Part shown: positions 1 through 64,000 of the stretch, piece after piece
Layout of the letters: the number at the start of each line of letters is the position of its first letter
Position numbering within the stretch: the first letter of the stretch is position 1
Assembly (NCBI GenBank): GCA_000002435.2
Contig: CM018790.1
Reading direction: 5' to 3' (one strand)
DNA length: 64,000 nucleotides
Source of the DNA: Giardia intestinalis
Lineage: Eukaryota
Notes under the pieces: generated by a model
What the model saw: the letters and a program-made list of their open reading frames with translations, nothing else
The model's database searches: none
What the model was told of the DNA's origin: nothing
Position numbers and translations under genes: made by a program

Positions 1-2903
1 TTGTAGTGTGAGTAAAGAAATGGAAGCCCCCTATAGTCCTTCGGCTTGCTCCAGTGGGCCTCGAAGGCCTTATCTGTCCCTCTAAAGAAAGAGTAAGGCC
101 GAAGCTGCTCGACAGCGAACGCTTGGCGATATTCTTCAGTGAGCCTGTCCCTCCTAACCGGTTGCTCCTCAAGGATATGCTTGTCCTTGTCTGTGGATAT
201 GGCCCCGGAAACTCCCAGTTCTAATACATTGAAGTAATCCATCATGACTTCACCAAAGCTGAGTACAATGAAACAGCTCAAGATCTGCTTATACATTTCC
301 AAATTTTTGCTCACGAAAGTAAAGTCTAAGTGTGTGAGAATGGTCTTGATGGATCCGATCATGAGAGGAAGAAAATCTGGGGTAATGGCCGATGAAAGAG
401 CAGAGACAATGATCCGTAGAGACTCGTTGTGAAGACCGATTACTACGTTACTGCAGAGGGACTTTACGGGCAGGTCGTATGTGTCACTTGCAATGGTTTT
501 GTAAACAAAGGCCAGGCCTGAAACTATTCGTTCAAAGGGTACATAACTCCGTATAAGGTCCAGCTTAAAATAGTTGAAATCTGTCTCGCAGAGAACCCCA
601 GAGGAAAGCACAGATCGCGGATGCTCTCCTGCGCCTGTGGGTTGGTCCACCCCTGGAAGGATGTTAAACGACGCACAGTAGTATGATGTGAGCATGAGAG
701 CGAGGTTCTCTACAAACGCACAATAGAGAATGCGGGAATGGAACCTTCTGAGCAGGAATCTCTCCTCGGGGACTTTCCCTTCCTTTATCTCGATTGGCTT
801 TGCCTCTATCTCAAGGTAAGGGAGGGCTTCCAGGGTCAGAAGATTGTAAATGTCTATTCCATAGAGGATTTTGGAGATATCACCGAGGACACTGTTGAGC
901 AGATTGTGCTTTAATAGGACGAGATAGATCTGGAGAAGGAGCGCCAGCGTCGCCACAGAGATGGTAAACACCTTCTTTGATTGCCCATCTGGTTTGTGCA
1001 GCAGGGCATTGAGCAGGTTCTGCAGGGGCTCAGACTTCTTTCGTGGATTCCCTACGTCGTCGATCCAGACCTGAAGCACCGCAAGCTCTACAGTTGTGGA
1101 AGCAGTGGATCCCACGCCGGATGCTCCTGCAGAACCAACAATATGGGGGTTAAAGAAAAAGTGGTAGTAGAAGAGAGTAAGTGCAGCCGACGCCCTATCC
1201 AAGTCGTTCCTTCGGTTCATCAGGCCATAGCCGACCCGCGAATCAAAGTATGCATCTCCCAGGTGTGAATTGAGAGCCGAGAGAAAGGCGTGGACTAAAA
1301 ACGAATGAAAAACAGGAGCTCCCTCTGTTAAAATAGAAAAATCCCTTGTGGCAAGTGCAAACTCAGTCAATTTCAATCCTGTCCTACTGTCTTGATAGAG
1401 AAATTTCTCTAAAACTCCTATGTTTGCCAGGATGTCCTTATTGAAGTCTGTCTTTACGATCATTAACAAGGCTCCAGGTCTTTTTGAGAAATAGGAAGCG
1501 CGGCAGAGGCGCGCTAATGCCTTGTGATATGTGGAAACATAGGACTTGAAGGTGTCCAGGCCTTCAAATGGAACGGCGACATTGACCTTAGCTAGAGAAT
1601 GGATTGTCGGGTCCTGCATGATGCAAGTACTATACAAAAGCCCTGTGGTCTTAATGGATATGTTAGCGACTCCCTCATTGTGGTCCGACATGCCAAACTC
1701 GTCTCCTTCTGTTTGCGTCCTTGCAGTATCGCCGGGACCCAGTTCATCGTTGGCAGAGACTGGTGCACTGGCAGGTAGTTTCCTCTGCTCCTTCAGACGC
1801 TCCTCAAACCGTTCTATGTTGGCTAAAAGATGCTTAGGACAAGTGATTTTTCCATCAGATTGAATGGTGATAGCGTGATATACATCTGGATAAGTGTTGT
1901 TTGATATGAAAAGACGCATGGACGTGAGAAACTGCGGTTCGAGTGGTAGCTTGATTCGCTCCTTGATCTTGGCATTGAAGAAGGGGTGAGAAGCTAATTC
2001 ATTCCAAGTGATCCTCTTGAATGGGAAGGGTTGTAGCAGCTTGTAGAGCAAGTCCTTAAAATTAGCGCTTAAGGGGAAGCCTCGATAACTAGATGGGATG
2101 AGGTTGTTGAACAGATGCTCCTCGCCGTGTTGAATGACTCGAAAAGCGTACCTTTGGTAGTCACGTATTCGAACTGTTATGCGTGTTTGTTGCTTGTCTG
2201 GGCTGTCCTCAGAGTCACTGTCATTATACACCAGGTTCTCGGCAGAAGACTTGTCCATAAACTGTTCAAACGGGTAACGCCGAAATAGTATCCTATAGAG
2301 CAGGCAACCAAAGGAGAACAGGTCTGAAGAGATACTATGAGAGCCGTCGGGCAGAAGGGTTTCAGGAGCTTTGTGGAGATAACCATTGGACTTAACGTGC
2401 TTATCAATAACCTCGATGGTGAGAGGCTGATGTTTGACAATTTGGCTTGCAAACTCGAAGTCGGCCAGCTTTATGTTACCGTCAATATCAACAAGGATGT
2501 TACTACCCAGCAGTTCATTGAATGTTATGCCCTTTAAGTGAAGAAAATGAAGGGCGTCTCGGATGTCACTTGCAAACGACTCCACAGAGACCTCGGGCCA
2601 GTAGTGATACTCTCTGCTCAGTAGAGACTCTAAAGACCCGCCCTCGCAGAGCTCCGTTATTAGCCAGATTTCGTCGTTGCTCTGGTACCACGATATGAAG
2701 CGTAGAATATTTGGGTGGACATTCGAGCTGAGGAATGTTGCTTCGACTTGAACCTTCGTCTTTAGCGCCTGAATGCGTGTAGGAGTTTGCTTTGCAGCCA
2801 CATATTCTAGAGATTGCGGCTGCCGGGCACGATAGATAATTGATCCGCTATTCTTTCCTCGGCCAATCTCCTCATAGGTCTTGAACTTGCTGGCGGAGTT
2901 CAT
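1..2903 (-). CDS. Partial CDS whose C-terminus lies beyond the window start. It has an N-terminal protein-kinase-like domain (about 1980..2876) with degenerate catalytic motifs, so probably a pseudokinase with a ULK/Fused-like layout. A helical region of more than 650 aa follows.
   Basis: The ATG is at 2901-2903 on the minus strand (MNSASKFKTYEEIGRGKNSGS...). The frame stays open to position 1, and the track shows no minus-strand sub-ORFs in this frame. The Gly-loop (IGRGKNSGS), the VAAK lysine, the conserved Glu and the hinge (LITELCEGGSLESLL) are present. The HRD catalytic loop reads ITFNELLGSNILV and the DFG reads DFE (KLADFEF at about 2451..2471). Confidence 0.6.
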   Translation of the reverse strand, partial: MNSASKFKTYEEIGRGKNSGSIIYRARQPQSLEYVAAKQTPTRIQALKTKVQVEATFLSSNVHPNILRFISWYQSNDEIWLITELCEGGSLESLLSREYHYWPEVSVESFASDIRDALHFLHLKGITFNELLGSNILVDIDGNIKLADFEFASQIVKHQPLTIEVIDKHVKSNGYLHKAPETLLPDGSHSISSDLFSFGCLLYRILFRRYPFEQFMDKSSAENLVYNDSDSEDSPDKQQTRITVRIRDYQRYAFRVIQHGEEHLFNNLIPSSYRGFPLSANFKDLLYKLLQPFPFKRITWNELASHPFFNAKIKERIKLPLEPQFLTSMRLFISNNTYPDVYHAITIQSDGKITCPKHLLANIERFEERLKEQRKLPASAPVSANDELGPGDTARTQTEGDEFGMSDHNEGVANISIKTTGLLYSTCIMQDPTIHSLAKVNVAVPFEGLDTFKSYVSTYHKALARLCRASYFSKRPGALLMIVKTDFNKDILANIGVLEKFLYQDSRTGLKLTEFALATRDFSILTEGAPVFHSFLVHAFLSALNSHLGDAYFDSRVGYGLMNRRNDLDRASAALTLFYYHFFFNPHIVGSAGASGVGSTASTTVELAVLQVWIDDVGNPRKKSEPLQNLLNALLHKPDGQSKKVFTISVATLALLLQIYLVLLKHNLLNSVLGDISKILYGIDIYNLLTLEALPYLEIEAKPIEIKEGKVPEERFLLRRFHSRILYCAFVENLALMLTSYYCASFNILPGVDQPTGAGEHPRSVLSSGVLCETDFNYFKLDLIRSYVPFERIVSGLAFVYKTIASDTYDLPVKSLCSNVVIGLHNESLRIIVSALSSAITPDFLPLMIGSIKTILTHLDFTFVSKNLEMYKQILSCFIVLSFGEVMMDYFNVLELGVSGAISTDKDKHILEEQPVRRDRLTEEYRQAFAVEQLRPYSFFRGTDKAFEAHWSKPKDYRGLPFLYSHY

Positions 2904-2938
2904 GGCGGGGCGCCGATTAAATTATTGAACCAGAATTG

Positions 2939-3853
2939 CTAGAATTTACCTGCTGCCACGGACAGGCCTGCTAAGAGATCGCTTAGCACCGGGTCCTCGG
3001 CCTTTGTCTTTGCCGTCACGTAGCCGAAGTAGTCACTCAGGCTGCTGATCTGCTCTTCGTCCTGCGGTCCGTCCCCGTCCTGAACGTTGGTCTTGAAGGC
3101 GCCCATCTGCACCTTCAGCGCCTCGTCCGGAGAGGACGACTGGCATATCATGGTGTGGGAATCCATCCCAGGCGGGATGCGCAGTATCGCTTCGTCTTCG
3201 TCGATCGTGAAGTCGAAGGCGTGCGCACCCCCCTTGGTATGTCCCAGCAAGTGTCTCGCAATGGGGCCCGTGTCGTCTGTGCCGGCTGCAGAGTAGACGG
3301 TTGTTCTTTGGGGGCACGCAGAGCCATCGGAGGACGGAAAGAGCTTGGCGTTGGCGACCAGGGCCAGGGCCCGAACGCACCGGAGGGCGATGCTGCGGCT
3401 CACAGGGTTTGTGTTCTGCAGCTGGGTGCTGTCTGTCAGCAGGATGGTGCAGCTGGAGAAGCGCTGGCGCTTGCTAAGCGCGTAGACGGCATCCAGCCAG
3501 GCCTTCGTCTCCGTGACGCACAGCGAAACCGAGGCGGCAGAAATTAAAAGAACGAGATGCAGCTGCTCAGGGTCAGCGAAGAAGTCAAGGTCGTGCAACT
3601 TGTCCTTCAGAAGCCCAGAGGAACCCAAAATAAAACAGGAAACAGGAGCTGCATCGTCTGCACCGCGGTCAGACGAGACCAGTAAAGTGGTGTATTTTGA
3701 TGTGCCAGGGGGGATTATAACCTGCTTTCCGAGCAGCCGCGTGGCAAGCGCGCCCTTGTATGCGTCCCCATTGCCCAGGAGTACAAATGTGGCCGGCGAG
3801 CCTTTCGCATCGCAGCCCTCCGTGAAGGGCGCAAGAATGTCCTGGATGCTCAT
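2939..3853 (-). CDS. Hypothetical 304-aa protein. It weakly resembles the proteasome assembly chaperone 2 (PAC2/PSMG2) family.
   Basis: The track ORF 2939..3883 begins at GTG; the first ATG is at 3851-3853 (MSIQDIL...). The motifs FVLLGNGDAYKGALATRLLG and ILRIPPG resemble PSMG2 FTLLMPAVSVGNVGQLAMDL and IRIPGGG. The product call is tentative, but the ORF itself is solid. Confidence 0.5.
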   Translation of the reverse strand: MSIQDILAPFTEGCDAKGSPATFVLLGNGDAYKGALATRLLGKQVIIPPGTSKYTTLLVSSDRGADDAAPVSCFILGSSGLLKDKLHDLDFFADPEQLHLVLLISAASVSLCVTETKAWLDAVYALSKRQRFSSCTILLTDSTQLQNTNPVSRSIALRCVRALALVANAKLFPSSDGSACPQRTTVYSAAGTDDTGPIARHLLGHTKGGAHAFDFTIDEDEAILRIPPGMDSHTMICQSSSPDEALKVQMGAFKTNVQDGDGPQDEEQISSLSDYFGYVTAKTKAEDPVLSDLLAGLSVAAGKF

Positions 3854-4247
3854 TTTAATTCTTTGCCAGATCTCCCAAGCCACCTCCCTGCTTCCTGTGG
3901 CTTATCAAAAGTGCAGAGTCTGTTGCCTGGGGGTCGCGCTTCGCTGCACAGAAGCTTACATTGGCACCAGACGGCTCCGTGCACTCAGATTGATGGACAG
4001 AAGGGGTCAGTTCGTAAGATCTGTCTCACTAAGGGCGCTTTGGTTGCAATCCCACGACTTCAGAGGCTTCTGTGCTGATTGGGATTGGGCAATGATGCGC
4101 GAGGAAAAGCGTTCGACCAGGAGGTAGCAAGGCTGAGGCTCACCGAATCCATGATTGTTATCTACCCACAGATTCTGCGAAAATTGGACCCGATACAGTA
4201 ATTGTTAGTTTGGCGTAATAGAAAGCGTGAATCTAATTGCGCATGAC

Positions 4248-5077
4248 ATGGTCAGTGAGAGTCCCACTCGTGCTGCAGAGAGCGCTGGCAGTGGCTCCGA
4301 TAGCATCCCCATGTTCAGTCCCGAAGAGCTGTATCGGCGTGAAGGCGAGCTGCTAGGCAAGGGGCCTTCGGAGTCGTCATGTACGAGCTTGCTACTATGA
4401 ATTTGCCGAGCTTTTCACACTTTGGGAGCCAGAGGACGCGAAAGCAGTCTTTGACAATGAGTGGAGGCCTGATTTGGACACCATCACAGATGAATTCGTA
4501 AGAACTGTCATCGAGAAGATATTATCCTGGACTCGGCAGAGCAGCCCACAGCCAGGGAGTTTCATAGTCTGCTCCGGGAGCTGAACGCTTCAGAAGTAGG
4601 GATCAGGCTTCACATCAGTGCGTTGGAGAGCATCCTGGAAGATGCCAATGCTAGGGACGATCCCCTCGAGAAGGCCCTTCAAGCCGAGTCAGCTGAGAAC
4701 AAAGGCCTGAAGGAGACTATCTCTGCTCAGACTGTCGAGCTGGACTTTCCAAAGAAGGTCTCAGGAAGCTGGCCGCTCGAGACTCATCGTGGATCCCGCT
4801 CATACGGGGTGCCGAAAGAGGTGACGTAGAGGCTGTTAAAGCAATTTCTCCTCTTCACATGGGAAGGACAGCAAGATATGTCAAAACAGACAGATGGAGT
4901 GTGCATGGAGGAACAGCACTGATGATAGCAGCACGAGGACATGCAGAAGTGGTGAGGCTATTAGTGAAACACGAGAGTGGCATGAAGGATAGATATAACT
5001 GGACTCCCCTTAATCATGCAAAGTCACGGAATAACCGGGAGTGTATGGAGCTTCTTCGAGGTGACCAACCGTTCTGA
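4248..5077 (+). pseudogene. Decayed, frameshifted remnant of a NEK-type kinase / coiled-coil / ankyrin-repeat (Protein 21.1-like) gene.
   Basis: Fragments lie in three frames. A kinase Gly-loop ELLGKG followed by AFGVV is split by a 1-nt shift near 4350. The coiled-coil ORF 4623..4829 is in frame 0. The ankyrin ORF 4859..5077 (GGTALMIAARGHAEVVRLLV...WTPLNHA) is in frame 2, with ankyrin-like LIRGAERGDVEAVKAI upstream in the same frame. Most of the kinase domain is missing. Confidence 0.5.
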
Positions 5078-5499
5078 AGATCTCCGCTGCATCTTAATGA
5101 ATTTAGTGATCCCAACTTCTAACAGAACTAAGCAATCCAGTAGGCCCCCGGTGCTAGCCCAATCAATAGTACGTCCCTCTCTAAATCCTTCGGTGGACAT
5201 AGCGATCAGGGGCCCAGCCCCACCTGCACATAGAGCCTTGCATAATGTAGGAGATGCAAGATACTGTCGCTAACAGCATGGCTGTGCGATCGGCAGGCAG
5301 AAAGCGAGTGAAGGACCTCGTTGACAGTGGCACCCTGGATCAAGTGCACTCGCTGGAGTTGGCGATTCACACATAGAATGGAGTCCCCATGTGGCTGTCC
5401 TGACCTCGTTCTGGTCTAGATGATGAAGTACGACCCTTACTGTACGTAGCCTTTCACACTGACAACTGCTGACTTGTAGACCCCTACTGGTATAAAAGC

Positions 5500-7044
5500 A
5501 TGGCAACAGCCCTCATCTTAGCAGGAGGGAAGGGGACACGTCTCAGACCAATGACAGACAGCACGCCCAAGCCGCTGCTGCGAACCCCACACCGGACAAT
5601 CCTCGAAACCCAGATCCAGAGCCTCTACGAGCACGGTGTGCGCTCTGTGTATGTCCTCATTCATCAGTCTCAGCATGACTCTTACAAGGCGTGCGTTGAC
5701 AGCCTTGATGTAAGGCACCACATGCAGATAGTCTTGGTTACAGAGCACGAGTGGTTGGGAACAGCAGGCGCTGTTGTTAGCTGTTTGTGGGCCTACCCGG
5801 AGCTTTCCAAGCTGACACACATCCTCATCATGAACGGAGACGTTGTCTGCCGCTATCCCTTCTCATCGTTGATCTCTACCTACAAGTCGCAGAACTGCGC
5901 GTGCCTACTAACACACTTCTCCACTCGGGACCCATCGCAGTATGGGCTGCTGAGGCTGACCAGAGAAAACGGGCCGTCGGCTCTGTCACTGTCTGAATTA
6001 TCAGATCGGCCCTCACTGCCTTCCTCCTCCGCGGGCTCTGAGCTGAGCGAGTCCTTATCCGCTGGAGACGGGCTGCTATCGTCCTTCGGCCCTGCTAGCT
6101 CTGCCGAATCAGCAGACATCCTATTCGAAGATCCCACCGACGCCAGCGCCGAGAGTGACAGCGTGGCATCGGTCTCCTCAGCGGTCGATGCACGCCAAGT
6201 AATGAGGATAAGAGATTATAACCGAATCCACCGCGGTGGAGCAAGCATCGCAAGGGTCTCCACGCCACACCTCCCCAGCTCTCCGGCGGGACTGCGGGTC
6301 AACAGCCGTCGAAGCGATAGAACTAGGAGCAGGTCCAGAGATAGGCCCAGAGGGGGTGTGCAGATGGGATCCCTGGGACCGCAGCTGGACTTGTCGTACG
6401 GGCAGATATCTCTGGTGGACTGCTCAAACAGACACTTGCGCTCCCTCCCCACTCAGACCGCCTCCAGAACCTCCACACGATCATCCTCGGGCGCCACCAT
6501 CCGTCTGGGCAGGGTGTCAGCGTTCATAGAAAAGCCTTGTTTTGTGGCAGTGGAGAGCCAGCAGGACAGAGCTGGCCACGGAGTCTCGTATGCAAATGCC
6601 GGGATCTATGTCATCAACCCCGCTCTCCTGCTGGCGTTCCCGGTCCCCTGCTCTATGGAGCAGGGAGTCTTTCCCATCCTTCTGTCACGGAAGCTGGACG
6701 TGCTGTCGTTCTACATCGGCACGGAGAAGACGTGGAGTGACATGGGGACCGTCGCGGGATTTATAAGGGGGTGTCAGCTGTTGAACGGAGTCCCGGCGTT
6801 TGACCAGGGCTCAAACTCATCCACACGGCTGGGAAGTGAGGCACACAAGTCTATGTCAAAGAATGGCCTTCGGGGCAATGTCACAGGCGACGATGTGCGT
6901 ATCGCGAGGGGGGCGCACGTCGCCAACTGCGTAATATACGACAATACAGTCGTGCCGCCCGGAGTGCATCTGGAGGGATGCATTGTTTGTTCAGGGGAAG
7001 GGCTGGCGCAGGGCAAGCACTATTACAACAAAATCATACCTTAG
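5500..7044 (+). CDS. Mannose-1-phosphate guanylyltransferase (GDP-mannose pyrophosphorylase) homolog. A roughly 180-aa Ser/Arg-rich low-complexity insertion splits the catalytic domain.
   Basis: MATALILAGGKGTRLRPMTDSTPKPLL matches the NTP-transferase signature (GMPPB [25 protein letters not shown]). Other matches are LGTAGAV, ILIMNGDVVCRYPF, AFIEKP...ANAGIYVINPALL, EQGVFPIL and a C-terminal left-handed beta-helix hexapeptide (GDDVRIARGAHVANCVIYDNTVV). TATAAAAG sits immediately upstream of the ATG. Confidence 0.75.
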   Translation: MATALILAGGKGTRLRPMTDSTPKPLLRTPHRTILETQIQSLYEHGVRSVYVLIHQSQHDSYKACVDSLDVRHHMQIVLVTEHEWLGTAGAVVSCLWAYPELSKLTHILIMNGDVVCRYPFSSLISTYKSQNCACLLTHFSTRDPSQYGLLRLTRENGPSALSLSELSDRPSLPSSSAGSELSESLSAGDGLLSSFGPASSAESADILFEDPTDASAESDSVASVSSAVDARQVMRIRDYNRIHRGGASIARVSTPHLPSSPAGLRVNSRRSDRTRSRSRDRPRGGVQMGSLGPQLDLSYGQISLVDCSNRHLRSLPTQTASRTSTRSSSGATIRLGRVSAFIEKPCFVAVESQQDRAGHGVSYANAGIYVINPALLLAFPVPCSMEQGVFPILLSRKLDVLSFYIGTEKTWSDMGTVAGFIRGCQLLNGVPAFDQGSNSSTRLGSEAHKSMSKNGLRGNVTGDDVRIARGAHVANCVIYDNTVVPPGVHLEGCIVCSGEGLAQGKHYYNKIIP

Positions 7045-7840
7045 GCGCACTCGAGAGCGTCAGTTTCGTTCGTATCCTCGTTAGGTGAGTATCTACGACA
7101 TTGAAGATATCTTCCGCCACCTGCTCGGCCGTGGTCTCGACGAATGGGCAGTCAATGCCACCCTTTTCCCAGAGGCCGGACAAAAAGTTGCCAGGGTATA
7201 TTTCCTCTACGTGTGCATGCGGTAAGTCATGTCGAGCACAGTCCACCAGGCCACGGAGAGCAAACTTGGCCACACAGTACGGGCAGCAGTCGACGGTTCC
7301 TTCCCAACTAAGGGGATCAGAGCCGACGGCCACATAACAGCAGTACCTGTTCCCCGAAAGAGTGGGGAGATACCGGAGGCTTTGCTGCATAGGCAGGACG
7401 TGCGCAGAAATGGCATCCAGTATGTCCTGCGGTGTCGTCTCCCCCACAGAGCGGCATGCAAGGGCTCCTGTACAGGTGACAACAGCAATGAGAATGCCCT
7501 TGCCACGCTGCTGTGCAGGTGATGGACGGCTGGTGCCTGCATACCATGCCTCGGCCTCGTCCAGGCTTGAGCACGCAATACCCAACTCACCCAGTAAACG
7601 CTCATAGGTAAGCCAGAACTGGTCTGCAGACGGGTCTCCACGTATGATGCGCAGCCTCTTGTAGCAGGAAGCAGTGGAGGCGGGGGCCCTTTCCGCATCT
7701 TCAAGAAGCGCATCCAAAGACCCGGTATCCGCGCGATCGCGCACCTGTGCATGCACAGAGAACCCTTCGAGGAGAAGCTTGCAGGTTACAGCAACGCCCA
7801 GGGTACCGTTGGCGCCCAGGACCAGAACAAATAGAGACAT
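7034..7840 (-). CDS. NAD(P)-dependent short-chain dehydrogenase/reductase (SDR family).
   Basis: It has an N-terminal Rossmann motif (VLVLGANGTLGVAV) and a catalytic YxxxK (PYCVAKFAL). It is 268 aa, and ATG is confirmed at 7838-7840. Its 3' end overlaps the GMPP stop by 11 nt. Confidence 0.65.
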   Translation of the reverse strand: MSLFVLVLGANGTLGVAVTCKLLLEGFSVHAQVRDRADTGSLDALLEDAERAPASTASCYKRLRIIRGDPSADQFWLTYERLLGELGIACSSLDEAEAWYAGTSRPSPAQQRGKGILIAVVTCTGALACRSVGETTPQDILDAISAHVLPMQQSLRYLPTLSGNRYCCYVAVGSDPLSWEGTVDCCPYCVAKFALRGLVDCARHDLPHAHVEEIYPGNFLSGLWEKGGIDCPFVETTAEQVAEDIFNVVDTHLTRIRTKLTLSSAPKV

Positions 7841-7872
7841 TTCCCACTCAAAAAAGAGGCGACCGGGACTCG

Positions 7873-10800
7873 ATGCACACAGCGAGGCGCGTCGGCGAGC
7901 TGCTCAATGTCTTCTACTTGCTAGAGGATCCCCGGAGCGCAGCATATGGCCGCACCTCACCCACTACACTTACTCCACCGGCAGGTATCCAATGCTCCGA
8001 CAGCCAGATCCTCACAAGGGGCATTCTGAACTTCCAGGGCGTCCTGGAGAGGCTCCGCATTGCATGCGACTCTGAATACAGCCTTTACAGCCCCGTCACA
8101 GCTTTGTTGGAAGGCCAGGAGCACTTTCGCCCCCTTGGAGCAAAGCAGCAGGGTTCCCGGTCGGACGCTAGTCACGAGCGGATAGGACGGCCTCCCAGGC
8201 GGACTACTAATTACGTTAGATTTTACGACTGGCATGTCTGCTCCTGCATATTGTCACCGTTAGAATTGAATACTTTCCAGCGAGCTTTACGGGTGCTGCT
8301 GGAGGTCAAGCAGCCAATAAAGATCACATCAGATATAAGTGTCAATCCAGGAGAGTGGATGCACCCCTATGGAAGCAGCAAACCTCTTCACATCATAGCA
8401 AATATGGGTAGACAGCGTTCTTCTGATGCAACACTCTCTCCATTACTCACCCTATCATATCAACAGGATGCATACACAGCGGTAGAAGAGGGTCCAGAGC
8501 CAGTAAAAGCGTCTTCTCTTTTGCCTGCCGTAACTACTTGGTTGAAACATCCTCCAGCACTATCTCAACAGTCATCCCACTCACTAGGTTCGGCAGAAGC
8601 ACTTTCTAATACAGGACTACTCAGTGGCTACTTTATAGGCAGTTTTCTCTCTCAGCCACTACAAAGGAATAAACTACTGAGCACAAGGCAGGCAAATGCA
8701 GGGACAGCTAGCGGTACTGCAGACGCACAATTACAGCCTGCAGAAGATTGCAATAGGATGAGCGGTGATGTATCATTGTATGCCTACGAGCCTCTGTGTA
8801 CTAGTACTTATTCGCAGTTTGGAGAGCCAACGAGTCTATCAGACACGTTTTGCAGACAGCCTTCTGATAACTTTAATCAACCTGATAGTAAGACCGAGGA
8901 GGAGGAGCTCACTCCAGAGCTCTCATCTAGAAACATATGCACATTGCAGACGGCAACTGCCGATGGAATAGCCATATTGGGTGAATATTTTAAGAACGAG
9001 CGGCTTTGGAAACAACAAACAGCGGCTTTCCTAGCTAAACGCGCGGTTATGTCTATCGAGGATAGGCTTCGACAAAGAAATCGCCTAAAGTCTTCCCCTA
9101 AGACCGAAGCTGTCCTCATAGAGCAATTTTGGTCGACCGTTACTAAGGCTATCTCGCTGAGGGCTACAGATGATATAAATAACGAGGAAATTATGTGCCT
9201 TGTGCGCGATTCTGATGATAATTCGCAGAACTATGGGCACAGTAATCACCCACCAGAGATAGAGCACCGAGCTGCAGCTGACAATACTATAGAGCTCTCT
9301 GAGCTGGCTCCGTTTGCAGACCCTCACTCTCCCGTGCCTCCGTTTGAGCCACTGGAGGTTGCTGGGCCCAAACACATAGACTGTGAGTCTCTTTATTGCA
9401 TGGATGGAAACCTTATCCAAGGAGTGGGCGCTATAAGTGCATCTATGCCTGCCAAGCCTACCATGCAAATAGGGTCGGTTGACCATACAGACACGCCTCA
9501 CCTGTGTCCACTTTATCAAAATGTGCGGCAAATATTCAGGCTTTTCAGTGCAGACCTATCTGTGTCTCTTAACCTTTTGCAGATTCTATTCACTAATCTT
9601 ATTCTAAAGTTCCTCACGCTTTCTCAACTGCTGAGTCTTTCTACTTCTACATGCTGGTATCACACTGTCACATTTGTAATAAGAACAGGTCGAATTATGG
9701 CCGTTTCGATCCGTCCTCAACAAGGAAGTAAGTTCTTGTTTAGAGCCAGAAAGACCACACATAGGCAATCCTTTTTACAACTACGGTCCTCCTACAAGTA
9801 CCTTCCAATGGATCTGGCGCTGTTGAATGCCAGCTACCAAGTCCATAAGCAACAAAAGACACCACAGGAAGGCTTTCTGGCTCGCTTAGAGATCACCAGA
9901 GCTGCCGTTTGCCGTTTGCTATACCTGCACCCTTCAGCTCAATACACACCAGAGACCCATTCGATAACACAGCTCTTTATGCTGTCGGACCAAATCTCGG
10001 CACACGGTCTCATTCTAGAAACCCGCTTCTTTATGGAGCATTCACTTCTCTTGAATAACAACACCGAGCTTTCCACGTTAACAGAGGTAGACGTTCTCAT
10101 CAAGTTCTTGACAGAGTACTTGATGTCTGAGCCGCTCTTTGACTTTGGTTCATTTAACTCTGACATCCTATTGTCCGAATACTATCTCAAGCATCAATTA
10201 CCAGGCAAAGAGAGCTGCTCCTTGACTAGTTCACATTCCCGTAGTGCTTATGACAGCACTTTAGTAAAGCCATTAGCACTAGAGCAAGTATCTGAGAAGA
10301 AAGATAACCGAGTGTATGATCAACGGGACCATCTTAACCACGAAGCTGTCATGCTCTATAATCAGCTCTTAAGCATATATAAAGACACACTTCCATTATT
10401 CTTTACCAAAGCGGACGATTCGAAAAGCCTGCCTAAAAGGCAAACCGAGCTAGACATGGTAGTACCCTACCTGTACTACCACCCCAATATTAGGCACCTT
10501 TTGCCATACCAGGCGCACATGCTCCTGGGCGTTTCTGCTTCCTATATTACAGGGAACAATTCCTTTATTATACGTGCGCCGAGAAAGGTTGGTGTACTGC
10601 GGTTTGTTATATCAACGTTTCTAACACGGTCAGCTGCTCTGCAAAATCTCAGGTATGCGTGCGCAGGGATGCATCTTGAGGGTAAGGGTGTTGCAGGCCT
10701 CAAAGTGCCCAATCAGATTGCGCCTTCCGCAACGAAAAAAGACTATAGCTCTGCTTCACTAGACGGCATGCTAAGGAGAGAGCAAGTGCATCTGGTACTT

Positions 10801-13800
10801 TGCGAAGAAGGAAAGGTAGAAGGGTTTGTTAACATGTACATCAGATTGCTCTTCGGAGCGCGTGTGTATGACGTCGTTTCCAGAGAAATGTTTGGCCAAA
10901 ACGTGGACCAATTCTTACTTGATATGAAATCACGGAAGCTTTCGCAAGAGCATACACATGTAGATGATGTATCCTCTGTAGCAGACCATTGCTCGGGGCA
11001 GTCTAGCACATTCTATCCTAGCTCTGTGTCTCCCATCAACTTTATGGATATTCTTGGCCAGAAGATGCTGCTGGATGATATGGAGTCTACTCTTTTTATT
11101 ACTATTCTTTCCTGCAATCCGCATCGGAACAGCGTTCCAGTAGCAGAAATCACGAAAGGTACAGCGTTTGGGCCTCTTAAGCCGCGCTCAAGCAACAGCA
11201 ATGTGTTTAGATGCATGAGTTCGAGCGACTGCAACCCTGCAACTATCAGCTTGCCATATGCACGCCGCTGTGAGGCTTCACACAAGCCTTCTCGTGCGAA
11301 TGACGCGTCTTATTTGGGGATGGAGTTGCTAGACACCAATCCCGTCGACTCAGAACGCCATGTACGGTGTGTATCCTATGTTATTGGGCCTGAAGCCGAA
11401 AACCAAAAGACTATCAGTGTTCCGTCGCGCATTGTGTTCAACCTCTTCGATCAACTGCACGGATTTCAGCAGAGCTCGAACCAGGTAGATCAGCCTACCT
11501 CTATCAAAGTATTTGTAGTAACATACGATGCGTTACATTATAACTATGCCTATACAAATGGACAGATCCTATCTCTTATTAAAGAGGCTAAGCGATTAGA
11601 CACCCTGGTGGTCCACAGGATTAAGGACCATGCACCACATTTGCCAATACACATGTACAAGGCCGATTTCATCGTCAGTGTTGAGAGTGCATATCTTCTC
11701 AACAAGGGTGACGATCTGCGACAAGAGGAGGAGACCAGGAAAAAGTTGCTCCAGCTCCAGAGTGCGCACTCCACAACTCTCACAGATAAGGCCTCTATCA
11801 AGCAGCTACAGACCCACGATAAGCGTGCCACAAGTAGCGTTACAATCTATTCAAGTGCGCCTTCACATGAACGGATTTCGCAGCCATCGTGTACGGGAGA
11901 CCAGACGGTCCTGTCAGAGCAAAACGATCCTTCTCCCCTAGGCACAGACCGGCAAAGTGAGCAGAGCTACATTTTATATGACACAGTTAGTGCGCCCAGC
12001 AGTAGTTTGACGCGTGTGATTGAGGATACCCCTGTGCACCTACTCTTCTTCGATCTCGTAGCTTTAAACTATGAGCCCTCCACTCCTGTGCTCACTAGCA
12101 TCTATGACATGAAACTGCTGGATAAGGTCCTTACTGATCCCGCAATTGCACTACTCTTCTTGGACGCCTCTAAGAAGGGTTCTTGTAGTATCTACCTCCA
12201 CGATATTCACGGCTATGGCCCACAGATCGCTTATCGCTTCCCCAATCTTCAACATATTCCGCTGGTTGTTCCGAGAAGAGACAGACAGTATGTGCAGGAT
12301 CTCTCACCATCAGACTATTTCGCACACTTTCCGCTACATCAGCAAGTGGTCGATGTTTGCAACCCATACTCTTTCGACGTCATTGCACCGAGCAAGCGTG
12401 GTACTACTCTACAATCAGTGACCACGTTCGGTGGCCCATCTTATTCTTACCCTTTATCTTACCCTTTAAGGAATTTCTCATCAAAGTTCAGAACCTCTGA
12501 TCAATCTATTTCAGACGACACACTTAAGCTTGTCACTAAGTTCATTTCATTTGATAGCTTCATAACTGATTTAAATGCAAGCTATAACGCACTTCTTGTT
12601 CAGCACCAGATAGTAACTGCCAAGCACGGAAGCACAAGAACCAGGCACAGTACGAATTTCTGGTCACATATGGGGGCATATATGAATCCCGTGGTTCTCA
12701 CTACTACGATGAATGTTAGCTCGCTAGATAGTGTTGCATCCATTCTTGCACGGTCACACAGTATAGCATTTGGCCGTGGTTCTGAGGGAGCTTGGCTACG
12801 GATGATCGACTCAGATCTATGGGATAGCTATGCGTATCCGCATACATTCAGTAGCATATGTAACAGTATGATACGCCACAATGCTAGGTTTCCTTCAGCA
12901 TATAAAGACTCTTTGGGATCCTCCTTGGATATGACAGTTGTCTCCGATATTCGGCGATCCTTCCCCGAGAAGTATCTCAATGCTATGATATCTCACCTGG
13001 AGCATTTACAGCAGCTTTGGGTGCGTACAGATGGAAGTCTTTTTCTCATTCCTGCAGCACCGCGGGCAGCTCCACGCTCCAGCGTGCTTAGCAATTATCC
13101 ATCCGATCAGTCAACAGCACAGACCCTTTCTCACAACATGTCTATCCCCTTTTCTGTCTATGACAAGCTCTTTATAGATTTCCAAAAGACCGTAGAGACA
13201 AATCACAATCAGAAATCTCTCTGTTTTGTTTCGTCTGGAGACTCATGGAGCAACATCTCACGTTCTGTAGTGTATCAAACGCGGTCTATTTCACTCCTAG
13301 TTGCGATAGAGCTTATTGACATCTTCAAGCGCCTCCTGTATAGGCAGACACCACATGGTAAGCTCAACAATCATACGCCTAACCCCATGCTTCAAGCCAG
13401 CTTTGAGGCAGGATCTTTTTCTGCAAAGGATCGAGTAAGCAAACCTGTGCTTGATATGCTTGCGAGTCAGTTGAATGAAACGCTTGTCAGGATCGAGACG
13501 ACTGCCAAAAGTCTGCTCTTCTCTGCATATCATTCGTATCACACGAGCATGTGCTGTACCACGCAGCAACTCACATGCCTCCAGCCAATGGCTAAGCTTG
13601 AGAAGATGGACCGATTGCCGAACTTAGTGGTTTTCTCATTACTGAATACAATTCGGCTTACGATCATCCTTCCCCGCTACACGCAATTGGTGTGTGCTCA
13701 AGCCAGGCCAAAATTGTATGGTGATCCATGCATCTGTCCGCACGCTACCAGTACGTTTGCTCGCATCAAGAATAAGCTGTCCTATGCAGTGGAGCTGAAG

Positions 13801-16800
13801 AACAAAGCAACTTACGTGTTTAAGATACCGTTTAAGACGCAAATTCAGCCGAAATACCTCAGCATGCTCCACAAGCGCCCCCTTCTACAGCACCTGTATC
13901 AATTAGATAATCAAAACACACGCAACTTACACGATAATTTCTTTAATCGCATAGACTTTTCCTCAATGCGGTCCAGGATTGAGGCCAACAACAATAGCAT
14001 ATCGCAATATGTAGGCTCTCTTCTATTTTTCTACAGAATGTTACTGAGTATAGATGCCAATATTAGTAGCAGCACCACAAGTCGAGACACTCAGTTCGTA
14101 GTGGCTTTTCCGTTCGCTCATAACTTTTATTCGTCTGTGACCATGCAGCTTTTAGGATCTGCCCCAAGCGGCCACATGCTCGATAGTTTTGGCTGCCTCC
14201 TTCCCTTGAAGCTGGTCACTTACAGCGCAACTCAACATCCTATCTATTCAATAACTCGCGAAGACAAATTAGTTGGGGGCTTTTTAATCGCCTCGTCAAC
14301 CCCCAATGACATCAGTCTCTACTCCATCAACTGTGGTGCTAGTGCTATAAGTAGGGGGAAAGACTCCACTGTACCAGACAATCCACCTTCGTTACTCTCT
14401 GCTTTCCTTAATGAAATCAATCCCTCAGAAGAGGATACTAACGTGGAGTTACTGTCATCTATGCTGGTCATGTGTGGTAGGCTGTGCTGTGCTACGTGTC
14501 CCTTATCCTCTATGATGTATAAAATCCTTGCAAATAGTACAAGTGGAGTGCTTGCGTCTGCCGTGAACCTGATAAGGCTTCTTACCCAGGAAATCCATAC
14601 ACTGAATGTCATATACACCGAAACCCCCGTAATAGTTGCCGTATGCTTTGCTATACGACGGCTTTTCATCGAGTTTGGCCTATATGGCAAGAGGCATAAG
14701 CCGACAGCAGAAATAATAAAGCAATCCTATCGCAAGTACAGACAGGAAGCGCATAAATATAAGTTCGGCGATGACCATGCCACGCTTTGCCCTATGTCCC
14801 TACAGAGATTGAATAACGTAACATTGGCGTCTGCCATGTCGAACGCGAACAAAAGTGCATCCAATGTCAACAGCAGTCCGCCACTTTCCAATGATAGTCC
14901 CCGTGGTTCCAATTGCTTTAATGTCCGCTATACTGACGCTTCACAGTCATCCAACGAAAATCAACGAAGCAAACAGACAATTAATGGATGTCTACCCTAT
15001 AAAAAAGAAAATTCCTACAATAGAGTGCCACTTTCACCCCCAGAATCTTCTATAGCAAGAGAGCTCATCGAAAATAAGGGTGTAGCTGACAGGCATACAC
15101 CGTCAAGGGTCCTCTACATATCCACCAAGGAGCCACCTAGAAAGCGCGGGATTGCCTCAAAGGCAGATGAATTAGGACAGATTACCGCAAGTATTCGGTC
15201 AGAGATATCTGCCGTCGACGCTGCAGAACGTGCAAACGAGCCCTCGGAGGGCTCCAACGATCTTTCAGAGTTTTGCCAGAGCACACAACCAGAGTATGCT
15301 TCTAAGTGTACCACCAGCTTGCTGTATTCAAGGGAGCAGGGGGTCACCGGGGCCCCCACTGATGGAGTGGGAAACATGTCTGCGCTACTAAAATCCCACA
15401 CTGAAGAAAGGATCAGCAAGCCATACACCCTGTACCACGATAACTCGGATGACAATGAGCACGACATCGATGATGCTTTCCTTAGGACTATGGGCTTTAA
15501 CTTTATCTTAGTGCTGGTAAGTACCCAAGACACCTTACAGATGCTTGGGGCAATCATGGGTTTCTCATTGGGAGATTGCAACGCTAACATCATCATACCA
15601 AAGAGTAACGAGGTCTTAGCATACATCACGCCTACTACATCTGCTGCAACAACGGTATCTTCCATAGGCAGGAAGAACTTAGCCTACATAGGTCTATCGG
15701 AATTATCCATTCAATCAAAGAAAAGCTGCTACGATAACAATATAAAGACTACTACTGAGGCCCAGGAACCGATACTACGAAACCTTGCAAACGAAGAAGG
15801 AAAGTGTATTGTTCTCCAGACAGTGGCAGACTTCATTGACAGCGTCGAGCGCTTTAGAGACGCTCAGCGAATCCACCTATTTGCGATGCCATGCGTCCAA
15901 AATATATTAATAGTAGAAGCTATTCATCGGGCGAATATGGCCGAGAAGATCATATGCTGGTCAAGTCCGCCTTTGTACAGAGCTTTTGATCACTTATTGG
16001 CGGACGTTGCAATAAGTGCTGAGCTTCTAGAGAGGTTGAGACCCGTCGGCATGCCCTTTCAGGATGATATTACGTCACTTCCTGAAGAGCTTCAATACAC
16101 TATCCTGAATCAAGCAGGAAACAGGCCGCTGCAGCAGCTCCTAGTATCAATCGTGGGACTGATAAAAGAATTTGGTTATAACATATCCCGCTTTTCTATT
16201 TTCGATGACGACCCAGCACGATTTGCGATGCCCAAGTTCGACTCTTCTATGGAGCAAGAGTCTCTTAGCACCGAGTCGCAGATTGATGCAGAGAAGATGT
16301 CAGATGAATTTCCTAACAACGGCAGGCATGACGCTGAGATTACAGAATGTGACCCCCAGCCTACTACAGAATATACCTGCAGAACAGAGCCGCCCGAATA
16401 TTCGTTTGTGCTAGATTGTAATCATAAAAATAATAGACATACAAGCGTCCTTCAGAGGTGTGTCAAGCATGCTATTCGTGAGAAATTTCAAGAGGGCTTT
16501 TCTGTGGGGCCAAACGCGGAAGATTTTGATATTCGGCACAGCCTAGAACCACTTGGTGTAGAAGGCATACAACACCCAGAATACAATTCGGTAGAAAAAG
16601 ATCACGGACAGACAGACGGATCCATCATGCTACATGAGACGCTTGCTGCACTGTCGTCACTGCGTGGTGCATACTCTCAGCTCACATTTCCGCTTCGTAG
16701 TGACATGTACCAGATGGATTTGAGTTGCTGCCCACTAAATATAGTGAAGCTGCTATCACAGGGGGTGTTTTTAAGCAAGCATAGCAATGTAAGTCATTTT

Positions 16801-18702
16801 GACGCCTTTGTCTCATCTTCATGTGCAGGGAAGATGCTAGACTTGAGTGGAGTCAGCGGGACTGGGGGAGCCAATGCCCCGGGAGCTTCGAAATTCCGCC
16901 TCACAAACTTAATAGCTAACATTCTGAGTAACAATCCAAATATTAAAGCGTCTCAAGTATCGAGGGACAACGTCCTTCTAGCCGTACATAGCACTTCTTC
17001 CCTGCCTTCCCTGTCTATAGATGCGTCACTAAACAACCACCCACCCATAATTAATCTCAAGAAGATTGAAAGCTTCTATCCAGTTCGTCTTCATTGTGGT
17101 TCCAACGGCTCAATTACAGAAATTCATGCAGTTACTCCAGAGAACTTAATAGTTACCCATAACAAAGCAGCATCTTACGCCACACGCATGTCCGTTCCAA
17201 TTCCTGCTCTTGCTCCTGATTCACGTATAAATACTATCAGGGGGAGCACCTCAGCCTCTTGCGAAACGGTCAATACCTTAATCAAGCACATTGACAGTAT
17301 AAGCAGAGCCATTATCATAGCGCCTTCTTTATCGGACAAGCTCAAGGTATGTACCATACGTCCATATAAAAGGATAAACCCAGTCACTGTCCTGGGAAGA
17401 GAGCTCAAGCGTACGTTCTACTCGTTATTAGAGGGTGAGGAAAACACCTTCCTTTCCATCGACTTCCCAGAGAGTCAGGTCACGCGCATCTCCCTGTCCC
17501 CAATATCGTCTGCTTCTAGCTTCAAGCGAAACTTAATACCTTTCTGTGAGCGCCAGCTGGTGTATGAAGACCTGCACCCGTCCGACTCTACCCCCTTCAA
17601 GCACCAGCTAATACCGGATAAACCCACAATGAACCTGAATCAGTTTGTGTGGAAGCGGCAGCTTGTGACCAATCTTCTATCAGTATACTCTTCGCACGAG
17701 GTTATTATTAAGAGTCTGCAGCTCCAGTGTAGGATGGCTGAGTATGCTGCGAGATCAGGACCCTCTTCGAACCAAATGAATCAGGAGTATACGAATGCTT
17801 ATCAGCAGATGTACACAATCATACACACGATAGCTTATTCCATCAACGACTCGTTCTCATATCGCTTGCATATTAACAACCAAATATGTAACCACCTAAT
17901 TATGCGGTACAACGAAGTGAGTAAGCTATTGAGAGCCCAGCCGTTACTAAAGAATTCTGCGGAAGCCGTTATATCCATGAGTATAGCGCGAGAAAACAAC
18001 GTGAAGACACTCTATCAATCATTTAAAAACGCCGTTCCCCACCTGCTTTTAACTTCATTCGATAAGAAGGTTATACTGTATCTTCTTAAGCATAGGAAGG
18101 CAAAGTATCCCGAGACGATAGAGATAACCCTCAACCAATACCTTCGTGATAAGTACGCTCCAAGGCTTCCGCCCAATCTGTGCAACAGGGAAGCAGCGGT
18201 ACAGTATATTATAGCCCAAAAGTGGAGTGACACATCCTCTAACCATCTAGTTGAGCACCTGAAAATTAAGATTTTGGCACGAATTGATGAGCTGATAGCT
18301 AACAATATGGACACCGAAGAGGCAGAGCGGAGCCTAATACAGCTGCTTCTATATAATCTCAACTGCAATCACATACTGAGCGGAACATTCAGTGGAATAT
18401 TTAACAATTGCACCACGGTGCAGCACGCAGAAGCAACGGTCAATCTCGCCGCTTCTAACTTTGGGTACAGCACCTTCAAGAGACAAGATATTGCACCCTT
18501 GCCCAAAGAGTACTGTCTAACCATCACTGCTAACCGCTGCACCCCTTCTACCCAACAAACAACCCACGATCTGCCACCTGAACCAAGGCACTTTTCTCTC
18601 AAGAAGGACAACCCCCTGGGCCTATGTTCTGCAGAGGAATATTCTCCTGAGATATATGAACCCCCAGAGTCGTATGCTCAATGCTGGAAGCCCCTTTGGT
18701 GA
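7873..18702 (+). CDS. Giant hypothetical protein of about 3610 aa with no recognisable domain.
   Basis: The track ORF 7747..18702 starts at GTG and overlaps the SDR gene on the opposite strand. The first ATG is at 7873 (MHTARRVGELL). It is uninterrupted for 10.8 kb with low-complexity segments. AGTAAAT lies 5 nt after the stop. Confidence 0.6.
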   Translation: MHTARRVGELLNVFYLLEDPRSAAYGRTSPTTLTPPAGIQCSDSQILTRGILNFQGVLERLRIACDSEYSLYSPVTALLEGQEHFRPLGAKQQGSRSDASHERIGRPPRRTTNYVRFYDWHVCSCILSPLELNTFQRALRVLLEVKQPIKITSDISVNPGEWMHPYGSSKPLHIIANMGRQRSSDATLSPLLTLSYQQDAYTAVEEGPEPVKASSLLPAVTTWLKHPPALSQQSSHSLGSAEALSNTGLLSGYFIGSFLSQPLQRNKLLSTRQANAGTASGTADAQLQPAEDCNRMSGDVSLYAYEPLCTSTYSQFGEPTSLSDTFCRQPSDNFNQPDSKTEEEELTPELSSRNICTLQTATADGIAILGEYFKNERLWKQQTAAFLAKRAVMSIEDRLRQRNRLKSSPKTEAVLIEQFWSTVTKAISLRATDDINNEEIMCLVRDSDDNSQNYGHSNHPPEIEHRAAADNTIELSELAPFADPHSPVPPFEPLEVAGPKHIDCESLYCMDGNLIQGVGAISASMPAKPTMQIGSVDHTDTPHLCPLYQNVRQIFRLFSADLSVSLNLLQILFTNLILKFLTLSQLLSLSTSTCWYHTVTFVIRTGRIMAVSIRPQQGSKFLFRARKTTHRQSFLQLRSSYKYLPMDLALLNASYQVHKQQKTPQEGFLARLEITRAAVCRLLYLHPSAQYTPETHSITQLFMLSDQISAHGLILETRFFMEHSLLLNNNTELSTLTEVDVLIKFLTEYLMSEPLFDFGSFNSDILLSEYYLKHQLPGKESCSLTSSHSRSAYDSTLVKPLALEQVSEKKDNRVYDQRDHLNHEAVMLYNQLLSIYKDTLPLFFTKADDSKSLPKRQTELDMVVPYLYYHPNIRHLLPYQAHMLLGVSASYITGNNSFIIRAPRKVGVLRFVISTFLTRSAALQNLRYACAGMHLEGKGVAGLKVPNQIAPSATKKDYSSASLDGMLRREQVHLVLCEEGKVEGFVNMYIRLLFGARVYDVVSREMFGQNVDQFLLDMKSRKLSQEHTHVDDVSSVADHCSGQSSTFYPSSVSPINFMDILGQKMLLDDMESTLFITILSCNPHRNSVPVAEITKGTAFGPLKPRSSNSNVFRCMSSSDCNPATISLPYARRCEASHKPSRANDASYLGMELLDTNPVDSERHVRCVSYVIGPEAENQKTISVPSRIVFNLFDQLHGFQQSSNQVDQPTSIKVFVVTYDALHYNYAYTNGQILSLIKEAKRLDTLVVHRIKDHAPHLPIHMYKADFIVSVESAYLLNKGDDLRQEEETRKKLLQLQSAHSTTLTDKASIKQLQTHDKRATSSVTIYSSAPSHERISQPSCTGDQTVLSEQNDPSPLGTDRQSEQSYILYDTVSAPSSSLTRVIEDTPVHLLFFDLVALNYEPSTPVLTSIYDMKLLDKVLTDPAIALLFLDASKKGSCSIYLHDIHGYGPQIAYRFPNLQHIPLVVPRRDRQYVQDLSPSDYFAHFPLHQQVVDVCNPYSFDVIAPSKRGTTLQSVTTFGGPSYSYPLSYPLRNFSSKFRTSDQSISDDTLKLVTKFISFDSFITDLNASYNALLVQHQIVTAKHGSTRTRHSTNFWSHMGAYMNPVVLTTTMNVSSLDSVASILARSHSIAFGRGSEGAWLRMIDSDLWDSYAYPHTFSSICNSMIRHNARFPSAYKDSLGSSLDMTVVSDIRRSFPEKYLNAMISHLEHLQQLWVRTDGSLFLIPAAPRAAPRSSVLSNYPSDQSTAQTLSHNMSIPFSVYDKLFIDFQKTVETNHNQKSLCFVSSGDSWSNISRSVVYQTRSISLLVAIELIDIFKRLLYRQTPHGKLNNHTPNPMLQASFEAGSFSAKDRVSKPVLDMLASQLNETLVRIETTAKSLLFSAYHSYHTSMCCTTQQLTCLQPMAKLEKMDRLPNLVVFSLLNTIRLTIILPRYTQLVCAQARPKLYGDPCICPHATSTFARIKNKLSYAVELKNKATYVFKIPFKTQIQPKYLSMLHKRPLLQHLYQLDNQNTRNLHDNFFNRIDFSSMRSRIEANNNSISQYVGSLLFFYRMLLSIDANISSSTTSRDTQFVVAFPFAHNFYSSVTMQLLGSAPSGHMLDSFGCLLPLKLVTYSATQHPIYSITREDKLVGGFLIASSTPNDISLYSINCGASAISRGKDSTVPDNPPSLLSAFLNEINPSEEDTNVELLSSMLVMCGRLCCATCPLSSMMYKILANSTSGVLASAVNLIRLLTQEIHTLNVIYTETPVIVAVCFAIRRLFIEFGLYGKRHKPTAEIIKQSYRKYRQEAHKYKFGDDHATLCPMSLQRLNNVTLASAMSNANKSASNVNSSPPLSNDSPRGSNCFNVRYTDASQSSNENQRSKQTINGCLPYKKENSYNRVPLSPPESSIARELIENKGVADRHTPSRVLYISTKEPPRKRGIASKADELGQITASIRSEISAVDAAERANEPSEGSNDLSEFCQSTQPEYASKCTTSLLYSREQGVTGAPTDGVGNMSALLKSHTEERISKPYTLYHDNSDDNEHDIDDAFLRTMGFNFILVLVSTQDTLQMLGAIMGFSLGDCNANIIIPKSNEVLAYITPTTSAATTVSSIGRKNLAYIGLSELSIQSKKSCYDNNIKTTTEAQEPILRNLANEEGKCIVLQTVADFIDSVERFRDAQRIHLFAMPCVQNILIVEAIHRANMAEKIICWSSPPLYRAFDHLLADVAISAELLERLRPVGMPFQDDITSLPEELQYTILNQAGNRPLQQLLVSIVGLIKEFGYNISRFSIFDDDPARFAMPKFDSSMEQESLSTESQIDAEKMSDEFPNNGRHDAEITECDPQPTTEYTCRTEPPEYSFVLDCNHKNNRHTSVLQRCVKHAIREKFQEGFSVGPNAEDFDIRHSLEPLGVEGIQHPEYNSVEKDHGQTDGSIMLHETLAALSSLRGAYSQLTFPLRSDMYQMDLSCCPLNIVKLLSQGVFLSKHSNVSHFDAFVSSSCAGKMLDLSGVSGTGGANAPGASKFRLTNLIANILSNNPNIKASQVSRDNVLLAVHSTSSLPSLSIDASLNNHPPIINLKKIESFYPVRLHCGSNGSITEIHAVTPENLIVTHNKAASYATRMSVPIPALAPDSRINTIRGSTSASCETVNTLIKHIDSISRAIIIAPSLSDKLKVCTIRPYKRINPVTVLGRELKRTFYSLLEGEENTFLSIDFPESQVTRISLSPISSASSFKRNLIPFCERQLVYEDLHPSDSTPFKHQLIPDKPTMNLNQFVWKRQLVTNLLSVYSSHEVIIKSLQLQCRMAEYAARSGPSSNQMNQEYTNAYQQMYTIIHTIAYSINDSFSYRLHINNQICNHLIMRYNEVSKLLRAQPLLKNSAEAVISMSIARENNVKTLYQSFKNAVPHLLLTSFDKKVILYLLKHRKAKYPETIEITLNQYLRDKYAPRLPPNLCNREAAVQYIIAQKWSDTSSNHLVEHLKIKILARIDELIANNMDTEEAERSLIQLLLYNLNCNHILSGTFSGIFNNCTTVQHAEATVNLAASNFGYSTFKRQDIAPLPKEYCLTITANRCTPSTQQTTHDLPPEPRHFSLKKDNPLGLCSAEEYSPEIYEPPESYAQCWKPLW

Positions 18703-18706
18703 ATCC

Positions 18707-18713
18707 AGTAAAT
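18707..18713 (+). terminator. Putative poly(A) signal AGTAAAT (AGTRAAY class) 5 nt after the stop of the 3610-aa gene.
   Basis: Motif read directly; this class of motif is the known Giardia polyadenylation signal. Confidence 0.4.
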
Positions 18714-18908
18714 TTAAAATGAAGCACCTTCGGTCTGACACCCCACAGTCGAGGATAACAAAGGCATAGACGCTTGCCAAAGAACCTCCGCATAAATCTG
18801 AAGGTATCCACTTCTCTACTAGCTCTACTACCCTAACCCTCTTAGTCTACATTCAACATGAAGGTCAACTAGGGATACGAAGGCACGTTTCCTCAGCAAA
18901 TTAAATAT

Positions 18909-20240
18909 ATGTACGCTTCACTGGGTGATAGCCCGCACTTAGACTATGACGTGGACTGTTATTCGCCCTCATACATTGGATTTTCAGGCCCGTACATGCA
19001 TGAAATGCCCGAGCTTCTTGAAAACCGAGACTTGCAGCAAACGCCGCTATATCCCGACAACATTGATGTTCATATTTGCAAGGATCTGGCAGACTACTCG
19101 GCAACCAAAGAGCCGCCCTCTACTGAATCTCAGGGGCTAACCCCGCAGGTCTCACATATCTCTAATTATAGCTACCGTGCAGCCGGTAATCCGTCCTATT
19201 GCTTCACAGACGGAGGATCATGCATAAACTCTGCACTAGACTCTATTCACCCGGGGTCGAAATACCTAAGCAATCTATCTATGGAAAATGATACAGATCA
19301 AGCAGCCGATTCAGCGCGAAACACAGTTACTCCCTCCAAGGATATACCAATAAGCGAGCATACTACAGGTGTAGCGCCAAATGTGATACCCCACCGGCAT
19401 AGCTCAGAGTCAAGGATCCACCAAACAATACCACCACCCCTGCCTGATCCCTTCTGTGATCCTGTGAAGGAGCTAGCGTGTTCCTCTATGTTAGAACAAA
19501 CACCTCTCTATCTCACTGGAGACAGAGAGCAGTCTGGATCCGTAGACATAACAGCTGATTTCTCCCTGGAACGAGAGGGTCACCCTCGACCTATTCATCA
19601 CAGTCTACATAGGCAAAGTATTTCTTATCATGTACCAACCCACACTAACTCCACGTTGCCATTTCTTCTGCAAGGAACCCCACAGCAGTATACTCATCAG
19701 TCATCAGGCTATGAGAGGTCGTCTGAAAAGCATCACATGCACAAAAGGTACATTATGCCGGCAGAGAAGCCTTACATGTATTCATATACAGAGCAGTCCA
19801 GTATACACCGCCAGATGAATTACCAGTTATTCTTGCGCTCATACCAGTACTTCTACGGACTCGATGACGAAGAGATAGACCTCCATCAAGAGGCACTAGT
19901 GACGCGAGATAGTGTGCTTGGCCCTCAGTACGCCTCACAGGACCGAGTAACATCCAGTACCTTGTACAAAGGCCTCTTTTGCGCAAACAAAGAGTGCTGT
20001 GGACTTCTCATCGACAATCTAACACGATCACCATACTGCTCAAAGCAGTGCCAAGTCCGTGAGCAGAACATGCGGCAGGCGCGTGTCAAGCCCCGTGAAA
20101 CCCTCATCAGGCGTAAGGATAGCCTGTTCCGCCTGCTGCGTACGTTGCCAGGGGTTAACTTTGAACGAGCACAGCTTATTCCTCTTGTCCGTAATTTTCT
20201 CCGCGGCGGCCTAACCACTCGACTGAAGCAGACAGACTGA
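18909..20240 (+). CDS. Hypothetical 443-aa protein with a C-terminal Cys cluster (FCANKECCGL...SPYCSKQCQ) that may be a degenerate HIT/MYND-like zinc-binding motif.
   Basis: ATG is confirmed at 18909, with AT-rich CAAATTAAATAT immediately upstream. The ORF is clean. Confidence 0.55.
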   Translation: MYASLGDSPHLDYDVDCYSPSYIGFSGPYMHEMPELLENRDLQQTPLYPDNIDVHICKDLADYSATKEPPSTESQGLTPQVSHISNYSYRAAGNPSYCFTDGGSCINSALDSIHPGSKYLSNLSMENDTDQAADSARNTVTPSKDIPISEHTTGVAPNVIPHRHSSESRIHQTIPPPLPDPFCDPVKELACSSMLEQTPLYLTGDREQSGSVDITADFSLEREGHPRPIHHSLHRQSISYHVPTHTNSTLPFLLQGTPQQYTHQSSGYERSSEKHHMHKRYIMPAEKPYMYSYTEQSSIHRQMNYQLFLRSYQYFYGLDDEEIDLHQEALVTRDSVLGPQYASQDRVTSSTLYKGLFCANKECCGLLIDNLTRSPYCSKQCQVREQNMRQARVKPRETLIRRKDSLFRLLRTLPGVNFERAQLIPLVRNFLRGGLTTRLKQTD

Positions 20241-20270
20241 AGCAGACATTGAAACAGACGTGAACAAAAA

Positions 20271-20693
20271 ATGTATCAGCCCTCTGCATACATCCCCAAG
20301 ACCTCTGCGCAGAAAAGGGAAGAAGCAGAGATGGAAGAGAAGAAGAATTCGCTTTTGTCGATCTTTCTGACGCCTGACGCAAAGGAGCGACTCAGGCGTA
20401 TTGAAATTGTCAGTCCAGAGCGTGCCAGCAGAGTTGAGGCGATCTTGCTTCAGCAGATGCAGAGAGGGCAGCTATCTCCTCAATCTGTGTCTGATGACAT
20501 GCTCAAAGGCCTTCTGGAGCAACTCACAGATGTACATACCAGGGGACTTGTCGTAGGAGGCATTGACGTGGCAGACGAGGCTACCGGATCCGGGAGGGTG
20601 ATAATTTCACGCAGAGGTGCCGACGCCTTTATGGGGGTCGGCGATTCAACTAATCTTCAGACTAAATCTGACGACGAGGAGCTTTCATTCTAA
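20271..20693 (+). CDS. PDCD5: PDCD5/TFAR19-family protein (programmed cell death protein 5-like, dsDNA-binding).
   Basis: REEAEMEEKKNSLLSIFLTPDAKERLRRIEIVSPERASRVEAILLQQMQRGQL parallels human PDCD5 [50 protein letters not shown]. It is 140 aa, and ATG is at 20271. Confidence 0.65.
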   Translation: MYQPSAYIPKTSAQKREEAEMEEKKNSLLSIFLTPDAKERLRRIEIVSPERASRVEAILLQQMQRGQLSPQSVSDDMLKGLLEQLTDVHTRGLVVGGIDVADEATGSGRVIISRRGADAFMGVGDSTNLQTKSDDEELSF

Positions 20694-20712
20694 ATTTCTG
20701 TTGAAGTTAGTT

Positions 20713-20719
20713 ATTCACT
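20713..20719 (-). terminator. Putative poly(A) signal AGTGAAT overlapping the TAG stop of the Sm-like gene.
   Basis: The minus-strand sequence reads TAGTGAATAA. Confidence 0.35.
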
Positions 20720-20918
20720 AGAATACTCTATAGCATGACACCTTCGTTGCAGAGAGGAGGACCCTGTCGAAGCGTTCGTCATCGACGGATACGTCGGCAA
20801 GAAGGATGTTTTCGTATTCGTCCGTGGCTTCAATAGTGCCTGTTAGCTTGTCACCGGTTGTAAATATTAACTCCACCCGAGATCCTATCAGTGAGGGAAG
20901 GTGCTCCTTCTGCAGCAT
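20718..20918 (-). CDS. Small Sm-like (LSm-fold) protein of about 66 aa.
   Basis: IGSRVELIFTTGDKLTGTIEATDEYENILLADVSV fits the Sm1 motif (G.i...D...N.vL.d). The track ORF extends to 20960 but would overlap the ERCC1 3' end. The in-frame ATG at 20916-20918 avoids that overlap. AGTGAAT overlaps the stop codon. Confidence 0.4.
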   Translation of the reverse strand: MLQKEHLPSLIGSRVELIFTTGDKLTGTIEATDEYENILLADVSVDDERFDRVLLSATKVSCYRVF

Positions 20919-20940
20919 GCTTGAAGCTTGCTTGAATTTT

Positions 20941-21528
20941 TTAGATGTGGGGCACCCCAAGTCGCCTGAGGAGGGTGGCGGCCGTCTCCTCTGAAAATCC
21001 GGGTAGCGATGCTATTTCTTTGACAGATGACATACAGATGTCTCTAAGTGTTTTAAAGTGTTCACAGAGAGAGCGAATCTTCGGCTTGGAGAGCCCAGCA
21101 GCCAGCAGAATGTGAAGAGCTCGTTCAGGCCCCTGGCAGGCCCGGGAAGTAATGTTCATGGAGCACGTTGGACCATGCGAGAAGCGCTGCAGCTCTTGGA
21201 TTGCGTAGGCAGCCTGTTCGTGGTCCCAATGTGGAAAGACATTGAAGTTAAGCTTAACTGCTAACTCTGAGTATGCTGAGAGAAGGTCCGCAGACCCTGA
21301 ATATATGTGCACAAACAAGAAATGCATAGCCTTATCGTCTACATCACGGTGTTTAGAAAACTTAGCCAAGCGAGGCATGTCTGTGTCGATAGTTTGAGAT
21401 CCCGCACAATATATGTCCAAGCCCGGCACAGGTTCGAAGTCAGCATTAATATCTGCGAAGCGGTAGGGTCGCTTAAGGTGTAGAAGAATGGGGGACGCGC
21501 GGAGACGTGCATTGACCAAAATAGACAT
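20941..21528 (-). CDS. ERCC1: ERCC1/Rad10-family DNA repair protein. It is a minimal form with only the central nuclease-like domain and a C-terminal helix-hairpin-helix.
   Basis: SILVNARLRASPILLHLKRPYRFADINADFEPVPG resembles human ERCC1 [34 protein letters not shown]. The downstream LLSAYSELA...FPHWDHEQAAYAIQE corresponds to ALKELA...LAWSPEEAGRYLE. A C-terminal HhH (SVKEIASLPGFSEETAATLLRRLG) is present. Confidence 0.75.
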   Translation of the reverse strand: MSILVNARLRASPILLHLKRPYRFADINADFEPVPGLDIYCAGSQTIDTDMPRLAKFSKHRDVDDKAMHFLFVHIYSGSADLLSAYSELAVKLNFNVFPHWDHEQAAYAIQELQRFSHGPTCSMNITSRACQGPERALHILLAAGLSKPKIRSLCEHFKTLRDICMSSVKEIASLPGFSEETAATLLRRLGVPHI

Positions 21529-21529
21529 T

Positions 21530-23674
21530 TTAGATATCTCTGGAGTAGAAGTCTTTGTTTTCCCCTGTCGTTTTATCTTCGCGACTAAGACGTGCAGCTA
21601 ATTCGCGCTGAGCACGGGTCAATCTTTTTTCTTGTCCCCCATAGCTCCTGAATTGGACCGCGCGGCCCGGGGCTCGAGCCTGCGAAGTCTTCTCCATCCT
21701 AAGGGCGACCTTAGCATTACGCTCTGCTTGGAGCCGGTCCTGTTCTGCTTGCTTAGCATTCTTGCTGATGTCTCGCCGCAGTTTGTTCAACTTTCTGCGA
21801 CTTTCCTGGAACTTATCAACAGGGATTTGTGCCAATGCAGCAAGAGTCCTATCCAGCAGCAACTCCATTGCCCCAAGAATCGAGTGGGAGGCCATATTGA
21901 CGTCGTCAGAGCCTATGGCGCCAGTACGCATGCCTGCAAGTGAAACGGCTTGATGAAGATAGCCTAGTTCCGATTCGAGGCGATCTACCTCTGCTTCTGT
22001 TGAGTTAGCCATTTCTGTTGCGAGGGTACGCTGCAACTCAGCAATAGTGGCTTCCATACTAGAGATGTTCGCCCGAAGCGCAGCTTGTTGGGAGGCGAAG
22101 TCGGCAGCATGGATGGCATTATCGGCCTGGACATTGGCAACAATTGAGGAGTAATCTTGGAGCTGTTCTGCACGGAGGAGGTTTGCATCCTCGAGCCGCT
22201 TCATGGCGCCCATGAGCTCAGATGCATCGTCAAAGGGAACACGGGCATCTGTGCACGAACGACGGAGCAGAAGCACTGCGCGCCGTACACTAGGATCTAC
22301 GTGTACATGCTCTACTGGTAATGCTTCAAACACATGAACATTTCTAAGGTAGGTCTCGTCTTCTGTTTGCTTGATATCTCCCGTGTCATCAGCCTCAGTC
22401 CCGACTCCGGTTTCGACTTCGACTTCGACGTCATTGAGTGGTTTGGCTGAATTGACTCGCTGGGTAGATCTAAGAGAGGTGTCACGTGTATTCAGCGTGC
22501 TGCGGATGCTCTCAAGGTGCTCGCGTTGGAGATCTTCTATGAGTGGAGGGGTATAGCGAAACAAATCAGTGGGTAGGCCCTCTCCCAAAGCTGTTTGAAA
22601 TTCCCCAAAGTCAAAGTCTACTTGAAAGTAGCGCTTAGATTCGTCTGGAAGTTTACGACGAAAGGAAGCATGCGACACGTCCAGTCCACGCTCCGTGACA
22701 TGACTGCAATCAAGACCAGCAGCGGAGAGAAGAGACGCCCGGAAGGTGCAGAATTCAAGCGATGCTTTTAGTACTTCCTTCGTTTTTAATAGTTCATAAG
22801 GGTCTGTGGCACTGGTAAGATTGGTAGATCTAGAATCTGTGTACTGTGCATATGCCTGCTCAATGCTAGTATTCAGATGCTGTTCGGCTGCATTGCGCTC
22901 GGTTTGTATTGCCTGAACACGACCGCGAAGGATCGACCCTGCGGCGACATCTTCTAGAAATTGCCGTGCCGTAAGATTAAGCTCTAAAAGGTCTGCTTGT
23001 CTGTCAACTTCTCTGAATATTGTCTGGAGAGTTGTTTCTAGCTCATCGAGCCGCCTCTTGCAGACCTCTAATTTATGGGCTGCCAGTTCTGCTTGCCTGG
23101 TAGTTTCCACCGCACCAGTGTCTGCAGCTCTGGCAGAAGTCTCAAGAGAGATTTCTAATCTGTTAAGACTGAGTTCGTCCGCTTCTATCTTCTCTTCTCT
23201 TTGGGCAAGCTGAGTCTGCAAGTGCGAAATTTTGCGCTCCTTCATGGAGATAGACACACGGACTCGTGCTATCATCTTTTGTCGTTCGAGGAAGGACTTA
23301 GTGCCTTCACGCCGCATAGGGCGAAACGAGGGAGGAAGAAGCTCATCAGTAATCTTTCCTTCGCCGCAACTTGACCCGTTATTGGACTGAGGGAGCTTTT
23401 CTTTCATCAGATCTGCAAGGCCCTCGGCCAGCTGTCTTCGGTCTTCCCTGTGCATTTCTGAAACACCAATGCGGCTGCAACGCTGCTGATGGGTGCGTGT
23501 CTTGTCGATTATGCTCATGTTGTAGAATTTGCGACGGCTCTCAAGAGTGGTTCGCATGATCTCTTCCTGTGCTGCCTGAGTTACAACTGTAGTATATGGA
23601 TTCTGCATAATCTCTGACAGCGTCCCGTCTTGTGAGGCCTCTTGGTCGGGGCCAAAAGATCCCCCCACTGACAT
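21530..23674 (-). CDS. Coiled-coil protein of 714 aa; hypothetical.
   Basis: It has long heptad-like, charged Glu/Leu/Arg/Gln-rich segments. ATG is confirmed at 23672-23674. Its stop codon sits 1 nt from the ERCC1 start. Confidence 0.55.
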   Translation of the reverse strand: MSVGGSFGPDQEASQDGTLSEIMQNPYTTVVTQAAQEEIMRTTLESRRKFYNMSIIDKTRTHQQRCSRIGVSEMHREDRRQLAEGLADLMKEKLPQSNNGSSCGEGKITDELLPPSFRPMRREGTKSFLERQKMIARVRVSISMKERKISHLQTQLAQREEKIEADELSLNRLEISLETSARAADTGAVETTRQAELAAHKLEVCKRRLDELETTLQTIFREVDRQADLLELNLTARQFLEDVAAGSILRGRVQAIQTERNAAEQHLNTSIEQAYAQYTDSRSTNLTSATDPYELLKTKEVLKASLEFCTFRASLLSAAGLDCSHVTERGLDVSHASFRRKLPDESKRYFQVDFDFGEFQTALGEGLPTDLFRYTPPLIEDLQREHLESIRSTLNTRDTSLRSTQRVNSAKPLNDVEVEVETGVGTEADDTGDIKQTEDETYLRNVHVFEALPVEHVHVDPSVRRAVLLLRRSCTDARVPFDDASELMGAMKRLEDANLLRAEQLQDYSSIVANVQADNAIHAADFASQQAALRANISSMEATIAELQRTLATEMANSTEAEVDRLESELGYLHQAVSLAGMRTGAIGSDDVNMASHSILGAMELLLDRTLAALAQIPVDKFQESRRKLNKLRRDISKNAKQAEQDRLQAERNAKVALRMEKTSQARAPGRAVQFRSYGGQEKRLTRAQRELAARLSREDKTTGENKDFYSRDI

Positions 23675-23733
23675 CTCTGGATTTTAATTGAGTCAGCCAA
23701 TTTACTTACTTATGTTTATTTACTTAGGTTTAC

Positions 23734-26103
23734 TCAGGAGCTGGGCAGAACAAGGTCATTGATGATGTCTTCGTTGAAGTCGGCTGCTAGATCAATGCCA
23801 CTACTGCTGCCACTACTCAACTCAGAGTCTTCCTTTTCCATGGCAGCAAAGTCAGGAGCATCTTTGTTGGAGCCCTCATTCGAATCCTCGTTGCTATACT
23901 CCTCGTCCGAATCATAACTATTACTTGATTCATCACTAGGGTCCAGAACCTTGTATCGTTTAGAGTCTCCCAGCTCTTCCTTTTGAAGCACTGTACGCTC
24001 TCCTTTGATGGCTGTGTACTTCTCAAGTAGCTGCGCTAGTGTGGGCGTGACCTTGTGCTGAGTGACACCCTGATTGTACATATTGTTCTCATCTTCACTG
24101 CCAGCTTCTTCATCTGCACCCTGTACGGTAAACCCGTCATCGATAACGCGCTTTCTGATTGCGTTCATAGCAGCCGAGATGTCTCCATCTATAAGGTTCT
24201 TTGTGTGTAACCGCAAATCTAACCGTACAGCAACCATCAGTGCAATGTGTCTGTTAATTGCGCGACGCAATCCATCTAGAATCATGCAGATTTCCATATA
24301 TGTCGGCTTGATCACCGATGTGTAATGGATCTTGTAGTCGTGGCCCAAGAGGCTCTCCTTCTCCTTCATTGAAAGCACAAGATGCTTTAGATAGTGTGTG
24401 GGCTTATACATGAGCTCTGGAAACGAGGGATGATAAAGATAGGGTAGTATGTTTGTACAAAACAAATTCAAGCTTTCGTAGAACACTGTTTTTCTATAAA
24501 TTAGGGTACTAGCAAGCTCCTTGGGGCAAAGAAGCAAGGCATTCAGGCTCAGGAGAGAGCCAGAAAGCGTCCCCTCAGCATTCTCGGCCAGAATACGTGA
24601 CCTCCACTTGCCGATGCTATCTGCATATGAGGAGGTGCCCCCGCCTGCGTTGCTATTGCTGCTGGCAGGTTTGACCGCCTCAATAATCATCTCCATGACA
24701 CTGTGAAGGAGGGGAATGTACAGCGGTTTCTTACCGTCAGGGCCTTCTGCTAACCTTGTCATGGCGGTTAAAATCTTGACACGGCAGGGGAAAAAGCGGA
24801 GAGACGATGGGACGACCTCATTGTAATAGAAGCATATCTCTATATATGGATGTACAAGGTTGGCCAGATTGCAGGCCTTTATCACCATAAGGGAGAGCTC
24901 CACAGAGGCAACAAAGACCCAGCTGCAGAGATCACGATACCGTTGAACGGCATCTTCCTTTATTGCGTTTTTCCCACCCTTTTTCCTGGTGGGATCGTCA
25001 AAGATTGTGCGCTTTTTCCCTTTTCCACTCTTTGTGCTGCTCCTCGTGAAAAGTAATTGGCCTTTCCCAACAAAACAGCATCTAATGTGAGAAATAATCT
25101 GTTTGCTGAAACCTAGAAGCATCTCTGTAAGGATTTTCCGCGGGGCCTTGGTGTATACATGAACAATAAGTTGCCGCTGTATCCCGAGTGCCTTTATCTG
25201 TGTTAGGCGTGGTCGACCGTGCTGGCTGAGATACTTCGACCAAAGAGAACGAACCAGTCTTTGGCACTCCTCCTCGTACTCTGTTGTTATTGTGACAAGT
25301 TCTGTCAGCAGGTGTGTGATAGATAGTGAAAGCAAGGGATACTTACGTTTCTTACCATCCTTCTGCTTCTTCTTTGGTGCAGGACTTGTGAGTGACGCAG
25401 GTTGTGCCTGGTCTTCGGAATCCGAGTCACATGGGTTTCCAGTCTCCTCTTCTGCGCTCAGGGCAGCATATAAGTCTTCTAAAGGTCCAGTAAAGTTATA
25501 GCCATTATAAACTGCATGCACTATATCCAGAAGGCAGACCGTCGATGACAAGGCAATCTCTGCATTTTGATAGAGCACTTGGAGGAAAGTCTCTCTGTCC
25601 TGGGGCTCACAGAGCTCCATTGCCGTGGGGAGCAATCTTGTGATGAGGATGATTAAGTAAGGAAGTACGTACTGCTCCTGTGCACTTGCAGACTCGTACC
25701 GGGTCAGAAGCCGAACCGTGGACGAATACACAGTCCGCATGTGGCCAATCCGCACAGTAGTTGTACTAACTTTGTTGACATTAGAATGATTGGTTGCAAA
25801 GGGGCCTGTGCTGCTGAGCATAGTGGGCAGAAACTGTATGGCATGCAGCGCAAATAGAGCATATGCGGAGTCCTCCACTATCGAATATGCTGTTGTATCT
25901 GGATCTGATCCTGTTACGGCCAAGTAGTACTGAACAATCCGAGTGAGAAGGTCTTCTGAAACTTCGCCTGCCTCAATGGCATCCTTTGCCTCCTTGATGA
26001 CTGCAGTCGCAATGTCTGCCGTTAACACCACCTTCAGTCCACTGTTCTCCTCAGAGTGTTCCAGAGACGAGACCTCGGGGGTGTACGATTCATCGCTGCT
26101 CAT
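23734..26103 (-). CDS. Noc2-family nucleolar complex protein (NOC2L-like) with acidic N- and C-termini.
   Basis: FFPCRVKILTAMTRLAEG...YIPLLHSVMEM resembles human NOC2L FYPLRMHCIRALTLLSG...FIPVLPFILEM. SFPELMYKP resembles GFPELVLP. The protein ends in acidic Ser/Asp/Glu-rich tails. Confidence 0.5.
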   Translation of the reverse strand: MSSDESYTPEVSSLEHSEENSGLKVVLTADIATAVIKEAKDAIEAGEVSEDLLTRIVQYYLAVTGSDPDTTAYSIVEDSAYALFALHAIQFLPTMLSSTGPFATNHSNVNKVSTTTVRIGHMRTVYSSTVRLLTRYESASAQEQYVLPYLIILITRLLPTAMELCEPQDRETFLQVLYQNAEIALSSTVCLLDIVHAVYNGYNFTGPLEDLYAALSAEEETGNPCDSDSEDQAQPASLTSPAPKKKQKDGKKRKYPLLSLSITHLLTELVTITTEYEEECQRLVRSLWSKYLSQHGRPRLTQIKALGIQRQLIVHVYTKAPRKILTEMLLGFSKQIISHIRCCFVGKGQLLFTRSSTKSGKGKKRTIFDDPTRKKGGKNAIKEDAVQRYRDLCSWVFVASVELSLMVIKACNLANLVHPYIEICFYYNEVVPSSLRFFPCRVKILTAMTRLAEGPDGKKPLYIPLLHSVMEMIIEAVKPASSNSNAGGGTSSYADSIGKWRSRILAENAEGTLSGSLLSLNALLLCPKELASTLIYRKTVFYESLNLFCTNILPYLYHPSFPELMYKPTHYLKHLVLSMKEKESLLGHDYKIHYTSVIKPTYMEICMILDGLRRAINRHIALMVAVRLDLRLHTKNLIDGDISAAMNAIRKRVIDDGFTVQGADEEAGSEDENNMYNQGVTQHKVTPTLAQLLEKYTAIKGERTVLQKEELGDSKRYKVLDPSDESSNSYDSDEEYSNEDSNEGSNKDAPDFAAMEKEDSELSSGSSSGIDLAADFNEDIINDLVLPSS

Positions 26104-26270
26104 GGTGGGTCAACCAAATAAATGCAGGATCATGTTATGCAATATATTTTAAAAGAAGAAAAAGTATTTGAATTTAAGCTAAATTGCACGAACTTGCTTT
26201 TTCCTCAAAGCCTAATTACAAGAATCTCTTTGGGTCCCTTCAAATCTCTTCAAGGGCTTTCTGGCCATTC
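26104..26270. promoter_or_regulatory. AT-rich divergent intergenic region between the Noc2-like gene (minus) and the cyclase gene (plus); probable bidirectional initiator region.
   Basis: ATATATTTTAAAAGAAGAAAAAGTATTTGAATTTAAGCTAAATT sits between two divergent ATGs. Confidence 0.4.
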
Positions 26271-29200
26271 ATGCAAAAGAGATGCCTTCGCTGCCAGAGG
26301 ACAAGCTTACTTAGTCAAAAGGTAGACGAAATAACCATTTTCTACATACGCGTGACCATGCAGCTAATGGCCATTCAGGCGATCATCATGCACCTGGTTT
26401 GTCTTCCGCCCGTTTTCACCGACATAAAATCGCCGCTCAAACGCACTATGGTTATGGGGTTCCGCATAGTGGACTCATTTTACTGCACCTTCAGTGTCAT
26501 GTACCTCACCCATATGGACACCCATCTGTTCTGCAGTCTGTGCTTCAACCTGTCAGGCGTTGATGCACTAGTGTCAAAGTGCCTTTGTGTGCATAAGAAG
26601 CTAGGTGCTCTAACAAAGGTGTTCAGTGTAGGGCTTCTGATACGTTGTCTGTTCGCAGGTGTGATTGCAGAACAAGTGTCTCCTTCGTCTATAATTACTT
26701 ACTTGATAGAATTGTGCACTCTTCTCTATTCCATGCTGATTGGTATTGTCATTCCAATTCCTCTTGGCATTAAAATGCTCTATTTTTTATTAAGTCAGTT
26801 TCCAATGACAATCTTATCATACAATCTATCTGGCAACTTGGTAATTGTTCCAACACTAATTGCAACAATACTCCTGGTCTCTCTTATTAGCTACTACTTC
26901 GTGTCGTTTTCGAGAAAAAAGAGCTTCTTTTCCATTGAGACCACGCGAAACATGGTTACTATCCTTGGAGGACAGATCATGAACCTCTTTTTGAATGCTC
27001 TCCCCTCACGGCTAGTTCCCAACGTCATGAGCGGTGTCAGAATGGAGCCAACTGTCTGCTTGGATGTGTGCTTTTCATATATCGCAGTAAGCGACGCTGT
27101 CCCTTCCAACCCGGGTTGCCTGGTTGTCAATGCTAAAAATGCCGACTACCAGAAGATAGACGAGTACACGAAGGGCTTTATGAGCCGGCTCAACCTATAT
27201 TACTGTCTCCTGGACTTTTTGTCTGAGTGCATAGGGGTGCAGAAGATTAAATCGACGTACACCCTTTATATGGTAGCAGCCGGGCTTGAAAGCATTCTAG
27301 ATATTAACTATAAAGGCCCTGTCAGCGGCTACCTACTGGGACAGGATGACGACCAGGAGCCACAAGCAGAGCAATTGTTATTACAAACAGATCCGCTGGC
27401 TTATAAATTGCGAGCCGAGAAGCTAAAATTTAAACAGATAGCCACTTTTTGTTTGGCTGCTAGAATAGCAGGCGAGTCTTTGGGGTTTAACGTCTCAGCC
27501 GGAATCACGAAGGGACCTATCATCACGGGAATGCTCGGTCAGGGACAGGCAAATTGCAACTTTGATGTCTGGGGGGACGTTGTCAATATGGCGGCCCGGA
27601 TTGCCCGCGGCTTCAATTCCGGAGTGTTTATTAAGCAGGATGACTTTTATAGCCAGTTGGATGACTCTATAAGTGGCTCATACTGCCGGGCTGCCATTTC
27701 GGAGAGCAGCCTTGACGACGACTACTCTGTGATAGCCTTGAAAAATGACCTTGAGAAAAAAAGACAAGATGTGTCAAAATACTTACCCAGCGAGGATATC
27801 GTTCGACGCTCACGTGAGATTGTCTATAACCTTCCACCGTGCTATATGTTTGGGATGTCGTTTCCGCGTATGTACAAAGGGAAGGCAGGAGTCACCTGGA
27901 TCACCGAGCTGGTTGAGACCGATTATATGCCCTGGCTCTTGAGGCGCACGTTTAGCTTGGCGTACCGCAATCTTCTGCTGTCATATATTTCAGAGGATAG
28001 TCAGCAGACTCTTGGTTTGCCCGCTAACCCTGCGTCTCCTAGGCACCGCGTGGGCCAGAGCATTAAGCAGGGTGCTAATACCGCAGAAGCAAAGCAATTA
28101 GTTGGCATGGAGCTCTTTGAAGCAATAAAACGGAACCTAGGACTGGAGAAGGATGACAACTCACACATTGATAATGCACTCGCTGTTGTCCGTCAGCGCG
28201 ATCAGCTCGATGCTCTTTTGCTTGAGCTTAAGATGTACGTGTGTGATGAGTCTAAAAACGCTTCTAAATCAAGCGTTGTACCCATCAAAGACGATCATCT
28301 AAAGATCCTCAAGAGCCTTAGCACGCTAGCTACACTAGAATCAAGCAGCGCCACCACAAAGCCATATTCCACACAGTCCCCATGTAAGGATCCTGCCACC
28401 TCATCCTCCTTCCTATCAGATAACAGCCTGAGGAGGGTCATCTACTGTGTTTATTCGGGGGACTATTCGCTCCTTGAGCACGGCGGCGAGTTTATCGATC
28501 TGCGGATCTATTTCGGCCTTACAAATTTTCTTTCGCACGTTAATCTTAGGAATGAACCAATGTTTTCCGGAAAGCACCCTATTATGGCTCGTTTGCAATT
28601 TCCAGCCTCTGCAAACCAATTGAATATACTAGAACCGCGCTCTGACAGCAGCGATGATCTATTTGATGGCATTACAAACTCTCAGCTTATGATCGAAACG
28701 ATCTACAAGGCCACAAACGTGATGGTAGACTCTCAGTTCCATAAATCTCATGTCTCATCATCTATTGCAGATTCCTCTCAGCAGCGAGGCGAGGACAAGT
28801 ACAGAAACACGAGCCTGACCCTTCCAAGCTCGTCCCAGGACCTCCATTCAACTATTCGGCAATCGACTGACGGCATCTCCGGCTCAGCCATAAAATCTAA
28901 GGGAAGGTACCGCAAGCCGAACAATCTGCAGATATCACCGTTGCCTGACAGTGCCCCGAACGCCGTGGAGGAGTACTTCTTTGTGCAACCGGATATCAAG
29001 CCTCTGGCCCTAAGTTCATTCAATACTTCGTCTCTACGAATTCCTGAGACCATCCTAACGCCGCGTGTTCTCACCAACCAGCCCAGGCATGACTTTCACG
29101 ACGTTGTCAAGCTGGGTGTGGAGAAAACTCTGCGTAAGACAGCCCGAAATGTTCTAAAGGGGCAGAAATCCTTCAGCAGAACAGGTTCAAATGGGCTGCT

Positions 29201-32200
29201 GCGTATTGAAGAAGACTCTCGCGAGGTTGAAGGGTCGCTAGGCGGCCAACGATCTGAAATTCTGCAACTCCATGACCTAGGACTTACTAAGAGAGGCGCT
29301 AGTGTGAGCAGAGAGACATCTGGAGATGATACGGAGTATTCCCTTGCCAGTATTACGCGACGGTATGCTTCAGGAGAGAGCATAGAGCTCCAGCCCACTG
29401 TGGAGTATACCAAATCAAAGTTGGGAAAGCAGACAGTAGCTGTTGAGAAATCTGCCTCCGAAGAAGTCGGGTATGGGGATGTACAGCACTTTAAGGACTT
29501 TACCTTGATGGATCTGCCCCATCAATCTGGCTTTACTACGTTTGATGACCAGCTAGAAGATAACACGCTGCAATCTACATTGCGATCTTTTGATAAGATG
29601 AATTATTCCTTCAAGGATCTCCTCCCGCCGATTCAAGCTCCTTCAGACAACATGAAAGCTCTTCGGAACAAAACTGAAGCCTCACATGAGAACTCTTGTC
29701 CCGCACTAGTTCCAATAAGACCACTGATTGAAGCGGATACGGAATCTGACAACATTTCTGTGTCTAATGATGACATACACTTAACCGCCGCACAGGGCCT
29801 GTCTCTAGCAACGCCAACAGCTGGAGATCAAAGAGGATCGCCTTTGCCGCACTTTTCTTCGACAACCGGAACTCGTCCTCTGGCACGCTCAAATTCGCAG
29901 CTCCACTGGCAGTCAGAGGATAATGCCAAGACGGCCCCTGCTTTCTGTAGTCGCGCAGACTCCACAGACTCGATAGAACCGACGCACCACCAGTTTTCTG
30001 ATGCGGCTAGGTTCAGCATCTCTAAACCTGCCCTTCAAAAGAGTACCGGCTCCATCAAAGGCGATTCGTTCGCCAGTTCCCTGTTGCAATGCAAGCAAAC
30101 GGGAAAGATTCAGCAGCGTGCCTCGTCTCTCTCTCGCACTCCTCAGCAACAACCGCACCGTATCTATTCCCAGCGATCAACCAGTGTGTCTGCCGAACAA
30201 CGGGTACAGAACTTCTTCACCTTCTTTAATACAAGTGCAACAGCGACCCCGACACCAACCAAGGTCGACGCCGTCAAGAATGCGCTTATTCTGGATTATA
30301 CTCAACTCGAAAGCATGACGGCTCCACAGAATGGTGGCCGGCATGGCCGCTCCGTTTCTTTTCTAGCAAGGCCCAAGTCTTCCTGCCAGTCACGTGACAA
30401 TCAGTCAACTGGGTCCAGCCGGCCTCTGTCTACGCTCACCATGCAGAGAAGCCAGTCCACCCTTGAGAGCTGGAACGACCCAACCAGGGGCACGGTGTAT
30501 AGCAAGACGCCTGACTTCACAGAGCAAGATGCGTCCTTCGATCCGTCGACTACCTGTTCCCGGAACAATCTTGTGGCACAGGAGCTATGCATAGACAAGC
30601 CAGAAAACGACGAGTGCTTTCAGTTTGAGGATTGTGACCGCACTAGTACTAGTATTACTGTGTGTACTAATGGGTATAATGACAGACAAGTCTGCGCATA
30701 CCCCCTTTCACAGGAAAGAATTCCCGTAGGGCTACTTAGCTTTCAAATTCTCTTTGGCGTTCTACTACATATGAGGAGGCAGATTGAGTTACTGTGCAGC
30801 ATCTCCAACTTGATCAGTAAAAGGTGCACTGAGGAGATAGGTTTTGCATTCATGGTCACTGGTATGATGCGTTCTCAGAATTATTGTATTGATTTCTTCG
30901 TCATACTCTTCATGTACATAACTTTTTCAATCATTTTGCGCGTAACAAAATTTAATACTATGGCTGTTATTTTCTTTTTTAACTCGAAAGTCTATTTTTC
31001 CAGTATAAAATTTATATACTGGACGATGCTGGGCATAAATATCCTCTGGCAAATCTCCTTCAGCATCTACTTACGATACTATGATGGAGTTAGGAGAGCT
31101 GTCAAAATTGATTTCGATAAGGCCACTGAACGTGGAGAAAATAGCGACAACCTCGGCCGAGATCTTCTTTTCAACAACGTGGTGATCGGGGTTCGGATTC
31201 TGGTCACGCTCACCACTGTTGTGTGCATCTACCTGATCCAATGTTTCTATTCTATTGGATTCTACTCCGCGCTGAATAATTCCATTAACGAAGAACCAGA
31301 CGCGATGGCGCTATTGATATTTTTCATGCTACCATTTCAGTTCTTCTACGTTGTGACTATCCTCTCTACCACAAGCAACTCCGTCTTCTTCATAAGCTAT
31401 AACTTCATTGCTCTCATGGTAGCAACCCTAGTCTTGGTCATAGCATCCTTCTGTGGGCAGATTGAGGCAGTCCTGGTGAACCTTATCATGTTGATCGCTG
31501 CCTGCATCTACTCTAGCACAAAGCTGAGGATTCGCATCAGCATCCTGGATTGGAAGGCATCTGTCGCCAACCAGATCAAGACGTACAAGGAGAGGCTCAA
31601 CCCCATCCTTCCTGGGATGACAATAGATGTCATGATTGCTGCAAAGCAACCAGAAGCTATCTCGTCAACAGAGGGCGTTTTTCAGTTTATAGAGTGCTAT
31701 ATGCGTGATCTTAACCATATGATATGTCTTGCAGAGCTGGAGAAGGCGTCCCAAATACATAGAGTGGGGTCTACTCCCATCACAGACGCCCCTCATAGCC
31801 GTGTCCCGCCCATAGATTTCTTTGCACTTAAACTAGAGCGTGACCTGCTACCGAACACATCTCCATTTATCTCATCAGACGCTGCGCATGACCCAGATGA
31901 GCCTGGCCTCATCGTGGAGACTGGCCAAAAGAACAAGCACTACTGGGAAGACTTTTGCCAGCAGGCACGTGAGACAATAGAGAGCCGTAGCAAGGAGCTC
32001 TATAAAGGATTTGTATATAACATGCACCAGTACTTGCACTTTAGTGATCCACGCTATCTTTCATACGACAGGCCGATCGTCTATTTTGCTCGAGTGGGGT
32101 ACCTGTCCCTCGACATCGTCAATTTCACAAAGCTGAGCTCAGAGCATGACGCTAAGAGCATCCTTCGGTTCCTTGGAGACCTGTTTTCTGAATTTGACAA

Positions 32201-32843
32201 GAGGATTGATCGCGCGCCGCAGCTGAAACAGATAAAGTCTATTGGTGATGCGTATGAGGTAATGGGGCTTCCAGGCATACTGAAGAAGTATGGTAATGCA
32301 GGAAAGAGGAGGAACAAAGACTCATATGGGCAAAAGGAGGACGATAGAATTCTCCAGCTCTATGATGGTCTGCTTTTGCTGGTCATGGCGGGCTTTGGAT
32401 TCATTGAGGATTGCATAGATGTCAGTAGGAAGCACTTCAGTGACAAGGTAGATTACTTGGGGTTGCGTGTCGGGGTTTGCACGGGCGTGGCCTTTGGTTC
32501 ACTCCTTGGCAGCAAGCAATTCAGATTCGACGTCTTTGGCAACGTCCCCGAAGAGGCGGATTTGATTCAGAGCGAGGCCTCCATTAACGCTATCTTCATA
32601 TCATCGGATGTAAAGAAGATTTTGGAAGAGGGAGAGAGCAAGTGGAAGTCGCGATTCCATGAGTACCAGGTAGAGCAGGAGGCGTTGGGAGTGCAGGCGC
32701 TCGACATCCAACACGAGCACCTTTCCTTTACATTTGTTAAGCACGTGAAGGACTCTGTCACTATGTACGAGGTACAGTCCATTAATGAATCACAGAAGCT
32801 CGATCATCTATATTTTCTTTCAAAACCACTCGATCTATCGTAA
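26271..32843 (+). CDS. Membrane class III nucleotidyl (adenylyl/guanylyl) cyclase. It has two transmembrane clusters, two cyclase homology domains and a roughly 900-aa disordered Ser/Thr-rich linker.
   Basis: The track ORF starts at TTG 26184; the first ATG is at 26271 (26358 is also possible). Hydrophobic cluster 1 is at about 26358..26960. CHD1 is at about 27050..27640 (IKSTYTLYMVAAGL; FDVWGDVVNMAARI). Hydrophobic cluster 2 is at about 30720..31530. CHD2 is at about 32070..32600 (LSLDIVNFTKL; IKSIGDAYEVMG; FDVFGNV). Confidence 0.75.
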   Translation: MQKRCLRCQRTSLLSQKVDEITIFYIRVTMQLMAIQAIIMHLVCLPPVFTDIKSPLKRTMVMGFRIVDSFYCTFSVMYLTHMDTHLFCSLCFNLSGVDALVSKCLCVHKKLGALTKVFSVGLLIRCLFAGVIAEQVSPSSIITYLIELCTLLYSMLIGIVIPIPLGIKMLYFLLSQFPMTILSYNLSGNLVIVPTLIATILLVSLISYYFVSFSRKKSFFSIETTRNMVTILGGQIMNLFLNALPSRLVPNVMSGVRMEPTVCLDVCFSYIAVSDAVPSNPGCLVVNAKNADYQKIDEYTKGFMSRLNLYYCLLDFLSECIGVQKIKSTYTLYMVAAGLESILDINYKGPVSGYLLGQDDDQEPQAEQLLLQTDPLAYKLRAEKLKFKQIATFCLAARIAGESLGFNVSAGITKGPIITGMLGQGQANCNFDVWGDVVNMAARIARGFNSGVFIKQDDFYSQLDDSISGSYCRAAISESSLDDDYSVIALKNDLEKKRQDVSKYLPSEDIVRRSREIVYNLPPCYMFGMSFPRMYKGKAGVTWITELVETDYMPWLLRRTFSLAYRNLLLSYISEDSQQTLGLPANPASPRHRVGQSIKQGANTAEAKQLVGMELFEAIKRNLGLEKDDNSHIDNALAVVRQRDQLDALLLELKMYVCDESKNASKSSVVPIKDDHLKILKSLSTLATLESSSATTKPYSTQSPCKDPATSSSFLSDNSLRRVIYCVYSGDYSLLEHGGEFIDLRIYFGLTNFLSHVNLRNEPMFSGKHPIMARLQFPASANQLNILEPRSDSSDDLFDGITNSQLMIETIYKATNVMVDSQFHKSHVSSSIADSSQQRGEDKYRNTSLTLPSSSQDLHSTIRQSTDGISGSAIKSKGRYRKPNNLQISPLPDSAPNAVEEYFFVQPDIKPLALSSFNTSSLRIPETILTPRVLTNQPRHDFHDVVKLGVEKTLRKTARNVLKGQKSFSRTGSNGLLRIEEDSREVEGSLGGQRSEILQLHDLGLTKRGASVSRETSGDDTEYSLASITRRYASGESIELQPTVEYTKSKLGKQTVAVEKSASEEVGYGDVQHFKDFTLMDLPHQSGFTTFDDQLEDNTLQSTLRSFDKMNYSFKDLLPPIQAPSDNMKALRNKTEASHENSCPALVPIRPLIEADTESDNISVSNDDIHLTAAQGLSLATPTAGDQRGSPLPHFSSTTGTRPLARSNSQLHWQSEDNAKTAPAFCSRADSTDSIEPTHHQFSDAARFSISKPALQKSTGSIKGDSFASSLLQCKQTGKIQQRASSLSRTPQQQPHRIYSQRSTSVSAEQRVQNFFTFFNTSATATPTPTKVDAVKNALILDYTQLESMTAPQNGGRHGRSVSFLARPKSSCQSRDNQSTGSSRPLSTLTMQRSQSTLESWNDPTRGTVYSKTPDFTEQDASFDPSTTCSRNNLVAQELCIDKPENDECFQFEDCDRTSTSITVCTNGYNDRQVCAYPLSQERIPVGLLSFQILFGVLLHMRRQIELLCSISNLISKRCTEEIGFAFMVTGMMRSQNYCIDFFVILFMYITFSIILRVTKFNTMAVIFFFNSKVYFSSIKFIYWTMLGINILWQISFSIYLRYYDGVRRAVKIDFDKATERGENSDNLGRDLLFNNVVIGVRILVTLTTVVCIYLIQCFYSIGFYSALNNSINEEPDAMALLIFFMLPFQFFYVVTILSTTSNSVFFISYNFIALMVATLVLVIASFCGQIEAVLVNLIMLIAACIYSSTKLRIRISILDWKASVANQIKTYKERLNPILPGMTIDVMIAAKQPEAISSTEGVFQFIECYMRDLNHMICLAELEKASQIHRVGSTPITDAPHSRVPPIDFFALKLERDLLPNTSPFISSDAAHDPDEPGLIVETGQKNKHYWEDFCQQARETIESRSKELYKGFVYNMHQYLHFSDPRYLSYDRPIVYFARVGYLSLDIVNFTKLSSEHDAKSILRFLGDLFSEFDKRIDRAPQLKQIKSIGDAYEVMGLPGILKKYGNAGKRRNKDSYGQKEDDRILQLYDGLLLLVMAGFGFIEDCIDVSRKHFSDKVDYLGLRVGVCTGVAFGSLLGSKQFRFDVFGNVPEEADLIQSEASINAIFISSDVKKILEEGESKWKSRFHEYQVEQEALGVQALDIQHEHLSFTFVKHVKDSVTMYEVQSINESQKLDHLYFLSKPLDLS
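27050..27640 (+). other. Cyclase homology domain 1 (C2-like: Asn/Arg of NMAARI present, metal-binding Asp positions not conserved).
   Basis: DVWGDVVNMAARI matches the class III cyclase consensus (YDVWGDTVNVASRM). The position of the second metal Asp reads T in IKSTYTLYM. Confidence 0.6.
32070..32600 (+). other. Cyclase homology domain 2 (C1-like: both metal-binding Asp present).
   Basis: LDIVNFT and IKSIGDAYEV carry the canonical Asp residues. The Asn/Arg region is degenerate (FGNVPEEADL). Confidence 0.6.
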
Positions 32844-32848
32844 AAATT

Positions 32849-34783
32849 ATGACGAGTAAGTCTTCGTTTCGAGCTGAGTGTCTGTTAGACACGCGGGACT
32901 TTCAGGCCATAGCGCATCGCCAGGCAGTGGTGCTGGGCGAGCCCATCCCTTCCTTAGATGAAGGTCTCGAGCGCATTAAAGCAAACATTTTTTTGAATAC
33001 CGAGAAGCCGTCAGAGATCCCCACAGAGAGGCTCATCCGCTACCTCTCTGACGTGTCGCAATGCCTTCAGGCCTTTGTTACTAACTCTACACGGGCTCCA
33101 CAGGTTCTTGCCGGGACGGTAAGACACGTTGACTTCTTTGATAAACTCTATGCATTTCTGCGACTCTTGACTGAGAATGGCCGATATCATGAGCTCCTTG
33201 AAGTTGATGCCGATTCCACGTGTTCTTTCCTGCTTTCTGTTGCCGCTTTTCAGAGTGCATTTGCTCGTGAGCCCATCCTTGGCAATCCGGTGACTAGGAG
33301 TTCTTTCTTGTTTAGTGCACAGTCCTTCTTGCTTACTATCTCTTCTGTCTTGTGCCATTTTCCGCTCAATGTGGACCAGCCCATGTCACACATTAGTGTC
33401 ATCATTGGGGATGGAACCGGAAAACTGGAGGTGGCGCACGTGTTAGTTGAGCATGTGCTTATAGTTTCGTCTGCGTTCAATCTATCTGACTCTGTCTCCG
33501 TACCTGCGCAGTTTTTCCAATGGCTTAACAGAGTACTAGTCCACGTAACACCTCTCTGGTCTGTCGAGAACCTGGAGCACCTTCAGCTATGGCACCAATC
33601 AAGACAGTCCGCGGCGGAGGCTTCGTCCCCAGCGGTACACTTGACAGATGCCTTTCCGTGCATGCTTTTCTCGAGCTTACTGCGCGTCTCCCTGTTTCTG
33701 TATAGTCGGCGAGCTGTGGGCTTGAGCACAGAGACCATTGCGCTCACCATATCTAGTGCTTGTGACCTGGTAGCACAGGTTCTGAACACGATTCAAGCGC
33801 TTCGTAATTTGGCCGCTGACGCGCTGGGTTCTGTCGAGCCTGGACGACGCTCAGCTTGTTCTAGATTGTCTCCAGTTAGCTTTCTTGAAGATGCACAGCT
33901 CTTTTCATTTTTCAGCAAGCTCTGTCTGTGGTGTGTGCGACTGTTGGATTGTCTCATCTCACAGATTTTCAAGCCAGATGGGTTCTCTGCGTGCACATAC
34001 ACAGGTCCACACGGTGATGAGTCACCAAAAGCAAGCGACGCTCCCAGACTTGGCTTGGACGTCTTTACGGAGATGTTCTTCCAGCACAATGGTTGGTCTC
34101 TTCTGATGCAGCTCTTGCACTACACAACTGACGGCATTCTTGACGATCATATGGAACCGCCCGTCACTGAGCTCCTTAGTCAGATTACGCACTGTGCTGA
34201 TATGGGTTGGATCAAAGATCACGGCTACCTCTGCTCAGGCTTTTCAACAAGGCTGGCATATATCCTTGTCAAGAGCCATAGCCGAAATGCAAAGCTTGCA
34301 GCGTTCTACACCCTTTGCAACCTCGTCATCGACCAGGGATATGCGTTCGTGGCGGTAGAGCACGTTATAAGCGCATGTATTAAGAACTTCAAATCCACAA
34401 TTTTGACCGTTGTTTACGAAGCGAACCGCCTCCTTGTGCTTCTGCTCCAACTGGGCAAAGTGGAGGACAGGGATGTCTATCAGACTGCCCTCCTACACAT
34501 GATCAACCAAAAGATAACTTCAAAGCTCATTCGATCTTTCATGATGACTGCCCAGTCTGCACAAACCCATCAGACCCTTCCCAAGGAGTTGCGGAAGCTG
34601 GCATCGATGCAGCTCAAGCTTTTCTCCGAACTCATAGAGTGTGGGAAAGAACACGAAGAGTTTATTACACCTATATTCGAGACGAGAGACGAGCTTTCTA
34701 TAGCAATCGAAGAGCTTGACGTGCGAGGTCCAGAAAGTCTCTCCGTTAGTTGCAGACAGCTCATTGATTTAATTTATATGTGA
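32849..34783 (+). CDS. Hypothetical alpha-helical protein of 644 aa.
   Basis: The ATG at 32849 lies only 5 nt after the cyclase stop. The 3' end overlaps the convergent gene 34761..40043 by 23 nt. Confidence 0.55.
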   Translation: MTSKSSFRAECLLDTRDFQAIAHRQAVVLGEPIPSLDEGLERIKANIFLNTEKPSEIPTERLIRYLSDVSQCLQAFVTNSTRAPQVLAGTVRHVDFFDKLYAFLRLLTENGRYHELLEVDADSTCSFLLSVAAFQSAFAREPILGNPVTRSSFLFSAQSFLLTISSVLCHFPLNVDQPMSHISVIIGDGTGKLEVAHVLVEHVLIVSSAFNLSDSVSVPAQFFQWLNRVLVHVTPLWSVENLEHLQLWHQSRQSAAEASSPAVHLTDAFPCMLFSSLLRVSLFLYSRRAVGLSTETIALTISSACDLVAQVLNTIQALRNLAADALGSVEPGRRSACSRLSPVSFLEDAQLFSFFSKLCLWCVRLLDCLISQIFKPDGFSACTYTGPHGDESPKASDAPRLGLDVFTEMFFQHNGWSLLMQLLHYTTDGILDDHMEPPVTELLSQITHCADMGWIKDHGYLCSGFSTRLAYILVKSHSRNAKLAAFYTLCNLVIDQGYAFVAVEHVISACIKNFKSTILTVVYEANRLLVLLLQLGKVEDRDVYQTALLHMINQKITSKLIRSFMMTAQSAQTHQTLPKELRKLASMQLKLFSELIECGKEHEEFITPIFETRDELSIAIEELDVRGPESLSVSCRQLIDLIYM

Positions 34784-37700
34784 GAATGTTTGATAGCTCG
34801 TCTGCCAGACCATTGCAATCGTAGACAGAAGGCCGGGGGTGTTTTTCCATCAGTATCTTACTTGTGTATTTACGCTTAACAAAACAGTCGTATCCAAGCG
34901 AGATTTTATCGGACTGTAGTTTCGATATGACGCCTGCTTGGAGAATCGCTAGATGGATTGGTTGAATCATGGCACTCTGAGTTGAGACGCCCAACACAGA
35001 ATTAGACACAGCCTCAAACGCAGAGCATGCGTTAAGTAAAGCATTATTTCCTAGCATATAGCTTGTTATGAGGCTGGAGTTGACTGAATAAATTATTGAT
35101 CTGAGGAGAGTACAGAACTGGGGAAACGGATTGCCGTTCATGTCAATCTCTTTAACGATGGAGGTGAGGTAATTGTGATGTCTGGAGGGAGATGTGTCCT
35201 CCTCAGGCCTTAGAGGAGTGCTGTGTGCCTCTCGAAGTGTTGAAAAAGTTGAGATGTCGGGAAAAGTGACCTGCTCGTAAGAGCTTCCATAGTCGGATCC
35301 AGATAGTTGTGTCGACACATAGGTCGTTGACTCTTCTATTCTCCTGCTCTTTCCAATCTTTTCATAAAGCTGCGGCCCCGCGTATAATCCTGTAACTGTA
35401 TTGTGTCCACCACTTCCCTCTGCTGATCCGCAAATATCCACAGGACGCTCAGCGGAGCCCTCAACTGGAGATGTTGGAGAGAGATCCTTGCGGAGTTCTT
35501 CGAGCGTCTTCTGCATGACAGGGTTATCAATGTCTAAACCGGCTGGAGAATCTGCTGCAAGAAGAGAGATTGAAATAGCTTCAGGAGAGAGTTGTATCGG
35601 CCCAGGTATAGAGTTCGATCGTCGAATACGCGGACAAAGCGATTCCAAGAACATGCTATCGTCCATGGAAAGCTCGTCGCTGTTCCCATGGTCAAGAAGG
35701 TTTGCTCCAGGCGAGTCGCTAGCTTTGTTCGCTGTTGGGATATCGTAATTCTCTTGTAGCTGGGAGCAAAGAGGAAATAGCGCATCAATTGTCTTCATTA
35801 GTGTGCACACAGTGGGGTAAAATGCTGGATCAGGTGCGCCATTGATCCCCCCTATTTCTCTGAGAAGTGTTGCAGGCATCAGATAGTCGTCAGAAAGAGC
35901 CGTGCTTGGTGCGCAAGATTCTCGGCCACCTTGGTCACAAATGTGAAAGAGTCCTATGTAGTCCTCTATATTTGGGGTTTTCTTAGTCCGGATTTCGTAT
36001 TCAGGAGGTAATATGACACGCCCTTGGGTACCGTCCGGGGGTTCACAGATAGTCTCAAATGTTTCGTTCTGATTGAGTGGAAGGTGAGTGTTTAGTATGC
36101 GTGTGATGGACGGTAGAACAAGTGGGACGCCTTTGTGAACGGGTAGAACAATGTCCTCCATCCGCTTGTCACGAGATGGGTTTGGACTTCCTTGTCCTGA
36201 GGTGGACCCTGATCCAGGCGGGTTAGTTTGGCCAATGCATGTCTTACTCAACTTCTTGATAAAGCCTCCAATGATAGAGTCGTGATCGTATAGATCTCCG
36301 TCGCCCCTCTCGATGTTACTAGCGTCAGAGCTCATATCTATGATAGATTGCATCCCTGGTAGAGTATATGGCTTGATAGCAACAGATGCTGTTTTGTTAC
36401 TCAGATACGTGTCCAGAGTATTGACGTCCTCGCGTAGCATCGTCTCTGGAACGTACGGGCGGACCTCAATTGGTTGGTGAGAAACAGCATCAAAGGTGCC
36501 TTTGTAGCACATAGAATCGTCAATCAATCCAACAGCAGATGCTTCTGAATCGTGCTGAAGTAGGGCCAAGAGCAGATCTGACTGCTGAGTGTTGTGATAT
36601 GCACTTGGTAGCGAGCCGCTGGGCTCTGCAAAACTGCTCTCTACCCCGTCACTGCCAGGGATCGGTGTGTCTGCAGACCCTTTATAGGATAACATGGCCA
36701 GGGAGCCTCTCTGTATCTTGTCTTCGTAGCCCAAGTGTACACTCAATTTAGAGGAAGGGTCTTTCGAATCCACACTTTCTGCATGCGACTTTTCGTGTGT
36801 CTGAATAATGCTTTCGGTCATCGCTTCTAGATTGCGAGATTGTGTGTCAACCTTAGTAGATGAGGAGAGCGAATTGAGATCCATCTGCTCGGTTTCATTC
36901 TCCTTGCAGCTCTCTTGCATATCTGAAAATATCTTAATGTTGAGACTGTTCTGAGCGGACGGCGGGAGCTTGTAGAATGATTTCGCAAGGTAACGATAGA
37001 TCTCGATAAATGCGTCATCCAATGGTTCAAAGGCCTCAAGTGGGTCTTGCTCCGCTGACTCGGCGTCATCACTTATCCCGAAAGCCCCGGATCGCCGTTC
37101 CTGCTGCATGATATTCTTATAAATATCACCTACCTGAAAGTATCCGTAACGAAAGTTGAGAGATTCTCTAACGAAATCCTGATAAAATGTGTACATGACG
37201 GTATCGTATGCAGAGAAGCTATCATAGTGGTGCATCTTGTTTGTATTTTGAAATATGTATTCATCTATGAGCTCACTTTGAAAATTATCTCCAAGAGTAG
37301 TATCACACAGCAGCTTTCCCATTCCTGCCGCTTCTGGAGCCTGTAGCTCAGTGGACTGCATCGAAATGTCCAGAAGTGAACCGTCTCTAGAGACCGGTGT
37401 TGAACACATGTAGTTGTTCATGAGCTCATGCCGAATGTCGTAAAGCGGTTTATAAAGTACCCTATCAGGAATGAGATCTTCAATGCCTCGGAAGGGAACC
37501 TTTATGGGCGCTACAAGGTCTATTTTCCCCTGGAGATCAGTTAGCACATGGGCTGGGAAGAAGTCAGCTGCAGCATCTTGAAGGATTTCGGTTGCTCGAA
37601 TGCAGTTGCTGAACCCAATGGATGAAAAGGTAGCTTGCATGAGCAGATCACAGTACGATTGGAAGGACTTCTGCGTGTATTCTAACGAGGAAACATGTTT

Positions 37701-40043
37701 GACAGACACGGAACTCAAAGGACTCTTGACCACGGGCTTTTGGGCCCGTAGAAACGCACCGGTCCCATTAACAATCGCCCCCATCATTCCTATTGTCCCA
37801 GCATCAATATTAGTATCGGCACCGGCGCCAGGAGTCAGTGTGTCGCCATAGTACTCGATTGACTTAATCAGAGTCTCATGGAATGCATGCTGCTGTGTCC
37901 GGAAGATACGCTCTCGCCAGGTAGTAAACGAGGAGGTGCGACAGGTTGGGCTGCTACTGCGAGGGAGGTCATACGGATCCACCTGGATGCGGCTTCCCAT
38001 CGCGCTCAGGCACTCGTTGAGCTTTTCTGCCACCACATCATATGGCTTCTGTTCGCGAGTGACAATAAACATGATTATGTTGGCGAGCTGTCTGTGCATC
38101 GACACCTTGTATTCCGAAAGGGTCATGGAGTTTTGAAGAGGCCTGTATATGTTGAGTCCGCATAATAGTTCGCGATACTTCTCTATATGCACATGGGATC
38201 GTACGTGATCGAAGTAGTTCATATAGTTGACGCCACAAACGGCACACTTGCCTCGTGACCTGTCCTCTTGAAGGCCCTCGTCGTTATCCTCTGGTTCGCT
38301 AATCTGGCGCCGATGGGATGCGCTATTCGTATAATCTGCAAGGAAGCGCAGAGGTATTCCGAACTTGTTCAGCGAGGCCACTGAGGAAGCCATTGAGCGC
38401 CGTTTCGAAGATGCCACAAGACCCTCAGAGCTACTTCGTGTCATCTTGTTAATTCTGTGCATGTTTTTGCAGAGATATGTAACAGCATTGATGAGTTGGA
38501 AGGTGGTAAAGGGACGGCCGTTCCGAGGAACAGCGATCACCTTGTCGGGGCAGCGTGCTGGTCGTATAACAATTACATCGTCTGAGTCTCTTGCACGCAG
38601 GCGGGCTATCTCAGACTCGACGCGGTTCTCTGTGGTATCGAAGATAGAGGTGGTGTAGGGTGTCTGTGCGAAGTATGGCAAGGACAATAGCTGATCAGCA
38701 TCTTGCTTGTTGGCTGAGTAGTAGTCATCTAAGAAATAGGATCCTAGCGGAGAGGCCACCAAAGGCGCTCGACTGTCCCACGAGGACCATGTCCTCTTTG
38801 TCCTGGAAAACTCTAATAGGCGGTATCCAAAAACAAGCCCTAGCTCGTCGTAATCCATGATAAGGTCCGGATAGACGCTGGCTATGTCCGGCGTAATAGG
38901 GAGCTTTGAAAAGTCCACATCCGGAAATCCAGATTGATCCTTTTCGACAACCTTTTTATCACAGCAAAAGTCGCGTGGCTTGACTGAGGCTGTACGGGTG
39001 GCTTTAACGTTGGCTAAACTGTCCTTGATTAGCTCCAGGGCGTAGCGCGCCTCATGTATAGCATTGTAATAGATTTTAGCCAGCATGGCAACCGATGCTT
39101 TTACCGTGTTTTCATAGAACGCATACCCTCTGGTCAGTTCTCCCGACAGTTTGATAACGCTTTCTCCTTTATGGATTGCTAGCTCAATGTTTGGCATAAT
39201 CTGAGGAACGGCGACTTGCGGGCGGATGAAAAGCCTGGGAAGCGGAATGTTCGGGATACAGTTGTCTAAATAAAGTCCTACGGGCCGACAATCGTTGACA
39301 TAGTACAGGACCGATGAGGGGTTGTCGCATAGCATAGGAAGCATCTGGATTGGAGTGTACGATTGGTTATTAAGAAAGGTCGGTGGCACGACGGCAGAGA
39401 CGCCGAGGGGGACGTCGCACTTGACAGAATCAGAGAACTGGGGGGCATACAGATGATACATGTCCTGAATGGCAAAGACCATAGAGAGAACCTGTGCACT
39501 ATCTCCACGCATGGCGCTTACGAAAGACATTCCATTGGTTGACGCTGTCTGCACGGTGTGCTGGATCATGGCGATATTGTTTCCAAAAGAGCCTGCAGCT
39601 GACGATGAGTTTGTCCAGCCATTGATAAGCGGTGCCTGAGAAACGTAAGATATGGGCAGACCCAGGCGATTTGCAACGATCTCATTGAACTTCAGCTGGG
39701 CTTTAACGCAGCTATCTATGAGGCTCTCAATAAAGAAATCGGGGACTATCATAAAGGCATAGCCTACAAGCTGCCTCTGCAGCGATTCAGAGATCGTTCC
39801 TTTGCCACTACGAACCACAAAAATCGACCGCGTCGGAAAACAACGCCGGACCGCAGCATCGTCCAGATCGGCTGATGTAATAACAGAAAGGTTAAGTTGA
39901 TGGCACTTTTTGGCCAATTTTGTGCGCTGGAGTGATTGCATATCGTCCGTGAACAAGATAGAATAGTCGACCGCCAGATCAGTTAAGCACCGCGGCGTAA
40001 AATCGCGCGGTGCAGGATTGCAATTGCTGGACGCAATGGTCAT
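34761..40043 (-). CDS. Large 1760-aa protein containing a Dbf4-type (zf-DBF) CCHH zinc finger; possibly a Dbf4/ASK-like Cdc7-regulatory protein with a long extension.
   Basis: ATG is confirmed at 40041-40043. GKCAVCGVNYMNYFDHVRSHVHIEKY (about 38170..38255) matches the Dbf4 motif-C (CxxCxxxYxxxxxHxxSxxH). There are no other recognised domains. Confidence 0.55.
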   Translation of the reverse strand: MTIASSNCNPAPRDFTPRCLTDLAVDYSILFTDDMQSLQRTKLAKKCHQLNLSVITSADLDDAAVRRCFPTRSIFVVRSGKGTISESLQRQLVGYAFMIVPDFFIESLIDSCVKAQLKFNEIVANRLGLPISYVSQAPLINGWTNSSSAAGSFGNNIAMIQHTVQTASTNGMSFVSAMRGDSAQVLSMVFAIQDMYHLYAPQFSDSVKCDVPLGVSAVVPPTFLNNQSYTPIQMLPMLCDNPSSVLYYVNDCRPVGLYLDNCIPNIPLPRLFIRPQVAVPQIMPNIELAIHKGESVIKLSGELTRGYAFYENTVKASVAMLAKIYYNAIHEARYALELIKDSLANVKATRTASVKPRDFCCDKKVVEKDQSGFPDVDFSKLPITPDIASVYPDLIMDYDELGLVFGYRLLEFSRTKRTWSSWDSRAPLVASPLGSYFLDDYYSANKQDADQLLSLPYFAQTPYTTSIFDTTENRVESEIARLRARDSDDVIVIRPARCPDKVIAVPRNGRPFTTFQLINAVTYLCKNMHRINKMTRSSSEGLVASSKRRSMASSVASLNKFGIPLRFLADYTNSASHRRQISEPEDNDEGLQEDRSRGKCAVCGVNYMNYFDHVRSHVHIEKYRELLCGLNIYRPLQNSMTLSEYKVSMHRQLANIIMFIVTREQKPYDVVAEKLNECLSAMGSRIQVDPYDLPRSSSPTCRTSSFTTWRERIFRTQQHAFHETLIKSIEYYGDTLTPGAGADTNIDAGTIGMMGAIVNGTGAFLRAQKPVVKSPLSSVSVKHVSSLEYTQKSFQSYCDLLMQATFSSIGFSNCIRATEILQDAAADFFPAHVLTDLQGKIDLVAPIKVPFRGIEDLIPDRVLYKPLYDIRHELMNNYMCSTPVSRDGSLLDISMQSTELQAPEAAGMGKLLCDTTLGDNFQSELIDEYIFQNTNKMHHYDSFSAYDTVMYTFYQDFVRESLNFRYGYFQVGDIYKNIMQQERRSGAFGISDDAESAEQDPLEAFEPLDDAFIEIYRYLAKSFYKLPPSAQNSLNIKIFSDMQESCKENETEQMDLNSLSSSTKVDTQSRNLEAMTESIIQTHEKSHAESVDSKDPSSKLSVHLGYEDKIQRGSLAMLSYKGSADTPIPGSDGVESSFAEPSGSLPSAYHNTQQSDLLLALLQHDSEASAVGLIDDSMCYKGTFDAVSHQPIEVRPYVPETMLREDVNTLDTYLSNKTASVAIKPYTLPGMQSIIDMSSDASNIERGDGDLYDHDSIIGGFIKKLSKTCIGQTNPPGSGSTSGQGSPNPSRDKRMEDIVLPVHKGVPLVLPSITRILNTHLPLNQNETFETICEPPDGTQGRVILPPEYEIRTKKTPNIEDYIGLFHICDQGGRESCAPSTALSDDYLMPATLLREIGGINGAPDPAFYPTVCTLMKTIDALFPLCSQLQENYDIPTANKASDSPGANLLDHGNSDELSMDDSMFLESLCPRIRRSNSIPGPIQLSPEAISISLLAADSPAGLDIDNPVMQKTLEELRKDLSPTSPVEGSAERPVDICGSAEGSGGHNTVTGLYAGPQLYEKIGKSRRIEESTTYVSTQLSGSDYGSSYEQVTFPDISTFSTLREAHSTPLRPEEDTSPSRHHNYLTSIVKEIDMNGNPFPQFCTLLRSIIYSVNSSLITSYMLGNNALLNACSAFEAVSNSVLGVSTQSAMIQPIHLAILQAGVISKLQSDKISLGYDCFVKRKYTSKILMEKHPRPSVYDCNGLADELSNILTYKLNQ
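38170..38255 (-). other. Dbf4-type zinc finger motif (CCHH).
   Basis: CAVCGVNYMNYFDHVRSHVH was read directly from the minus-strand translation. Confidence 0.55.
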
Positions 40044-40087
40044 TGGGCTGCTCTCCTGTTTCCTATTAAATTGTTTTAGTCCTTTCT
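40044..40087. promoter_or_regulatory. A 44-bp divergent intergenic region serving two genes (34761..40043 minus and RPC25 plus); AT-rich initiator-like.
   Basis: TTCCTATTAAATTGTTTTAGTCCTTTCT lies between two ATGs 44 bp apart. Confidence 0.45.
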
Positions 40088-40735
40088 ATGTTCATAAGCC
40101 TACAAGTAATTGACACAGTCCGGGTGCCCCCGTCGTCACAAACACGGTACTTAGAAAGCAAGCTTCTGGAAATTCTTACAGCCAGCTTCTGTGGACGCGT
40201 CTTGGCCAATTGTGGCATATGCCTACTCATCGAAAGAATCACTAATCTCAGCGAGCAGAGGATTGTGCATAATGATTGCAACACATACGTGACTGTTTGC
40301 TTTTCAATCATCGCGTTTCGGCCCTACATTGGGGAAATCTTTACAGCATTTCTTGTCAGTCAACACCCTATGCACGGACTTGCCCTCAGCACTGGGTTCT
40401 GTGACACGATCATTGTACCACCTTCCAACCTTCCAGAATATCTTATGTGGAATAATGAGCGTCAGGGCTTTACTAACTTACCCGACTTCGAATCAGAACT
40501 AGACTTTGAACTCGGGGGTGAAATTAAGATCAAAGTGGTGGACGTCATCTTCAGAACGAATGAGGATACTACCAGCATGGGGCTTGGGAATGCTCTAGAG
40601 GGGGAGGAGCTGTCCCAGGACCTTATCGGCTCGTGGGGAGCAATAGTTAATAGCAAGAGTAAGTTTATAGTAGTAGGGAGCTGTACGGGGCCTGGGCTGG
40701 GTGATGTTCGATGGTGGCGAGAAGATGCAAATTAA
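40088..40735 (+). CDS. RPC25: DNA-directed RNA polymerase III subunit RPC25/Rpc8 (POLR3H; Rpb7-like).
   Basis: MFISLQVIDTVRVPP resembles human POLR3H MFVLVEMVDTVRIPP. FRPYIGEI, FCDTIIVPPSNLPE and the C-terminal VVGSCTGPGLGDVRWW resemble VGSISEPGLGLLSWW. It is 215 aa. Confidence 0.8.
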   Translation: MFISLQVIDTVRVPPSSQTRYLESKLLEILTASFCGRVLANCGICLLIERITNLSEQRIVHNDCNTYVTVCFSIIAFRPYIGEIFTAFLVSQHPMHGLALSTGFCDTIIVPPSNLPEYLMWNNERQGFTNLPDFESELDFELGGEIKIKVVDVIFRTNEDTTSMGLGNALEGEELSQDLIGSWGAIVNSKSKFIVVGSCTGPGLGDVRWWREDAN

Positions 40736-40745
40736 TTGAATTTCT

Positions 40746-43094
40746 ATGCAGCCGGGTCAGGGGACTACCCCGCATAATAGACGGCCAACCAAACCCGAGA
40801 TGAAGCACGAAGGCTCCAAGAAGGTGCCATGGAAGAAACCGGCGGGCGGAGCTCCAAGGAAGCCAGGCAAACCAGGAAGTGGTCCTGGCAAGCCTTCAGC
40901 CAATTGGGCCGCCAAAAAAGGCTCTCATCCATATAAGCGTCGTGAAATACCTACTAAGAATAACATGACACATGATGAGGTCATAGCGATATGGGAGAAG
41001 ATGCGTGTCAAGAAGCTGCCGCCTCCCGAGAGACTGCGCTACATCAATTCTATTATAGGCTACTTTGTTGATAACGTCGTCACTTTCTCACGCAAGCCTG
41101 TTGAAGTGCGTATCCTCAGGTTTATAGTGAAGCACGGAACAGATGATTACCGAAGCATGATTCTCAAAGAGGTCAGCGGGCACGTACAGGAGCTTATTGT
41201 CGACAAGTACGCCACGAAGCTGATAGAGCGCCTCGGGGGAAGCTATAGATGGGACAAGGAGACGGCCCTTGCCATTGTTGAGAGCATCCTCCCAAACCTC
41301 CAAAAGCTTTGTCTCAACACAACAGGTGCAACTACCATAAGCTATATTTATCAAACCGTGCCTCTGAAGGTGCAGAACAAGATGCTTATAGCGCTGGTTG
41401 GACCTGCTGTGGACATAACGGATACAGCGCTTATTGCCCGCGAAGCGTTTATCCTCAAAGAGGCTCTCTACGTCCCCGGTCGCTTCAATGCAGTATTTTC
41501 TGAGTGCATGAAAATCCTTCACAAAGGGTTGGAGAAGAACCTTCTTGGCTGCACACTATTAACTAAGCTGGCTGCTGACACGCTCCGAATGATCTTTGGG
41601 TGCTTTGGGAGTACAACTGGTCCACATCTCGGACACGGTTCTGCAACTGATGAAGACTCTGGTGCCAAGGATGGAGCACTAGAGCCCGCACCTAAAAAGA
41701 CCAGTGTTTTGAGAAATGTCAACGAGAAGACCATTCAATTTGTTTCTGAATTGACGGATGCGCTAATAGAGGAAAATGCGTTTTTGTCTCTGCTCGATAC
41801 AGCTGACTCTGTTTTCGTGTCTTCCTTTGTTCTCCAATTCTGCACTCCTAAACGCAGGAAAGATGTAATAAAGGCTGTGCGCCCAAACGTTGTTCAGTTT
41901 GCGGGCGATCCTATGGCCTTCATTCTTCTTTGCAAATTGTTTGCGGTCACTGACGACACTGTTACCACCACATCCTCGCTCATCTCAGGAGAGGGCGGAA
42001 TTGGTGCCTCACTCAATACAATTCTTCGCACTAGAGCGGGGATCAGAACCGTACATTTTCTCCTATTTGGTTTGAAAGAGCTTGATGCTTCGGGTAGAGG
42101 CACTACTCCTATCTTCGCCAAGTGGATATCGGAGATTCTCCGTCAGACTGATCTGAAAGTTATTTTCCCCGAAGCCAGCGTAGATCAGTTTCCGGGCCTC
42201 TGTAAAAAAGATGGAGCAACAAAGCAGGCAGAATTACGCGCTGGGATAATGCCGTATTTACTGAATGCATTGACAAACGAGGATTTATTGGTGTCTCTCC
42301 TTGGGAGCTGTGAGGTAGGGAGCCAGATGCTTTGTGAGCTCATTGCCTATCTTTCTACCAGCACCGATGAGGTCACTAAAACAGAGAAGTCGCTGAAGAC
42401 TAAGGCAAGCAAGAAGAGCAACGCAGACTCACAACCCGTTCTAGACGATAAGCTGCAACCCATTCTTAGGACGATTGCGAACGCGGCCTGCAAACTGGTC
42501 GACCCTACCGTGCGGGGCATCCGACAGACAGACAAGGACCTACTACACCAGGGAAGCGCAAGCAATATCATGAAAATGATAGCCAAGCAGCAGAAGAAGG
42601 CTATTGAGCTAGCCAAAAAGGAGCAAGAACGGGCGGCTGGAGAGGAGGCGGCTCATACGACAGATGAAGACGATGACAGTGGCTCTGAGGCATCCAGTAA
42701 TAATGAGGAGCATCCAAAGGAGGGTGATGAGCCGCCAAAGAAGAACCGAGCCGAGAGAGACAAGCCCAAGAGAAATGCTCCGTACGTGCCATGCGCCCCA
42801 GAGGATAGACAGCCGCTGTTCAGGCATGACGTGGGTTACTTCAGCGTTCGGCGTATTTTGACGAATCATCCACCGTTTGGAGAACTTCTTTTGTCAGCAT
42901 TTGAGGCCCAAAGTGTACCGGGTCGCTTTTTCGCTGATAAGCGAGGGGCATTCATGCTCGAGCATATAGCCAAGATAAGCGACAAGAACAATACCCTGGT
43001 TAGAGAATTTGTCTCCCGGCACAATTTAACTAAGACCGTCGCCGCGAAGGGCTGCAAAGGGAGCGAGGCGCTTTGCACAGTTTTGGGCCTGTGA
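40746..43094 (+). CDS. Pumilio-family (Puf-A/Puf6/Nop9-like) helical-repeat RNA-binding protein with a basic N-terminus and an acidic patch; probably nucleolar.
   Basis: PUF-like repeat RFIVKHGTDDYRSMILKEVSGHVQELIVDKYATKLIERL. Lys/Pro/Gly-rich N-terminus. Acidic EDDDSGSEASSNNEE. It is 782 aa. Confidence 0.4.
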   Translation: MQPGQGTTPHNRRPTKPEMKHEGSKKVPWKKPAGGAPRKPGKPGSGPGKPSANWAAKKGSHPYKRREIPTKNNMTHDEVIAIWEKMRVKKLPPPERLRYINSIIGYFVDNVVTFSRKPVEVRILRFIVKHGTDDYRSMILKEVSGHVQELIVDKYATKLIERLGGSYRWDKETALAIVESILPNLQKLCLNTTGATTISYIYQTVPLKVQNKMLIALVGPAVDITDTALIAREAFILKEALYVPGRFNAVFSECMKILHKGLEKNLLGCTLLTKLAADTLRMIFGCFGSTTGPHLGHGSATDEDSGAKDGALEPAPKKTSVLRNVNEKTIQFVSELTDALIEENAFLSLLDTADSVFVSSFVLQFCTPKRRKDVIKAVRPNVVQFAGDPMAFILLCKLFAVTDDTVTTTSSLISGEGGIGASLNTILRTRAGIRTVHFLLFGLKELDASGRGTTPIFAKWISEILRQTDLKVIFPEASVDQFPGLCKKDGATKQAELRAGIMPYLLNALTNEDLLVSLLGSCEVGSQMLCELIAYLSTSTDEVTKTEKSLKTKASKKSNADSQPVLDDKLQPILRTIANAACKLVDPTVRGIRQTDKDLLHQGSASNIMKMIAKQQKKAIELAKKEQERAAGEEAAHTTDEDDDSGSEASSNNEEHPKEGDEPPKKNRAERDKPKRNAPYVPCAPEDRQPLFRHDVGYFSVRRILTNHPPFGELLLSAFEAQSVPGRFFADKRGAFMLEHIAKISDKNNTLVREFVSRHNLTKTVAAKGCKGSEALCTVLGL

Positions 43095-43101
43095 ATTTAC
43101 T
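43095..43101 (-). terminator. Putative poly(A) signal AGTAAAT for the cyclin gene, in the 11-bp gap between the convergent Puf and cyclin genes.
   Basis: The reverse complement of atttact lies 4 nt after the cyclin stop on the minus strand. Confidence 0.35.
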
Positions 43102-43105
43102 GAGA

Positions 43106-44131
43106 TTACTTTGCTTCCTTTGTATTAAGAGTTAGCGCCTGCGTTACCACAGTCTCAATCATCAAGGACACCCCGTAGAAGCGATCCTCTTGCGAGTATT
43201 TGCGCCTTATGTATCTGGCCTTCGGGTTACAAGCGTATTTCTTCATGATCGTAGAAATCTCCGCCATAACCTTTTTTGTATCGCTCTCAGTGTATCCAGA
43301 ATACTTTTCGAGGGTTTCGTCCCAAGTCGGCTTCCGAGTCAATCTACGGGACATCGCAATGCAGCCTGCCGCAATCTCGCTAGGCTTAAATTTGAAGATA
43401 CTTGTCGTCAGACACGAGAGTTCAGAGATATAAAATGCAATGTAACGGTCTCGATTCTTCATTTCCGAAATTCTGGCATACCTTCGTAGGAATGTGAGAA
43501 TTGTGGGCATAGCCAGCTGGAAATCCAGCGTATGCAGGATAGATTCTTCCGTATCTATTATAGCTTCGCGACTGCACCTGTAGCACGGTCCCGAACGGTT
43601 ACCCTCGCACTTACAATTGACGAGGAATTCCGGGTCGACCTGGGTCAGCGCCTCCACAAAATGCCTAAGTGAAGGAATATAGCTTTGCTCGTACTTTGCT
43701 GCAATGAAAAGACAGCAAATGCCAACAAGTCTGTTAGAGGCCTTGGGTACTACCACGCGAGAAAGATAACTGTCAAAAATCGCTATGCAATGAAAGAAGC
43801 TCTCGTTGGCCAAATTGAAGCGTGTGTGACACCTAGAGATCCAGTCAACAAGTAGCGTGCGGTCCTCTGCATCAAAGTCTATCTGGTTCGACAAAAAGTC
43901 CGAACCAAGCATGTACTTACCCTCAGACTGAAGTAGGTACTCATATATCTCTCTTACGTATTCTGCGCACGCCTGGATATCATCCTTATCAATCAAATCG
44001 ATGTCGAGAATGTCCGTTTCTTTATCGGGGTTGGCGTGCCTGAAGTTAATCAAGGCCTGTGGCATCTCCTCGACATTGTCTACCGGCTGCTCGAATGTGT
44101 GAACGCTCTGGGATTCGTCGTCTAATGGCAT
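43106..44131 (-). CDS. Mitotic (A/B-type) cyclin.
   Basis: The cyclin box RTLLVDWISRCHTRFNLANESFFHCIAIFDSYLS...LVGICCLFIAAKYEQSYIPSL resembles MRAILIDWLVQV...LQLVGVTAMFIASKYEE. It is 341 aa, and ATG is confirmed at 44129-44131. Confidence 0.85.
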   Translation of the reverse strand: MPLDDESQSVHTFEQPVDNVEEMPQALINFRHANPDKETDILDIDLIDKDDIQACAEYVREIYEYLLQSEGKYMLGSDFLSNQIDFDAEDRTLLVDWISRCHTRFNLANESFFHCIAIFDSYLSRVVVPKASNRLVGICCLFIAAKYEQSYIPSLRHFVEALTQVDPEFLVNCKCEGNRSGPCYRCSREAIIDTEESILHTLDFQLAMPTILTFLRRYARISEMKNRDRYIAFYISELSCLTTSIFKFKPSEIAAGCIAMSRRLTRKPTWDETLEKYSGYTESDTKKVMAEISTIMKKYACNPKARYIRRKYSQEDRFYGVSLMIETVVTQALTLNTKEAK

Positions 44132-44315
44132 TGTTATAGTTTCAAATTTTGAATTCTAAGGACCGAATCTGCTTTCCAAGAACTTTTCGAAGATCTAATC
44201 TTGCTTGCTAGAGTGTCAGAATCATATAGCAGGAGGTGAGGCTTAATAATTGCTGGGATAGGTTCGTAAATCGATACTCGGCAGAGAGAGAAATTCCCCC
44301 AACCAATAAAAAGTT
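44132..44315. promoter_or_regulatory. Divergent intergenic region between the cyclin (minus) and E2 (plus) genes, with an AT-rich initiator (CCAATAAAAAGTT) directly upstream of the E2 ATG.
   Basis: Read directly from the sequence. Confidence 0.4.
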
Positions 44316-44792
44316 ATGGAAAACCGTTTACGAAATGAGTATCGAAACGTCAACAAAATGAAGGATGCGCTAGCCAAGGAGGGAATAACCATATTTCCTA
44401 CGGCCAGTGACAACCTTTCTGCTTGGACCATTTCTATTCTAACGAAAGATAAGGACTCCCCCTATTCGGGTCAGACGCACACAATCTCTGTCAAGATACC
44501 CAGAGACTACCCCCTTTCTCCGCCCGAGTGCAACTTCACGACACCCATGTTCCACCCTAACGTGAAGTTTGCGAACGGTGAGATCTGTCTCAACATCCTC
44601 ACAAAGGACGACTGGTCTCCGGCAATTTCCCTTATCTCTCTTGCACAAAGCATTGCAGGCCTTTGCAGTGCCCCAAACACAGACAGCCCTCTCAATTGTG
44701 ACGCCTCCAATCTCGTTAAGAACGGTGACGTCCGGGCCGTCCGGTGCATCTGCCAGTATTACTACAAGGGGGAGTACACCAAGGTCAAGTAG
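44316..44792 (+). CDS. Ubiquitin-conjugating enzyme E2 (UBC fold, active-site Cys present).
   Basis: HPNVKFANGEICLNILTKDDWSPAISLISLAQSIAGLCSAPNTDSPLN matches the UBC signature (HPN...G.ICL.IL..WSPA). The Cys is at about 44585. It is 158 aa. Confidence 0.85.
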   Translation: MENRLRNEYRNVNKMKDALAKEGITIFPTASDNLSAWTISILTKDKDSPYSGQTHTISVKIPRDYPLSPPECNFTTPMFHPNVKFANGEICLNILTKDDWSPAISLISLAQSIAGLCSAPNTDSPLNCDASNLVKNGDVRAVRCICQYYYKGEYTKVK

Positions 44793-44800
44793 GCCCGGGC

Positions 44801-44807
44801 AGTAAAT
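44801..44807 (+). terminator. Putative poly(A) signal AGTAAAT 9 nt after the E2 stop.
   Basis: Motif read directly. Confidence 0.4.
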
Positions 44808-44924
44808 TTGTCGAGATACATGCCTCGGCCGCGCGTCCCCCTGGCGCCCCGCCTCGCAGAGCTCTATGCCGCAGGGACTTCTCGCGTAGGGAAGTGGTGG
44901 AAAACCATGGACCATGTTCACATA

Positions 44925-47900
44925 TTAAACCGCGGCACTACCATCGGATCCTTCCTCTAGCTCTGCCAGTCCCATGGCCTCGTTTGCGTTACGACCGCGG
45001 AAGTTTGCATAAGATATGAGTGCTATGGCAGACCTTTCCCGCCTGCCTCGTCGCTTCGTGGGTATATCGAGAGGATGCTTGGGCTTCTTGTTCTTACAAC
45101 AGAACCGCCACGAGAGGAACCCAATGAGACCTGCAAGCACGCTGAGGACAAGAACTCCGACGACAATTGGAACGTAGGGTTGAATGGCTGTTCTTGCTAC
45201 GTCGGCCTCGCATGCAAAACTGTCCTTTAGTGTGTAACCTGGATAGCATCTACAGACAGGTACTCTCCCATTATCCGAGAGACAACGGCCATGTCCACTG
45301 CAGACCAGGTTAACGCCACCCGTAGTGGATATGCAGTCTTTGTGGACGCATATGCTATCAACGGTGCTCTGATAGTTGTCATTGCATGTACAAACGCCCC
45401 CTTTGACCACCGTACATCGGCCGTTACCGTTGCACACCGTCCCAAGAGTAAGGCACCCTAGGGGGTAGCATACCGTGCCTGACGGCCCCCAGTAGGAATC
45501 GCAGATGCAGTAACCCTTATCTCCTTCCTCTTCAACACACCTGCCAGCCCCGTTGCAAACAACGTCTTCAAAGCCCGGCTCGGAACTGAAGCAATCTTTG
45601 ACATAGCAGGTTCTGGAGCTTCTGTCCCTTGTGTACCCACTCGAACAATTCTCACACTTTTCCCCGTAGTGGCCATTCTTACAGACACACTTCTTCTCTG
45701 CAGAACATACCCCTCCGCTGTGACAAACAGTTTCTGCCCCGTCCGATTCTTGCGTAATGCACTCCGTTGCCACACACGGATACACGACGCCTCGGAAGGT
45801 GATTGTCTTATATCCAGACTTGCATGTGCAGAAATAGCTATCGCCAGACCTTGTACAGCTTCCGTTGCCTCCGCATTCCTCGTACTTATTAAAGTCAATG
45901 AGGCCAGCACACTCCTTAGGAATGCATCTTCCGGTAAAGAGCTGGACAGCAACATCTTTATCACAAGAGCAATAAGACTTATTGCCCACTAGATCCATAA
46001 CGCATGTACCAAACTCATGTCCTCCGCAAACAGTGTCGACGTCGTGACCATTGGCAGACCTTGGGAAGACGCACTCCTGTGGAGCACACTGTCTGCCGAT
46101 TTGCCTGTACTTATTGTCTGTCGTATTTATACATTTGCATATATATCCATTCAGCGCAGTGTTTGGAAGCTCAGAAACTACACAGGAGGCAACAGTCGGG
46201 CCTCCACACACAGACTGGACTGTATGCAAACCGCTTGCTACAGGGACAATGCAGCGCGGGCTGGCACACGTTCCATTGACTGCAAAGTAGCCGATATCAC
46301 AAACACACTTTCCATGCACGCATTCACCGACACCACCACAGATCAGAGGATTCTGATCAACGTAATTGATGCAATCTTCTTGGACGCACGTGCTCTTAAG
46401 GACCCCTGTGATGTCGCGAAGCGTTACTTCGGTAGTGTTGTCTGTGCAGCTACACCTCCTTTCAGAAAGGGGGGTTCCAGCCTGGCCAAAGCAAGTGCCG
46501 AATCCTCCGCACACCTTTGGCTCAGCGAGAGTCGAGTGCACATAGATGCACTTCCTCGGGACACATTGCTCTCCTGTGCTCACAGCGAGAAAGCCTTCGG
46601 AACAAGCACATCCAAACCTCTGCTGCTCCGGTTTGTACACGCAGCCGGCCAGAGCGTCTCCTCCGCAGTACACGTTGTCGCGAAGACAATCTTGGTGGAT
46701 GCATCTCTTATTGAGCAGCGTGAATGGCCCTGAGCAGGCGCATTCGTGGCCACCACCGGCACTCTTCATGCGACACTCGACGAACGGCGAAAGAGCCCCG
46801 CACTCAGAGTATTGCAATTTGCCTCCAACGTACGTCAGAACAGCGCACCCTGTGTGGGTGCAGTAGCCTCCGTAGCTTTCGGTTTCGTCGGGACACTTAC
46901 AGCCATAAGAGTTAGTGGTCTCAGTGTATATGCACGACCCTATTCCAGAACATACGTGGCTCAGTCTGTATTCCCCAGGAATATGATTGCTTGGCAGGCA
47001 ATTCACGCTATAGCAGAAACCGCCTATCTTCACAAAGTTCTTGGAACATATGCACGCGTTTGTTGTAGCATCCAAAGCGCCAGCTCCTGGGCCACCACAA
47101 AATCCTATTGATCTGTGTGCACTTTCATCGGCATACGCAGTCGATAGGACACATGTAGAGACGTAGGTTGTGAGCAGGCCGCTGCATTGGCAACTCCAGT
47201 CGCCGCTTTCCCTCAACAAGCAGCTTTCGCTTCTATTTGTAGCCACATCGTTTGTGACACAATACGTATTGGGCACTATGCTAGGGCCAGCTAAAGTCTT
47301 CTTTAACATGCAAGAGTCTGCGACACAACGCTTACTTGCCGTATCCCATCTTGCCTCGCTGCCACAGTCACAATGGTAGTTTGAGGCACTAGCCTCCTTT
47401 ACGCAATCTCCTATTCCTCCACAATAATTATCTTGCTCACGACCGCTTGAGTTGTCGTGGCAGTCCTTGTGAATGCACGTTGTCTTACCCTTGTTGGGGC
47501 CCGAGGTAAATGTTACAGTGTGGAAGTTGTCCTGACAGGTACACACCTTTCCTGAGGCACCAGATTTGTCTGAACATTTTGGTGCACCACTAGACTCTAT
47601 ACCATCAGAAAGGCCATCATGTAGTCCACAGTAAAAGACCCTAGTCTTATTTATTTGACTGACGTGGGTGCACTCCTCATCAGCGAGGTATGTGTTATTG
47701 TATGCAATTACCCTTGTTGATGTGTCTGACACACACGTAATATATGGGGCGGTTGAGTCGCCAAACACGGTATACTTTGCGTTCTGACAAACACCAGACA
47801 TATCCCCAGTGTTGGCGGGCGTCGGTGATTGTGTAATACAGCTCTTGGCAATGCATTGACTACCTATCATCTCGGCAGTGGGGTTACTTCCCTTTGTATT

Positions 47901-49280
47901 GCATTCAGAGCAGTTTTCTCCAGTGTATATGTGTGAGCATGAGCATAGGAAGCTTGATACTCCACCAACCATGGCTACTTTAAGAACACCATTGTCACTG
48001 CAAACAGCTCCATTAGCAATCAGCTTACTGGGCACACAGCGTCCTGGATATATGTACGTATAGCCTTGTTCGCAGATACACGCACTTTGACTTGTGAGGC
48101 TATTCGAGCATGCGCCATAGCCAGAGCAAATAGTGCCAAAGTGCTCATCAATACAGTCACGCAACACACACTCGCCATGCCTCTCAATAAACGAGTCTGG
48201 ACAGCGGCAGTGATAAGTCCCTTCATACTTAACACACGGGCCACCATTCTTACATATTGACCCATCACTTGACACACAAGTTAGAGGAACACAGCGATTT
48301 TCCACCACCTGCGAGGCCCCCAGTATGCACTTCTCACAAAGAGAGCCGGCTGCAACATCGCCACAATCACAGGAGTAGGACCTGCCATTTCTCTTACAGA
48401 TACCAACTCCGCCGCACACGGTCATAGCTTTGCTATCAGTGCACCCAACGGGGGCGCACTCTCCGTTGATGCTGACCATGTCGGCATCACATTCACATCG
48501 ATACAGGCCAGTTGTCATGACGCATTTGCCAAACCCTCCGCAGATAATCGGAATACCAGAGTGATACGCTACACAACTTGTCGGCACGCACGACTGGCCC
48601 ACATGCGTGCAGTCCTTGTTGCACGCACATCTGAAGTTGTAGTCTCTGCCAGTAGAACCCACGTCTGGTACGCACTCTCCCTTCCCAGAACAGATCTGCC
48701 CGCTTTCATCTATACACGATCGAGGAACACACTTCAGCTCGTCTTTAGTGGATAGGTCAACGGCTGCTGCCTCATTGCACGCAGCGCAAAACTTCCCACT
48801 GTACAGAGAGTAGCACGAACACAAGTAATCATCCGAAGTGGCTATGTGTGCTTTGCCAACATCTTTTAGAACACATCGGCCGCGCCCGTTACAAGGGACA
48901 TTGGAGCTGTGAAGGAGAGTCCCTTGTTCGTAGCAATTCTTCGAGGTGCAAACTCCTTCAAAAGAAACAAACCCTTCTGGACATTGCTCACAGCGGTACG
49001 CACCGTCATAATGAGAGCATTTCATAGAATCATTGCATTCTTTTCCATTGATGAGACAACGATGACTGACCGCAATCTCTAAATTCCCACCCGAAGAGTC
49101 AGCCCCGGTTCGAAGTATCCGGAAACCAGGCTTTGCAGCGTCACAGGCGCTCCCAGACCATCCGCGTTGGCACTGGCAGAAAAGAGATCCGTCTGTCTGC
49201 ACACAATTCCCATGGACACACTCTCTCCCCACTCCACAACTGGCAGATAAGGATAGAGTCAACGTCGTTACCAGAATCAT
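44925..49280 (-). CDS. High-cysteine membrane protein (HCMP-like). It has a signal peptide, about 1350 aa of tandem CxxC/EGF-like Cys-rich repeats, a single C-terminal TM and a basic cytoplasmic tail.
   Basis: N-terminal MILVTTLTLSLSAS is hydrophobic. Motifs such as CGGVGECVHGKCVCDIGYFAVNGTC and CNGNGRCT recur. The TM IVVGVLVLSVLAGLIGFLSW lies at about 45085..45160. The tail ends ...GSDGSAAV with no CRGKA. Confidence 0.75.
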   Translation of the reverse strand: MILVTTLTLSLSASCGVGRECVHGNCVQTDGSLFCQCQRGWSGSACDAAKPGFRILRTGADSSGGNLEIAVSHRCLINGKECNDSMKCSHYDGAYRCEQCPEGFVSFEGVCTSKNCYEQGTLLHSSNVPCNGRGRCVLKDVGKAHIATSDDYLCSCYSLYSGKFCAACNEAAAVDLSTKDELKCVPRSCIDESGQICSGKGECVPDVGSTGRDYNFRCACNKDCTHVGQSCVPTSCVAYHSGIPIICGGFGKCVMTTGLYRCECDADMVSINGECAPVGCTDSKAMTVCGGVGICKRNGRSYSCDCGDVAAGSLCEKCILGASQVVENRCVPLTCVSSDGSICKNGGPCVKYEGTYHCRCPDSFIERHGECVLRDCIDEHFGTICSGYGACSNSLTSQSACICEQGYTYIYPGRCVPSKLIANGAVCSDNGVLKVAMVGGVSSFLCSCSHIYTGENCSECNTKGSNPTAEMIGSQCIAKSCITQSPTPANTGDMSGVCQNAKYTVFGDSTAPYITCVSDTSTRVIAYNNTYLADEECTHVSQINKTRVFYCGLHDGLSDGIESSGAPKCSDKSGASGKVCTCQDNFHTVTFTSGPNKGKTTCIHKDCHDNSSGREQDNYCGGIGDCVKEASASNYHCDCGSEARWDTASKRCVADSCMLKKTLAGPSIVPNTYCVTNDVATNRSESCLLRESGDWSCQCSGLLTTYVSTCVLSTAYADESAHRSIGFCGGPGAGALDATTNACICSKNFVKIGGFCYSVNCLPSNHIPGEYRLSHVCSGIGSCIYTETTNSYGCKCPDETESYGGYCTHTGCAVLTYVGGKLQYSECGALSPFVECRMKSAGGGHECACSGPFTLLNKRCIHQDCLRDNVYCGGDALAGCVYKPEQQRFGCACSEGFLAVSTGEQCVPRKCIYVHSTLAEPKVCGGFGTCFGQAGTPLSERRCSCTDNTTEVTLRDITGVLKSTCVQEDCINYVDQNPLICGGVGECVHGKCVCDIGYFAVNGTCASPRCIVPVASGLHTVQSVCGGPTVASCVVSELPNTALNGYICKCINTTDNKYRQIGRQCAPQECVFPRSANGHDVDTVCGGHEFGTCVMDLVGNKSYCSCDKDVAVQLFTGRCIPKECAGLIDFNKYEECGGNGSCTRSGDSYFCTCKSGYKTITFRGVVYPCVATECITQESDGAETVCHSGGVCSAEKKCVCKNGHYGEKCENCSSGYTRDRSSRTCYVKDCFSSEPGFEDVVCNGAGRCVEEEGDKGYCICDSYWGPSGTVCYPLGCLTLGTVCNGNGRCTVVKGGVCTCNDNYQSTVDSICVHKDCISTTGGVNLVCSGHGRCLSDNGRVPVCRCYPGYTLKDSFACEADVARTAIQPYVPIVVGVLVLSVLAGLIGFLSWRFCCKNKKPKHPLDIPTKRRGRRERSAIALISYANFRGRNANEAMGLAELEEGSDGSAAV
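45160..49220 (-). repeat. Internal tandem Cys-rich (EGF-like / CxxC) repeat array within the HCMP coding sequence.
   Basis: More than 25 repeats of roughly 40-45 aa with conserved Cys spacing (C..C.G.G.C....C.C..GY....C) are visible in the translation. Confidence 0.6.
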
Positions 49281-49429
49281 AGACAGTGATTTACAGGTCT
49301 TGGTGTAGTGTATAGTATATTAAACGGGGTTAAAGAACTACAAGTATCTACGTCACCTTAACGCGGAGATTAACATAGGGAAATTCTACAGGGCTTGTAG
49401 CACCATTTCCTTTGTGATTAGACAAAGGC

Positions 49430-52400
49430 TCATGGCAAATTATAGTGGCTAAATGCTGACGGAGGCAGGTCAAAACAGTGTGCCAAAATGCGAGATATGC
49501 TTCCCAAAGCATTGATCTTCATTTCCGTTTCGGTTTTTCCTTCGGGAAGTGAAAGAACGTGTCTGACTATCGCCTCTGTCAGGGGTGAGCTATACCGTTT
49601 TGTCAGTGTCTCTCTATCTATTTGCGATAGAGACTGGATTTGTAGGGCGCGGATAACTTCCAGCAATATGAGCGCAGCGGGTACCTCATACATTGGCCCA
49701 GAGGCCACCAGGACTGTAAGGATCCTCACAGCCTCGTCTGTGTGTAAGGAGCGAACTCCTTCTTTCAGCAGGCTCTGGGTAGAAACCTCGACAAGGTGCC
49801 GAGCAGTGGGCAGTTGAGTGCGTAGCTTGCTCTTTCTTTCCAAGAAGTCGTCGGGAAGGTTCGAGAGAGACTCGACTGCAAGTAGCGCAGTGACAACACC
49901 TTGGAAAGCAGTGTTATAGAGAACGTCAATGAAGTCCCCAAAGAGCTCCATAAAAGAAAGCTCACACTTCGCTCGAAGAAAGATAATTCGCAAGATCTCC
50001 ACGGAATAGATGACACTACGCAGGAACACCTCGTTATGAGACGGAGATGGACCCCACAGATATAAGATAGGATGGTTCAGCGGAAGCACCTTCTGGCTTT
50101 CAGGGGAAGTATTGATTGGCAGGTTAAGCCTGTCTTTAGGGTTCACAAGGGCCGTGAATGCATCAATACAGGTGCACATCTCTATTATGTAGGTGTACTC
50201 ATCGTCATAGTAGTACACATCACGAATGCAACGCGAGACGACCTCTTCTGATAACAGCGACGCAGAGTAGCTAGTGCTAGGGAACTCAATCCTCTGGACA
50301 TTGCACTGTATCTCAGAATTATCTGGGTCAGAAGAAAAGCCTTGAATCAGCGAAATGTATTGAGCGTTCAGTTTTGGAGCCGAAGGGTGGCTTTGGAGCA
50401 GCTCGTGCACTATTGCATAGGCATCGTCTTGGATCCTCTCAAATGTATTAGTATACACCTTCTCATACTGTAAGCACTTGTTTGGCATCAGCGTTGGATG
50501 AATATGGCCATTGGTTTGCGCATAGACCTTCCAGGACACAGAGTGAGATCGTCTAGCACCGGAGAAATCACTCACGGTGATAGCGAGTGTGTGCGTAACA
50601 ATATTGAAGAGAAGACGAGACAGAAGCCTTTTGCGCTCCTTATTACCAACTGTCTTTCTCGATATATGAACAACCGTGCTTGTGATGGCCTTTGGAACGC
50701 TTTCGGTCTCCGTCAGCGATAGACTAGAGCGGCCCTGAAGCATCTCTATCTTCCCATCCTGCTCCAACCAAAGAAGAAGCGAGCGCACCACGCGTATAAG
50801 GGAGTTGAAGTACTGTTTTCCAGTAGGTGGAAAGTGGGAAGCCAAGCGGTGACAGGAGCCGAGGAGAAAGAATCCTGAATAGAGTAGGGTGCGGATATCT
50901 AGAAGTAGGAGACTCGCAATGACCTTTCCTATGGTTACAATGGTTAGACGGCCGTGACTCTTACCCATTGGCGTACACATACTGACAGGTGCGTGATGTT
51001 CTAATATCAGATATGTATAAAATGCCACAATGCACTGCTGCATCAGCACGTTTCGAGACTTCTCCAACGCCTCCCAAGCGGTGTTGATTGACGTTTCCCG
51101 AACCAGAATTGCTGAGTTGACCAGAAGACAGAGCAAATGGTCGACAGCTTTTATTTCATTGAAGTGTGTGCTTAGTAAGAAGTTAAAGTGATTAGTATAA
51201 TAAAATCTATCCCTTGGCGAGGCATTTGTCAGGAGCCTCGACGTTGCAATTCCATCATTTTCGACCCCGTCAACGCTGGTGGGTAGCTTGTACTTGCTTT
51301 GAAGGGTTGAAGAAATAAAAGAGACGAATCTGTCAATGATGTACCTGAGTAAGGGCAACTGCGCATATATTGCAGGCGAGATGACGTGCGTAAGAACGGA
51401 GTCGCGTGCTTCAATAGATTTGATGCTGTATATGTTGAAACACAGAGGATTCGGTAAGTCTAGCTCCGGTAGCGTGTGTGTCATGTTGACGCTGATGCTG
51501 CTAGGGCAAGTGAGGTCCATAGATTGCTGCTTGGTATTGGTGGAAGAGGCCTGCCCTTCACAGACAGTGCCCATTGTGGATGACGTCTTATCATCCACGA
51601 AAACAACATCAGCAAGGGCTCTACTTTTACGGGCGCCTTTTGCCGGAATATTTGACTCAGAGCCGGCAAAGTAACCTGATTGAGGAACAACCGGCTTTCG
51701 GCTGATGCTATTATTTCGTTTCTGGGGGTTCACGCAGGGGGGACTGCTACCGGCATAGTTCAGGGGCAAGGAGCAATCTAGCGCTAACACACAAGCGGAA
51801 AGAATTAGGCGATTAATGAACTCACTGTCCAGATATCTGAAGCCGAGGACCTTATAAATCTCTACACAAAGGTCTTGACGCTGTACCTTATTGGTGTTTT
51901 GCCTATCCAACTTACGTGTGTCAATGATGTACTCCAATAGCTTATCTATTTTATTGCTAAACTCGGTACGTTGATATTCCACTATTTTGGTGTGCAGCAA
52001 ATCTGTGCTCGTAAGACCGTGCTGAATGAGAAATGATAGAGCATGCCGGCGAGCGTCCTTAGCCGCCGGTGCCTGAGGATCCTGCTGCACACCGTTGTAC
52101 AGCAATGAGTAGAGGGCTGGGAGAGACGCTGCGTTAGCCGTGGACACAAACTGCAGCGCGTTAGTCATAAATGCATCTTGATCGAGAAGATAATCACTCA
52201 CCACAGAGGCAGGAAGCTGACTGTGAAGATTGACATAGAGTAGCTGACTAATCATCTTCCTTGTTTCGATGTCGTCACTTTCATCCGCTTGATAATCTTG
52301 GATCTTGATCGATTGATTGCTTGAGGGGTTCCCGGAAAGAACACTGTGTGTGTCCGCAATAGCTGAGCTTCCCAGGCCCTTTGGGTCCATATAAATGAGT

Positions 52401-55400
52401 GAAGCCAGTTGCATGGAGTGGTGATCTTGAGGTGCGTAAGTGGCCAAGTTTTCGGTCTGTGAACCAAGAGAGGGTGATACAAGGTTATCACGCGTCAAAC
52501 TTACCCCGAGCTCATGCAGATTTTGTACCATTGTAGTTGCAGACAGTGGGCAATCACAAATGACAGTGTTCGAAGAGAAAGGAAATAGGGGACGTTGGGA
52601 TATCTGAGTCCAGTGAGATCCAGACTCACTTAGGTCAACAGAACCGTCGGTGATATCAGGTAGCTCTGGAGAAAGAAGGATAGAATGAGAGGGCTTATCC
52701 TGGGCATCAGCCTCAAAGGTCATACCCTCGGAACGCTTTACAATGAAGTATGGAGACGTGGGGCTCACCAATACCATCGCAGGTGATATAAAAAGAAAGA
52801 CTATGGATTCAACTATATAACCTAAACAGGCGTTATCCCAAGAATGCCCAGTTTCACCGTCGTGGCATTTCCGAGACAGGTGCACATAGGTATCAAAGCT
52901 GGATGCAGAGTCGCAGTTCAGTGAAGCATTAGACCCAGCAAAAGCACCCCAGCGAGAGCATGTCGCATCAACGCCGTAACTATCTTGCTTGTCGTTCCAA
53001 AGGTCTGGCAGTCGCCGTCCGCACACCTTAAGTTGTTTGTATTTTTTCTTAGGAAAGTGGTTGATGGGTAATCCCAGGCCTGTCGCCCTAGAATCAGTGA
53101 GGTATTCTAGAGAGTCGTAAGTCTCCCTGTAAGAGTCTTTGTATTCGGTGCTAAGAGCGTTAGCAAAAAAATCTTTCGCAGCATAGCATAAGGAATATTG
53201 CACAGGATAAGTCGTGAAGATCAGTGGGGATTGGGACAAGGTGCTCCTAATACCCAAGTATCTGGGGCTGTATATTGAGATGTAGCGTCTTAATTCCTTG
53301 AATATGCTCTTGGAGTAGTTTTTCGAGAGTACTTTGAAGATCCGAAAGAAAATATCAGCGGATATCTCAATCATGGCGTCATATGCTGTGAGAAAATTGT
53401 TGTCTTCATCGACCTCTGAGACCTCTGCGGTAAACTTAGGGATGTTACTGATAATGTTGACGGGAAGACTGTCCTGTGATAGCTGCAGGCCCGACGTATC
53501 TCCAGAAGTGAAGAGCTGCCCAAGTGTTTCAACAGCGGTCCTGCAAAGCGCTTGGCGATGGGCAGAAAAATCAGGGAGCCAATCTGTGGATGTTATGCCC
53601 AAGAGGCGACGCATTGTGGGCTTCATTAGCTCTCCCTGGGAAAACGATAGATGAGCCTCAATAAGCAGAAAGTCAGCGGACAAATTCTTCGTAAATCTAT
53701 CGTTAAGCTTCCACTGACCCAGATTGTTAAGGTGTACATCTTTAGCAACCGCAGAGCTGATTGCGCTATAGACCTTGGAAAACTCGCTCCGACGCTCGGT
53801 GAAGCGCACTAGGGTGTTATAGTGGTTGCTCTTGATGCAAAGAGAAAACAGCCGTGTGATGATTGGGACTATGTAAAACTTGTTGATGTTTGAACTAAAC
53901 GACTGGACAAGGTCAGGCATATTATTCGCTAGCTTTAACAGTTCTGTTAGAAAGATGACTGATAGCTCATAGTTCTGACGAGGCTTAACACCGGCGTCTT
54001 CGGTGTACTCAAGGAGGACCTGGGGGACTTGCGTGTTCATATCAGTAGTGTGTGCACGCACTGGTGCTGTCTCAGAGAAGTATCTATAAAAGATAGAAGC
54101 ATAGCAAAGGCTGGGGGTAATCGGTCTGTTGCATATCATTGCTAAGAAGTTGCCTGTTTCCCCATAGACATCTGCCAGTTTTATTAGAAAGAAATCAGAA
54201 TTGAACTTAGCGCAGATTTCACGGAGAGGAAGCATCAGTAGGTTCTTTTGAAGGGATATGCTCTGGATGCTTCCCGTTATGATCTTAAGTAGTCCCGGTG
54301 CCATGAAAGCGGCTCTGTGCACTATGTTGGAGCAGAACTTTTTAAAGAATTGGGAGTATAGCCCTTCAGACAGAGAGCTGGTCTGAGTGGCGCCGAGCGA
54401 GAAGGACGTTGAAGACTGAAGCATGCGAGACTTTAAGATCTTGGCCCATTGATGTGTTAGGCTGTTATTCTGGCCACGGGTCATCAGAAGTGCCAGGTAC
54501 TGACCTATATCTTTGTACAGGAATGATGGCGACTGCATTAGAATAACAACAAGGATCCAAAGCACGCAGATACTAGAGTAAGAGAGCTGAGAGGATCTGC
54601 TAAAATTCATAATACTACTGCAAAACTTGTGTGGCTCAAACGCCCTCTTCTCTAGTTCACGATAGACAGTCATATTACAATGGGCCGAAAAGAGCTTTTG
54701 GAAAATAGCCAAATCATCAAAGAAGCACGTTACCCTCACCTCGTCTCCTTGCTTGGATAACTTGGAAGATGAGGCTTGTTTCTGTGTGGATGCCGATAAA
54801 GGAGAGTGTCGTGTTTCTAAGGCGTGGGCCGATTTCGCTCCAGCTTCTAGTGCCACAGTACTTGTTCCTTCCTCGGTCATAGCAACGCCCAGAAAGTTTG
54901 AAATTACTCGGCGATGGGTTCTCAGTTTAGATTTCTGTCCTTGGATTTGGGAAGAAACAGACGGCATTTCAGCGCGTTTGGCAAAACTCTGTTCAGCTAT
55001 AAGGAGAGCTGATGGATCGTTATGAAGCCCAGAAGTAGACAGCTGCGTTGAATCGCAGTGTGATTGTACGCTATAATTACGATCATTCTGGCTATCGGCC
55101 GATGGGCCTGGTGTTCTGGTTGAAAGGACCAACCTTCTGAGATCACCCATCTGACACTCCAAGAGGACGCTAGGATTCTTAAATGCAGGACACGTGTCGC
55201 TTCCAAGGGAAGAAGCCAGTCCCAGCAGAAGAATCGTACACGTCATGCTGTCTGCTAACTTGCTGATTCTGGAAACCTGGCAGCTCAGGTTCTGCTGCTG
55301 TTGCGCATTGGTAGATTCAAGTCGCATGGAGTATGCCTGCTCCTCGTGAGAGTTGGTTTCTTCTGAGACGGTGCAGCTTTCTTGATCATGGTCGTTCCCT

Positions 55401-58400
55401 ACTGACATCACCACAGTGGTGGTTGATTCATCTAAAGTAAGATCGACTGGCTGCGATGTCCTGGTGAGACCATCTTCAGGGGCCTGAACCTCCGCCCCAA
55501 GAAAGACAGAGCCAGTATCATTTTTGAAAGAACCCCGCACTGTCTGATTAATTGGGCTATCAAACAAAGACGGAGATGAATCCTGCGAAGTCTTTTGCGG
55601 CATATAATGCGACATGAAGTAGCTCAGTGTGCTGTACTGTGCACATTTCTCGCTTTCCTCCCTGGTGCCAATATTGTAGTAACCGTTGGAGGAGATGAAG
55701 GGAGACAGATTTCCTACGGTGTTGAGCTTGCTGAGGATGTAATTTAGAATGGTCTTGATGGAGTCTATCAAACGAAGCGAAGAAATGAAGCAAGTAACGT
55801 GCTCAATTAGATATGAAAGTTTCAGATTAAAAGCAACGTGGTCGCTCTTAGCGCTGCACATAGAGATCATCATAGAGTCAAGGGCCTCCCAAGATCTTAG
55901 CTGGTCAGCCTTGAGATTATCTTGATTGTGAATATCGTAGTAGTTGGTAGAGCCAAGAGCGTGCGTTGACATGGTCATCTCACCTCTGAGACTGCTAGGT
56001 CGCAGTCCGGCTTCATGGGAAGGACCCTTTTGAGAAGTCAGTAGGATCGCATCAGTAGTTGTAGGATATCTCAAGGGATTTGATTCCGGTATTTTCTCAA
56101 AATAATGATAGATGTTCCTAATAGCCTGATTGAGTTCAGCAAGAAAGACAGTTAGTTTGGCATCAGGTGAGGCTTTGTACAATGACGGGGTGGATTCTAG
56201 ATAATTGAAAAGTGTTTCTGACTCTTCAAAGAGCAGATCAACCGCTGCGTTGGTATTCTTAATTATAGACTCAGGTGTATCTGTGCCGGGAGACACAGAC
56301 CTTGAATTAGATTCCAGGGCCTGCTGAGAGTCGGAATTACTAGATGATGTGTTAAGGACGCTATCTGATGTAGTAGAGTCCTGCTCTGCCGCGTCTATGA
56401 GGTTGCGGTGCTCGTAGATAGAGTGGAGAGGCTGATGTGTAGCAAAGCTGTGATCCACGTGATCCCTGAAGTAGCGGCAAAATCCGAAGACGTTGTACGC
56501 CATATACAAGTCCATTAGGAGCCCGTTGGAGACGACATAAATATCAGGTGAGCACTGCTTATAAAGAGAGGCCTTCTGCGCTTCGATGAATGCATTATAG
56601 ATGGTCTCTCTTCTGTGGACTAGGTCTGCGAGGGGCTTGGTCGATGCAACCAACCGTCTTGGGAGGAGCCGAAGGTGTGTCTTGCTTTCGTCTTGAGGAA
56701 GCTCCTGGTCCAGGATTTGCTTTAGAAGGTTACCATGAAAGACTCTCCTTTCAGTAGAGAGCTTATGATGAAGGAGATATGAGTTAGAGAACTGGAGCAG
56801 AAGCGACTGGGTGTTTAGTTTGGTTAGTAGGAACGAGACAGACTCTTGTGCCCGAAGTGCATTGTCAATGGTCGTTTTTAGTCGCGTCATTAATTCTATG
56901 ACATATTGAATAGAGTGAATGTCTACAATAAGGGTTCTGTTTTCACTGGGAGATGAGCTGATTAGCTTGATAGAGTCCTCAATGACGGCCGTCAAGCGTT
57001 CATGTATAGTTTTAACAATGTGTAAAAAATCCTTTCTACATAAAAAGCGTAAGGTGTAGGCCGCACGTTTCTTGAAGGCAAGGTATGAGAAGGGCTTTTC
57101 CCTCGTTGTCATTAGATTGAAAAATTCAGTCTTTGAAGGTGTGCTCTGTAATTCAGCCGCATCAAATGCGCGCAGAAGCTGGGCAGTTAAACGGGGCATA
57201 AACGAGAGGCTAGGATCCACGACGTTGTAGTCTAGAAGGGGAGATAAAAAAGATGAATCGCATGCAGAGTGCTTGTCCTGTTGAGCATATGTTCTACAGA
57301 TTGTGGAGATGACACAGCTCCTAATGGTGCTATCACTGATTGGATCGTCGGCCTGTATACCCTCCGTCCCCAACTCATCAAACAATTCATCAAACTGGGA
57401 GATGAAAAGAGGAACTGCTACCCACAACGATAGAATGCGCTCTAATACAAGGAGTAGGGGAATTGCCAACTTACGTTCTATGAGCTTATAAGGCTCCATG
57501 AGCTCGGTAACCATAAAAGCTATGATGCAGTAAAATATGGTTGGTGAGCCAAAGGTCTTCAAGTAGAGAACGAAGTTAGTGAGTGGGAGTTGAGTCTTTC
57601 CTTGTGAGATCTGGTCCTTAGAAATTATGGTGGATACTGTTCTAAGGGCACCCAAGCTATTCTGAGTCACTCTTGTCGAAAGCGGGCAAGAAGCTTCCAC
57701 AAATGGAATGTGGGCCAATAACGGAGAGAGATCCAACTTAGTTCTTTCAAACAAGGGAGTTACCATTGGAGCGGGTTGGTAAATGTTAGCAGAGGACGTT
57801 TTAGAGTTCAAGGGCTCGTCCTTCTGCAAGGACGGGGTCAATCTATTATTGATTACCAGTAACTCAGTTATAAAATCTGCTTCTCCTTTACAAAGGATGG
57901 GCGTTGAAGGCTCTAGATGGTTGTTGAGCTCAGGGGGCATTTCTGATATGCATCGCCTTGCAATCTCTTCTGATGTGAGGCTAAAGTTAGCGTCCAGAGA
58001 TGGCTGAATGGTCCAAGCAGCTAGAAGCAACAGCTCTGGTGTAATGAGGCTACCATACATTTGCAGAATACTCGAGGAACAATCTGGCAGTGACCCAAAG
58101 TCTCCCGGGATGGAAGTATTGTTGCTGGTTCGGGTAATGGGTAACTTTCCAGAAGCAGTTGGGATGTTGCCGTGATCTGATAGTGTACGGTGATGCATGA
58201 CTGTCTTTTCCCCAAAAGATGCGTTGGGAAAAACGGAGATCGGTACAGTTGTATGTTGCGAGTGCAGAGCGCTGGCAGCCGATTGCTCCGGGACAGATTC
58301 AATGGGACGGGTAGCTAGGACAGTGGCACGAGTTGAAGGTTTTTCAAGTGCGCTGGCAAAGTGGTCTGTTATATAGTTCAGCATGATCTCATCATAAGGG

Positions 58401-61400
58401 GTGCTACACAAAGAAGACATGTCAAGCGTTGCAAACAAAGGATTCAGGGGTTTAATGTCCAGGGTATGAGCCAGGGCATCTACGGGATGAGTGAAGAGGG
58501 TTGCGAGCGGATTCAGTGAAGCGGCAAGAGTGTTCTGTATAACAGTGCCGGCATCATCTTCTGACTTGGAAAAAGAGGAAAGAAGCCTGGTGCAAGCCAT
58601 TTCCAAACTCTCTAAGAACGCAGACCCAGAGGCAGTGCGACTGCAACTCAAGGCCTGCATCAATGATGACTTTATCTGCTTAAATACGTCGATGGCATCG
58701 GTTGGAGAGTGTATTTTCGCAGTAGTTAAAGGACAATTTGCTATACTGGTAGAAGTGCTGCTGAAGTCGGAGTGTAAGGTCTTGAAAAAGTACACAGATA
58801 GAAGCTCATGATAGTCTAGAGTTCTTAGCTGATTGGCCATGTATAAGACGTGTTTATGATACTCTAATTCATGGAAGTTGAGATAGTCCAGGGCAATGCC
58901 TTTAGGGCAATAAAGACAAGATAGTGCAAAGTGGTCTATCCCCAGGAAGCCATGCACACTAGTACTGGTATCAGTCGGCAACATGCATAGCATGGTGCTG
59001 TGTAGAGATAAAAACATCCCATAGGCCTGTAGCGGAAAATAGGTGACAAATGCTCGCGCATGTAATTTGTCCAGTACAGACCAGACGAGCTGGCGAAGTA
59101 TCTCCGCTCCCTTCAAGGTTAGCTGCGCAGTTCTGAAGAATCTCATTAGGTGAGCTACTCCTTTAAAGTCGCGCGATAATAACCTTGTGTGCAGATGCTC
59201 AGGGCTAGTGTTAACGGTCTCCATCTCCTCTAATGCCCTGTAGGCCCTGATATAGTCGTCCATGAAGTACTCGAAAATGGGCTGATACCGGTAGTGGTTA
59301 GATGTTTGGGTCTGATGTTGAGGAGATGGTAGAAATTTTCGTGTGCTCAGCTGTTGATCTGGCCCCGGCTTCATATAGGAATCTACGGGCATTACGGAGT
59401 TGTTGGGTAGTGATCGCAAAGAGTCGTAAATAACGATGCGGATCTGACGCAGAAACTTGAGAATATAATGTGCCTGATACGGAATTGTGACGAGGTAGAG
59501 ACAGAGTGCGCCCTCTAGAAAACCAAGAGCTTGTAGTATTTGGTCATTGGAGCAAAGCATAAACAGGTTTCTTGTTATGAGGGCTTCAAGCTTTGTCAGG
59601 AGTGCCTTCAGCTTTATCGCGAAGTAAAGAAATCGGTCGCTATACCGTTTTGGAGTTACCAAGATCCGTTTCCCCACCACATGAAACATAGGCACATTGG
59701 ACAAGGGATCGATAGATTGGTCAAAAAATAGGTATGGTTGGTGTGAGAGGACAGGCACAAGAATGTCGGTGTATTGTGGCGTGGTAGCCGGAAAGGGAGG
59801 GGAGAGTAGGGGAGGGCAGGGTGTATCGTTATTATCAACAACAATTAAACTGGTATACATGTCTCTTGGATTGTTGGCAGTTACATTTCCGACGCTTATC
59901 CGCTGCACCTCGTGAAGCCCCGATGTGCTGTCCATTCCGTACGCATTACTCAGCTCAGGCTCGAGATCAGTTGTAACGGGGTCATGAGGGGATACTGCAT
60001 TGCCCCCCGTAGCAAACTCAGTAGGGTTGTACTGTGAAAAGGACCGTACAGAGGGGCACTCACGGCTCAAATCTGGAGCATCAGAAGCATCATGATTCGA
60101 TGATTTGGAAGACGGATTTGTTCCATTTGAGGCCATAGCTGCCCGAGAAGTGTCAGTCTTAAACAAGTAGGCGTTAGAATGACTCGGTATTTGAAGCGCA
60201 TGTTCATGCTCATTCGTATTCGTATTCGGCCACATCATCTTCATAAAAGCATCCTGTTCATCTTTGATGAGCTGGTGAATAAGATATAGATAGGACGACC
60301 GCATCGTCATAAGAATAAGAAGGGCAGTATCAATGAGAAGGCATATCTTGCGGGGAAGAGAGGGAGCTTCCTGGTCAATCTGAATCAAGGCCTGTTCAGC
60401 GTCAGTGACTGCAAATCCATCGTTGCTGACCAAATCACTCAAAAGCCGAATCTTTCCTTCCTTGTGCTTTTCAAACCAAAAGATGTACTCTATGCAATCA
60501 ATGAATGCAGAATGAGTTATGTAGGAAAAGTTTGTGCTCCGTGGACCACAGAGATGATCGTCGGGCCTGGAGGCTAAGGGTGCACTTGCCTTGTTGCGTG
60601 CCTTGATATACTCATCAAAATAATATACACCTTCATACGTATCAGTACTAGGAAGTGAGTCGTCCTGAACTGTGTATTCAGTGCTGCCAGAAAGCATATA
60701 GTGCGCAACAGAGGACACTTGGTGGCCATTATAGTATCCATTGGTGATCGTAATCTGTCGCCTAAACCGCATCATGTACCCGGTAAGGCCCGGCAAAATG
60801 ATCTCCTCCAGGACCTTCAGATTGAAGCAGCGCCGCGTGTAGAAGAAGAGAATAACATTTAGGTTTTGGGGAGAAAGAAGATACACCCTTATGAGCCTGT
60901 AGAGATGTGGGTCTATATATGGCGGGAGAAAATAAAGAGGTGACGTCCGCTCCTGTTTGTAGTAGGACGACACGGCAATCATAATAAGAAGATATATCCG
61001 AGTGCCACTAATATTAGCGTCTCCAAGGGCACCACTATCAAGGTTAGAGCTGGAGCTGGAGCTGGAGGAGGCAATGGCTTTCTCAATGCGCTTAGTTGCC
61101 TTGTTGATTGCATGCCGCAGCTCAAAAAGTCTCTCAGTTGAGCCAGTTCCCTCAGGAATCCTCGTTCCACTCGAGTCGTGGTCGCCATGTCCAAATCCAG
61201 TGGCGGGTACTGCACCGCTCGAACTGCCTGAAAGAGCGGCTCCAGGGGGCTCGTCGAGCAGAAGCTCAGGGTAGATGACATCTCTCATGACATAGGGAAC
61301 ACAGTTCGAGATTTGCAGTTCTTTGCAGAGAAGGTACGAGCTCAATCTACGAGGAAGCAAGGAGAAGAAGCATCGAATGAAGCATAGGGATTCCTGGGTT

Positions 61401-63115
61401 AAGGACATCACCAAGTGCTTGTGCGCTGAATCTAAGCAACCTAGTGTCATGAAGTACACTGATCTCAGATAGCGTGGATTAAGGTATGGGTATTGACGAT
61501 AGAGGCTCATATACTCCTTTGTTTTGGCTGAAATAGCGAAGATATAATAGTCTGCCTCAGACTTCATAGAGACGGTATCCGAATTACTTGATGCTTGATT
61601 CATTTTGTCCAACTTTTCAAGGAGCTCCTTAACTGTTGGAGTGGGGGTGGAAAACGGAGGGTACATGGTACTTTTGCGCTTAGCTGCGGCAGAAGATAAG
61701 AGAATAGGGGACATGACTTCAGTAAGCTTTTTCACATCTGCATCAGAAAAGTACAATTGTGGAAAGCAATCTGTATTAAAAAAGTAGTCTCCAAGGCTCT
61801 TGCAGTGGTCAATGCAATTATTAGATGCGTCAAACTTTAAGTTGTGCCACAGACTAATAAACCAATCCATGTTTCTGTTGGACAGGTGAAAGAGATCTCC
61901 GTAGTCAGTAGAGTGCGTGTCCATAGAATTGATAAATTGAAGGATATTGTCATAAAGGATATCAACATGAAGGTACCGTGACGTCAGTATCCGTATAGCA
62001 TATATTATGTTAATGCATTTGTCGTTGGACTCCTTAACAAGGCTGTCTTTGAATGCCTTTCCATCCGAAGAGGACCTAAAGGCCTCCGAGCAACAATACA
62101 CCTCCGTGAACAGGCAGACAACACACCGGAAGTGTTGCCGAAGCCTGCTCTCATACAGTTTAAAGACGCTCAAGTTTTTAAGAATCAGATTGATAATTTG
62201 GGAGAGGGTATCGTGGTGCTTTTTATTGGAGAGAATAGAGATTGTGCGAGATAGAGTGTCACAGATTGATACGCAAAGAGCCTCCGTAGGGGTAATGTCT
62301 AGCAATCTGAAATAAGTAAACACAAAAAGGACACACTCAGGAAACAAGTACAGAGACTCCAGCAGCACAGCAGCGTCCTTCTGGTTGCTTGAGCGCTTGA
62401 TGGAGTTGAAGTCTAAGTGCAGAAAAAGCATTCTGAAATAATTGCGGGTAGTAGTAACAAGGGGGCGCAGTTCCTGGATCTTGGTTAGAAACTGCTCGAG
62501 GCGTTGCTGATTTGGGCCTGAGATAGACTGTAGCTTCTGTGCAAACTGAGCTGGCGGCGATCTATCTGAATCCACAGAAAGATGCCGTGATGTATAGACT
62601 GGATTTTCAGATGCCTCGCAATCAATGAAGAATCTGAACAGGTAGCGCATCCGCAGCCTAACAACCGGGTGAGAGTAGGCGGAGAAGCACTTTTCCACAA
62701 ACTTTAATGTAAGAGAGGGTACTGAAACTATAAATGAGCTGATCGTCTCTGGGAAGAATTCGCAGAGCTTGTAGAATAGTAAGGAATGGAAGTAGTCTGC
62801 TGGCTCTGGAAAGGCCTGACTATCGTTAGCGGAAGCCTTTTTAGAGGTGCTTGAGGTTATTCCAAAGTGCCTGGTAACGCTGTCCATGCGCTCGTAATCT
62901 TCCCAATTTTCAAAGAGTTCTCTACAAACAGTGGATGGGGGGCCGGATGCGACCAGCTGCAGGACATATTTGTCCAATTGGCGGTACACACCACGCAAAT
63001 CCATCTTCCTTACATTATGTCTTCCAACGCCACCCGACACATAACGTGGCAAGCCGAGTGACATCCCTGCGAATCTGATGGCCTCATTAGCTTGATCGAA
63101 CAGGCCGGGGTGCAT
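49430..63115 (-). CDS. Giant hypothetical protein of 4561 aa with no recognisable domain.
   Basis: It is a 13.7-kb uninterrupted ORF that is mostly alpha-helical in character with Ser-rich low-complexity patches (a poly-Ser run near 61040..61075). No P-loop or other motif was recognised. Confidence 0.6.
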   Translation of the reverse strand: MHPGLFDQANEAIRFAGMSLGLPRYVSGGVGRHNVRKMDLRGVYRQLDKYVLQLVASGPPSTVCRELFENWEDYERMDSVTRHFGITSSTSKKASANDSQAFPEPADYFHSLLFYKLCEFFPETISSFIVSVPSLTLKFVEKCFSAYSHPVVRLRMRYLFRFFIDCEASENPVYTSRHLSVDSDRSPPAQFAQKLQSISGPNQQRLEQFLTKIQELRPLVTTTRNYFRMLFLHLDFNSIKRSSNQKDAAVLLESLYLFPECVLFVFTYFRLLDITPTEALCVSICDTLSRTISILSNKKHHDTLSQIINLILKNLSVFKLYESRLRQHFRCVVCLFTEVYCCSEAFRSSSDGKAFKDSLVKESNDKCINIIYAIRILTSRYLHVDILYDNILQFINSMDTHSTDYGDLFHLSNRNMDWFISLWHNLKFDASNNCIDHCKSLGDYFFNTDCFPQLYFSDADVKKLTEVMSPILLSSAAAKRKSTMYPPFSTPTPTVKELLEKLDKMNQASSNSDTVSMKSEADYYIFAISAKTKEYMSLYRQYPYLNPRYLRSVYFMTLGCLDSAHKHLVMSLTQESLCFIRCFFSLLPRRLSSYLLCKELQISNCVPYVMRDVIYPELLLDEPPGAALSGSSSGAVPATGFGHGDHDSSGTRIPEGTGSTERLFELRHAINKATKRIEKAIASSSSSSSSNLDSGALGDANISGTRIYLLIMIAVSSYYKQERTSPLYFLPPYIDPHLYRLIRVYLLSPQNLNVILFFYTRRCFNLKVLEEIILPGLTGYMMRFRRQITITNGYYNGHQVSSVAHYMLSGSTEYTVQDDSLPSTDTYEGVYYFDEYIKARNKASAPLASRPDDHLCGPRSTNFSYITHSAFIDCIEYIFWFEKHKEGKIRLLSDLVSNDGFAVTDAEQALIQIDQEAPSLPRKICLLIDTALLILMTMRSSYLYLIHQLIKDEQDAFMKMMWPNTNTNEHEHALQIPSHSNAYLFKTDTSRAAMASNGTNPSSKSSNHDASDAPDLSRECPSVRSFSQYNPTEFATGGNAVSPHDPVTTDLEPELSNAYGMDSTSGLHEVQRISVGNVTANNPRDMYTSLIVVDNNDTPCPPLLSPPFPATTPQYTDILVPVLSHQPYLFFDQSIDPLSNVPMFHVVGKRILVTPKRYSDRFLYFAIKLKALLTKLEALITRNLFMLCSNDQILQALGFLEGALCLYLVTIPYQAHYILKFLRQIRIVIYDSLRSLPNNSVMPVDSYMKPGPDQQLSTRKFLPSPQHQTQTSNHYRYQPIFEYFMDDYIRAYRALEEMETVNTSPEHLHTRLLSRDFKGVAHLMRFFRTAQLTLKGAEILRQLVWSVLDKLHARAFVTYFPLQAYGMFLSLHSTMLCMLPTDTSTSVHGFLGIDHFALSCLYCPKGIALDYLNFHELEYHKHVLYMANQLRTLDYHELLSVYFFKTLHSDFSSTSTSIANCPLTTAKIHSPTDAIDVFKQIKSSLMQALSCSRTASGSAFLESLEMACTRLLSSFSKSEDDAGTVIQNTLAASLNPLATLFTHPVDALAHTLDIKPLNPLFATLDMSSLCSTPYDEIMLNYITDHFASALEKPSTRATVLATRPIESVPEQSAASALHSQHTTVPISVFPNASFGEKTVMHHRTLSDHGNIPTASGKLPITRTSNNTSIPGDFGSLPDCSSSILQMYGSLITPELLLLAAWTIQPSLDANFSLTSEEIARRCISEMPPELNNHLEPSTPILCKGEADFITELLVINNRLTPSLQKDEPLNSKTSSANIYQPAPMVTPLFERTKLDLSPLLAHIPFVEASCPLSTRVTQNSLGALRTVSTIISKDQISQGKTQLPLTNFVLYLKTFGSPTIFYCIIAFMVTELMEPYKLIERKLAIPLLLVLERILSLWVAVPLFISQFDELFDELGTEGIQADDPISDSTIRSCVISTICRTYAQQDKHSACDSSFLSPLLDYNVVDPSLSFMPRLTAQLLRAFDAAELQSTPSKTEFFNLMTTREKPFSYLAFKKRAAYTLRFLCRKDFLHIVKTIHERLTAVIEDSIKLISSSPSENRTLIVDIHSIQYVIELMTRLKTTIDNALRAQESVSFLLTKLNTQSLLLQFSNSYLLHHKLSTERRVFHGNLLKQILDQELPQDESKTHLRLLPRRLVASTKPLADLVHRRETIYNAFIEAQKASLYKQCSPDIYVVSNGLLMDLYMAYNVFGFCRYFRDHVDHSFATHQPLHSIYEHRNLIDAAEQDSTTSDSVLNTSSSNSDSQQALESNSRSVSPGTDTPESIIKNTNAAVDLLFEESETLFNYLESTPSLYKASPDAKLTVFLAELNQAIRNIYHYFEKIPESNPLRYPTTTDAILLTSQKGPSHEAGLRPSSLRGEMTMSTHALGSTNYYDIHNQDNLKADQLRSWEALDSMMISMCSAKSDHVAFNLKLSYLIEHVTCFISSLRLIDSIKTILNYILSKLNTVGNLSPFISSNGYYNIGTREESEKCAQYSTLSYFMSHYMPQKTSQDSSPSLFDSPINQTVRGSFKNDTGSVFLGAEVQAPEDGLTRTSQPVDLTLDESTTTVVMSVGNDHDQESCTVSEETNSHEEQAYSMRLESTNAQQQQNLSCQVSRISKLADSMTCTILLLGLASSLGSDTCPAFKNPSVLLECQMGDLRRLVLSTRTPGPSADSQNDRNYSVQSHCDSTQLSTSGLHNDPSALLIAEQSFAKRAEMPSVSSQIQGQKSKLRTHRRVISNFLGVAMTEEGTSTVALEAGAKSAHALETRHSPLSASTQKQASSSKLSKQGDEVRVTCFFDDLAIFQKLFSAHCNMTVYRELEKRAFEPHKFCSSIMNFSRSSQLSYSSICVLWILVVILMQSPSFLYKDIGQYLALLMTRGQNNSLTHQWAKILKSRMLQSSTSFSLGATQTSSLSEGLYSQFFKKFCSNIVHRAAFMAPGLLKIITGSIQSISLQKNLLMLPLREICAKFNSDFFLIKLADVYGETGNFLAMICNRPITPSLCYASIFYRYFSETAPVRAHTTDMNTQVPQVLLEYTEDAGVKPRQNYELSVIFLTELLKLANNMPDLVQSFSSNINKFYIVPIITRLFSLCIKSNHYNTLVRFTERRSEFSKVYSAISSAVAKDVHLNNLGQWKLNDRFTKNLSADFLLIEAHLSFSQGELMKPTMRRLLGITSTDWLPDFSAHRQALCRTAVETLGQLFTSGDTSGLQLSQDSLPVNIISNIPKFTAEVSEVDEDNNFLTAYDAMIEISADIFFRIFKVLSKNYSKSIFKELRRYISIYSPRYLGIRSTLSQSPLIFTTYPVQYSLCYAAKDFFANALSTEYKDSYRETYDSLEYLTDSRATGLGLPINHFPKKKYKQLKVCGRRLPDLWNDKQDSYGVDATCSRWGAFAGSNASLNCDSASSFDTYVHLSRKCHDGETGHSWDNACLGYIVESIVFLFISPAMVLVSPTSPYFIVKRSEGMTFEADAQDKPSHSILLSPELPDITDGSVDLSESGSHWTQISQRPLFPFSSNTVICDCPLSATTMVQNLHELGVSLTRDNLVSPSLGSQTENLATYAPQDHHSMQLASLIYMDPKGLGSSAIADTHSVLSGNPSSNQSIKIQDYQADESDDIETRKMISQLLYVNLHSQLPASVVSDYLLDQDAFMTNALQFVSTANAASLPALYSLLYNGVQQDPQAPAAKDARRHALSFLIQHGLTSTDLLHTKIVEYQRTEFSNKIDKLLEYIIDTRKLDRQNTNKVQRQDLCVEIYKVLGFRYLDSEFINRLILSACVLALDCSLPLNYAGSSPPCVNPQKRNNSISRKPVVPQSGYFAGSESNIPAKGARKSRALADVVFVDDKTSSTMGTVCEGQASSTNTKQQSMDLTCPSSISVNMTHTLPELDLPNPLCFNIYSIKSIEARDSVLTHVISPAIYAQLPLLRYIIDRFVSFISSTLQSKYKLPTSVDGVENDGIATSRLLTNASPRDRFYYTNHFNFLLSTHFNEIKAVDHLLCLLVNSAILVRETSINTAWEALEKSRNVLMQQCIVAFYTYLILEHHAPVSMCTPMGKSHGRLTIVTIGKVIASLLLLDIRTLLYSGFFLLGSCHRLASHFPPTGKQYFNSLIRVVRSLLLWLEQDGKIEMLQGRSSLSLTETESVPKAITSTVVHISRKTVGNKERKRLLSRLLFNIVTHTLAITVSDFSGARRSHSVSWKVYAQTNGHIHPTLMPNKCLQYEKVYTNTFERIQDDAYAIVHELLQSHPSAPKLNAQYISLIQGFSSDPDNSEIQCNVQRIEFPSTSYSASLLSEEVVSRCIRDVYYYDDEYTYIIEMCTCIDAFTALVNPKDRLNLPINTSPESQKVLPLNHPILYLWGPSPSHNEVFLRSVIYSVEILRIIFLRAKCELSFMELFGDFIDVLYNTAFQGVVTALLAVESLSNLPDDFLERKSKLRTQLPTARHLVEVSTQSLLKEGVRSLHTDEAVRILTVLVASGPMYEVPAALILLEVIRALQIQSLSQIDRETLTKRYSSPLTEAIVRHVLSLPEGKTETEMKINALGSISRILAHCFDLPPSAFSHYNLP

Positions 63116-63126
63116 CCAACTGAGAA

Positions 63127-64000
63127 TTAAAATTTATTGAGAATAGAGACCAGGTTGGATCCGAGGCCTCCATCGCTATCTATGCCTGTCTGACGCAGAA
63201 CCTTTAGGGCAAGCTTCCCACTGATAGGACCCTCCTTCTCAGCAAGCCCAGCAGCGCAGTCTAAGTGCCCCAACGAGCAAGCGAAAACAAGTGCGGTCCA
63301 GCCTCCGTATGTGGGGTTACTTGCAGGGACTGATATACCACACTCTGCACGGAGCGCCTTAAGACACTGAAAATCGCCGCTCCGCGCAGCCAGCATTAGG
63401 GCTGTGACACCTTCTCCCAGCTCATGGGCTTTGGTAGTAGCAAGGCCGATTTCCGTCAAGGATCGAGACGATTCTATGGCAATATCCTTCTCGGAAGCAG
63501 AGAGCAGTGTCCGTACCACGTTGTAGTGGCCTGCTTGAGCTGCAAGCATTGTGGCTGTGCTGCCATCGAAGGCTTGATGCCCCAATTCGTAGGGGGCTAG
63601 AGCAGCAACAGACTCAGTAGACCCCCGCTTGGCTGCAAACATAAGGGCGGTGTATCCACCCACGCTGTCGGATATTCCTGCCTCCTTCTCTGCGAGCTCA
63701 GCGACACACTCCGAGGCCCCTGATGCAGCCGCATACATTAGGGCAGTGACGTTGTTGCACAATAACCCACAAATGGAGAGAGTTGTGGGAGAATGCTGCA
63801 AGGCCCTGTTCTCTGCATCCTTAAGAAGTTGAACAGCCTCAACGAATCCATTCCCTGCCGCGATCATAAGCGCCGTCCGCCCCTCGCTATTTTCAAGGCC
63901 TGCCTGTGCCTTGAATTTATTCACAGTGCGATAGTCCATGCGGTCGCATCCCAGCATAAGTTGCGTATTCTTAGTATCATCAAGTATGACGTGATTTCCC
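63127..64000 (-). CDS. Ankyrin-repeat protein (Protein 21.1-like), partial; the frame continues past the window end.
   Basis: At least six ANK repeats are visible (GRTALMIAAGNGFVEAVQLL; TALMYAAASGASECV; YTALMFAAKRGSTESV; STATMLAAQAGHYNVV; VTALMLAARSGDFQCL; WTALVFACSLGHLDCA). The frame stays open upstream of the M at 63957 to position 64000. Confidence 0.7.
   Translation of the reverse strand, partial: GNHVILDDTKNTQLMLGCDRMDYRTVNKFKAQAGLENSEGRTALMIAAGNGFVEAVQLLKDAENRALQHSPTTLSICGLLCNNVTALMYAAASGASECVAELAEKEAGISDSVGGYTALMFAAKRGSTESVAALAPYELGHQAFDGSTATMLAAQAGHYNVVRTLLSASEKDIAIESSRSLTEIGLATTKAHELGEGVTALMLAARSGDFQCLKALRAECGISVPASNPTYGGWTALVFACSLGHLDCAAGLAEKEGPISGKLALKVLRQTGIDSDGGLGSNLVSILNKF

Follow-up and report, generated by a model that had tools for sequence, protein, structure and literature searches.

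The window analysed, a 64,000-nucleotide stretch of Giardia intestinalis contig CM018790.1, harbors on its plus strand a complete coding sequence (5500..7044) of 514 amino acids plus the stop codon, read in one frame. The encoded protein is identical to G. intestinalis WB XP_001708774.1 (UniProt A8B958), which is annotated as mannose-1-phosphate guanyltransferase. It was observed that the Pfam NTP_transferase match is broken into two stretches in this protein and that human GMPPB (7d72_K) aligns to residues 4-156 and 364-492 of the query, leaving out an internal segment. When this segment was removed in silico, one continuous Pfam match was obtained (query 4-244 to profile 2-237/245). The features of the enzyme and of the segment that splits it are collected in Table 1.

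Table 1. Features of the Giardia GDP-mannose pyrophosphorylase gene, with residue ranges, positions in the window and the evidence used to delimit each
Feature	Residues (aa)	Position in window	Strand	Evidence
N-terminal nucleotidyltransferase part	1-157	5500..5970	+	Pfam and PDB alignments, pLDDT 85-97
Insertion (178 aa)	158-335	5971..6504	+	Unaligned to any canonical enzyme compared
Acidic Ser-rich arm	158-229	5971..6186	+	Charge, composition, alignments
Conserved basic block (38 aa), DARQVMRIRDYNRIHRGGASIARVSTPHLPSSPAGLRV	230-267	6187..6300	+	Identity, dN/dS
P259-S260-S261-P262, candidate proline-directed phosphosite	259-262	6274..6285	+	Motif scan, alignments
Hypervariable RS-rich spacer	268-293	6301..6378	+	dN/dS, indels
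S/T-rich return arm, QLDLSYGQISL...	294-335	6379..6504	+	Identity, dN/dS
Post-insert strand and catalytic motif GRVSAFIEKP	336-346	6505..6537	+	AlphaFold strand E336-343
Second, smaller Giardia-specific expansion, catalytic loop	347-365	6538..6594	+	EKP-to-NAG spacing
C-terminal beta-helix (LbH) domain, ~60 aa	456-514	6865..7041	+	Sub-threshold Pfam, AlphaFold strands

Several comparisons addressed the family of the protein. Among PDB sequences, the best match was GMPPB (E=9.2e-22), followed by Arabidopsis VTC1 (4e-18) and the Leishmania enzyme (1e-17), with the next family at 1.6e-9, and the top Foldseek fold matches were again human GMPPB and Arabidopsis VTC1. After removal of the insert, the best NCBIfam model was mannose-1-phosphate guanylyltransferase (E=1e-39; next family 2e-26), with a score of 136 bits that lies far under the curated cut-off of 440 for this model. 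The N-terminal part contains the pyrophosphorylase signature GGxGxR(L)xPLx5PK as LAGGKGTRLRPMTDSTPKPLL at residues 7-27, in which G9, G10, G12, R14, P17, T19, P23, K24 and P25 vary little or not at all among 72 homologues, as well as LGTAG and the NGD motif, whose Asp114 binds Mg, and its last strand is E150-156 (GLLRLTR). The F(V)EKP motif bearing the catalytic Lys is present as FIEKP (residues 342-346), with F342, E344, K345 and P346 invariant in the homologue alignment; the role of this loop and the topology of the sheet have been described for the Leishmania enzyme (PMC9424295). D114 (NGD) and D414 (WSDMG) are likewise invariant columns, and they match the Leishmania Mg2+ aspartates D118/D226 by alignment position only. 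The fold and all catalytic motifs are intact in the Giardia enzyme, and the catalytic columns are invariant across the 72 homologues. A non-catalytic paralogue of the GMPPA type was rejected, given these intact columns and the much weaker match to GMPPA (7d72_A, E=6.4e-4, versus 9.2e-22 for GMPPB). Judged by its homologues, the product is a GDP-mannose pyrophosphorylase of the GMPPB/VTC1/PSA1 type (EC 2.7.7.13), predicted to use mannose-1-phosphate and GTP for making GDP-mannose and PPi. No biochemical study of the Giardia GMPP was found in the searchable literature.

The original prediction had proposed, from this DNA alone, that some 180 residues of low complexity, possibly lineage-specific, are inserted in frame within the nucleotidyltransferase domain at 5960-6500. 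The insertion was confirmed by the split Pfam and PDB matches, in which the canonical enzymes show a gap opposite it, and its location held with the limits refined to 5971-6504. It is flanked by ...QYGLLRLTREN and GRVSAFIEKP and stands in place of a turn of 3-4 residues between the antiparallel edge strands GLLRLTR and GRVSAFIE, which correspond to beta7/beta8 in the numbering of the Leishmania GDP-MP (PMC9424295). Because it replaces the beta7-beta8 turn, the insert directly precedes the catalytic F(I)EKP loop, which is mobile. A spacing of 194 residues separates YG from EKP, compared with one of 14-15 in three other enzymes, from a chytrid, a microsporidian and a Giardia relative. In ~270 other homologues, EKP follows the G-loop at a distance of 140-160 residues.

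In composition, the insert departs from the core in Ser (23% versus 8.3%), Arg (11.8% versus 5.4%), Asp (6.7% versus 3.9%) and Ala (9% versus 6.5%), and Lys and Trp are absent from it. The segment had been described as rich in S, A, D and E; this is correct for the first three residues and wrong for Glu, which is not enriched (3.4% versus 3.9% in the core). Local sequence entropy is 2.7-3.0 bits in the insert and 3.3-4.1 bits in the core. In the AlphaFold check suggested with that prediction, the insert loops out of the fold with pLDDT ~30 (<50) for residues 163-329, a run of 167 residues, versus >90 for the core; in the G. muris model, pLDDT is <50 at 180-231 and 248-274. The charge-hydropathy test places both the whole insert (marginally) and residues 158-229 on the 'folded' side and is equivocal as a test of disorder, so that the disorder call rests on AlphaFold confidence together with low complexity. 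On these grounds, the insert is predicted to be mostly non-globular or unstructured. A Pfam scan of the insert returned no match even at E<=1, which is why no intein (Hint) domain was detected. In the motif scan, CK2 sites showed no enrichment in the insert (5, with 8 in the core) and no 14-3-3 mode-1 or mode-2 consensus was found. Regarding the origin of the segment, foreign DNA was rejected, since GC is slightly raised (0.61 versus 0.55-0.57) but GC3 equals that of the flanks, and a tandem-repeat or slippage origin was also rejected, as TRF found no repeat at a score of at least 30.

Two other parts of the enzyme also depart from the canonical form. The EKP-to-NAG spacing in the catalytic loop is 19 residues, versus 8-10 in canonical enzymes, and AlphaFold places a helix at 348-358 in this expansion (pLDDT 60-78). 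The C-terminal beta-helix domain is present but truncated: both Pfam matches fall under their thresholds, LbH_EIF2B scoring 20.8 bits where the cut-off is 54 and Hexapep 16.1 bits where it is 27, and AlphaFold gives short strands with pLDDT >90.

Independent assemblies of six lineages all keep the frame open across the insert, and when the nucleotides are aligned freely, all indels have lengths divisible by 3. Substitutions between assemblages pile up at the third codon position (A versus B: 55/42/100, p=7e-7), and dN/dS between assemblages A and E is 0.29 in the insert, with 0.077 in the N-terminal and 0.157 in the C-terminal core. The Giardia intron consensus consists of 5′ GTATGT and 3′ [AC]CT[AG]ACACACAG. 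The 3′ consensus does not occur anywhere in the window, and the sole GTATGT (5649) falls within the conserved N-terminal domain. A spliceosomal intron was rejected on the lack of bracketing Giardia motifs, the codon-position bias and the in-frame indels, in agreement with the earlier claim, made from the single open frame, that the segment is neither an intron nor an assembly artefact; the independent assemblies and a dN/dS below 1 bear out the same claim. Taken as comparative evidence, these data show the insert to be genuine, translated, specific to the genus Giardia and under purifying selection. Detection by proteomics of insert peptides such as VSTPHLPSSPAGLR would be proof of its translation.

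The comparison of assemblages that had been proposed as a check recovered the insert in A, B and E and in two more divergent lineages of G. duodenalis, as well as in G. muris, with in-frame variation in length. The G. muris insert is homologous and shorter (~128 aa), with about 50 aa (~a third) missing, and its N-terminal arm is not net acidic; a BLASTP search with the insert only matched G. muris at E=4e-7, anchored in the conserved block. The insert is absent from a relative placed by EF1-gamma outside G. muris and G. duodenalis. The alignments show that its origin predates the split between G. muris and G. duodenalis and that its four-part layout has been kept since. A word-index search with the clade profile returned, after the known Giardia sequences, only bacterial NDP-sugar synthases. 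Two eukaryotic GMPPs, P0160 (Logan SRR14944325) and P0168 (JGI metagenome 3300010163), group with the Giardia enzymes in a clade of 95% bootstrap and share with them a short beta-helix domain, with deletions common to both in the alignment, the WSD[LM]GT motif and a low-complexity expansion of 170-190 residues at the same hairpin. However, their inserts are Ala/Pro/Gly-rich and without the Giardia conserved block, and three further long inserts are found elsewhere in these proteins. Homology between these inserts and that of Giardia was not detected (E=65). Bootstrap is weak (59.5%) for a branch that unites P0160/P0168 with Giardia and leaves out the relative lacking the insert.

The four parts of the insert evolve very differently. 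The acidic arm, with a net charge of -11 (-12 if delimited as 73 aa) and 33% S+T, is kept at 72-73 aa and a charge of -9 to -12 in all five G. duodenalis lineages, and it contains a semi-conserved patch, ESLSxxDxLL, over the equivalent of which the G. muris AlphaFold model has a low-confidence helix. The segment had originally been described as a low-complexity block. Its low entropy agrees with this description, but it is not featureless throughout: residues 230-267 are conserved like the catalytic core, with an amino-acid identity of 68-82% and dN/dS of 0.04-0.23. The consensus of this block is VD.RQ[VI].RI..Y.RIHR..G..I[AS]R....H.P.SP, and nine of its residues (D230, H244, R245, I250, R252, H257, P259, S261 and P262) do not vary in any lineage, G. 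muris among them. Both AlphaFold models (G. intestinalis and G. muris) show a short low-confidence helix in the block; an amphipathic helix was rejected, as the hydrophobic moment is equal to or lower than that of shuffled sequences in all six lineages. P259, S261 and P262, invariant in all Giardia lineages, belong to the sole P-x-[ST]-P in the protein.

The spacer that follows is almost neutral, with dN/dS of 0.6-0.9 in most pairs, amino-acid identity of 16-58% and a 6-residue insertion in other assemblages relative to A/E. It includes RRSDRTRSRSRDRPRGG at residues 270-286 (nt 6307-6357), the RS-dipeptide stretch to which attention had originally been drawn; the stretch is present as described, but it lies in the least conserved part of the insert, and RS/SR dipeptides number 9 in A/E, only 3-5 in B/X/Y and 2 in G. 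muris, the RS-rich form being confined to A/E. Ser-richness is conserved among lineages and Arg-richness is not. The return arm has an amino-acid identity of 50-76% and dN/dS of 0.12-0.29 and is largely missing in G. muris. In each of the five G. duodenalis lineages, the basic arm has a charge between +9 and +14, and the Ser content remains at 21-24% in every lineage despite sequence turnover.

Low complexity, the hairpin-turn site and the mosaic of dN/dS values altogether fit a disordered lineage-specific insertion that carries a short linear motif. The best joint explanation, to which we assign a probability of roughly 75%, is a genuine insertion that combines a flexible tether with a regulatory or docking motif. 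The variable parts would act as the tether. The block at 230-267, as the short linear motif, would probably be a phospho-switch or a docking site and could link enzyme activity, oligomerization or localization to signalling. With its anchor a few residues away from the catalytic loop, such a motif would be well placed to affect catalysis. The invariant P-x-S-P fits a site for MAPK/CDK-type (proline-directed) kinases and may be considered a candidate for such a modification, in line with the regulatory or phospho-rich loop hypothesized in the original prediction. In the searchable literature, no evidence was found for phosphorylation, binding partners or a regulatory effect. Neither GMPP from Giardia nor the insert is treated there, no phosphoproteome or 14-3-3 client list from Giardia was found to include the enzyme, and the supplement of PMC5913674 gave nothing either. 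A more specific proposal, which we consider doubtful, is that the block is a phospho-dependent switch or docking site serving as a built-in regulator of GDP-mannose synthesis in place of GMPPA-type trans-regulation and of full-length beta-helix interfaces, the hairpin being an ancient expansion site of the wider Giardia-type clade.

Neutral expansion should also be considered, in which an insertion-tolerant surface turn would have grown by slippage and drift into a functionless segment whose conservation reflects solubility or folding only. The near-neutral spacer with its indels, the loss of ~50 aa in G. muris and the lack of structure in the AlphaFold model are all compatible with this possibility, as are the unrelated low-complexity inserts of P0160/P0168 at the same hairpin and in three other loops, which suggest a permissive site. 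However, the block at 230-267 evolves at the level of the catalytic core, its nine invariant residues persist as far as G. muris, where synonymous sites are saturated, and five lineages agree in the lengths of the arms, in Ser content and in charge segregation, so that an entirely neutral origin appears unlikely.

It is far less probable that the insert hides a fold, in which the whole of it or its conserved parts would form a domain or take on order within the oligomer, for instance by adding a subunit interface that makes up for the short beta-helix domain. AlphaFold would miss such a fold because only six sequences cover the insert, a very shallow alignment, and the charge-hydropathy result, the weak helices that both models place at the two best-conserved patches and the truncation of the C-terminal oligomerization domain, whose interfaces are essential in the Leishmania enzyme, would be in keeping with it. 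Against this stand the 23% Ser, the low entropy, the absence of a Pfam match, the rapid turnover outside the 38-aa block and the pLDDT of ~30 over 167 residues. Finally, a segment absent from the mature protein (intron, intein, or assembly or annotation artefact) might be suspected from a domain unusually split by 178 residues and from an error already recognized at the 5′ end of the gene in the P15 annotation, but it is effectively refuted by the frame kept open with only in-frame indels in six lineages, the purifying selection, the third-position bias and the missing splice motifs.

The insert offers a compact test case of a disordered insertion in which one short motif and a bulk pattern of charge and Ser are kept while the rest drifts, and the hypervariable spacer could be a typing marker between assemblages. 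GDP-mannose is the donor for the synthesis of dolichol-phosphate-mannose and GPI anchors. Work on drugs against Leishmania targets its GDP-mannose pyrophosphorylase (PMC9424295). Regulation and quaternary structure probably set the Giardia enzyme apart from the human one, given the parasite-specific 180-aa loop beside the catalytic loop, the lengthened catalytic loop and the truncated oligomerization domain; if real, this difference would be relevant for selective inhibition.

The two-domain fold of the Giardia protein is that of the canonical GMPPs, such as human GMPPB (7D72-7D74), Arabidopsis VTC1 (7X8J/7X8K) and Leishmania GDP-MP (7WHR-7WHT), with which it also shares GGxGxRLxPxT...PKP, LGTAG, N-x-D, F(V/I)EKP, NAG-Y and W-x-D-x-G. 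It differs from them in having 178 residues where these enzymes of 344-379 aa have a turn of 3-4, a catalytic loop longer by ~11 residues, and a beta-helix domain of only ~60 aa. A precedent for loop regulation is found within the family, as the C-loop of GMPPA, the inactive human paralogue, is a regulatory insertion that contacts GMPPB to inhibit it, a family-specific insertion exerting allosteric control of GDP-mannose synthesis (PMC9424295). However, that loop is short, belongs to a paralogue without catalytic activity and works in trans, whereas the insert of ~180 aa is part of the nucleotidyltransferase domain in a catalytically intact enzyme.

The likeness to the RS domains of SR proteins, the substrates of SRPK/CLK, is confined to the short Arg-Ser run RTRSRSRDR; unlike in those domains, the nine RS/SR dipeptides are not conserved, Arg being replaced by Lys or lost elsewhere. 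An SR-protein-type RS domain was rejected on these few non-conserved dipeptides, the dN/dS of 0.6-0.9 and the absence of an RNA-recognition motif by Pfam, whose scan of the whole protein returned only the nucleotidyltransferase and a weak LbH. Lineage-specific insertions of this kind are already well known and the gene is already annotated, and the locus is an ordinary example of them. Housekeeping enzymes of Plasmodium, Toxoplasma and Dictyostelium carry in-frame, hydrophilic, low-complexity inserts in the surface loops of conserved domains, with predicted disorder and with a length and sequence that differ among related species. The Giardia insert differs from those inserts in its block conserved like the enzyme core, in an origin other than by tandem repeats and in its occurrence in Giardia, whose proteins are unusually compact.

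The insert is a genus-wide, translated, selectively maintained and mostly non-globular segment at a hairpin turn in an enzyme that is intact elsewhere. The ORF that carries it was open in a single frame, and its product was identical to XP_001708774.1 of Giardia intestinalis WB (UniProt A8B958), annotated "Mannose-1-phosphate guanyltransferase", which assigns the window to G. duodenalis assemblage A. The original prediction placed an insertion at 5960-6500, splitting the catalytic domain of a GDP-mannose pyrophosphorylase (GMPP), and both its position and the split were essentially confirmed. The Pfam NTP_transferase match was broken into two stretches, and human GMPPB (7d72_K) aligned to residues 4-156 and then 364-492, with the insert in between. 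Upon in silico removal of the insert, one unbroken match was obtained (residues 4-244 to profile positions 2-237 of 245, E=1e-31), and the top NCBIfam model was mannose-1-phosphate guanylyltransferase (1e-39; next family 2e-26), with a score well under the strict cut-off of that model. The nearest solved structures by sequence were human GMPPB (9e-22), Arabidopsis VTC1 (4e-18) and the Leishmania enzyme (1e-17); the regulatory paralogue GMPPA reached only 6e-4 in the same search, and a GMPPA-like identity was rejected. A fold search with the AlphaFold model (mean pLDDT 69, core >90) also returned GMPPB and VTC1 as top folds, and a 72-sequence alignment showed invariant GGxGxRLxPxT..PKP, LGTAG, N-G-D114, FIEKP, NAG-Y and W-S-D414-M-G columns. 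By these sequence and fold tests the host protein passes as a GMPP, its enzymatic specificity and activity being predictions only.

The beta-helix domain was truncated, with the same deletions found in P0160 and P0168, two Giardia-type GMPP homologues from sequence-run and metagenome contigs. In Leishmania, both oligomerisation and activity require this domain and the extreme C-terminus (PMC9424295), and therefore the quaternary structure of the Giardia enzyme may differ. A second, smaller Giardia-specific expansion lay inside the catalytic loop, where the EKP-to-NAG distance was 19-23 residues in Giardia (16 in G. muris) versus 8-10 in canonical enzymes; AlphaFold predicts a helix there, at pLDDT 60-78. 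The gene and a convergent ORF of 268 aa overlapped by 11 nt at their 3′ ends. The SDR/NmrA-like Pfam matches of that ORF were all sub-threshold, and the overlap recurred in further assemblage A loci as well as in the assemblage E isolate P15. Just downstream of this pair begins a 3651-aa ORF, for which the matching gene call in related loci has 3608 aa and no Pfam match on record.

The YG-to-EKP spacing was 194 residues in the window protein versus 14-15 in three proteins, from a chytrid, a microsporidian and a relative of Giardia, and the G-loop-to-EKP distance was 140-160 residues among ~270 other retrieved homologues. In the AlphaFold model, the insert was bordered by two strands (GLLRLTR and GRVSAFIE) that are connected in canonical enzymes by a tight turn (...VVCEADTGRIHRFVEKP). 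Considering the position of these strands and the sheet order of the Leishmania cryo-EM structure (3-2-1-4-9-10-6-7-8; PMC9424295), alignment and topology suggest that the insert stands in place of the beta7-beta8 turn, at the outer sheet edge and directly upstream of the catalytic loop. In the Leishmania enzyme, this is the beta8-beta9 loop with F(V)EKP, whose lysine shifts 5-8 Å upon ligand binding, and its subunits contact each other through the signature motif, the C-terminus and the beta-helix domains (PMC9424295).

The composition of the insert (Ser 23%, Arg 11.8%, Ala 9%, Asp 6.7%, with Lys and Trp absent) agreed with the predicted richness in S, A and D, while the proposed Glu enrichment did not hold. 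Sequence entropy was 2.7-3.0 bits, versus 3.3-4.1 in the core. The insert is a mosaic of four parts with unequal conservation (see table).

Features of the GMPP locus, with positions in the window and in the 514-aa protein
Feature	Window (nt)	Strand	Residues (aa)	Characteristics
GMPP ORF	5500-7044	+		514 aa
Bordering strand			150-156	GLLRLTR
Insert	5971-6504	+	158-335	no match to known families
(a) acidic Ser-rich arm			158-229	net charge -11; semi-conserved ESLSxxDxLL patch
(b) basic block			230-267	DARQVMRIRDYNRIHRGGASIARVSTPHLPSSPAGLRV; 68-82% identity; dN/dS 0.04-0.23 (core-like)
(c) RS-rich spacer			268-293	16-58% identity; dN/dS 0.6-0.9 in most pairs; 6-residue indel
RS stretch			270-286	RRSDRTRSRSRDRPRGG
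(d) S/T-rich return arm			294-335	QLDLSYGQISL...; 50-76% identity; mostly missing in G. muris
Bordering strand			336-343	GRVSAFIE
Catalytic-loop expansion	6538-6594	+	347-365	Giardia-specific
Truncated beta-helix domain	6865-7041		456-514
Alternative-frame ORF	5880-6137	-		85 aa
Alternative-frame ORF	6236-6529	+		97 aa, other frame
3′ overlap	7034-7044
Convergent ORF	7034-7840	-		268 aa
Downstream ORF	7747-18702	+		3651 aa

Across 5/5 G. duodenalis lineages, block (a) kept a length of 72-73 aa and a net charge between -9 and -12; block (b) retained D230, H244, R245, I250, R252, H257, P259, S261 and P262 as invariant residues even in G. muris. Ser made up 21-24% of the insert in every lineage, and Arg, at 5-12%, was unconserved. 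The main rival explanation, that a permissive loop expanded without gaining any function, accounts well for block (c) but leaves block (b) unaccounted for. The RS-dipeptide stretch highlighted by the original prediction was indeed present, but it is the least constrained portion of the insert. An SR-type domain was rejected, considering the dN/dS of block (c) and its RS/SR dipeptide count, which fell from 9 in assemblages A and E to 3-5 in assemblage B and two more divergent lineages and 2 in G. muris.

Regarding predicted structure, the core was intact and pLDDT was <50 over 163-329 in the window protein, with a short helix at 240-246, and over 180-231 and 248-274 in the G. muris protein, in which low-confidence helices (171-181, 233-248) covered both conserved patches; since the AlphaFold alignments were only ~6 sequences deep across the insert, its low pLDDT constitutes weak negative evidence. 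The Uversky charge-hydropathy analysis placed the whole insert marginally on the folded side and blocks (b) to (d) on the disordered side, and no amphipathicity was found in the predicted helix of the conserved block. The variable arms could act as a flexible, charge-segregated tether, and block (b) as a short linear motif. In a motif scan, P259-x-S261-P262 was the sole P-x-[ST]-P in the 514-aa protein, and it conforms to the minimal site pattern recognised by proline-directed MAPK/CDK kinases; no 14-3-3 consensus was found. Because no literature on Giardia GMPP, its phosphorylation or its partners was found, the tether and motif mechanism is proposed as a hypothesis.

Several independent criteria indicate that the insert is translated. 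Substitutions within it were in excess at codon position 3 in every comparison (32/27/52 for A vs E, p=0.009; 55/42/100 for A vs B, p=7e-7), an unconstrained nucleotide alignment contained only indels whose lengths are multiples of three, and its GC3 equalled that of the flanks. In the A vs E pair, used because dS is unsaturated there, the insert had a Nei-Gojobori dN/dS of 0.29, versus 0.077 in the N-terminal and 0.157 in the C-terminal core. The frame was open in independent assemblies, including WB, other A isolates, several B isolates, P15 and metagenomes, in line with the earlier view that neither an intron nor an artefact was involved. The GenBank protein of P15 (452 aa; L005:2812-4359, contig ACVC01000074.1) is N-terminally truncated by annotation; its ORF extends further upstream, to MTTALILAGGKGTRLRP, and so encodes an orthologue of 515 aa in which the catalytic signature is complete. 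The two alternative-frame ORFs within the insert are probably by-products of GC-rich, low-complexity sequence, since the codon-position bias favours the GMPP frame. No tandem repeats were found in the insert. An intron was rejected by this bias, by the in-frame indels and by the lack of bracketing Giardia-type splice signals, and an intein by the lack of any Pfam family matching the insert.

Assemblages A, B and E all carried the insert at one and the same position, as did two lineages of greater divergence (runs ERR3333378 and ERR3333379), which may be the dog assemblages C and D, and the length comparison suggested earlier gave YG-to-EKP spacings of 194-202 residues among them. The G. muris orthologue (TNJ29933.1, 451 aa), retrieved by an exhaustive profile search over 1.8 billion representatives, has a shorter insert (spacing 143). 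Insert-only BLASTP between A and G. muris (E=4e-7, 37% identity over 115 aa) implies that the inserts are homologous and older than the G. muris/G. duodenalis split; the insert is at least as old as the Giardia crown group.

P0160 (735 aa; L012:501-2708, Logan SRR14944325), P0168 (848 aa; L010:5001-7547, JGI metagenome 3300010163) and P0152 formed one clade with the Giardia GMPPs (95% bootstrap). P0152 (321 aa; L011:5001-5966, Logan SRR31929897), encoded on a 55-kb gene-dense eukaryotic contig, presented the canonical turn YGKVVCGEDGRITNFCEKP with no insert and apparently no beta-helix domain; its called start is probably too far upstream. Its organism is an outgroup relative, since the EF1-gamma on this contig was 43% identical to that of G. 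muris, versus 51% between G. muris and a G. duodenalis-like sequence. The other two contigs were eukaryotic, GC-rich and apparently intron-poor, and P0160 and P0168 grouped weakly with Giardia to the exclusion of P0152 (59.5% bootstrap). Like Giardia, they presented a short beta-helix domain and an expansion at the same hairpin, of 170-190 Ala/Pro/Gly-rich residues without similarity to the Giardia insert (E=65); unlike Giardia, they carried three further inserts, totalling four long Ala/Ser/Pro/Gly-rich ones each. These hairpin expansions may share one origin with that of Giardia or may have arisen repeatedly at a permissive site. Conserved enzymes of other protists are known to carry low-complexity, lineage-specific insertions, and the full-length annotation of this gene is long-standing; the present analysis adds where exactly in the structure the insert lies, its minimum age, and a four-part architecture that combines a core-like conserved motif with an RS run that is the least constrained part.

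What the first reader, a model, noticed from the sequence alone, without database searches (positions are those of the whole stretch)
26271..32843. Membrane nucleotidyl cyclase with mammalian-like topology (TM cluster, CHD, TM cluster, CHD), a roughly 900-aa disordered linker and apparently swapped domain roles
Two class III cyclase homology domains are present. The first (FDVWGDVVNMAARI) keeps the transition-state Asn/Arg but has no Asp at the second metal position (IKSTYTLYM), so it is C2-like. The second keeps both metal-binding Asp (LDIVNFT, IKSIGDAYE) but has a degenerate Asn/Arg region, so it is C1-like. This is a pseudo-heterodimeric catalytic pair in the opposite order to mammalian tmACs. 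The two halves are separated by a huge Ser/Thr/Gln-rich linker (about 27700..30700) that could carry regulatory phosphosites. Substrate (ATP vs GTP) cannot be decided by eye.
Basis: partly seen in the sequence, partly recalled or inferred. Interest (0 to 1): 0.6.

Follow-up and report, generated by a model that had tools for sequence, protein, structure and literature searches.

The report
Giardia adenylate cyclase AC2 (gNC2)
This is the already known and experimentally studied Giardia membrane adenylate cyclase AC2, whose two catalytic half-domains sit in the reverse order to the human enzymes, an arrangement already described in other single-celled eukaryotes.

Summary
Window 26271..32843 (+) is one 2190-aa ORF, 100% identical to Giardia intestinalis WB 'Nucleotidyl cyclase' XP_001708765.1. 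Published primers, morpholino and guide RNA for AC2/gNC2 (GL50803_16599) match it exactly.

Both cyclase homology domains pass Pfam PF00211 on their own (35.9 and 79 bits; cut-off 21.9). CHD1 has lost both metal aspartates (Y270, T331) but keeps K327, D432, N439 and R443. CHD2 keeps D1948 and D1993 but has E2094 and L2098 at the Asn/Arg positions. That gives one complete ATP-type (K/D) active site, with domain roles swapped relative to mammalian tmACs.

The swap is not unusual. It is conserved in Spironucleus and in an unidentified 3890-aa homologue; two Hexamita copies keep the domain order but have lost catalytic residues. It occurs in 40 of 126 two-CHD proteins among the closest database relatives, and it is published for alveolate guanylate cyclases.

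The linker is about 930 aa and Ser/Thr/Gln-rich. Its length varies widely (about 320 to 2700 aa in relatives).

AC2 is published as needed for, and able to start, cAMP-driven encystation.

Verdict: correct reading of a known gene, with low novelty.

The parts
26271..32843 (+). Complete ORF of Giardia AC2/gNC2 (GL50803_16599), 2190 aa plus TAA stop
   Evidence: 100% identity to XP_001708765.1/A8B947; published AC2 primers and guide g4159 match exactly, and the published morpholino is antisense to the start-codon sequence (read off the sequence)..
26331..26912 (+). Membrane block 1, aa ~21-214. Six predicted TM helices.
   Evidence: Hydropathy peaks. AF2 helices at 12-43, 55-82, 96-135, 138-158, 163-187 and 192-214. 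The count of six also rests on my positive-inside reading of the loops. No dedicated TM predictor was available.
26934..27020 (+). Juxtamembrane helix before CHD1 with a transducer-like motif (IMNLFLNALPSRLVP), aa 222-250
   Evidence: AF2 helix 222-243. The NALPS motif is conserved in all diplomonad homologues.
27033..27926 (+). CHD1, C2-like, aa ~255-552: core 255-465, insertion 466-520, conserved hairpin with YKGKAG 521-552. Key codons: Y270 27078-80, K327 27249-51, T331 27261-63, D432 27564-66, N439 27585-87, R443 27597-99, K536 27876-78.
   Evidence: Pfam 35.9 bits. Alignments to Cya and AC2-C2. K327, D432, N439 and R443 are invariant in a 56-sequence CHD alignment. AF2 pLDDT is 85-94 in the core. 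KGKG hairpin conserved in 5 of 6 aligned homologues, degenerate in one Hexamita copy. Codons checked.
27927..30719 (+). Inter-half linker, aa ~553-1483. It is Ser/Thr/Gln-rich, poorly conserved and length-variable. No Pfam family and no tandem repeats.
   Evidence: AF2 pLDDT <50 for most of aa 553-770.
28434..28520 (+). Giardia-specific conserved island inside the linker, aa 722-750 (VIYCVYSGDYSLLEHGGEFIDLRIYFGL). Function unknown.
   Evidence: Invariant G730-L735, E740, F741, D743 and L744 across G. intestinalis assemblages and G. muris. Not alignable in Spironucleus or Hexamita.
30720..31520 (+). Membrane block 2, aa ~1484-1750. Seven to eight hydrophobic segments; six TM helices (1538-1749) is the most consistent topology.
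   Evidence: Hydropathy. AF2 helices. The six-TM call is my inference from positive-inside counting and the need for both flanks to be cytosolic.
31533..31715 (+). Conserved post-membrane element, aa 1755-1815: a transducer-like motif (ERLNPILPGMTIDVM) followed by the invariant STEGVFQFIExYMRDL
   Evidence: 96% identity between assemblages and 50% to G. muris. The LP.(I/M)(T/S)I(D/E) motif is conserved in diplomonads.
31716..32075 (+). Variable ~120-aa insertion between the transducer-like element and CHD2, aa 1816-1935
   Evidence: Low pLDDT and low conservation. Shorter in Spironucleus and Hexamita.
32076..32795 (+). CHD2, C1-like, aa ~1936-2175. Key codons: D1948 32112-14, K1989 32235-37, D1993 32247-49, R2066 32466-68, D2087 32529-31, E2094 32550-52, L2098 32562-64.
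   Evidence: Pfam 79 bits. Alignments to AC9-C1 and Cya. AF2 pLDDT about 90. Foldseek TM-score (target-normalised) 0.82 to 1azs_A, the AC5 C1 chain. Codons checked.

Best explanation
The ORF is Giardia intestinalis AC2 (gNC2, GL50803_16599), a class III transmembrane adenylate cyclase. Its architecture is membrane block, CHD1, ~930-aa linker, membrane block, CHD2.

The two CHDs most likely associate head-to-tail, as C1 and C2 do in animal tmACs, to give one complete active site. CHD2 supplies the two metal-binding aspartates (D1948, D1993) and the beta4 arginine (R2066). CHD1 supplies the adenine-selecting Lys/Asp pair (K327, D432), the transition-state Asn/Arg (N439, R443) and the KGK lysine (K536/K538). 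The pseudo-symmetric second site is dead: it has Y270 and T331 with E2094 and L2098.

Domain roles are therefore inverted relative to mammalian tmACs, but the same as in alveolate P4-ATPase guanylate cyclases and many other protist cyclases. ATP is the substrate.

Shown here: gene identity, both CHDs, the residue pattern and its conservation. From the literature: plasma-membrane/ER location, requirement for encystation-induced cAMP, and sufficiency on overexpression. Inferred: intramolecular CHD1/CHD2 pairing, six plus six TM helices, and a flexible linker.
For: - **Identity.** Searches give 100% identity. Searches show the AC2 primers and guide g4159 of PMC10636121 matching exactly at 26271, 32814-32840 and 30426-30445; the morpholino is antisense to the start-codon sequence.
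- **Two CHDs above the Pfam cut-off.**
- **Complementary residue loss.** Searches give alignments to Cya, AC2-C2 and AC9-C1. One search shows K327, D432, N439 and R443 invariant across 56 CHDs. One search shows K1989 and D1993 invariant and D1948 in at least 90%. One search gives the patterns '---SDNR' for CHD1 and 'DKDRDEL' for CHD2.
- **Conservation.** The pattern is the same in G. muris, Spironucleus and P0146, so both domains are under selection.
- **C1/C2 assignment.**
- **Function.** PMC10636121 reports that AC2 knockdown lowers cAMP and encystation, overexpression raises cAMP and CWP1, and AC2 is predicted to make cAMP only.
Against: - No structure or model of the CHD1/CHD2 pair could be made.
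- The first metal position of CHD1 (Y270) was placed by eye and by the diplomonad alignment. The HMMs did not align beta1 of CHD1.
- CHD1 is very diverged (35.9 bits) and carries two insertions.
- The KGK hairpin assignment rests on a motif and a low-confidence AF2 hairpin. A bacterial CHD profile did not reach it.
- Catalysis by the recombinant protein, and its substrate preference, have not been measured as far as I could find.
Confidence: 0.85

Rival explanations
1. The active site is formed between chains: CHD1 of one AC2 molecule pairs with CHD2 of another, giving a domain-swapped homodimer. The ~930-aa linker would exist because the halves do not need to meet within one chain.
For: The linker is long and length-variable, so nothing in the sequence forces intramolecular pairing. 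Single-CHD membrane cyclases such as Rv1625c work as homodimers, and Rv1625c is the top structural match of the N-terminal half.
Against: All known two-CHD membrane cyclases with solved structures pair within the chain (AC9, AC5, AC8; established knowledge). The chemistry of the site would be the same, so this is a variant of the best explanation rather than an alternative.
Confidence: 0.1
2. The enzyme is a guanylate cyclase or a dual-specificity cyclase, like the alveolate and Dictyostelium two-CHD enzymes with the same inverted order.
For: Inverted-order enzymes described so far are mostly GCs. Many inverted-order relatives carry non-K/D residues at the specificity positions (e.g. 'DEKKSNR'). 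The paralogue AC1 is reported to make both cAMP and cGMP.
Against: The specificity positions in the domain that supplies them are Lys327 and Asp432, the canonical ATP pair, invariant in the Giardia orthologues; D432 is kept across all diplomonad homologues and the IK motif holding K327 is visible in them by eye. The GC-type Glu/Cys pair is absent. AC2 knockdown and overexpression change cAMP (PMC10636121).
Confidence: 0.04
3. CHD1 is a decayed, non-catalytic remnant that serves only as scaffold or regulator. Catalysis comes from CHD2 homodimers.
For: CHD1 scores weakly (35.9 bits), has lost both metal aspartates, and carries insertions.
Against: A CHD2 homodimer would lack the transition-state Asn/Arg, having E2094 and L2098. 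The four residues CHD2 lacks or needs from its partner are the ones kept invariant in CHD1 across the Giardia orthologues, Spironucleus and P0146 and across a 56-sequence CHD alignment; one Hexamita copy has lost the Arg. That pattern is hard to explain for a remnant.
Confidence: 0.03

Closest known systems
Giardia lamblia AC2 / gNC2 (GL50803_16599). Saraullo et al. 2017 Biochem J (not held; cited from memory and); Shih et al. 2023 Nat Commun, PMC10636121.
   Same: It is this gene: 100% protein identity and exact primer/guide matches. The calculated mass of 245.7 kDa fits the '246 kDa, two class III CHDs' description that I recall from the 2017 abstract.
   Different: Nothing differs. What I could not find in the held papers is an explicit statement of the inverted C1/C2 roles, the extension of CHD1 to aa 552, or the linker-length comparison across diplomonads. 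These may be in the 2017 paper, which I could not read.
Mammalian transmembrane adenylate cyclases (AC1-AC9), e.g. AC9 (7pd4), AC5 C1 / AC2 C2 (1azs, 1cjk)
   Same: Two membrane blocks each followed by a CHD. A pseudo-heterodimer with one complete and one degenerate site. The K/D ATP specificity pair. A juxtamembrane helix with a transducer-like LP motif before each CHD.
   Different: The order is inverted: the metal-binding domain is C-terminal. The inter-half linker is about 930 aa. There is a ~120-aa insertion between the second transducer-like element and CHD2. Giardia has no G proteins to regulate it (PMC10636121). Sequence identity is only about 15-22%.
Alveolate P4-ATPase guanylate cyclases (Toxoplasma ATPaseP-GC, Plasmodium GCalpha/beta, Paramecium and Tetrahymena GC). 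PMC6592433; Linder et al. 1999 EMBO J.
   Same: Two 6-TM blocks with two CHDs in the inverted order. The first CHD gives the nucleotide and transition-state residues and the second gives the two aspartates.
   Different: No P-type ATPase domain is present; Pfam finds only PF00211. The specificity residues are K/D (ATP) rather than E/A-type (GTP). The linker is much longer.
Diplomonad orthologues: Spironucleus salmonicida 'Nucleotidyl cyclase' (XP_067765220.1, 1412 aa) and Hexamita inflata 'Nucleotidyl cyclase' (1255 and 1069 aa)
   Same: The same CHD1-like then CHD2-like order. Tyr at the first metal position of CHD1. The KGKG hairpin (degenerate in the 1069-aa Hexamita copy) and transducer-like motifs.
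   Different: The linker is about 320-440 aa instead of about 930. The two Hexamita copies examined have Asn at the first metal position of CHD2, so they may be inactive.

Membership tests
Class III nucleotidyl cyclase (Pfam PF00211) | A CHD recognised by the family HMM above the curated cut-off | tested here: met
   CHD1 35.9 bits and CHD2 79.0 bits, each scanned alone, against a cut-off of 21.9. CHD fold confirmed by AF2 plus Foldseek.
Class III nucleotidyl cyclase (Pfam PF00211) | A complete catalytic set across the dimer: two metal Asp, a substrate pair, and transition-state Asn and Arg | tested here: met
   D1948 and D1993 from CHD2; K327, D432, N439 and R443 from CHD1. The set is complete only in the heterodimer.
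tmAC-type pseudo-heterodimeric membrane cyclase (2 x [TM block + CHD]) | Two membrane blocks, each followed by a CHD, in one chain | tested here: met
   Hydropathy and AF2 helices. Full-length Rv1625c and AC9 are the top Foldseek matches of the N-terminal half.
tmAC-type pseudo-heterodimeric membrane cyclase (2 x [TM block + CHD]) | Six TM helices in each block | tested here: inconclusive
   Block 1 has six long helices. Block 2 has 7-8 hydrophobic segments, and six is my positive-inside inference. No TM predictor was available.
tmAC-type pseudo-heterodimeric membrane cyclase (2 x [TM block + CHD]) | Mammalian order: the metal-binding C1 first, the Lys/Asp/Asn/Arg-bearing C2 second | tested here: not met
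   The order is inverted.
tmAC-type pseudo-heterodimeric membrane cyclase (2 x [TM block + CHD]) | Regulation by heterotrimeric G proteins or forskolin | not testable with these tools
   PMC10636121 states that Giardia lacks GPCRs and heterotrimeric G proteins.
Inverted-order two-CHD protist cyclases (alveolate GCs and relatives) | The first CHD carries Asn/Arg and lacks the metal Asp; the second carries both Asp and lacks Asn/Arg | tested here: met
   The same pattern occurs in 40 of 126 two-CHD relatives, including Planoprotostelium, Phalansterium, Ceratiomyxa, Diphylleia, Leptophrys and Cantina. Definition taken from PMC6592433.
Alveolate P4-ATPase guanylate cyclase | An N-terminal P4-ATPase (flippase-like) domain | tested here: not met
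   Only PF00211 is found in the whole protein. The N-terminus goes straight into membrane block 1.
Alveolate P4-ATPase guanylate cyclase | GTP-type specificity residues | tested here: not met
   K327/D432 are ATP-type.
Giardia AC2/gNC2 (GL50803_16599) | Sequence identity with the named gene | tested here: met

The most novel reading that the evidence does not exclude
The membrane blocks, the two conserved transducer-like elements and the expanded linker (with its Giardia-specific island at aa 722-750) may together be the sensor that couples plasma-membrane cholesterol or fluidity to cAMP synthesis, in an organism with no G proteins. The dead second site (Y270/T331 with K1989/D2087/E2094/L2098) may be an allosteric pocket. 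The linker expansion, about 320 aa in Hexamita, 930 in G. intestinalis and 2700 in an unidentified relative, would then be lineage-specific regulatory innovation rather than a neutral spacer.
Probability: 0.2. Interest if true: 0.6.

Novelty: already known. Interest (0 to 1): 0.22.

Why it matters
AC2 is the enzyme that starts cAMP-driven encystation in Giardia, which is the transmission step of a common human parasite. How cholesterol depletion activates it is still stated to be open (PMC10636121).

The residue map here says which mutations should kill activity: D1948 and D1993 in CHD2, and K327, D432, N439 and R443 in CHD1. It also shows where CHD1 really ends (aa 552) and which segments are conserved enough to be candidate regulatory elements (aa 222-250, 722-750, 1755-1815). 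That helps construct design and inhibitor work.

It is not a new kind of enzyme. The inverted order is widespread in protists.

Tried and rejected
- **AlphaFold of the CHD1-CHD2 pair.** The dimer could not be modelled, so the two halves were modelled separately.
- **Word-index homologue search with the CHD2 alignment.** It returned only Giardia fragments and one weak hit.
- **Word-index search with the CHD1 alignment.** It returned only distant bacterial single-CHD cyclases at 48 bits or less. These were used to deepen the alignments for modelling.
- **Bacterial CHD profile on aa 521-552.** The profile did not reach the proposed KGK hairpin of CHD1. That assignment rests on the diplomonad alignment.
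- **Saraullo et al. 2017 (Biochem J).** The paper is not held, and searches for 'gNC2' and 'gNC1' found no other useful text.
- **Repeats in the linker.** None were found.
- **PKA-type [RK][RK]x[ST] sites in the linker.** None were found. I therefore have no support for the specific idea of PKA feedback phosphorylation.
- **Charge-hydropathy test of disorder.** The result was borderline and not decisive.
- **Pfam on the linker.** Nothing was found.

Full report
**1. What is at the coordinates**

Window 26271..32843 (+) is one uninterrupted ORF. The first in-frame ATG is at 26271. A TTG at 26184 opens the frame mechanically, and the stop is TAA at 32841-32843. The product is 2190 aa and 245.7 kDa.

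It is 100% identical over its full length to 'Nucleotidyl cyclase' of Giardia intestinalis/duodenalis WB (XP_001708765.1, KAE8302330.1, UniProt A8B947).

Supplementary Data 1 of Shih et al. 2023 (PMC10636121) lists reagents for AC2 = GL50803_16599, and three were searched in the window:
- The overexpression forward primer (atgCAAAAGAGATGCCTTCGCTGCC) matches at 26271-26295.
- The reverse primer matches at 32814-32840 on the minus strand, directly before the stop.
- Guide g4159 matches at 30426-30445.

The published morpholino is antisense to the start-codon sequence (read off the sequence). The gene is therefore AC2, also called gNC2. The window is Giardia assemblage A.

**2. The two cyclase homology domains**

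Pfam PF00211 is the only family found in the whole protein (1.8e-31, two stretches). Scanned separately:
- aa 1-520 gives 35.9 bits (E 7.2e-9, aa 303-445).
- aa 1481-2190 gives 79.0 bits (E 4.4e-22).
- The curated cut-off is 21.9. The middle 960 aa give nothing.

AlphaFold2 models of the two halves give pLDDT 85-94 for the CHD1 core and about 90 for CHD2. Foldseek against the PDB returns only class III cyclase domains.

**3. Catalytic residues**

phmmer alignments to the mycobacterial homodimeric cyclase Cya/Rv1625c, which has the full residue set, and to rat AC2-C2 and AC9-C1, give the following map (codons checked).

| Position | CHD1 | CHD2 |
|---|---|---|
| First metal Asp | Tyr270 (DVCFSYIAVSD) | Asp1948 |
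| Substrate Lys | Lys327 | Lys1989 |
| Second metal Asp | Thr331 (IKSTYTLYM vs IKVSGDSYM / IKTIGSTYM) | Asp1993 |
| beta4 Arg | Asn407 | Arg2066 |
| Substrate Asp | Asp432 | Asp2087 |
| Transition-state Asn | Asn439 | Glu2094 (Asn in G. muris) |
| Transition-state Arg | Arg443 | Leu2098 (Ala in G. muris) |

In a 56-sequence alignment with canonical bacterial CHDs, K327, D432, N439 and R443 are invariant columns. In the CHD2 alignment, K1989, D1993 and D2087 are invariant and D1948 is present in at least 90%.

Together the two domains give exactly one complete site and one dead site. The Lys/Asp pair in the domain that supplies base recognition indicates ATP.

One caveat applies. The Tyr270 assignment comes from reading the beta1 strand and from the diplomonad alignment. 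The HMMs did not align that strand.

**4. Which domain is C1-like**

- phmmer with the whole protein pairs CHD2 with AC9 residues 391-541 (C1) and CHD1 with AC9 1161-1199 (C2).
- On two animal AC3 proteins, a CHD1 profile scores higher on the second CHD (22.6 and 16.9 bits, against 11.1 and 9.5). A CHD2 profile scores higher on the first CHD (60 and 56 bits, against 19.5 and 31.8).
- Among mammalian catalytic-core crystal chains, the CHD2 model's best match is 1azs_A, the C1 chain (TM 0.82). For the CHD1 model only C2 chains appear in the top 50.

The swap is real.

**5. Is the swap unusual? No**

An exhaustive profile search with CHD2 found intermediate relatives far above the generic CHD background: Spironucleus salmonicida and Hexamita inflata 'Nucleotidyl cyclase', and an unidentified 3890-aa protein. 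All have a CHD1-like domain first and a CHD2-like domain last. All have Tyr at the first metal position of CHD1.

I classified 126 two-CHD proteins (120 among the 150 best hits, plus six diplomonad sequences) by residues at the metal and Asn/Arg positions:
- 57 have the mammalian order.
- 40 have the Giardia order.

The latter include Amoebozoa (Planoprotostelium, Phalansterium, Ceratiomyxa), Diphylleia, Leptophrys and Cantina.

The inverted order is explicitly described for Toxoplasma ATPaseP-GC. That paper cites Linder et al. [quoted passage not shown] From memory, Dictyostelium GCA is another case.

**6. Membrane blocks**

Hydropathy shows two blocks, aa ~21-214 and ~1484-1750.

The AF2 model of the first half has six long helices (12-43, 55-82, 96-135, 138-158, 163-187, 192-214), followed by a juxtamembrane helix (222-243) that leads into CHD1. 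Full-length Rv1625c and AC9 are its best structural matches.

The second block has seven or eight hydrophobic segments. Counting positive charges in the loops, and requiring both flanks to be cytosolic, six TM helices (aa 1538-1749) is the most consistent reading. Segment 1484-1501 is weakly hydrophobic and carries arginines in G. muris. This is my inference. No TM predictor was available.

**7. The linker**

CHD1 does not end there.

After an insertion (aa 466-520) comes LPPCYMFGMSFPRMYKGKAGVTWITEL. In Spironucleus, one Hexamita copy and P0146 this aligns as P.Y.FG......YKGKG.I..(I/T)E (degenerate in the other Hexamita copy), with a much shorter insertion. That is the canonical C-terminal CHD hairpin with the KGKG lysine. 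AF2 draws a hairpin there (530-547), but at low confidence, and a bacterial CHD profile did not reach it.

The linker proper is therefore about aa 553-1483. Its properties:
- It has no Pfam family and no repeats.
- It has 37.5% S+T+Q+P+N, against 19-25% in the domains.
- From aa 760 onward it is only 4-24% identical to G. muris, with many gaps.
- One island (aa 722-750, GDYSLLEHGGEF) is conserved within Giardia only.
- The soluble linker is about 320-440 aa in Hexamita and Spironucleus, about 660 in G. muris, about 930-980 in G. intestinalis, and about 2700 in the unidentified homologue.

Disorder is likely but not demonstrated. A charge-hydropathy test is borderline, and only aa 553-770 were modelled, with pLDDT <50 for most of that stretch. 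I found no PKA-type consensus sites in the linker.

**8. Function and mechanism**

Published work (PMC10636121) reports the following:
- AC2 is at the plasma membrane and ER and associates with lipid rafts.
- CRISPRi or morpholino knockdown lowers cAMP, blocks the bile-induced PKA response, and reduces MYB2, cyst wall proteins and cysts.
- Overexpression raises cAMP and starts encystation without stimulus.
- Giardia has no GPCRs or heterotrimeric G proteins.

The residue analysis here fits an ATP-specific enzyme with a single heterodimeric site. Rivals are weakly supported: pairing between chains, GTP use, and a vestigial CHD1. Details are in the rival explanations section.

**9. Verdict**

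However, this is a known, named and functionally studied gene. Its inverted domain order is a known and widespread protist variant.

From memory, the 2017 Biochem J abstract already describes gNC2 as a 246-kDa transmembrane protein with two class III CHDs, and the calculated mass here is 245.7 kDa. The modest additions from this work are the explicit residue map, the true end of CHD1, conservation of the architecture across diplomonads, and the large variation in linker length.

Noticed in passing
P0146 (protein from the representative search; 3890 aa, on a 69-kb Logan contig): An unidentified organism encodes a clear AC2 homologue with the same inverted CHD pattern ('---TDNR' / 'DKDRDAL'), but with a soluble linker of about 2700 aa between the halves.
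   Followed up: partly
P0147 and P0148 (Hexamita inflata 'Nucleotidyl cyclase'): Both Hexamita copies examined have Asn instead of Asp at the first metal position of CHD2. One also has Ile at the CHD1 Arg position. They may be catalytically dead paralogues. Hexamita has several copies.
   Followed up: no
window 31665..31712 (aa 1799-1814, STEGVFQFIECYMRDL): A segment between the second transducer-like motif and CHD2 is invariant between G. intestinalis and G. muris. Read by eye, it resembles a vestigial CHD beta1 strand (vTvlFaDIvgFT), with Glu1808 at the metal-Asp position. AF2 draws it as a helix at low confidence. Its meaning is unknown.
   Followed up: partly
window 32841..32860: The next ORF (32849..34783, 644 aa, no Pfam family) starts 5 nt after the AC2 stop codon. 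An AGTAAG, resembling the Giardia polyadenylation signal AGTRAAY (from memory), lies at 32855-32860, inside that next ORF.
   Followed up: no
window 26104..26270: A 167-bp divergent intergenic region lies between AC2 and a minus-strand Noc2-family gene (23734..26103, PF03715 at 56 bits). The AT-rich stretch (about 26135-26185) is 90-130 nt upstream of the AC2 ATG, which is far for Giardia, where 5' UTRs are usually very short (from memory).
   Followed up: no
window 7747..18702 (+) and 49430..63115 (-): Two giant ORFs of 3651 and 4561 aa have no Pfam family at E <= 1e-4.
   Followed up: partly
window 32235..32237 and 32529..32531 (K1989, D2087 in CHD2): CHD2 keeps its own Lys/Asp pair facing the dead second site, as mammalian C1 does. 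With Y270 and T331 this makes a conserved non-catalytic pocket that could bind a ligand, by analogy to the forskolin site. This is speculative.
   Followed up: no

Follow-up and report, generated by a model that had tools for sequence, protein, structure and literature searches.

Origin firing in eukaryotes is set off by two kinases, and Cdc7-Dbf4 (DDK) is one of them. In human DBF4 (class II; 4f99_B, 6ya6), motifs M and C are joined by a short linker (~60 residues). Fungal Dbf4 proteins have a long M-C linker (PMC9796610), which spans ~350 residues in Saccharomyces cerevisiae Dbf4 (class I; 3qbz, 7pt6_9), with motif M at residues 260-309 and the finger at ~660, the extreme C-terminus. The class III Dbf4 of insects, Chiffon, has 1695 aa, and its long C-terminal extension contains conserved motifs of its own (PMC9796610). 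Drosophila Chiffon is also a precedent for a Dbf4 with a second function: its N, M and C motifs lie within 350 residues, and its extension binds Gcn5, giving the CHAT complex.

Giardia has one CDC7 kinase (PMC3218828). The earlier note on this locus had asked for a Cdc7 orthologue in the genome, and GL50803_112076 is indeed classed as CDC7 in the literature (PMC3218828, PMC5091913, PMC8516963 supplement), where it has also come up as a further kinase that bumped kinase inhibitors might target (PMC5091913). In the table of Salas-Leiva 2021, Cdc7 is entered for nine fornicate genomes and for Trichomonas, and the only metamonad with a Dbf4 entry is Trichomonas (PMC8516963). For Giardia, Spironucleus, Trepomonas, Kipferlia and Carpediemonas, Cdc7 is present and the Dbf4 row is empty; the authors of the survey raise the possibility that Dbf4 is an accessory protein (PMC8516963).

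A hypothetical protein of Giardia and its fornicate family

The analyzed window is a 64-kb stretch of Giardia DNA (64,000 nucleotides), and the gene of interest lies on its minus strand.

34761..40043, minus strand: whole gene GL50803_0089552, 1760 aa plus stop (ORF list and translation)

This ORF is an exact match to GL50803_0089552 of Giardia intestinalis WB (NCBI/UniProt entry D3KGM7), which is annotated as 'hypothetical protein'. We propose, with a probability of about 0.6, that it encodes the regulatory subunit of the Cdc7 kinase (DDK) in Giardia, as a strongly diverged orthologue of Dbf4.

Orthologues were found in all Giardia assemblages (70-99% identity), and more distant relatives show 27-30% identity. 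An exhaustive profile search located the family in Fornicata (Giardia, Spironucleus, Hexamita and Aduncisulcus). It overlaps the Cdc7 list of the survey in Giardia and Spironucleus, while Hexamita and Aduncisulcus fall outside the sampling of that survey. A Pfam scan of the full-length protein returned zero families at E<=10, and a phmmer search of it against PDB gave no meaningful match. A literature search by gene identifiers and by Giardia together with Dbf4 or zf-DBF yielded no mention of the gene, and no interaction, localisation or expression data for it were found.

The zinc finger

The earlier note had placed a Dbf4-type zinc finger at 38170-38255, inside a 1760-aa protein. Translation of the minus strand confirmed a CCHH core within this span and inside the 1760-aa ORF.

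38163..38267, minus strand: Dbf4-type zinc finger (motif C), residues 593-627 (translation, family alignment, zf-DBF and PDB profile matches)
38187..38246, minus strand: CCHH core CAVCGVNYMNYFDHVRSHVH, residues 600-619 (translation)

The finger reads ED-x3-GKC-x2-C-x3-Y-x-NY-x2-H-x5-H-x3-Y-x3-L over residues 593-627 and thus has the spacing of Dbf4 motif C, C-x2-C-x9-H-x5-H, with an aromatic residue after the second Cys. Yeast Dbf4 shares this spacing without a gap, and a six-frame translation of the window contains it a single time. The core is invariant throughout the family save for three members with x10, and in 22 homologues, with identity down to ~20%, no change is seen at G598, C600, C603, Y610, H613 and H619. 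H617, the first H of the 'SHVH' pointed out in the earlier note, varies among the homologues; the zinc ligands are therefore assigned to C600, C603, H613 and H619.

An isolated 62-aa finger fragment matched zf-DBF as the sole Pfam family (13.7 bits, E 0.065), below the gathering threshold of PF07535 (24.8 bits). In the HMMER search with PF07535 that the earlier note recommended, the full-length protein gave no match, and the fragment matched only at this sub-threshold score. Since only model positions 3-26 of 45 are covered, conservation of the helix that comes after the finger in canonical motif C cannot be recognised in Giardia; in place of the yeast helix ENDLNFEAIDSLI stands another conserved segment, H-x3-Y-x3-L. 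At the level of the family, 20 of the 22 finger fragments give a zf-DBF match with E<=0.1 (best 2e-6), and any other Pfam family is matched by three at most. The relatives score 17.9-23.7 bits, and one member, P0045, reaches 28.1 bits, being the only one above the 24.8 cut-off.

When the family profile was searched against 177,635 PDB sequences, the top three hits were human and yeast Dbf4 (4f99_B, 7pt6_9 and 7p5z_G; E 5-6e-4, gapless). Comparison of the family finger with human DBF4 by hhalign gave a probability of 86% (E 5e-6), and the human motif C can be aligned to the family over a stretch that runs from the DKY element to the end of the CCHH core. The Dbf4-type character claimed for the finger is thus borne out by the family-level zf-DBF matches, the PDB ranking and hhalign. 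The earlier note would have abandoned it if no zf-DBF HMM hit was obtained, which is formally the outcome for the full-length protein; judged from these sequence comparisons, such a rule asks too much of a lineage this divergent, and it is overridden by the family-level evidence.

Two other explanations of the finger need to be weighed here. Many motifs were scanned by eye in the first reading, and the HMM score of the single sequence is low (E 0.065), both of which would suit Cys and His residues that fell into this pattern by chance in a long hypothetical protein of low complexity. That explanation is very improbable and is effectively ruled out by conservation, the ligands and their flanking residues being invariant in the 22 homologues at 20-40% identity; the pattern is moreover expected only 0.0005 times per shuffled copy of the protein, and the family-level matches to Dbf4 are significant.

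The second explanation is that the finger is a U1-like/matrin-type C2H2 finger that binds nucleic acid, which would place the protein in RNA or ribosome biology and not in replication. Just behind Dbf4 in the PDB ranking are the U1-like fingers of ZFHX4 (2yrk), Snu23 (5nrl_L) and ZNF622 (6lqm_0), at E 0.006-0.011, and with a shallower family profile the ZFHX4 finger even took first place. However, the ZFHX4 finger can be aligned only with three residues inserted between Cys 2 and His 1, whereas Dbf4 aligns gaplessly at x9, and the U1-like/matrin-type spacing, C-x2-C-x12-H-x5/6-H, differs from the x9 (x10 in three members) of the family. U1-like and other C2H2 Pfam families match at most one of the 22 members, against 20 for zf-DBF, and the N-terminal BRCT fold described below points to chromatin and replication. 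We consider a U1-like finger highly unlikely.

A predicted BRCT fold at the N-terminus

39663..39986, minus strand: BRCT-fold domain, candidate motif N / H-BRCT, residues 20-127 (predicted fold)

A BRCT-like block starting with SIFVV had been suspected in the N-terminal third of the protein. In the AF2 model of the N-terminal domain (pLDDT 80), SIFVV (residues 73-77) and FMIV (96-100) are predicted strands within a confidently modelled BRCT-fold domain, in which a short helix (20-26) precedes strand 1. Dbf4 H-BRCT was among the best matches in the structural comparison of this model. The suspected block does correspond to strands of a modelled BRCT fold, and residues 20-127 are, according to the model, the BRCT fold called for by Dbf4 motif N. 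A Foldseek search of the N-terminal model against PDB gave no hit at E<=0.001, the hits being a mix of small alpha/beta folds, BRCT included, and a profile search with the N block retrieved no BRCT or Dbf4 by sequence from either PDB or Pfam. Between yeast Dbf4 and the Giardia protein, likewise, BRCT and motif M have no sequence-detectable similarity. Two word-indexed protein searches for canonical Dbf4s with human and yeast finger fragments collected only 7 and 1 short fragments, too few for a Dbf4 profile of sufficient diversity over motifs N and M. AF2 modelling of residues 1-880 (7 sequences) had a mean pLDDT of 36 and served for an impression of secondary structure only.

ZDBF2 and other orphan zf-DBF proteins resemble the Giardia protein in that they are long and carry no annotation apart from a CCHH finger of the zf-DBF type. 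To our knowledge, however, they have neither an N-terminal BRCT nor a motif M position, in contrast to the BRCT fold predicted upstream of the finger in Giardia.

A candidate motif M

39219..39482, minus strand: candidate motif M, proline-rich block, residues 188-275 (alignment A5)
39441..39476, minus strand: core FAIQDMYHLYAP of candidate motif M, residues 190-201 (alignment A5)

Residues 188-275 are the best conserved part of the family, with nearly invariant Q, D, H, P and R residues (alignment A5). The block holds the core FAIQDMYHLYAP, followed by LCDNPSSVLYYVNDCRP and PLPRLFIRP. Its core stands in register with the motif M cores of human DBF4, VKVEDMSQLYRP (hhalign P 0.18), and yeast Dbf4, VYLYDLWQTWAP (P 0.054), neither alignment being significant. 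A regular expression from the human and yeast motif M, written after the alignment had been seen, has one match in GL50803_0089552, at residue 190, with 0.002 expected per shuffle and 0 matches in the 16,324 aa of other ORFs in the window. No significant profile match of the block was obtained in Pfam (including Dfp1_Him1_M) or in PDB (including Dbf4 chains). The order is BRCT (20-127), M-like block (188-275) and finger (598-627), and it is the same in all full-length members of the family; if the block is accepted as motif M, this is the collinear N-M-C order of Dbf4.

Short homologues and lineage-specific additions

Two proteins of Aduncisulcus paluster, GKT24491.1 (402 aa) and GKT22281.1 (364 aa), are family members by profile (E 5e-11 and 4e-10). 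In UniProt they are named 'DBF4-type domain-containing protein', and their fingers score 23.3-23.7 bits, just below the Pfam cut-off. Like the Giardia protein, they have the N block, IHIQDxxHxYAP, PWYYVDDCR, the DKY element and the finger; unlike it, they lack a conserved block of the M-C linker, the block that follows the finger and the entire C-terminal extension. By their sequence, these homologues of 364-402 aa look like a minimal Dbf4. The blocks of the longer members are located in Giardia as follows.

38496..38582, minus strand: DDVIVIRP...GRPFTTFQ, residues 488-516, in the M-C linker (conserved in long family members only)
37911..37979, minus strand: family-specific post-finger block DPYDLPRSSSPTCRTSSFTTWRE, residues 689-711 (alignments A1/A3)
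35598..35624, minus strand: RRSNSIPGP, residues 1474-1482, in the C-terminal extension (recurs across long family members)

The 488-516 block recalls yeast GRCPF by its 'GRxPF' and was tried as motif M; this assignment was dropped, as the short Aduncisulcus proteins have no such block. In DPYDLPRSSSPTCRTSSFTTWRE, residues D689, D692, P694, R695, S698, P699, C701, F706, W709 and R710 are invariant (A1/A3); the block is also found in family members P0027, P0051 and P0042 and has no known counterpart. RRSNSIPGP recurs in the long members as R-x-N-S/T-[IV]-P-G-P. We take it to resemble a basophilic-kinase or 14-3-3 mode-1 site, RSxpSxP being the consensus behind the latter reading. The lineage-specific modules can be written as DDVIhIRP...GRxxTT, D.PR..SP.C.T..F..WRE, PFRGIEDLIPD and RxNSIPGP.

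The Giardia linker, at ~400 residues, is close in length to that of yeast and, compared with the human one, adds the conserved DDVIVIRP block. While the yeast finger ends the protein, ~1140 residues follow the finger in Giardia, in agreement with the ~1100 aa of extra C-terminal sequence estimated earlier. The long M-C linker and the C-terminal extension (~1100 residues) are lineage-specific additions. Drosophila Chiffon is similar in size and likewise has its Dbf4 motifs confined to the N-terminal part, followed by a long extension. The two extensions arose in distant lineages and are likened here by layout, that of Giardia having no Pfam match.

Cdc7 activator or orphan zf-DBF protein

The protein might instead be a large BRCT and zinc finger scaffold of chromatin or DNA damage (ZDBF-type), having the zf-DBF fold without regulating Cdc7, which would then act alone or with an unrelated partner. 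Several observations are compatible with such a scaffold: zf-DBF is matched at the CCHH core only and not in the C-terminal half of the domain, the Giardia score is below the Pfam gathering threshold, motif M was not significantly detected, and conserved blocks that are specific to the lineage and without equivalent in Dbf4 make up over 60% of the protein. On the other hand, a BRCT followed by zf-DBF is the architecture of Dbf4, the short Aduncisulcus homologues have nothing but an N block, an M-like block and a finger, and the M-like block is the best conserved in the family, as expected of a kinase-binding surface. Furthermore, all fornicates in the Salas-Leiva 2021 table have Cdc7 and none has another Dbf4 candidate. 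We regard the scaffold as rather unlikely.

Both a Cdc7 activator and an orphan ZDBF protein had been offered in the earlier note, and the present analysis favours the activator, because the predicted BRCT and the finger stand in Dbf4 order, the short homologues look like a minimal Dbf4, and fornicates possess Cdc7 but no other recognised Dbf4. GL50803_0089552 is thus the best candidate for the Cdc7 activator of Giardia.

Proposed role and implications

If the structures of Cdc7-Dbf4 from human and yeast are taken as a guide, motif C (the finger) would clamp the N-lobe of Giardia Cdc7 (GL50803_112076), the 188-275 block (candidate motif M) would tether the protein to the C-lobe, and the two together would turn the kinase on. 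The BRCT domain may dock the kinase onto chromatin or onto MCM-bound partners, and the docked kinase would then phosphorylate MCM subunits, upon which origins would fire.

The fornicate protein might even represent a fourth class of Dbf4, combining a long M-C linker of the fungal type with a giant C-terminal extension of the insect type, with modules that confer a second job. We consider this speculative and unlikely. Such a job could be the targeting of DDK to origins or MCM where the initiation machinery is pared down, or a coupling to 14-3-3 or kinase signalling that replaces cell-cycle-regulated degradation of Dbf4.

With GL50803_0089552 and its orthologues, the apparent loss of Dbf4 becomes a testable case of extreme divergence, and work on the Giardia cell cycle gains a concrete candidate partner for Cdc7. 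The candidate also widens the known architectural range of Dbf4. If it is wrong, fornicate Cdc7 would need another activation mechanism, which would be of interest in itself.

A Dbf4-type zinc finger in a Giardia protein

GL50803_0089552 probably belongs to a known family, Dbf4, as a new, highly divergent and hitherto unrecognised member. The 1760-aa ORF is identical to this protein of G. intestinalis WB clone C6 (UniProt D3KGM7), which is annotated as "hypothetical protein" and of which literature searches found no mention. The following features were located in the window:

34761..40043 (-), candidate Dbf4 gene, 1760-aa ORF
38187..38246 (-), CCHH finger core, CAVCGVNYMNYFDHVRSHVH, residues 600-619 of the translated ORF
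37911..37979 (-), post-finger block, DPYDLPRSSSPTCRTSSFTTWRE, residues 689-711, about 70 residues past the finger
35598..35624 (-), RRSNSIPGP, residues 1474-1482, near the C-terminus

The finger lies inside 38170-38255, where an earlier note had placed it, and when the window is translated in all six frames its pattern, C-x2-C-x9-H-x5-H, appears a single time. In the orthologues that other Giardia lineages carry (70-99% identity), and in two relatives at 27-30%, 14 residues of the finger region are invariant (E593, D594, G598, K599, C600, C603, Y607, N609, Y610, H613, R615, H619, Y623 and L627), whereas H617 varies. C600, C603, H613 and H619 are therefore the zinc ligands, spaced as in the Dbf4 proteins of human and yeast. 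A chance motif is hardly credible in view of this invariance down to 27-30% identity and of an expectation of 0.0005 per shuffled copy of the protein; conservation is the stronger of the two arguments.

An exhaustive HMMER search with a profile of residues 1-880 against 1.84 billion representative proteins returned 33 matches, with Spironucleus salmonicida, Hexamita inflata and the Carpediemonas-like Aduncisulcus paluster as named members. Full-length GL50803_0089552 matched nothing in Pfam, even at E<=10. For a 62-aa finger fragment, zf-DBF (PF07535) was the sole match (13.7 bits, E 0.065), below the gathering score of 24.8 and covering only positions 3-26 of the 45 in the model, with the C-terminal half unmatched; the zf-DBF hit by which the note proposed to check its reading is borderline at best. 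Among the family, 20 of 22 finger fragments matched zf-DBF at E<=0.1 (best E 2e-6), and every other Pfam family was matched by at most three. Aduncisulcus fingers scored 23.3-23.7 bits; in UniProt, the two short proteins of this genus (364 and 402 aa) already bear the name "DBF4-type domain-containing protein". One member, P0045, exceeded the gathering score (28.1 bits). This 48-aa ORF on a 137-kb Logan contig, which the Giardia-family profile retrieved with E 3.7e-4, may be either a canonical Dbf4 exon from another eukaryote or a family member.

When the 22-finger profile was compared with all PDB sequences, human DBF4 ranked first (4f99_B, E 5e-4) and yeast Dbf4 chains second and third (E 6e-4), all aligned without gaps. 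The U1-like fingers ZFHX4, Snu23 and ZNF622 came next; the ZFHX4 alignment requires a 3-residue insertion. A U1-like nucleic-acid-binding finger protein is a quite improbable alternative. By hhalign, the family matched human DBF4 with 86% probability (E 5e-6), in an alignment continuing upstream across a common DKY element. From these comparisons we conclude that the Giardia finger is a genuine, divergent zf-DBF, as the note had supposed.

Layout of the family

All full-length members have one common layout, in this order:

1, N-terminal block, RDFxPxxLxELxxDY ... RSIFVV ...
2, hQDxxHxYAP
3, LCDDPxxPWFYhNDCRP...PRLhIRG
4, DDVIhIRP...GRxxTT (long forms only)
5, (R)DKY...EED..G-C-x2-C-x3-Y-x-[NS]-Y-x2-H-x5-H
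6, additional blocks, with RxNSIPGP close to the C-terminus (long forms)

Ten positions of the post-finger block are invariant across the family; the block has no match in Pfam or PDB and is missing from the short Aduncisulcus proteins. RRSNSIPGP is kept as R-x-N-S/T-[IV]-P-G-P in most long members (Giardia, Spironucleus and unnamed relatives) and agrees with RSxpSxP, the mode-1 14-3-3 consensus, and with a basophilic kinase site, both putative. Another family member, P0042 (587 aa, 14-kb JGI/IMG contig), is G+C-rich and rich in Ala, Arg and Ser, contains the N block, an M-like block, the finger and a WRR block, and could derive from Carpediemonas or from another free-living fornicate related to it.

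BRCT domain and candidate motif M

AlphaFold2 modelling of residues 1-145 from 17 diverse sequences (mean pLDDT 80, pTM 0.71) gave the order helix(20-26)-b1-a1-b2-a-b3(SIFVV)-a2-b4(FMIV)-a3, a predicted BRCT fold. The BRCT-like block suspected in the note is borne out by this model, with SIFVV as b3.

Conservation in the family is highest between this domain and the finger (Giardia residues 161-320; 90% identity between assemblages A and B). The core of this part, FAIQDMYHLYAP (190-201), is in the same register as human VKVEDMSQLYRP and yeast VYLYDLWQTWAP, both checked against PDB chains. hhalign chooses exactly this register, weakly (P 0.18 against human, 0.054 against human plus yeast), and motif M was undetected by Pfam and PDB profile searches. 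A regular expression from human and yeast motif M, devised post hoc with the alignment already known, matched GL50803_0089552 once, at residue 190 (expectation 0.002 per shuffle), 9 of 19 family members at the homologous site, and nothing in the 16,324 aa of the remaining window ORFs. The 190-201 core as motif M is a lead from sequence comparison, not a result.

Genomic neighbourhood

The window, Giardia DNA, contains densely packed ORFs without introns. The candidate Dbf4 gene overlaps, by 23 bp (34761..34783), the 3' end of a convergent 644-aa ORF without Pfam match (32849..34783, +). Its ATG (40043) is just 44 bp from the divergent gene for the RNA polymerase III subunit Rpc25 (40088..40735, +), and the two must therefore have a very short promoter region in common. 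Close to the C-terminus of a 2219-aa ORF (26184..32843, +) is an adenylate/guanylate cyclase catalytic domain, in two stretches of which the better spans residues 1970-2164 (E 2e-31); the ORF is listed with a TTG start, and a downstream ATG is therefore probably the true one. A canonical cyclin gene with Cyclin_N (E 8e-29) and Cyclin_C (E 7e-25) lies two genes from the candidate Dbf4 (43106..44131, -), probably by coincidence. Two giant ORFs, 7747..18702 (+, 3651 aa) and 49430..63115 (-, 4561 aa), have no Pfam match at E<=0.001.

A probable Cdc7 activator

The Giardia kinome includes one CDC7 kinase, GL50803_112076 (PMC3218828; see also PMC5091913), the orthologue that the note had asked for. 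In their supplementary table, Salas-Leiva et al. 2021 report Cdc7 for two Carpediemonas species, three Giardia genomes, Kipferlia, Spironucleus, Trepomonas and Trichomonas; for every fornicate the Dbf4 entry is blank, and the supplementary text considers Dbf4 possibly accessory (PMC8516963). The GL50803_0089552 family occurs in Giardia and Spironucleus, both Cdc7-listed there, and in Hexamita and Aduncisulcus, outside that sampling.

The predicted BRCT fold, the conserved proline-rich block and the zf-DBF finger all stand in Dbf4 order, and the shortest members consist essentially of just these three. Among the Dbf4 classes of Matthews and Guarne (summary in PMC9796610), a long M-C linker marks fungal class I, and insect class III Chiffon (1695 aa) carries conserved motifs of its own in a long C-terminal extension; the Giardia protein resembles both in these respects, and size is therefore no argument against Dbf4 identity. 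Overall, the observation of the note is confirmed and its interpretation supported: GL50803_0089552 is the Cdc7 activator with a probability of about 0.62. A BRCT/zf-DBF scaffold protein without relation to Cdc7 is rather unlikely. As a Cdc7 activator, by analogy with human and yeast DDK structures, the protein would bind the Cdc7 N-lobe through the finger and the C-lobe through the 188-275 block, and, following the established DDK model, its BRCT domain would dock the complex on chromatin partners, leading to MCM phosphorylation. A Cdc7 partner in Giardia was expected beforehand; the candidate supplies a piece reported missing from the replication-initiation toolkit of this organism, and with it DDK function there becomes directly testable.
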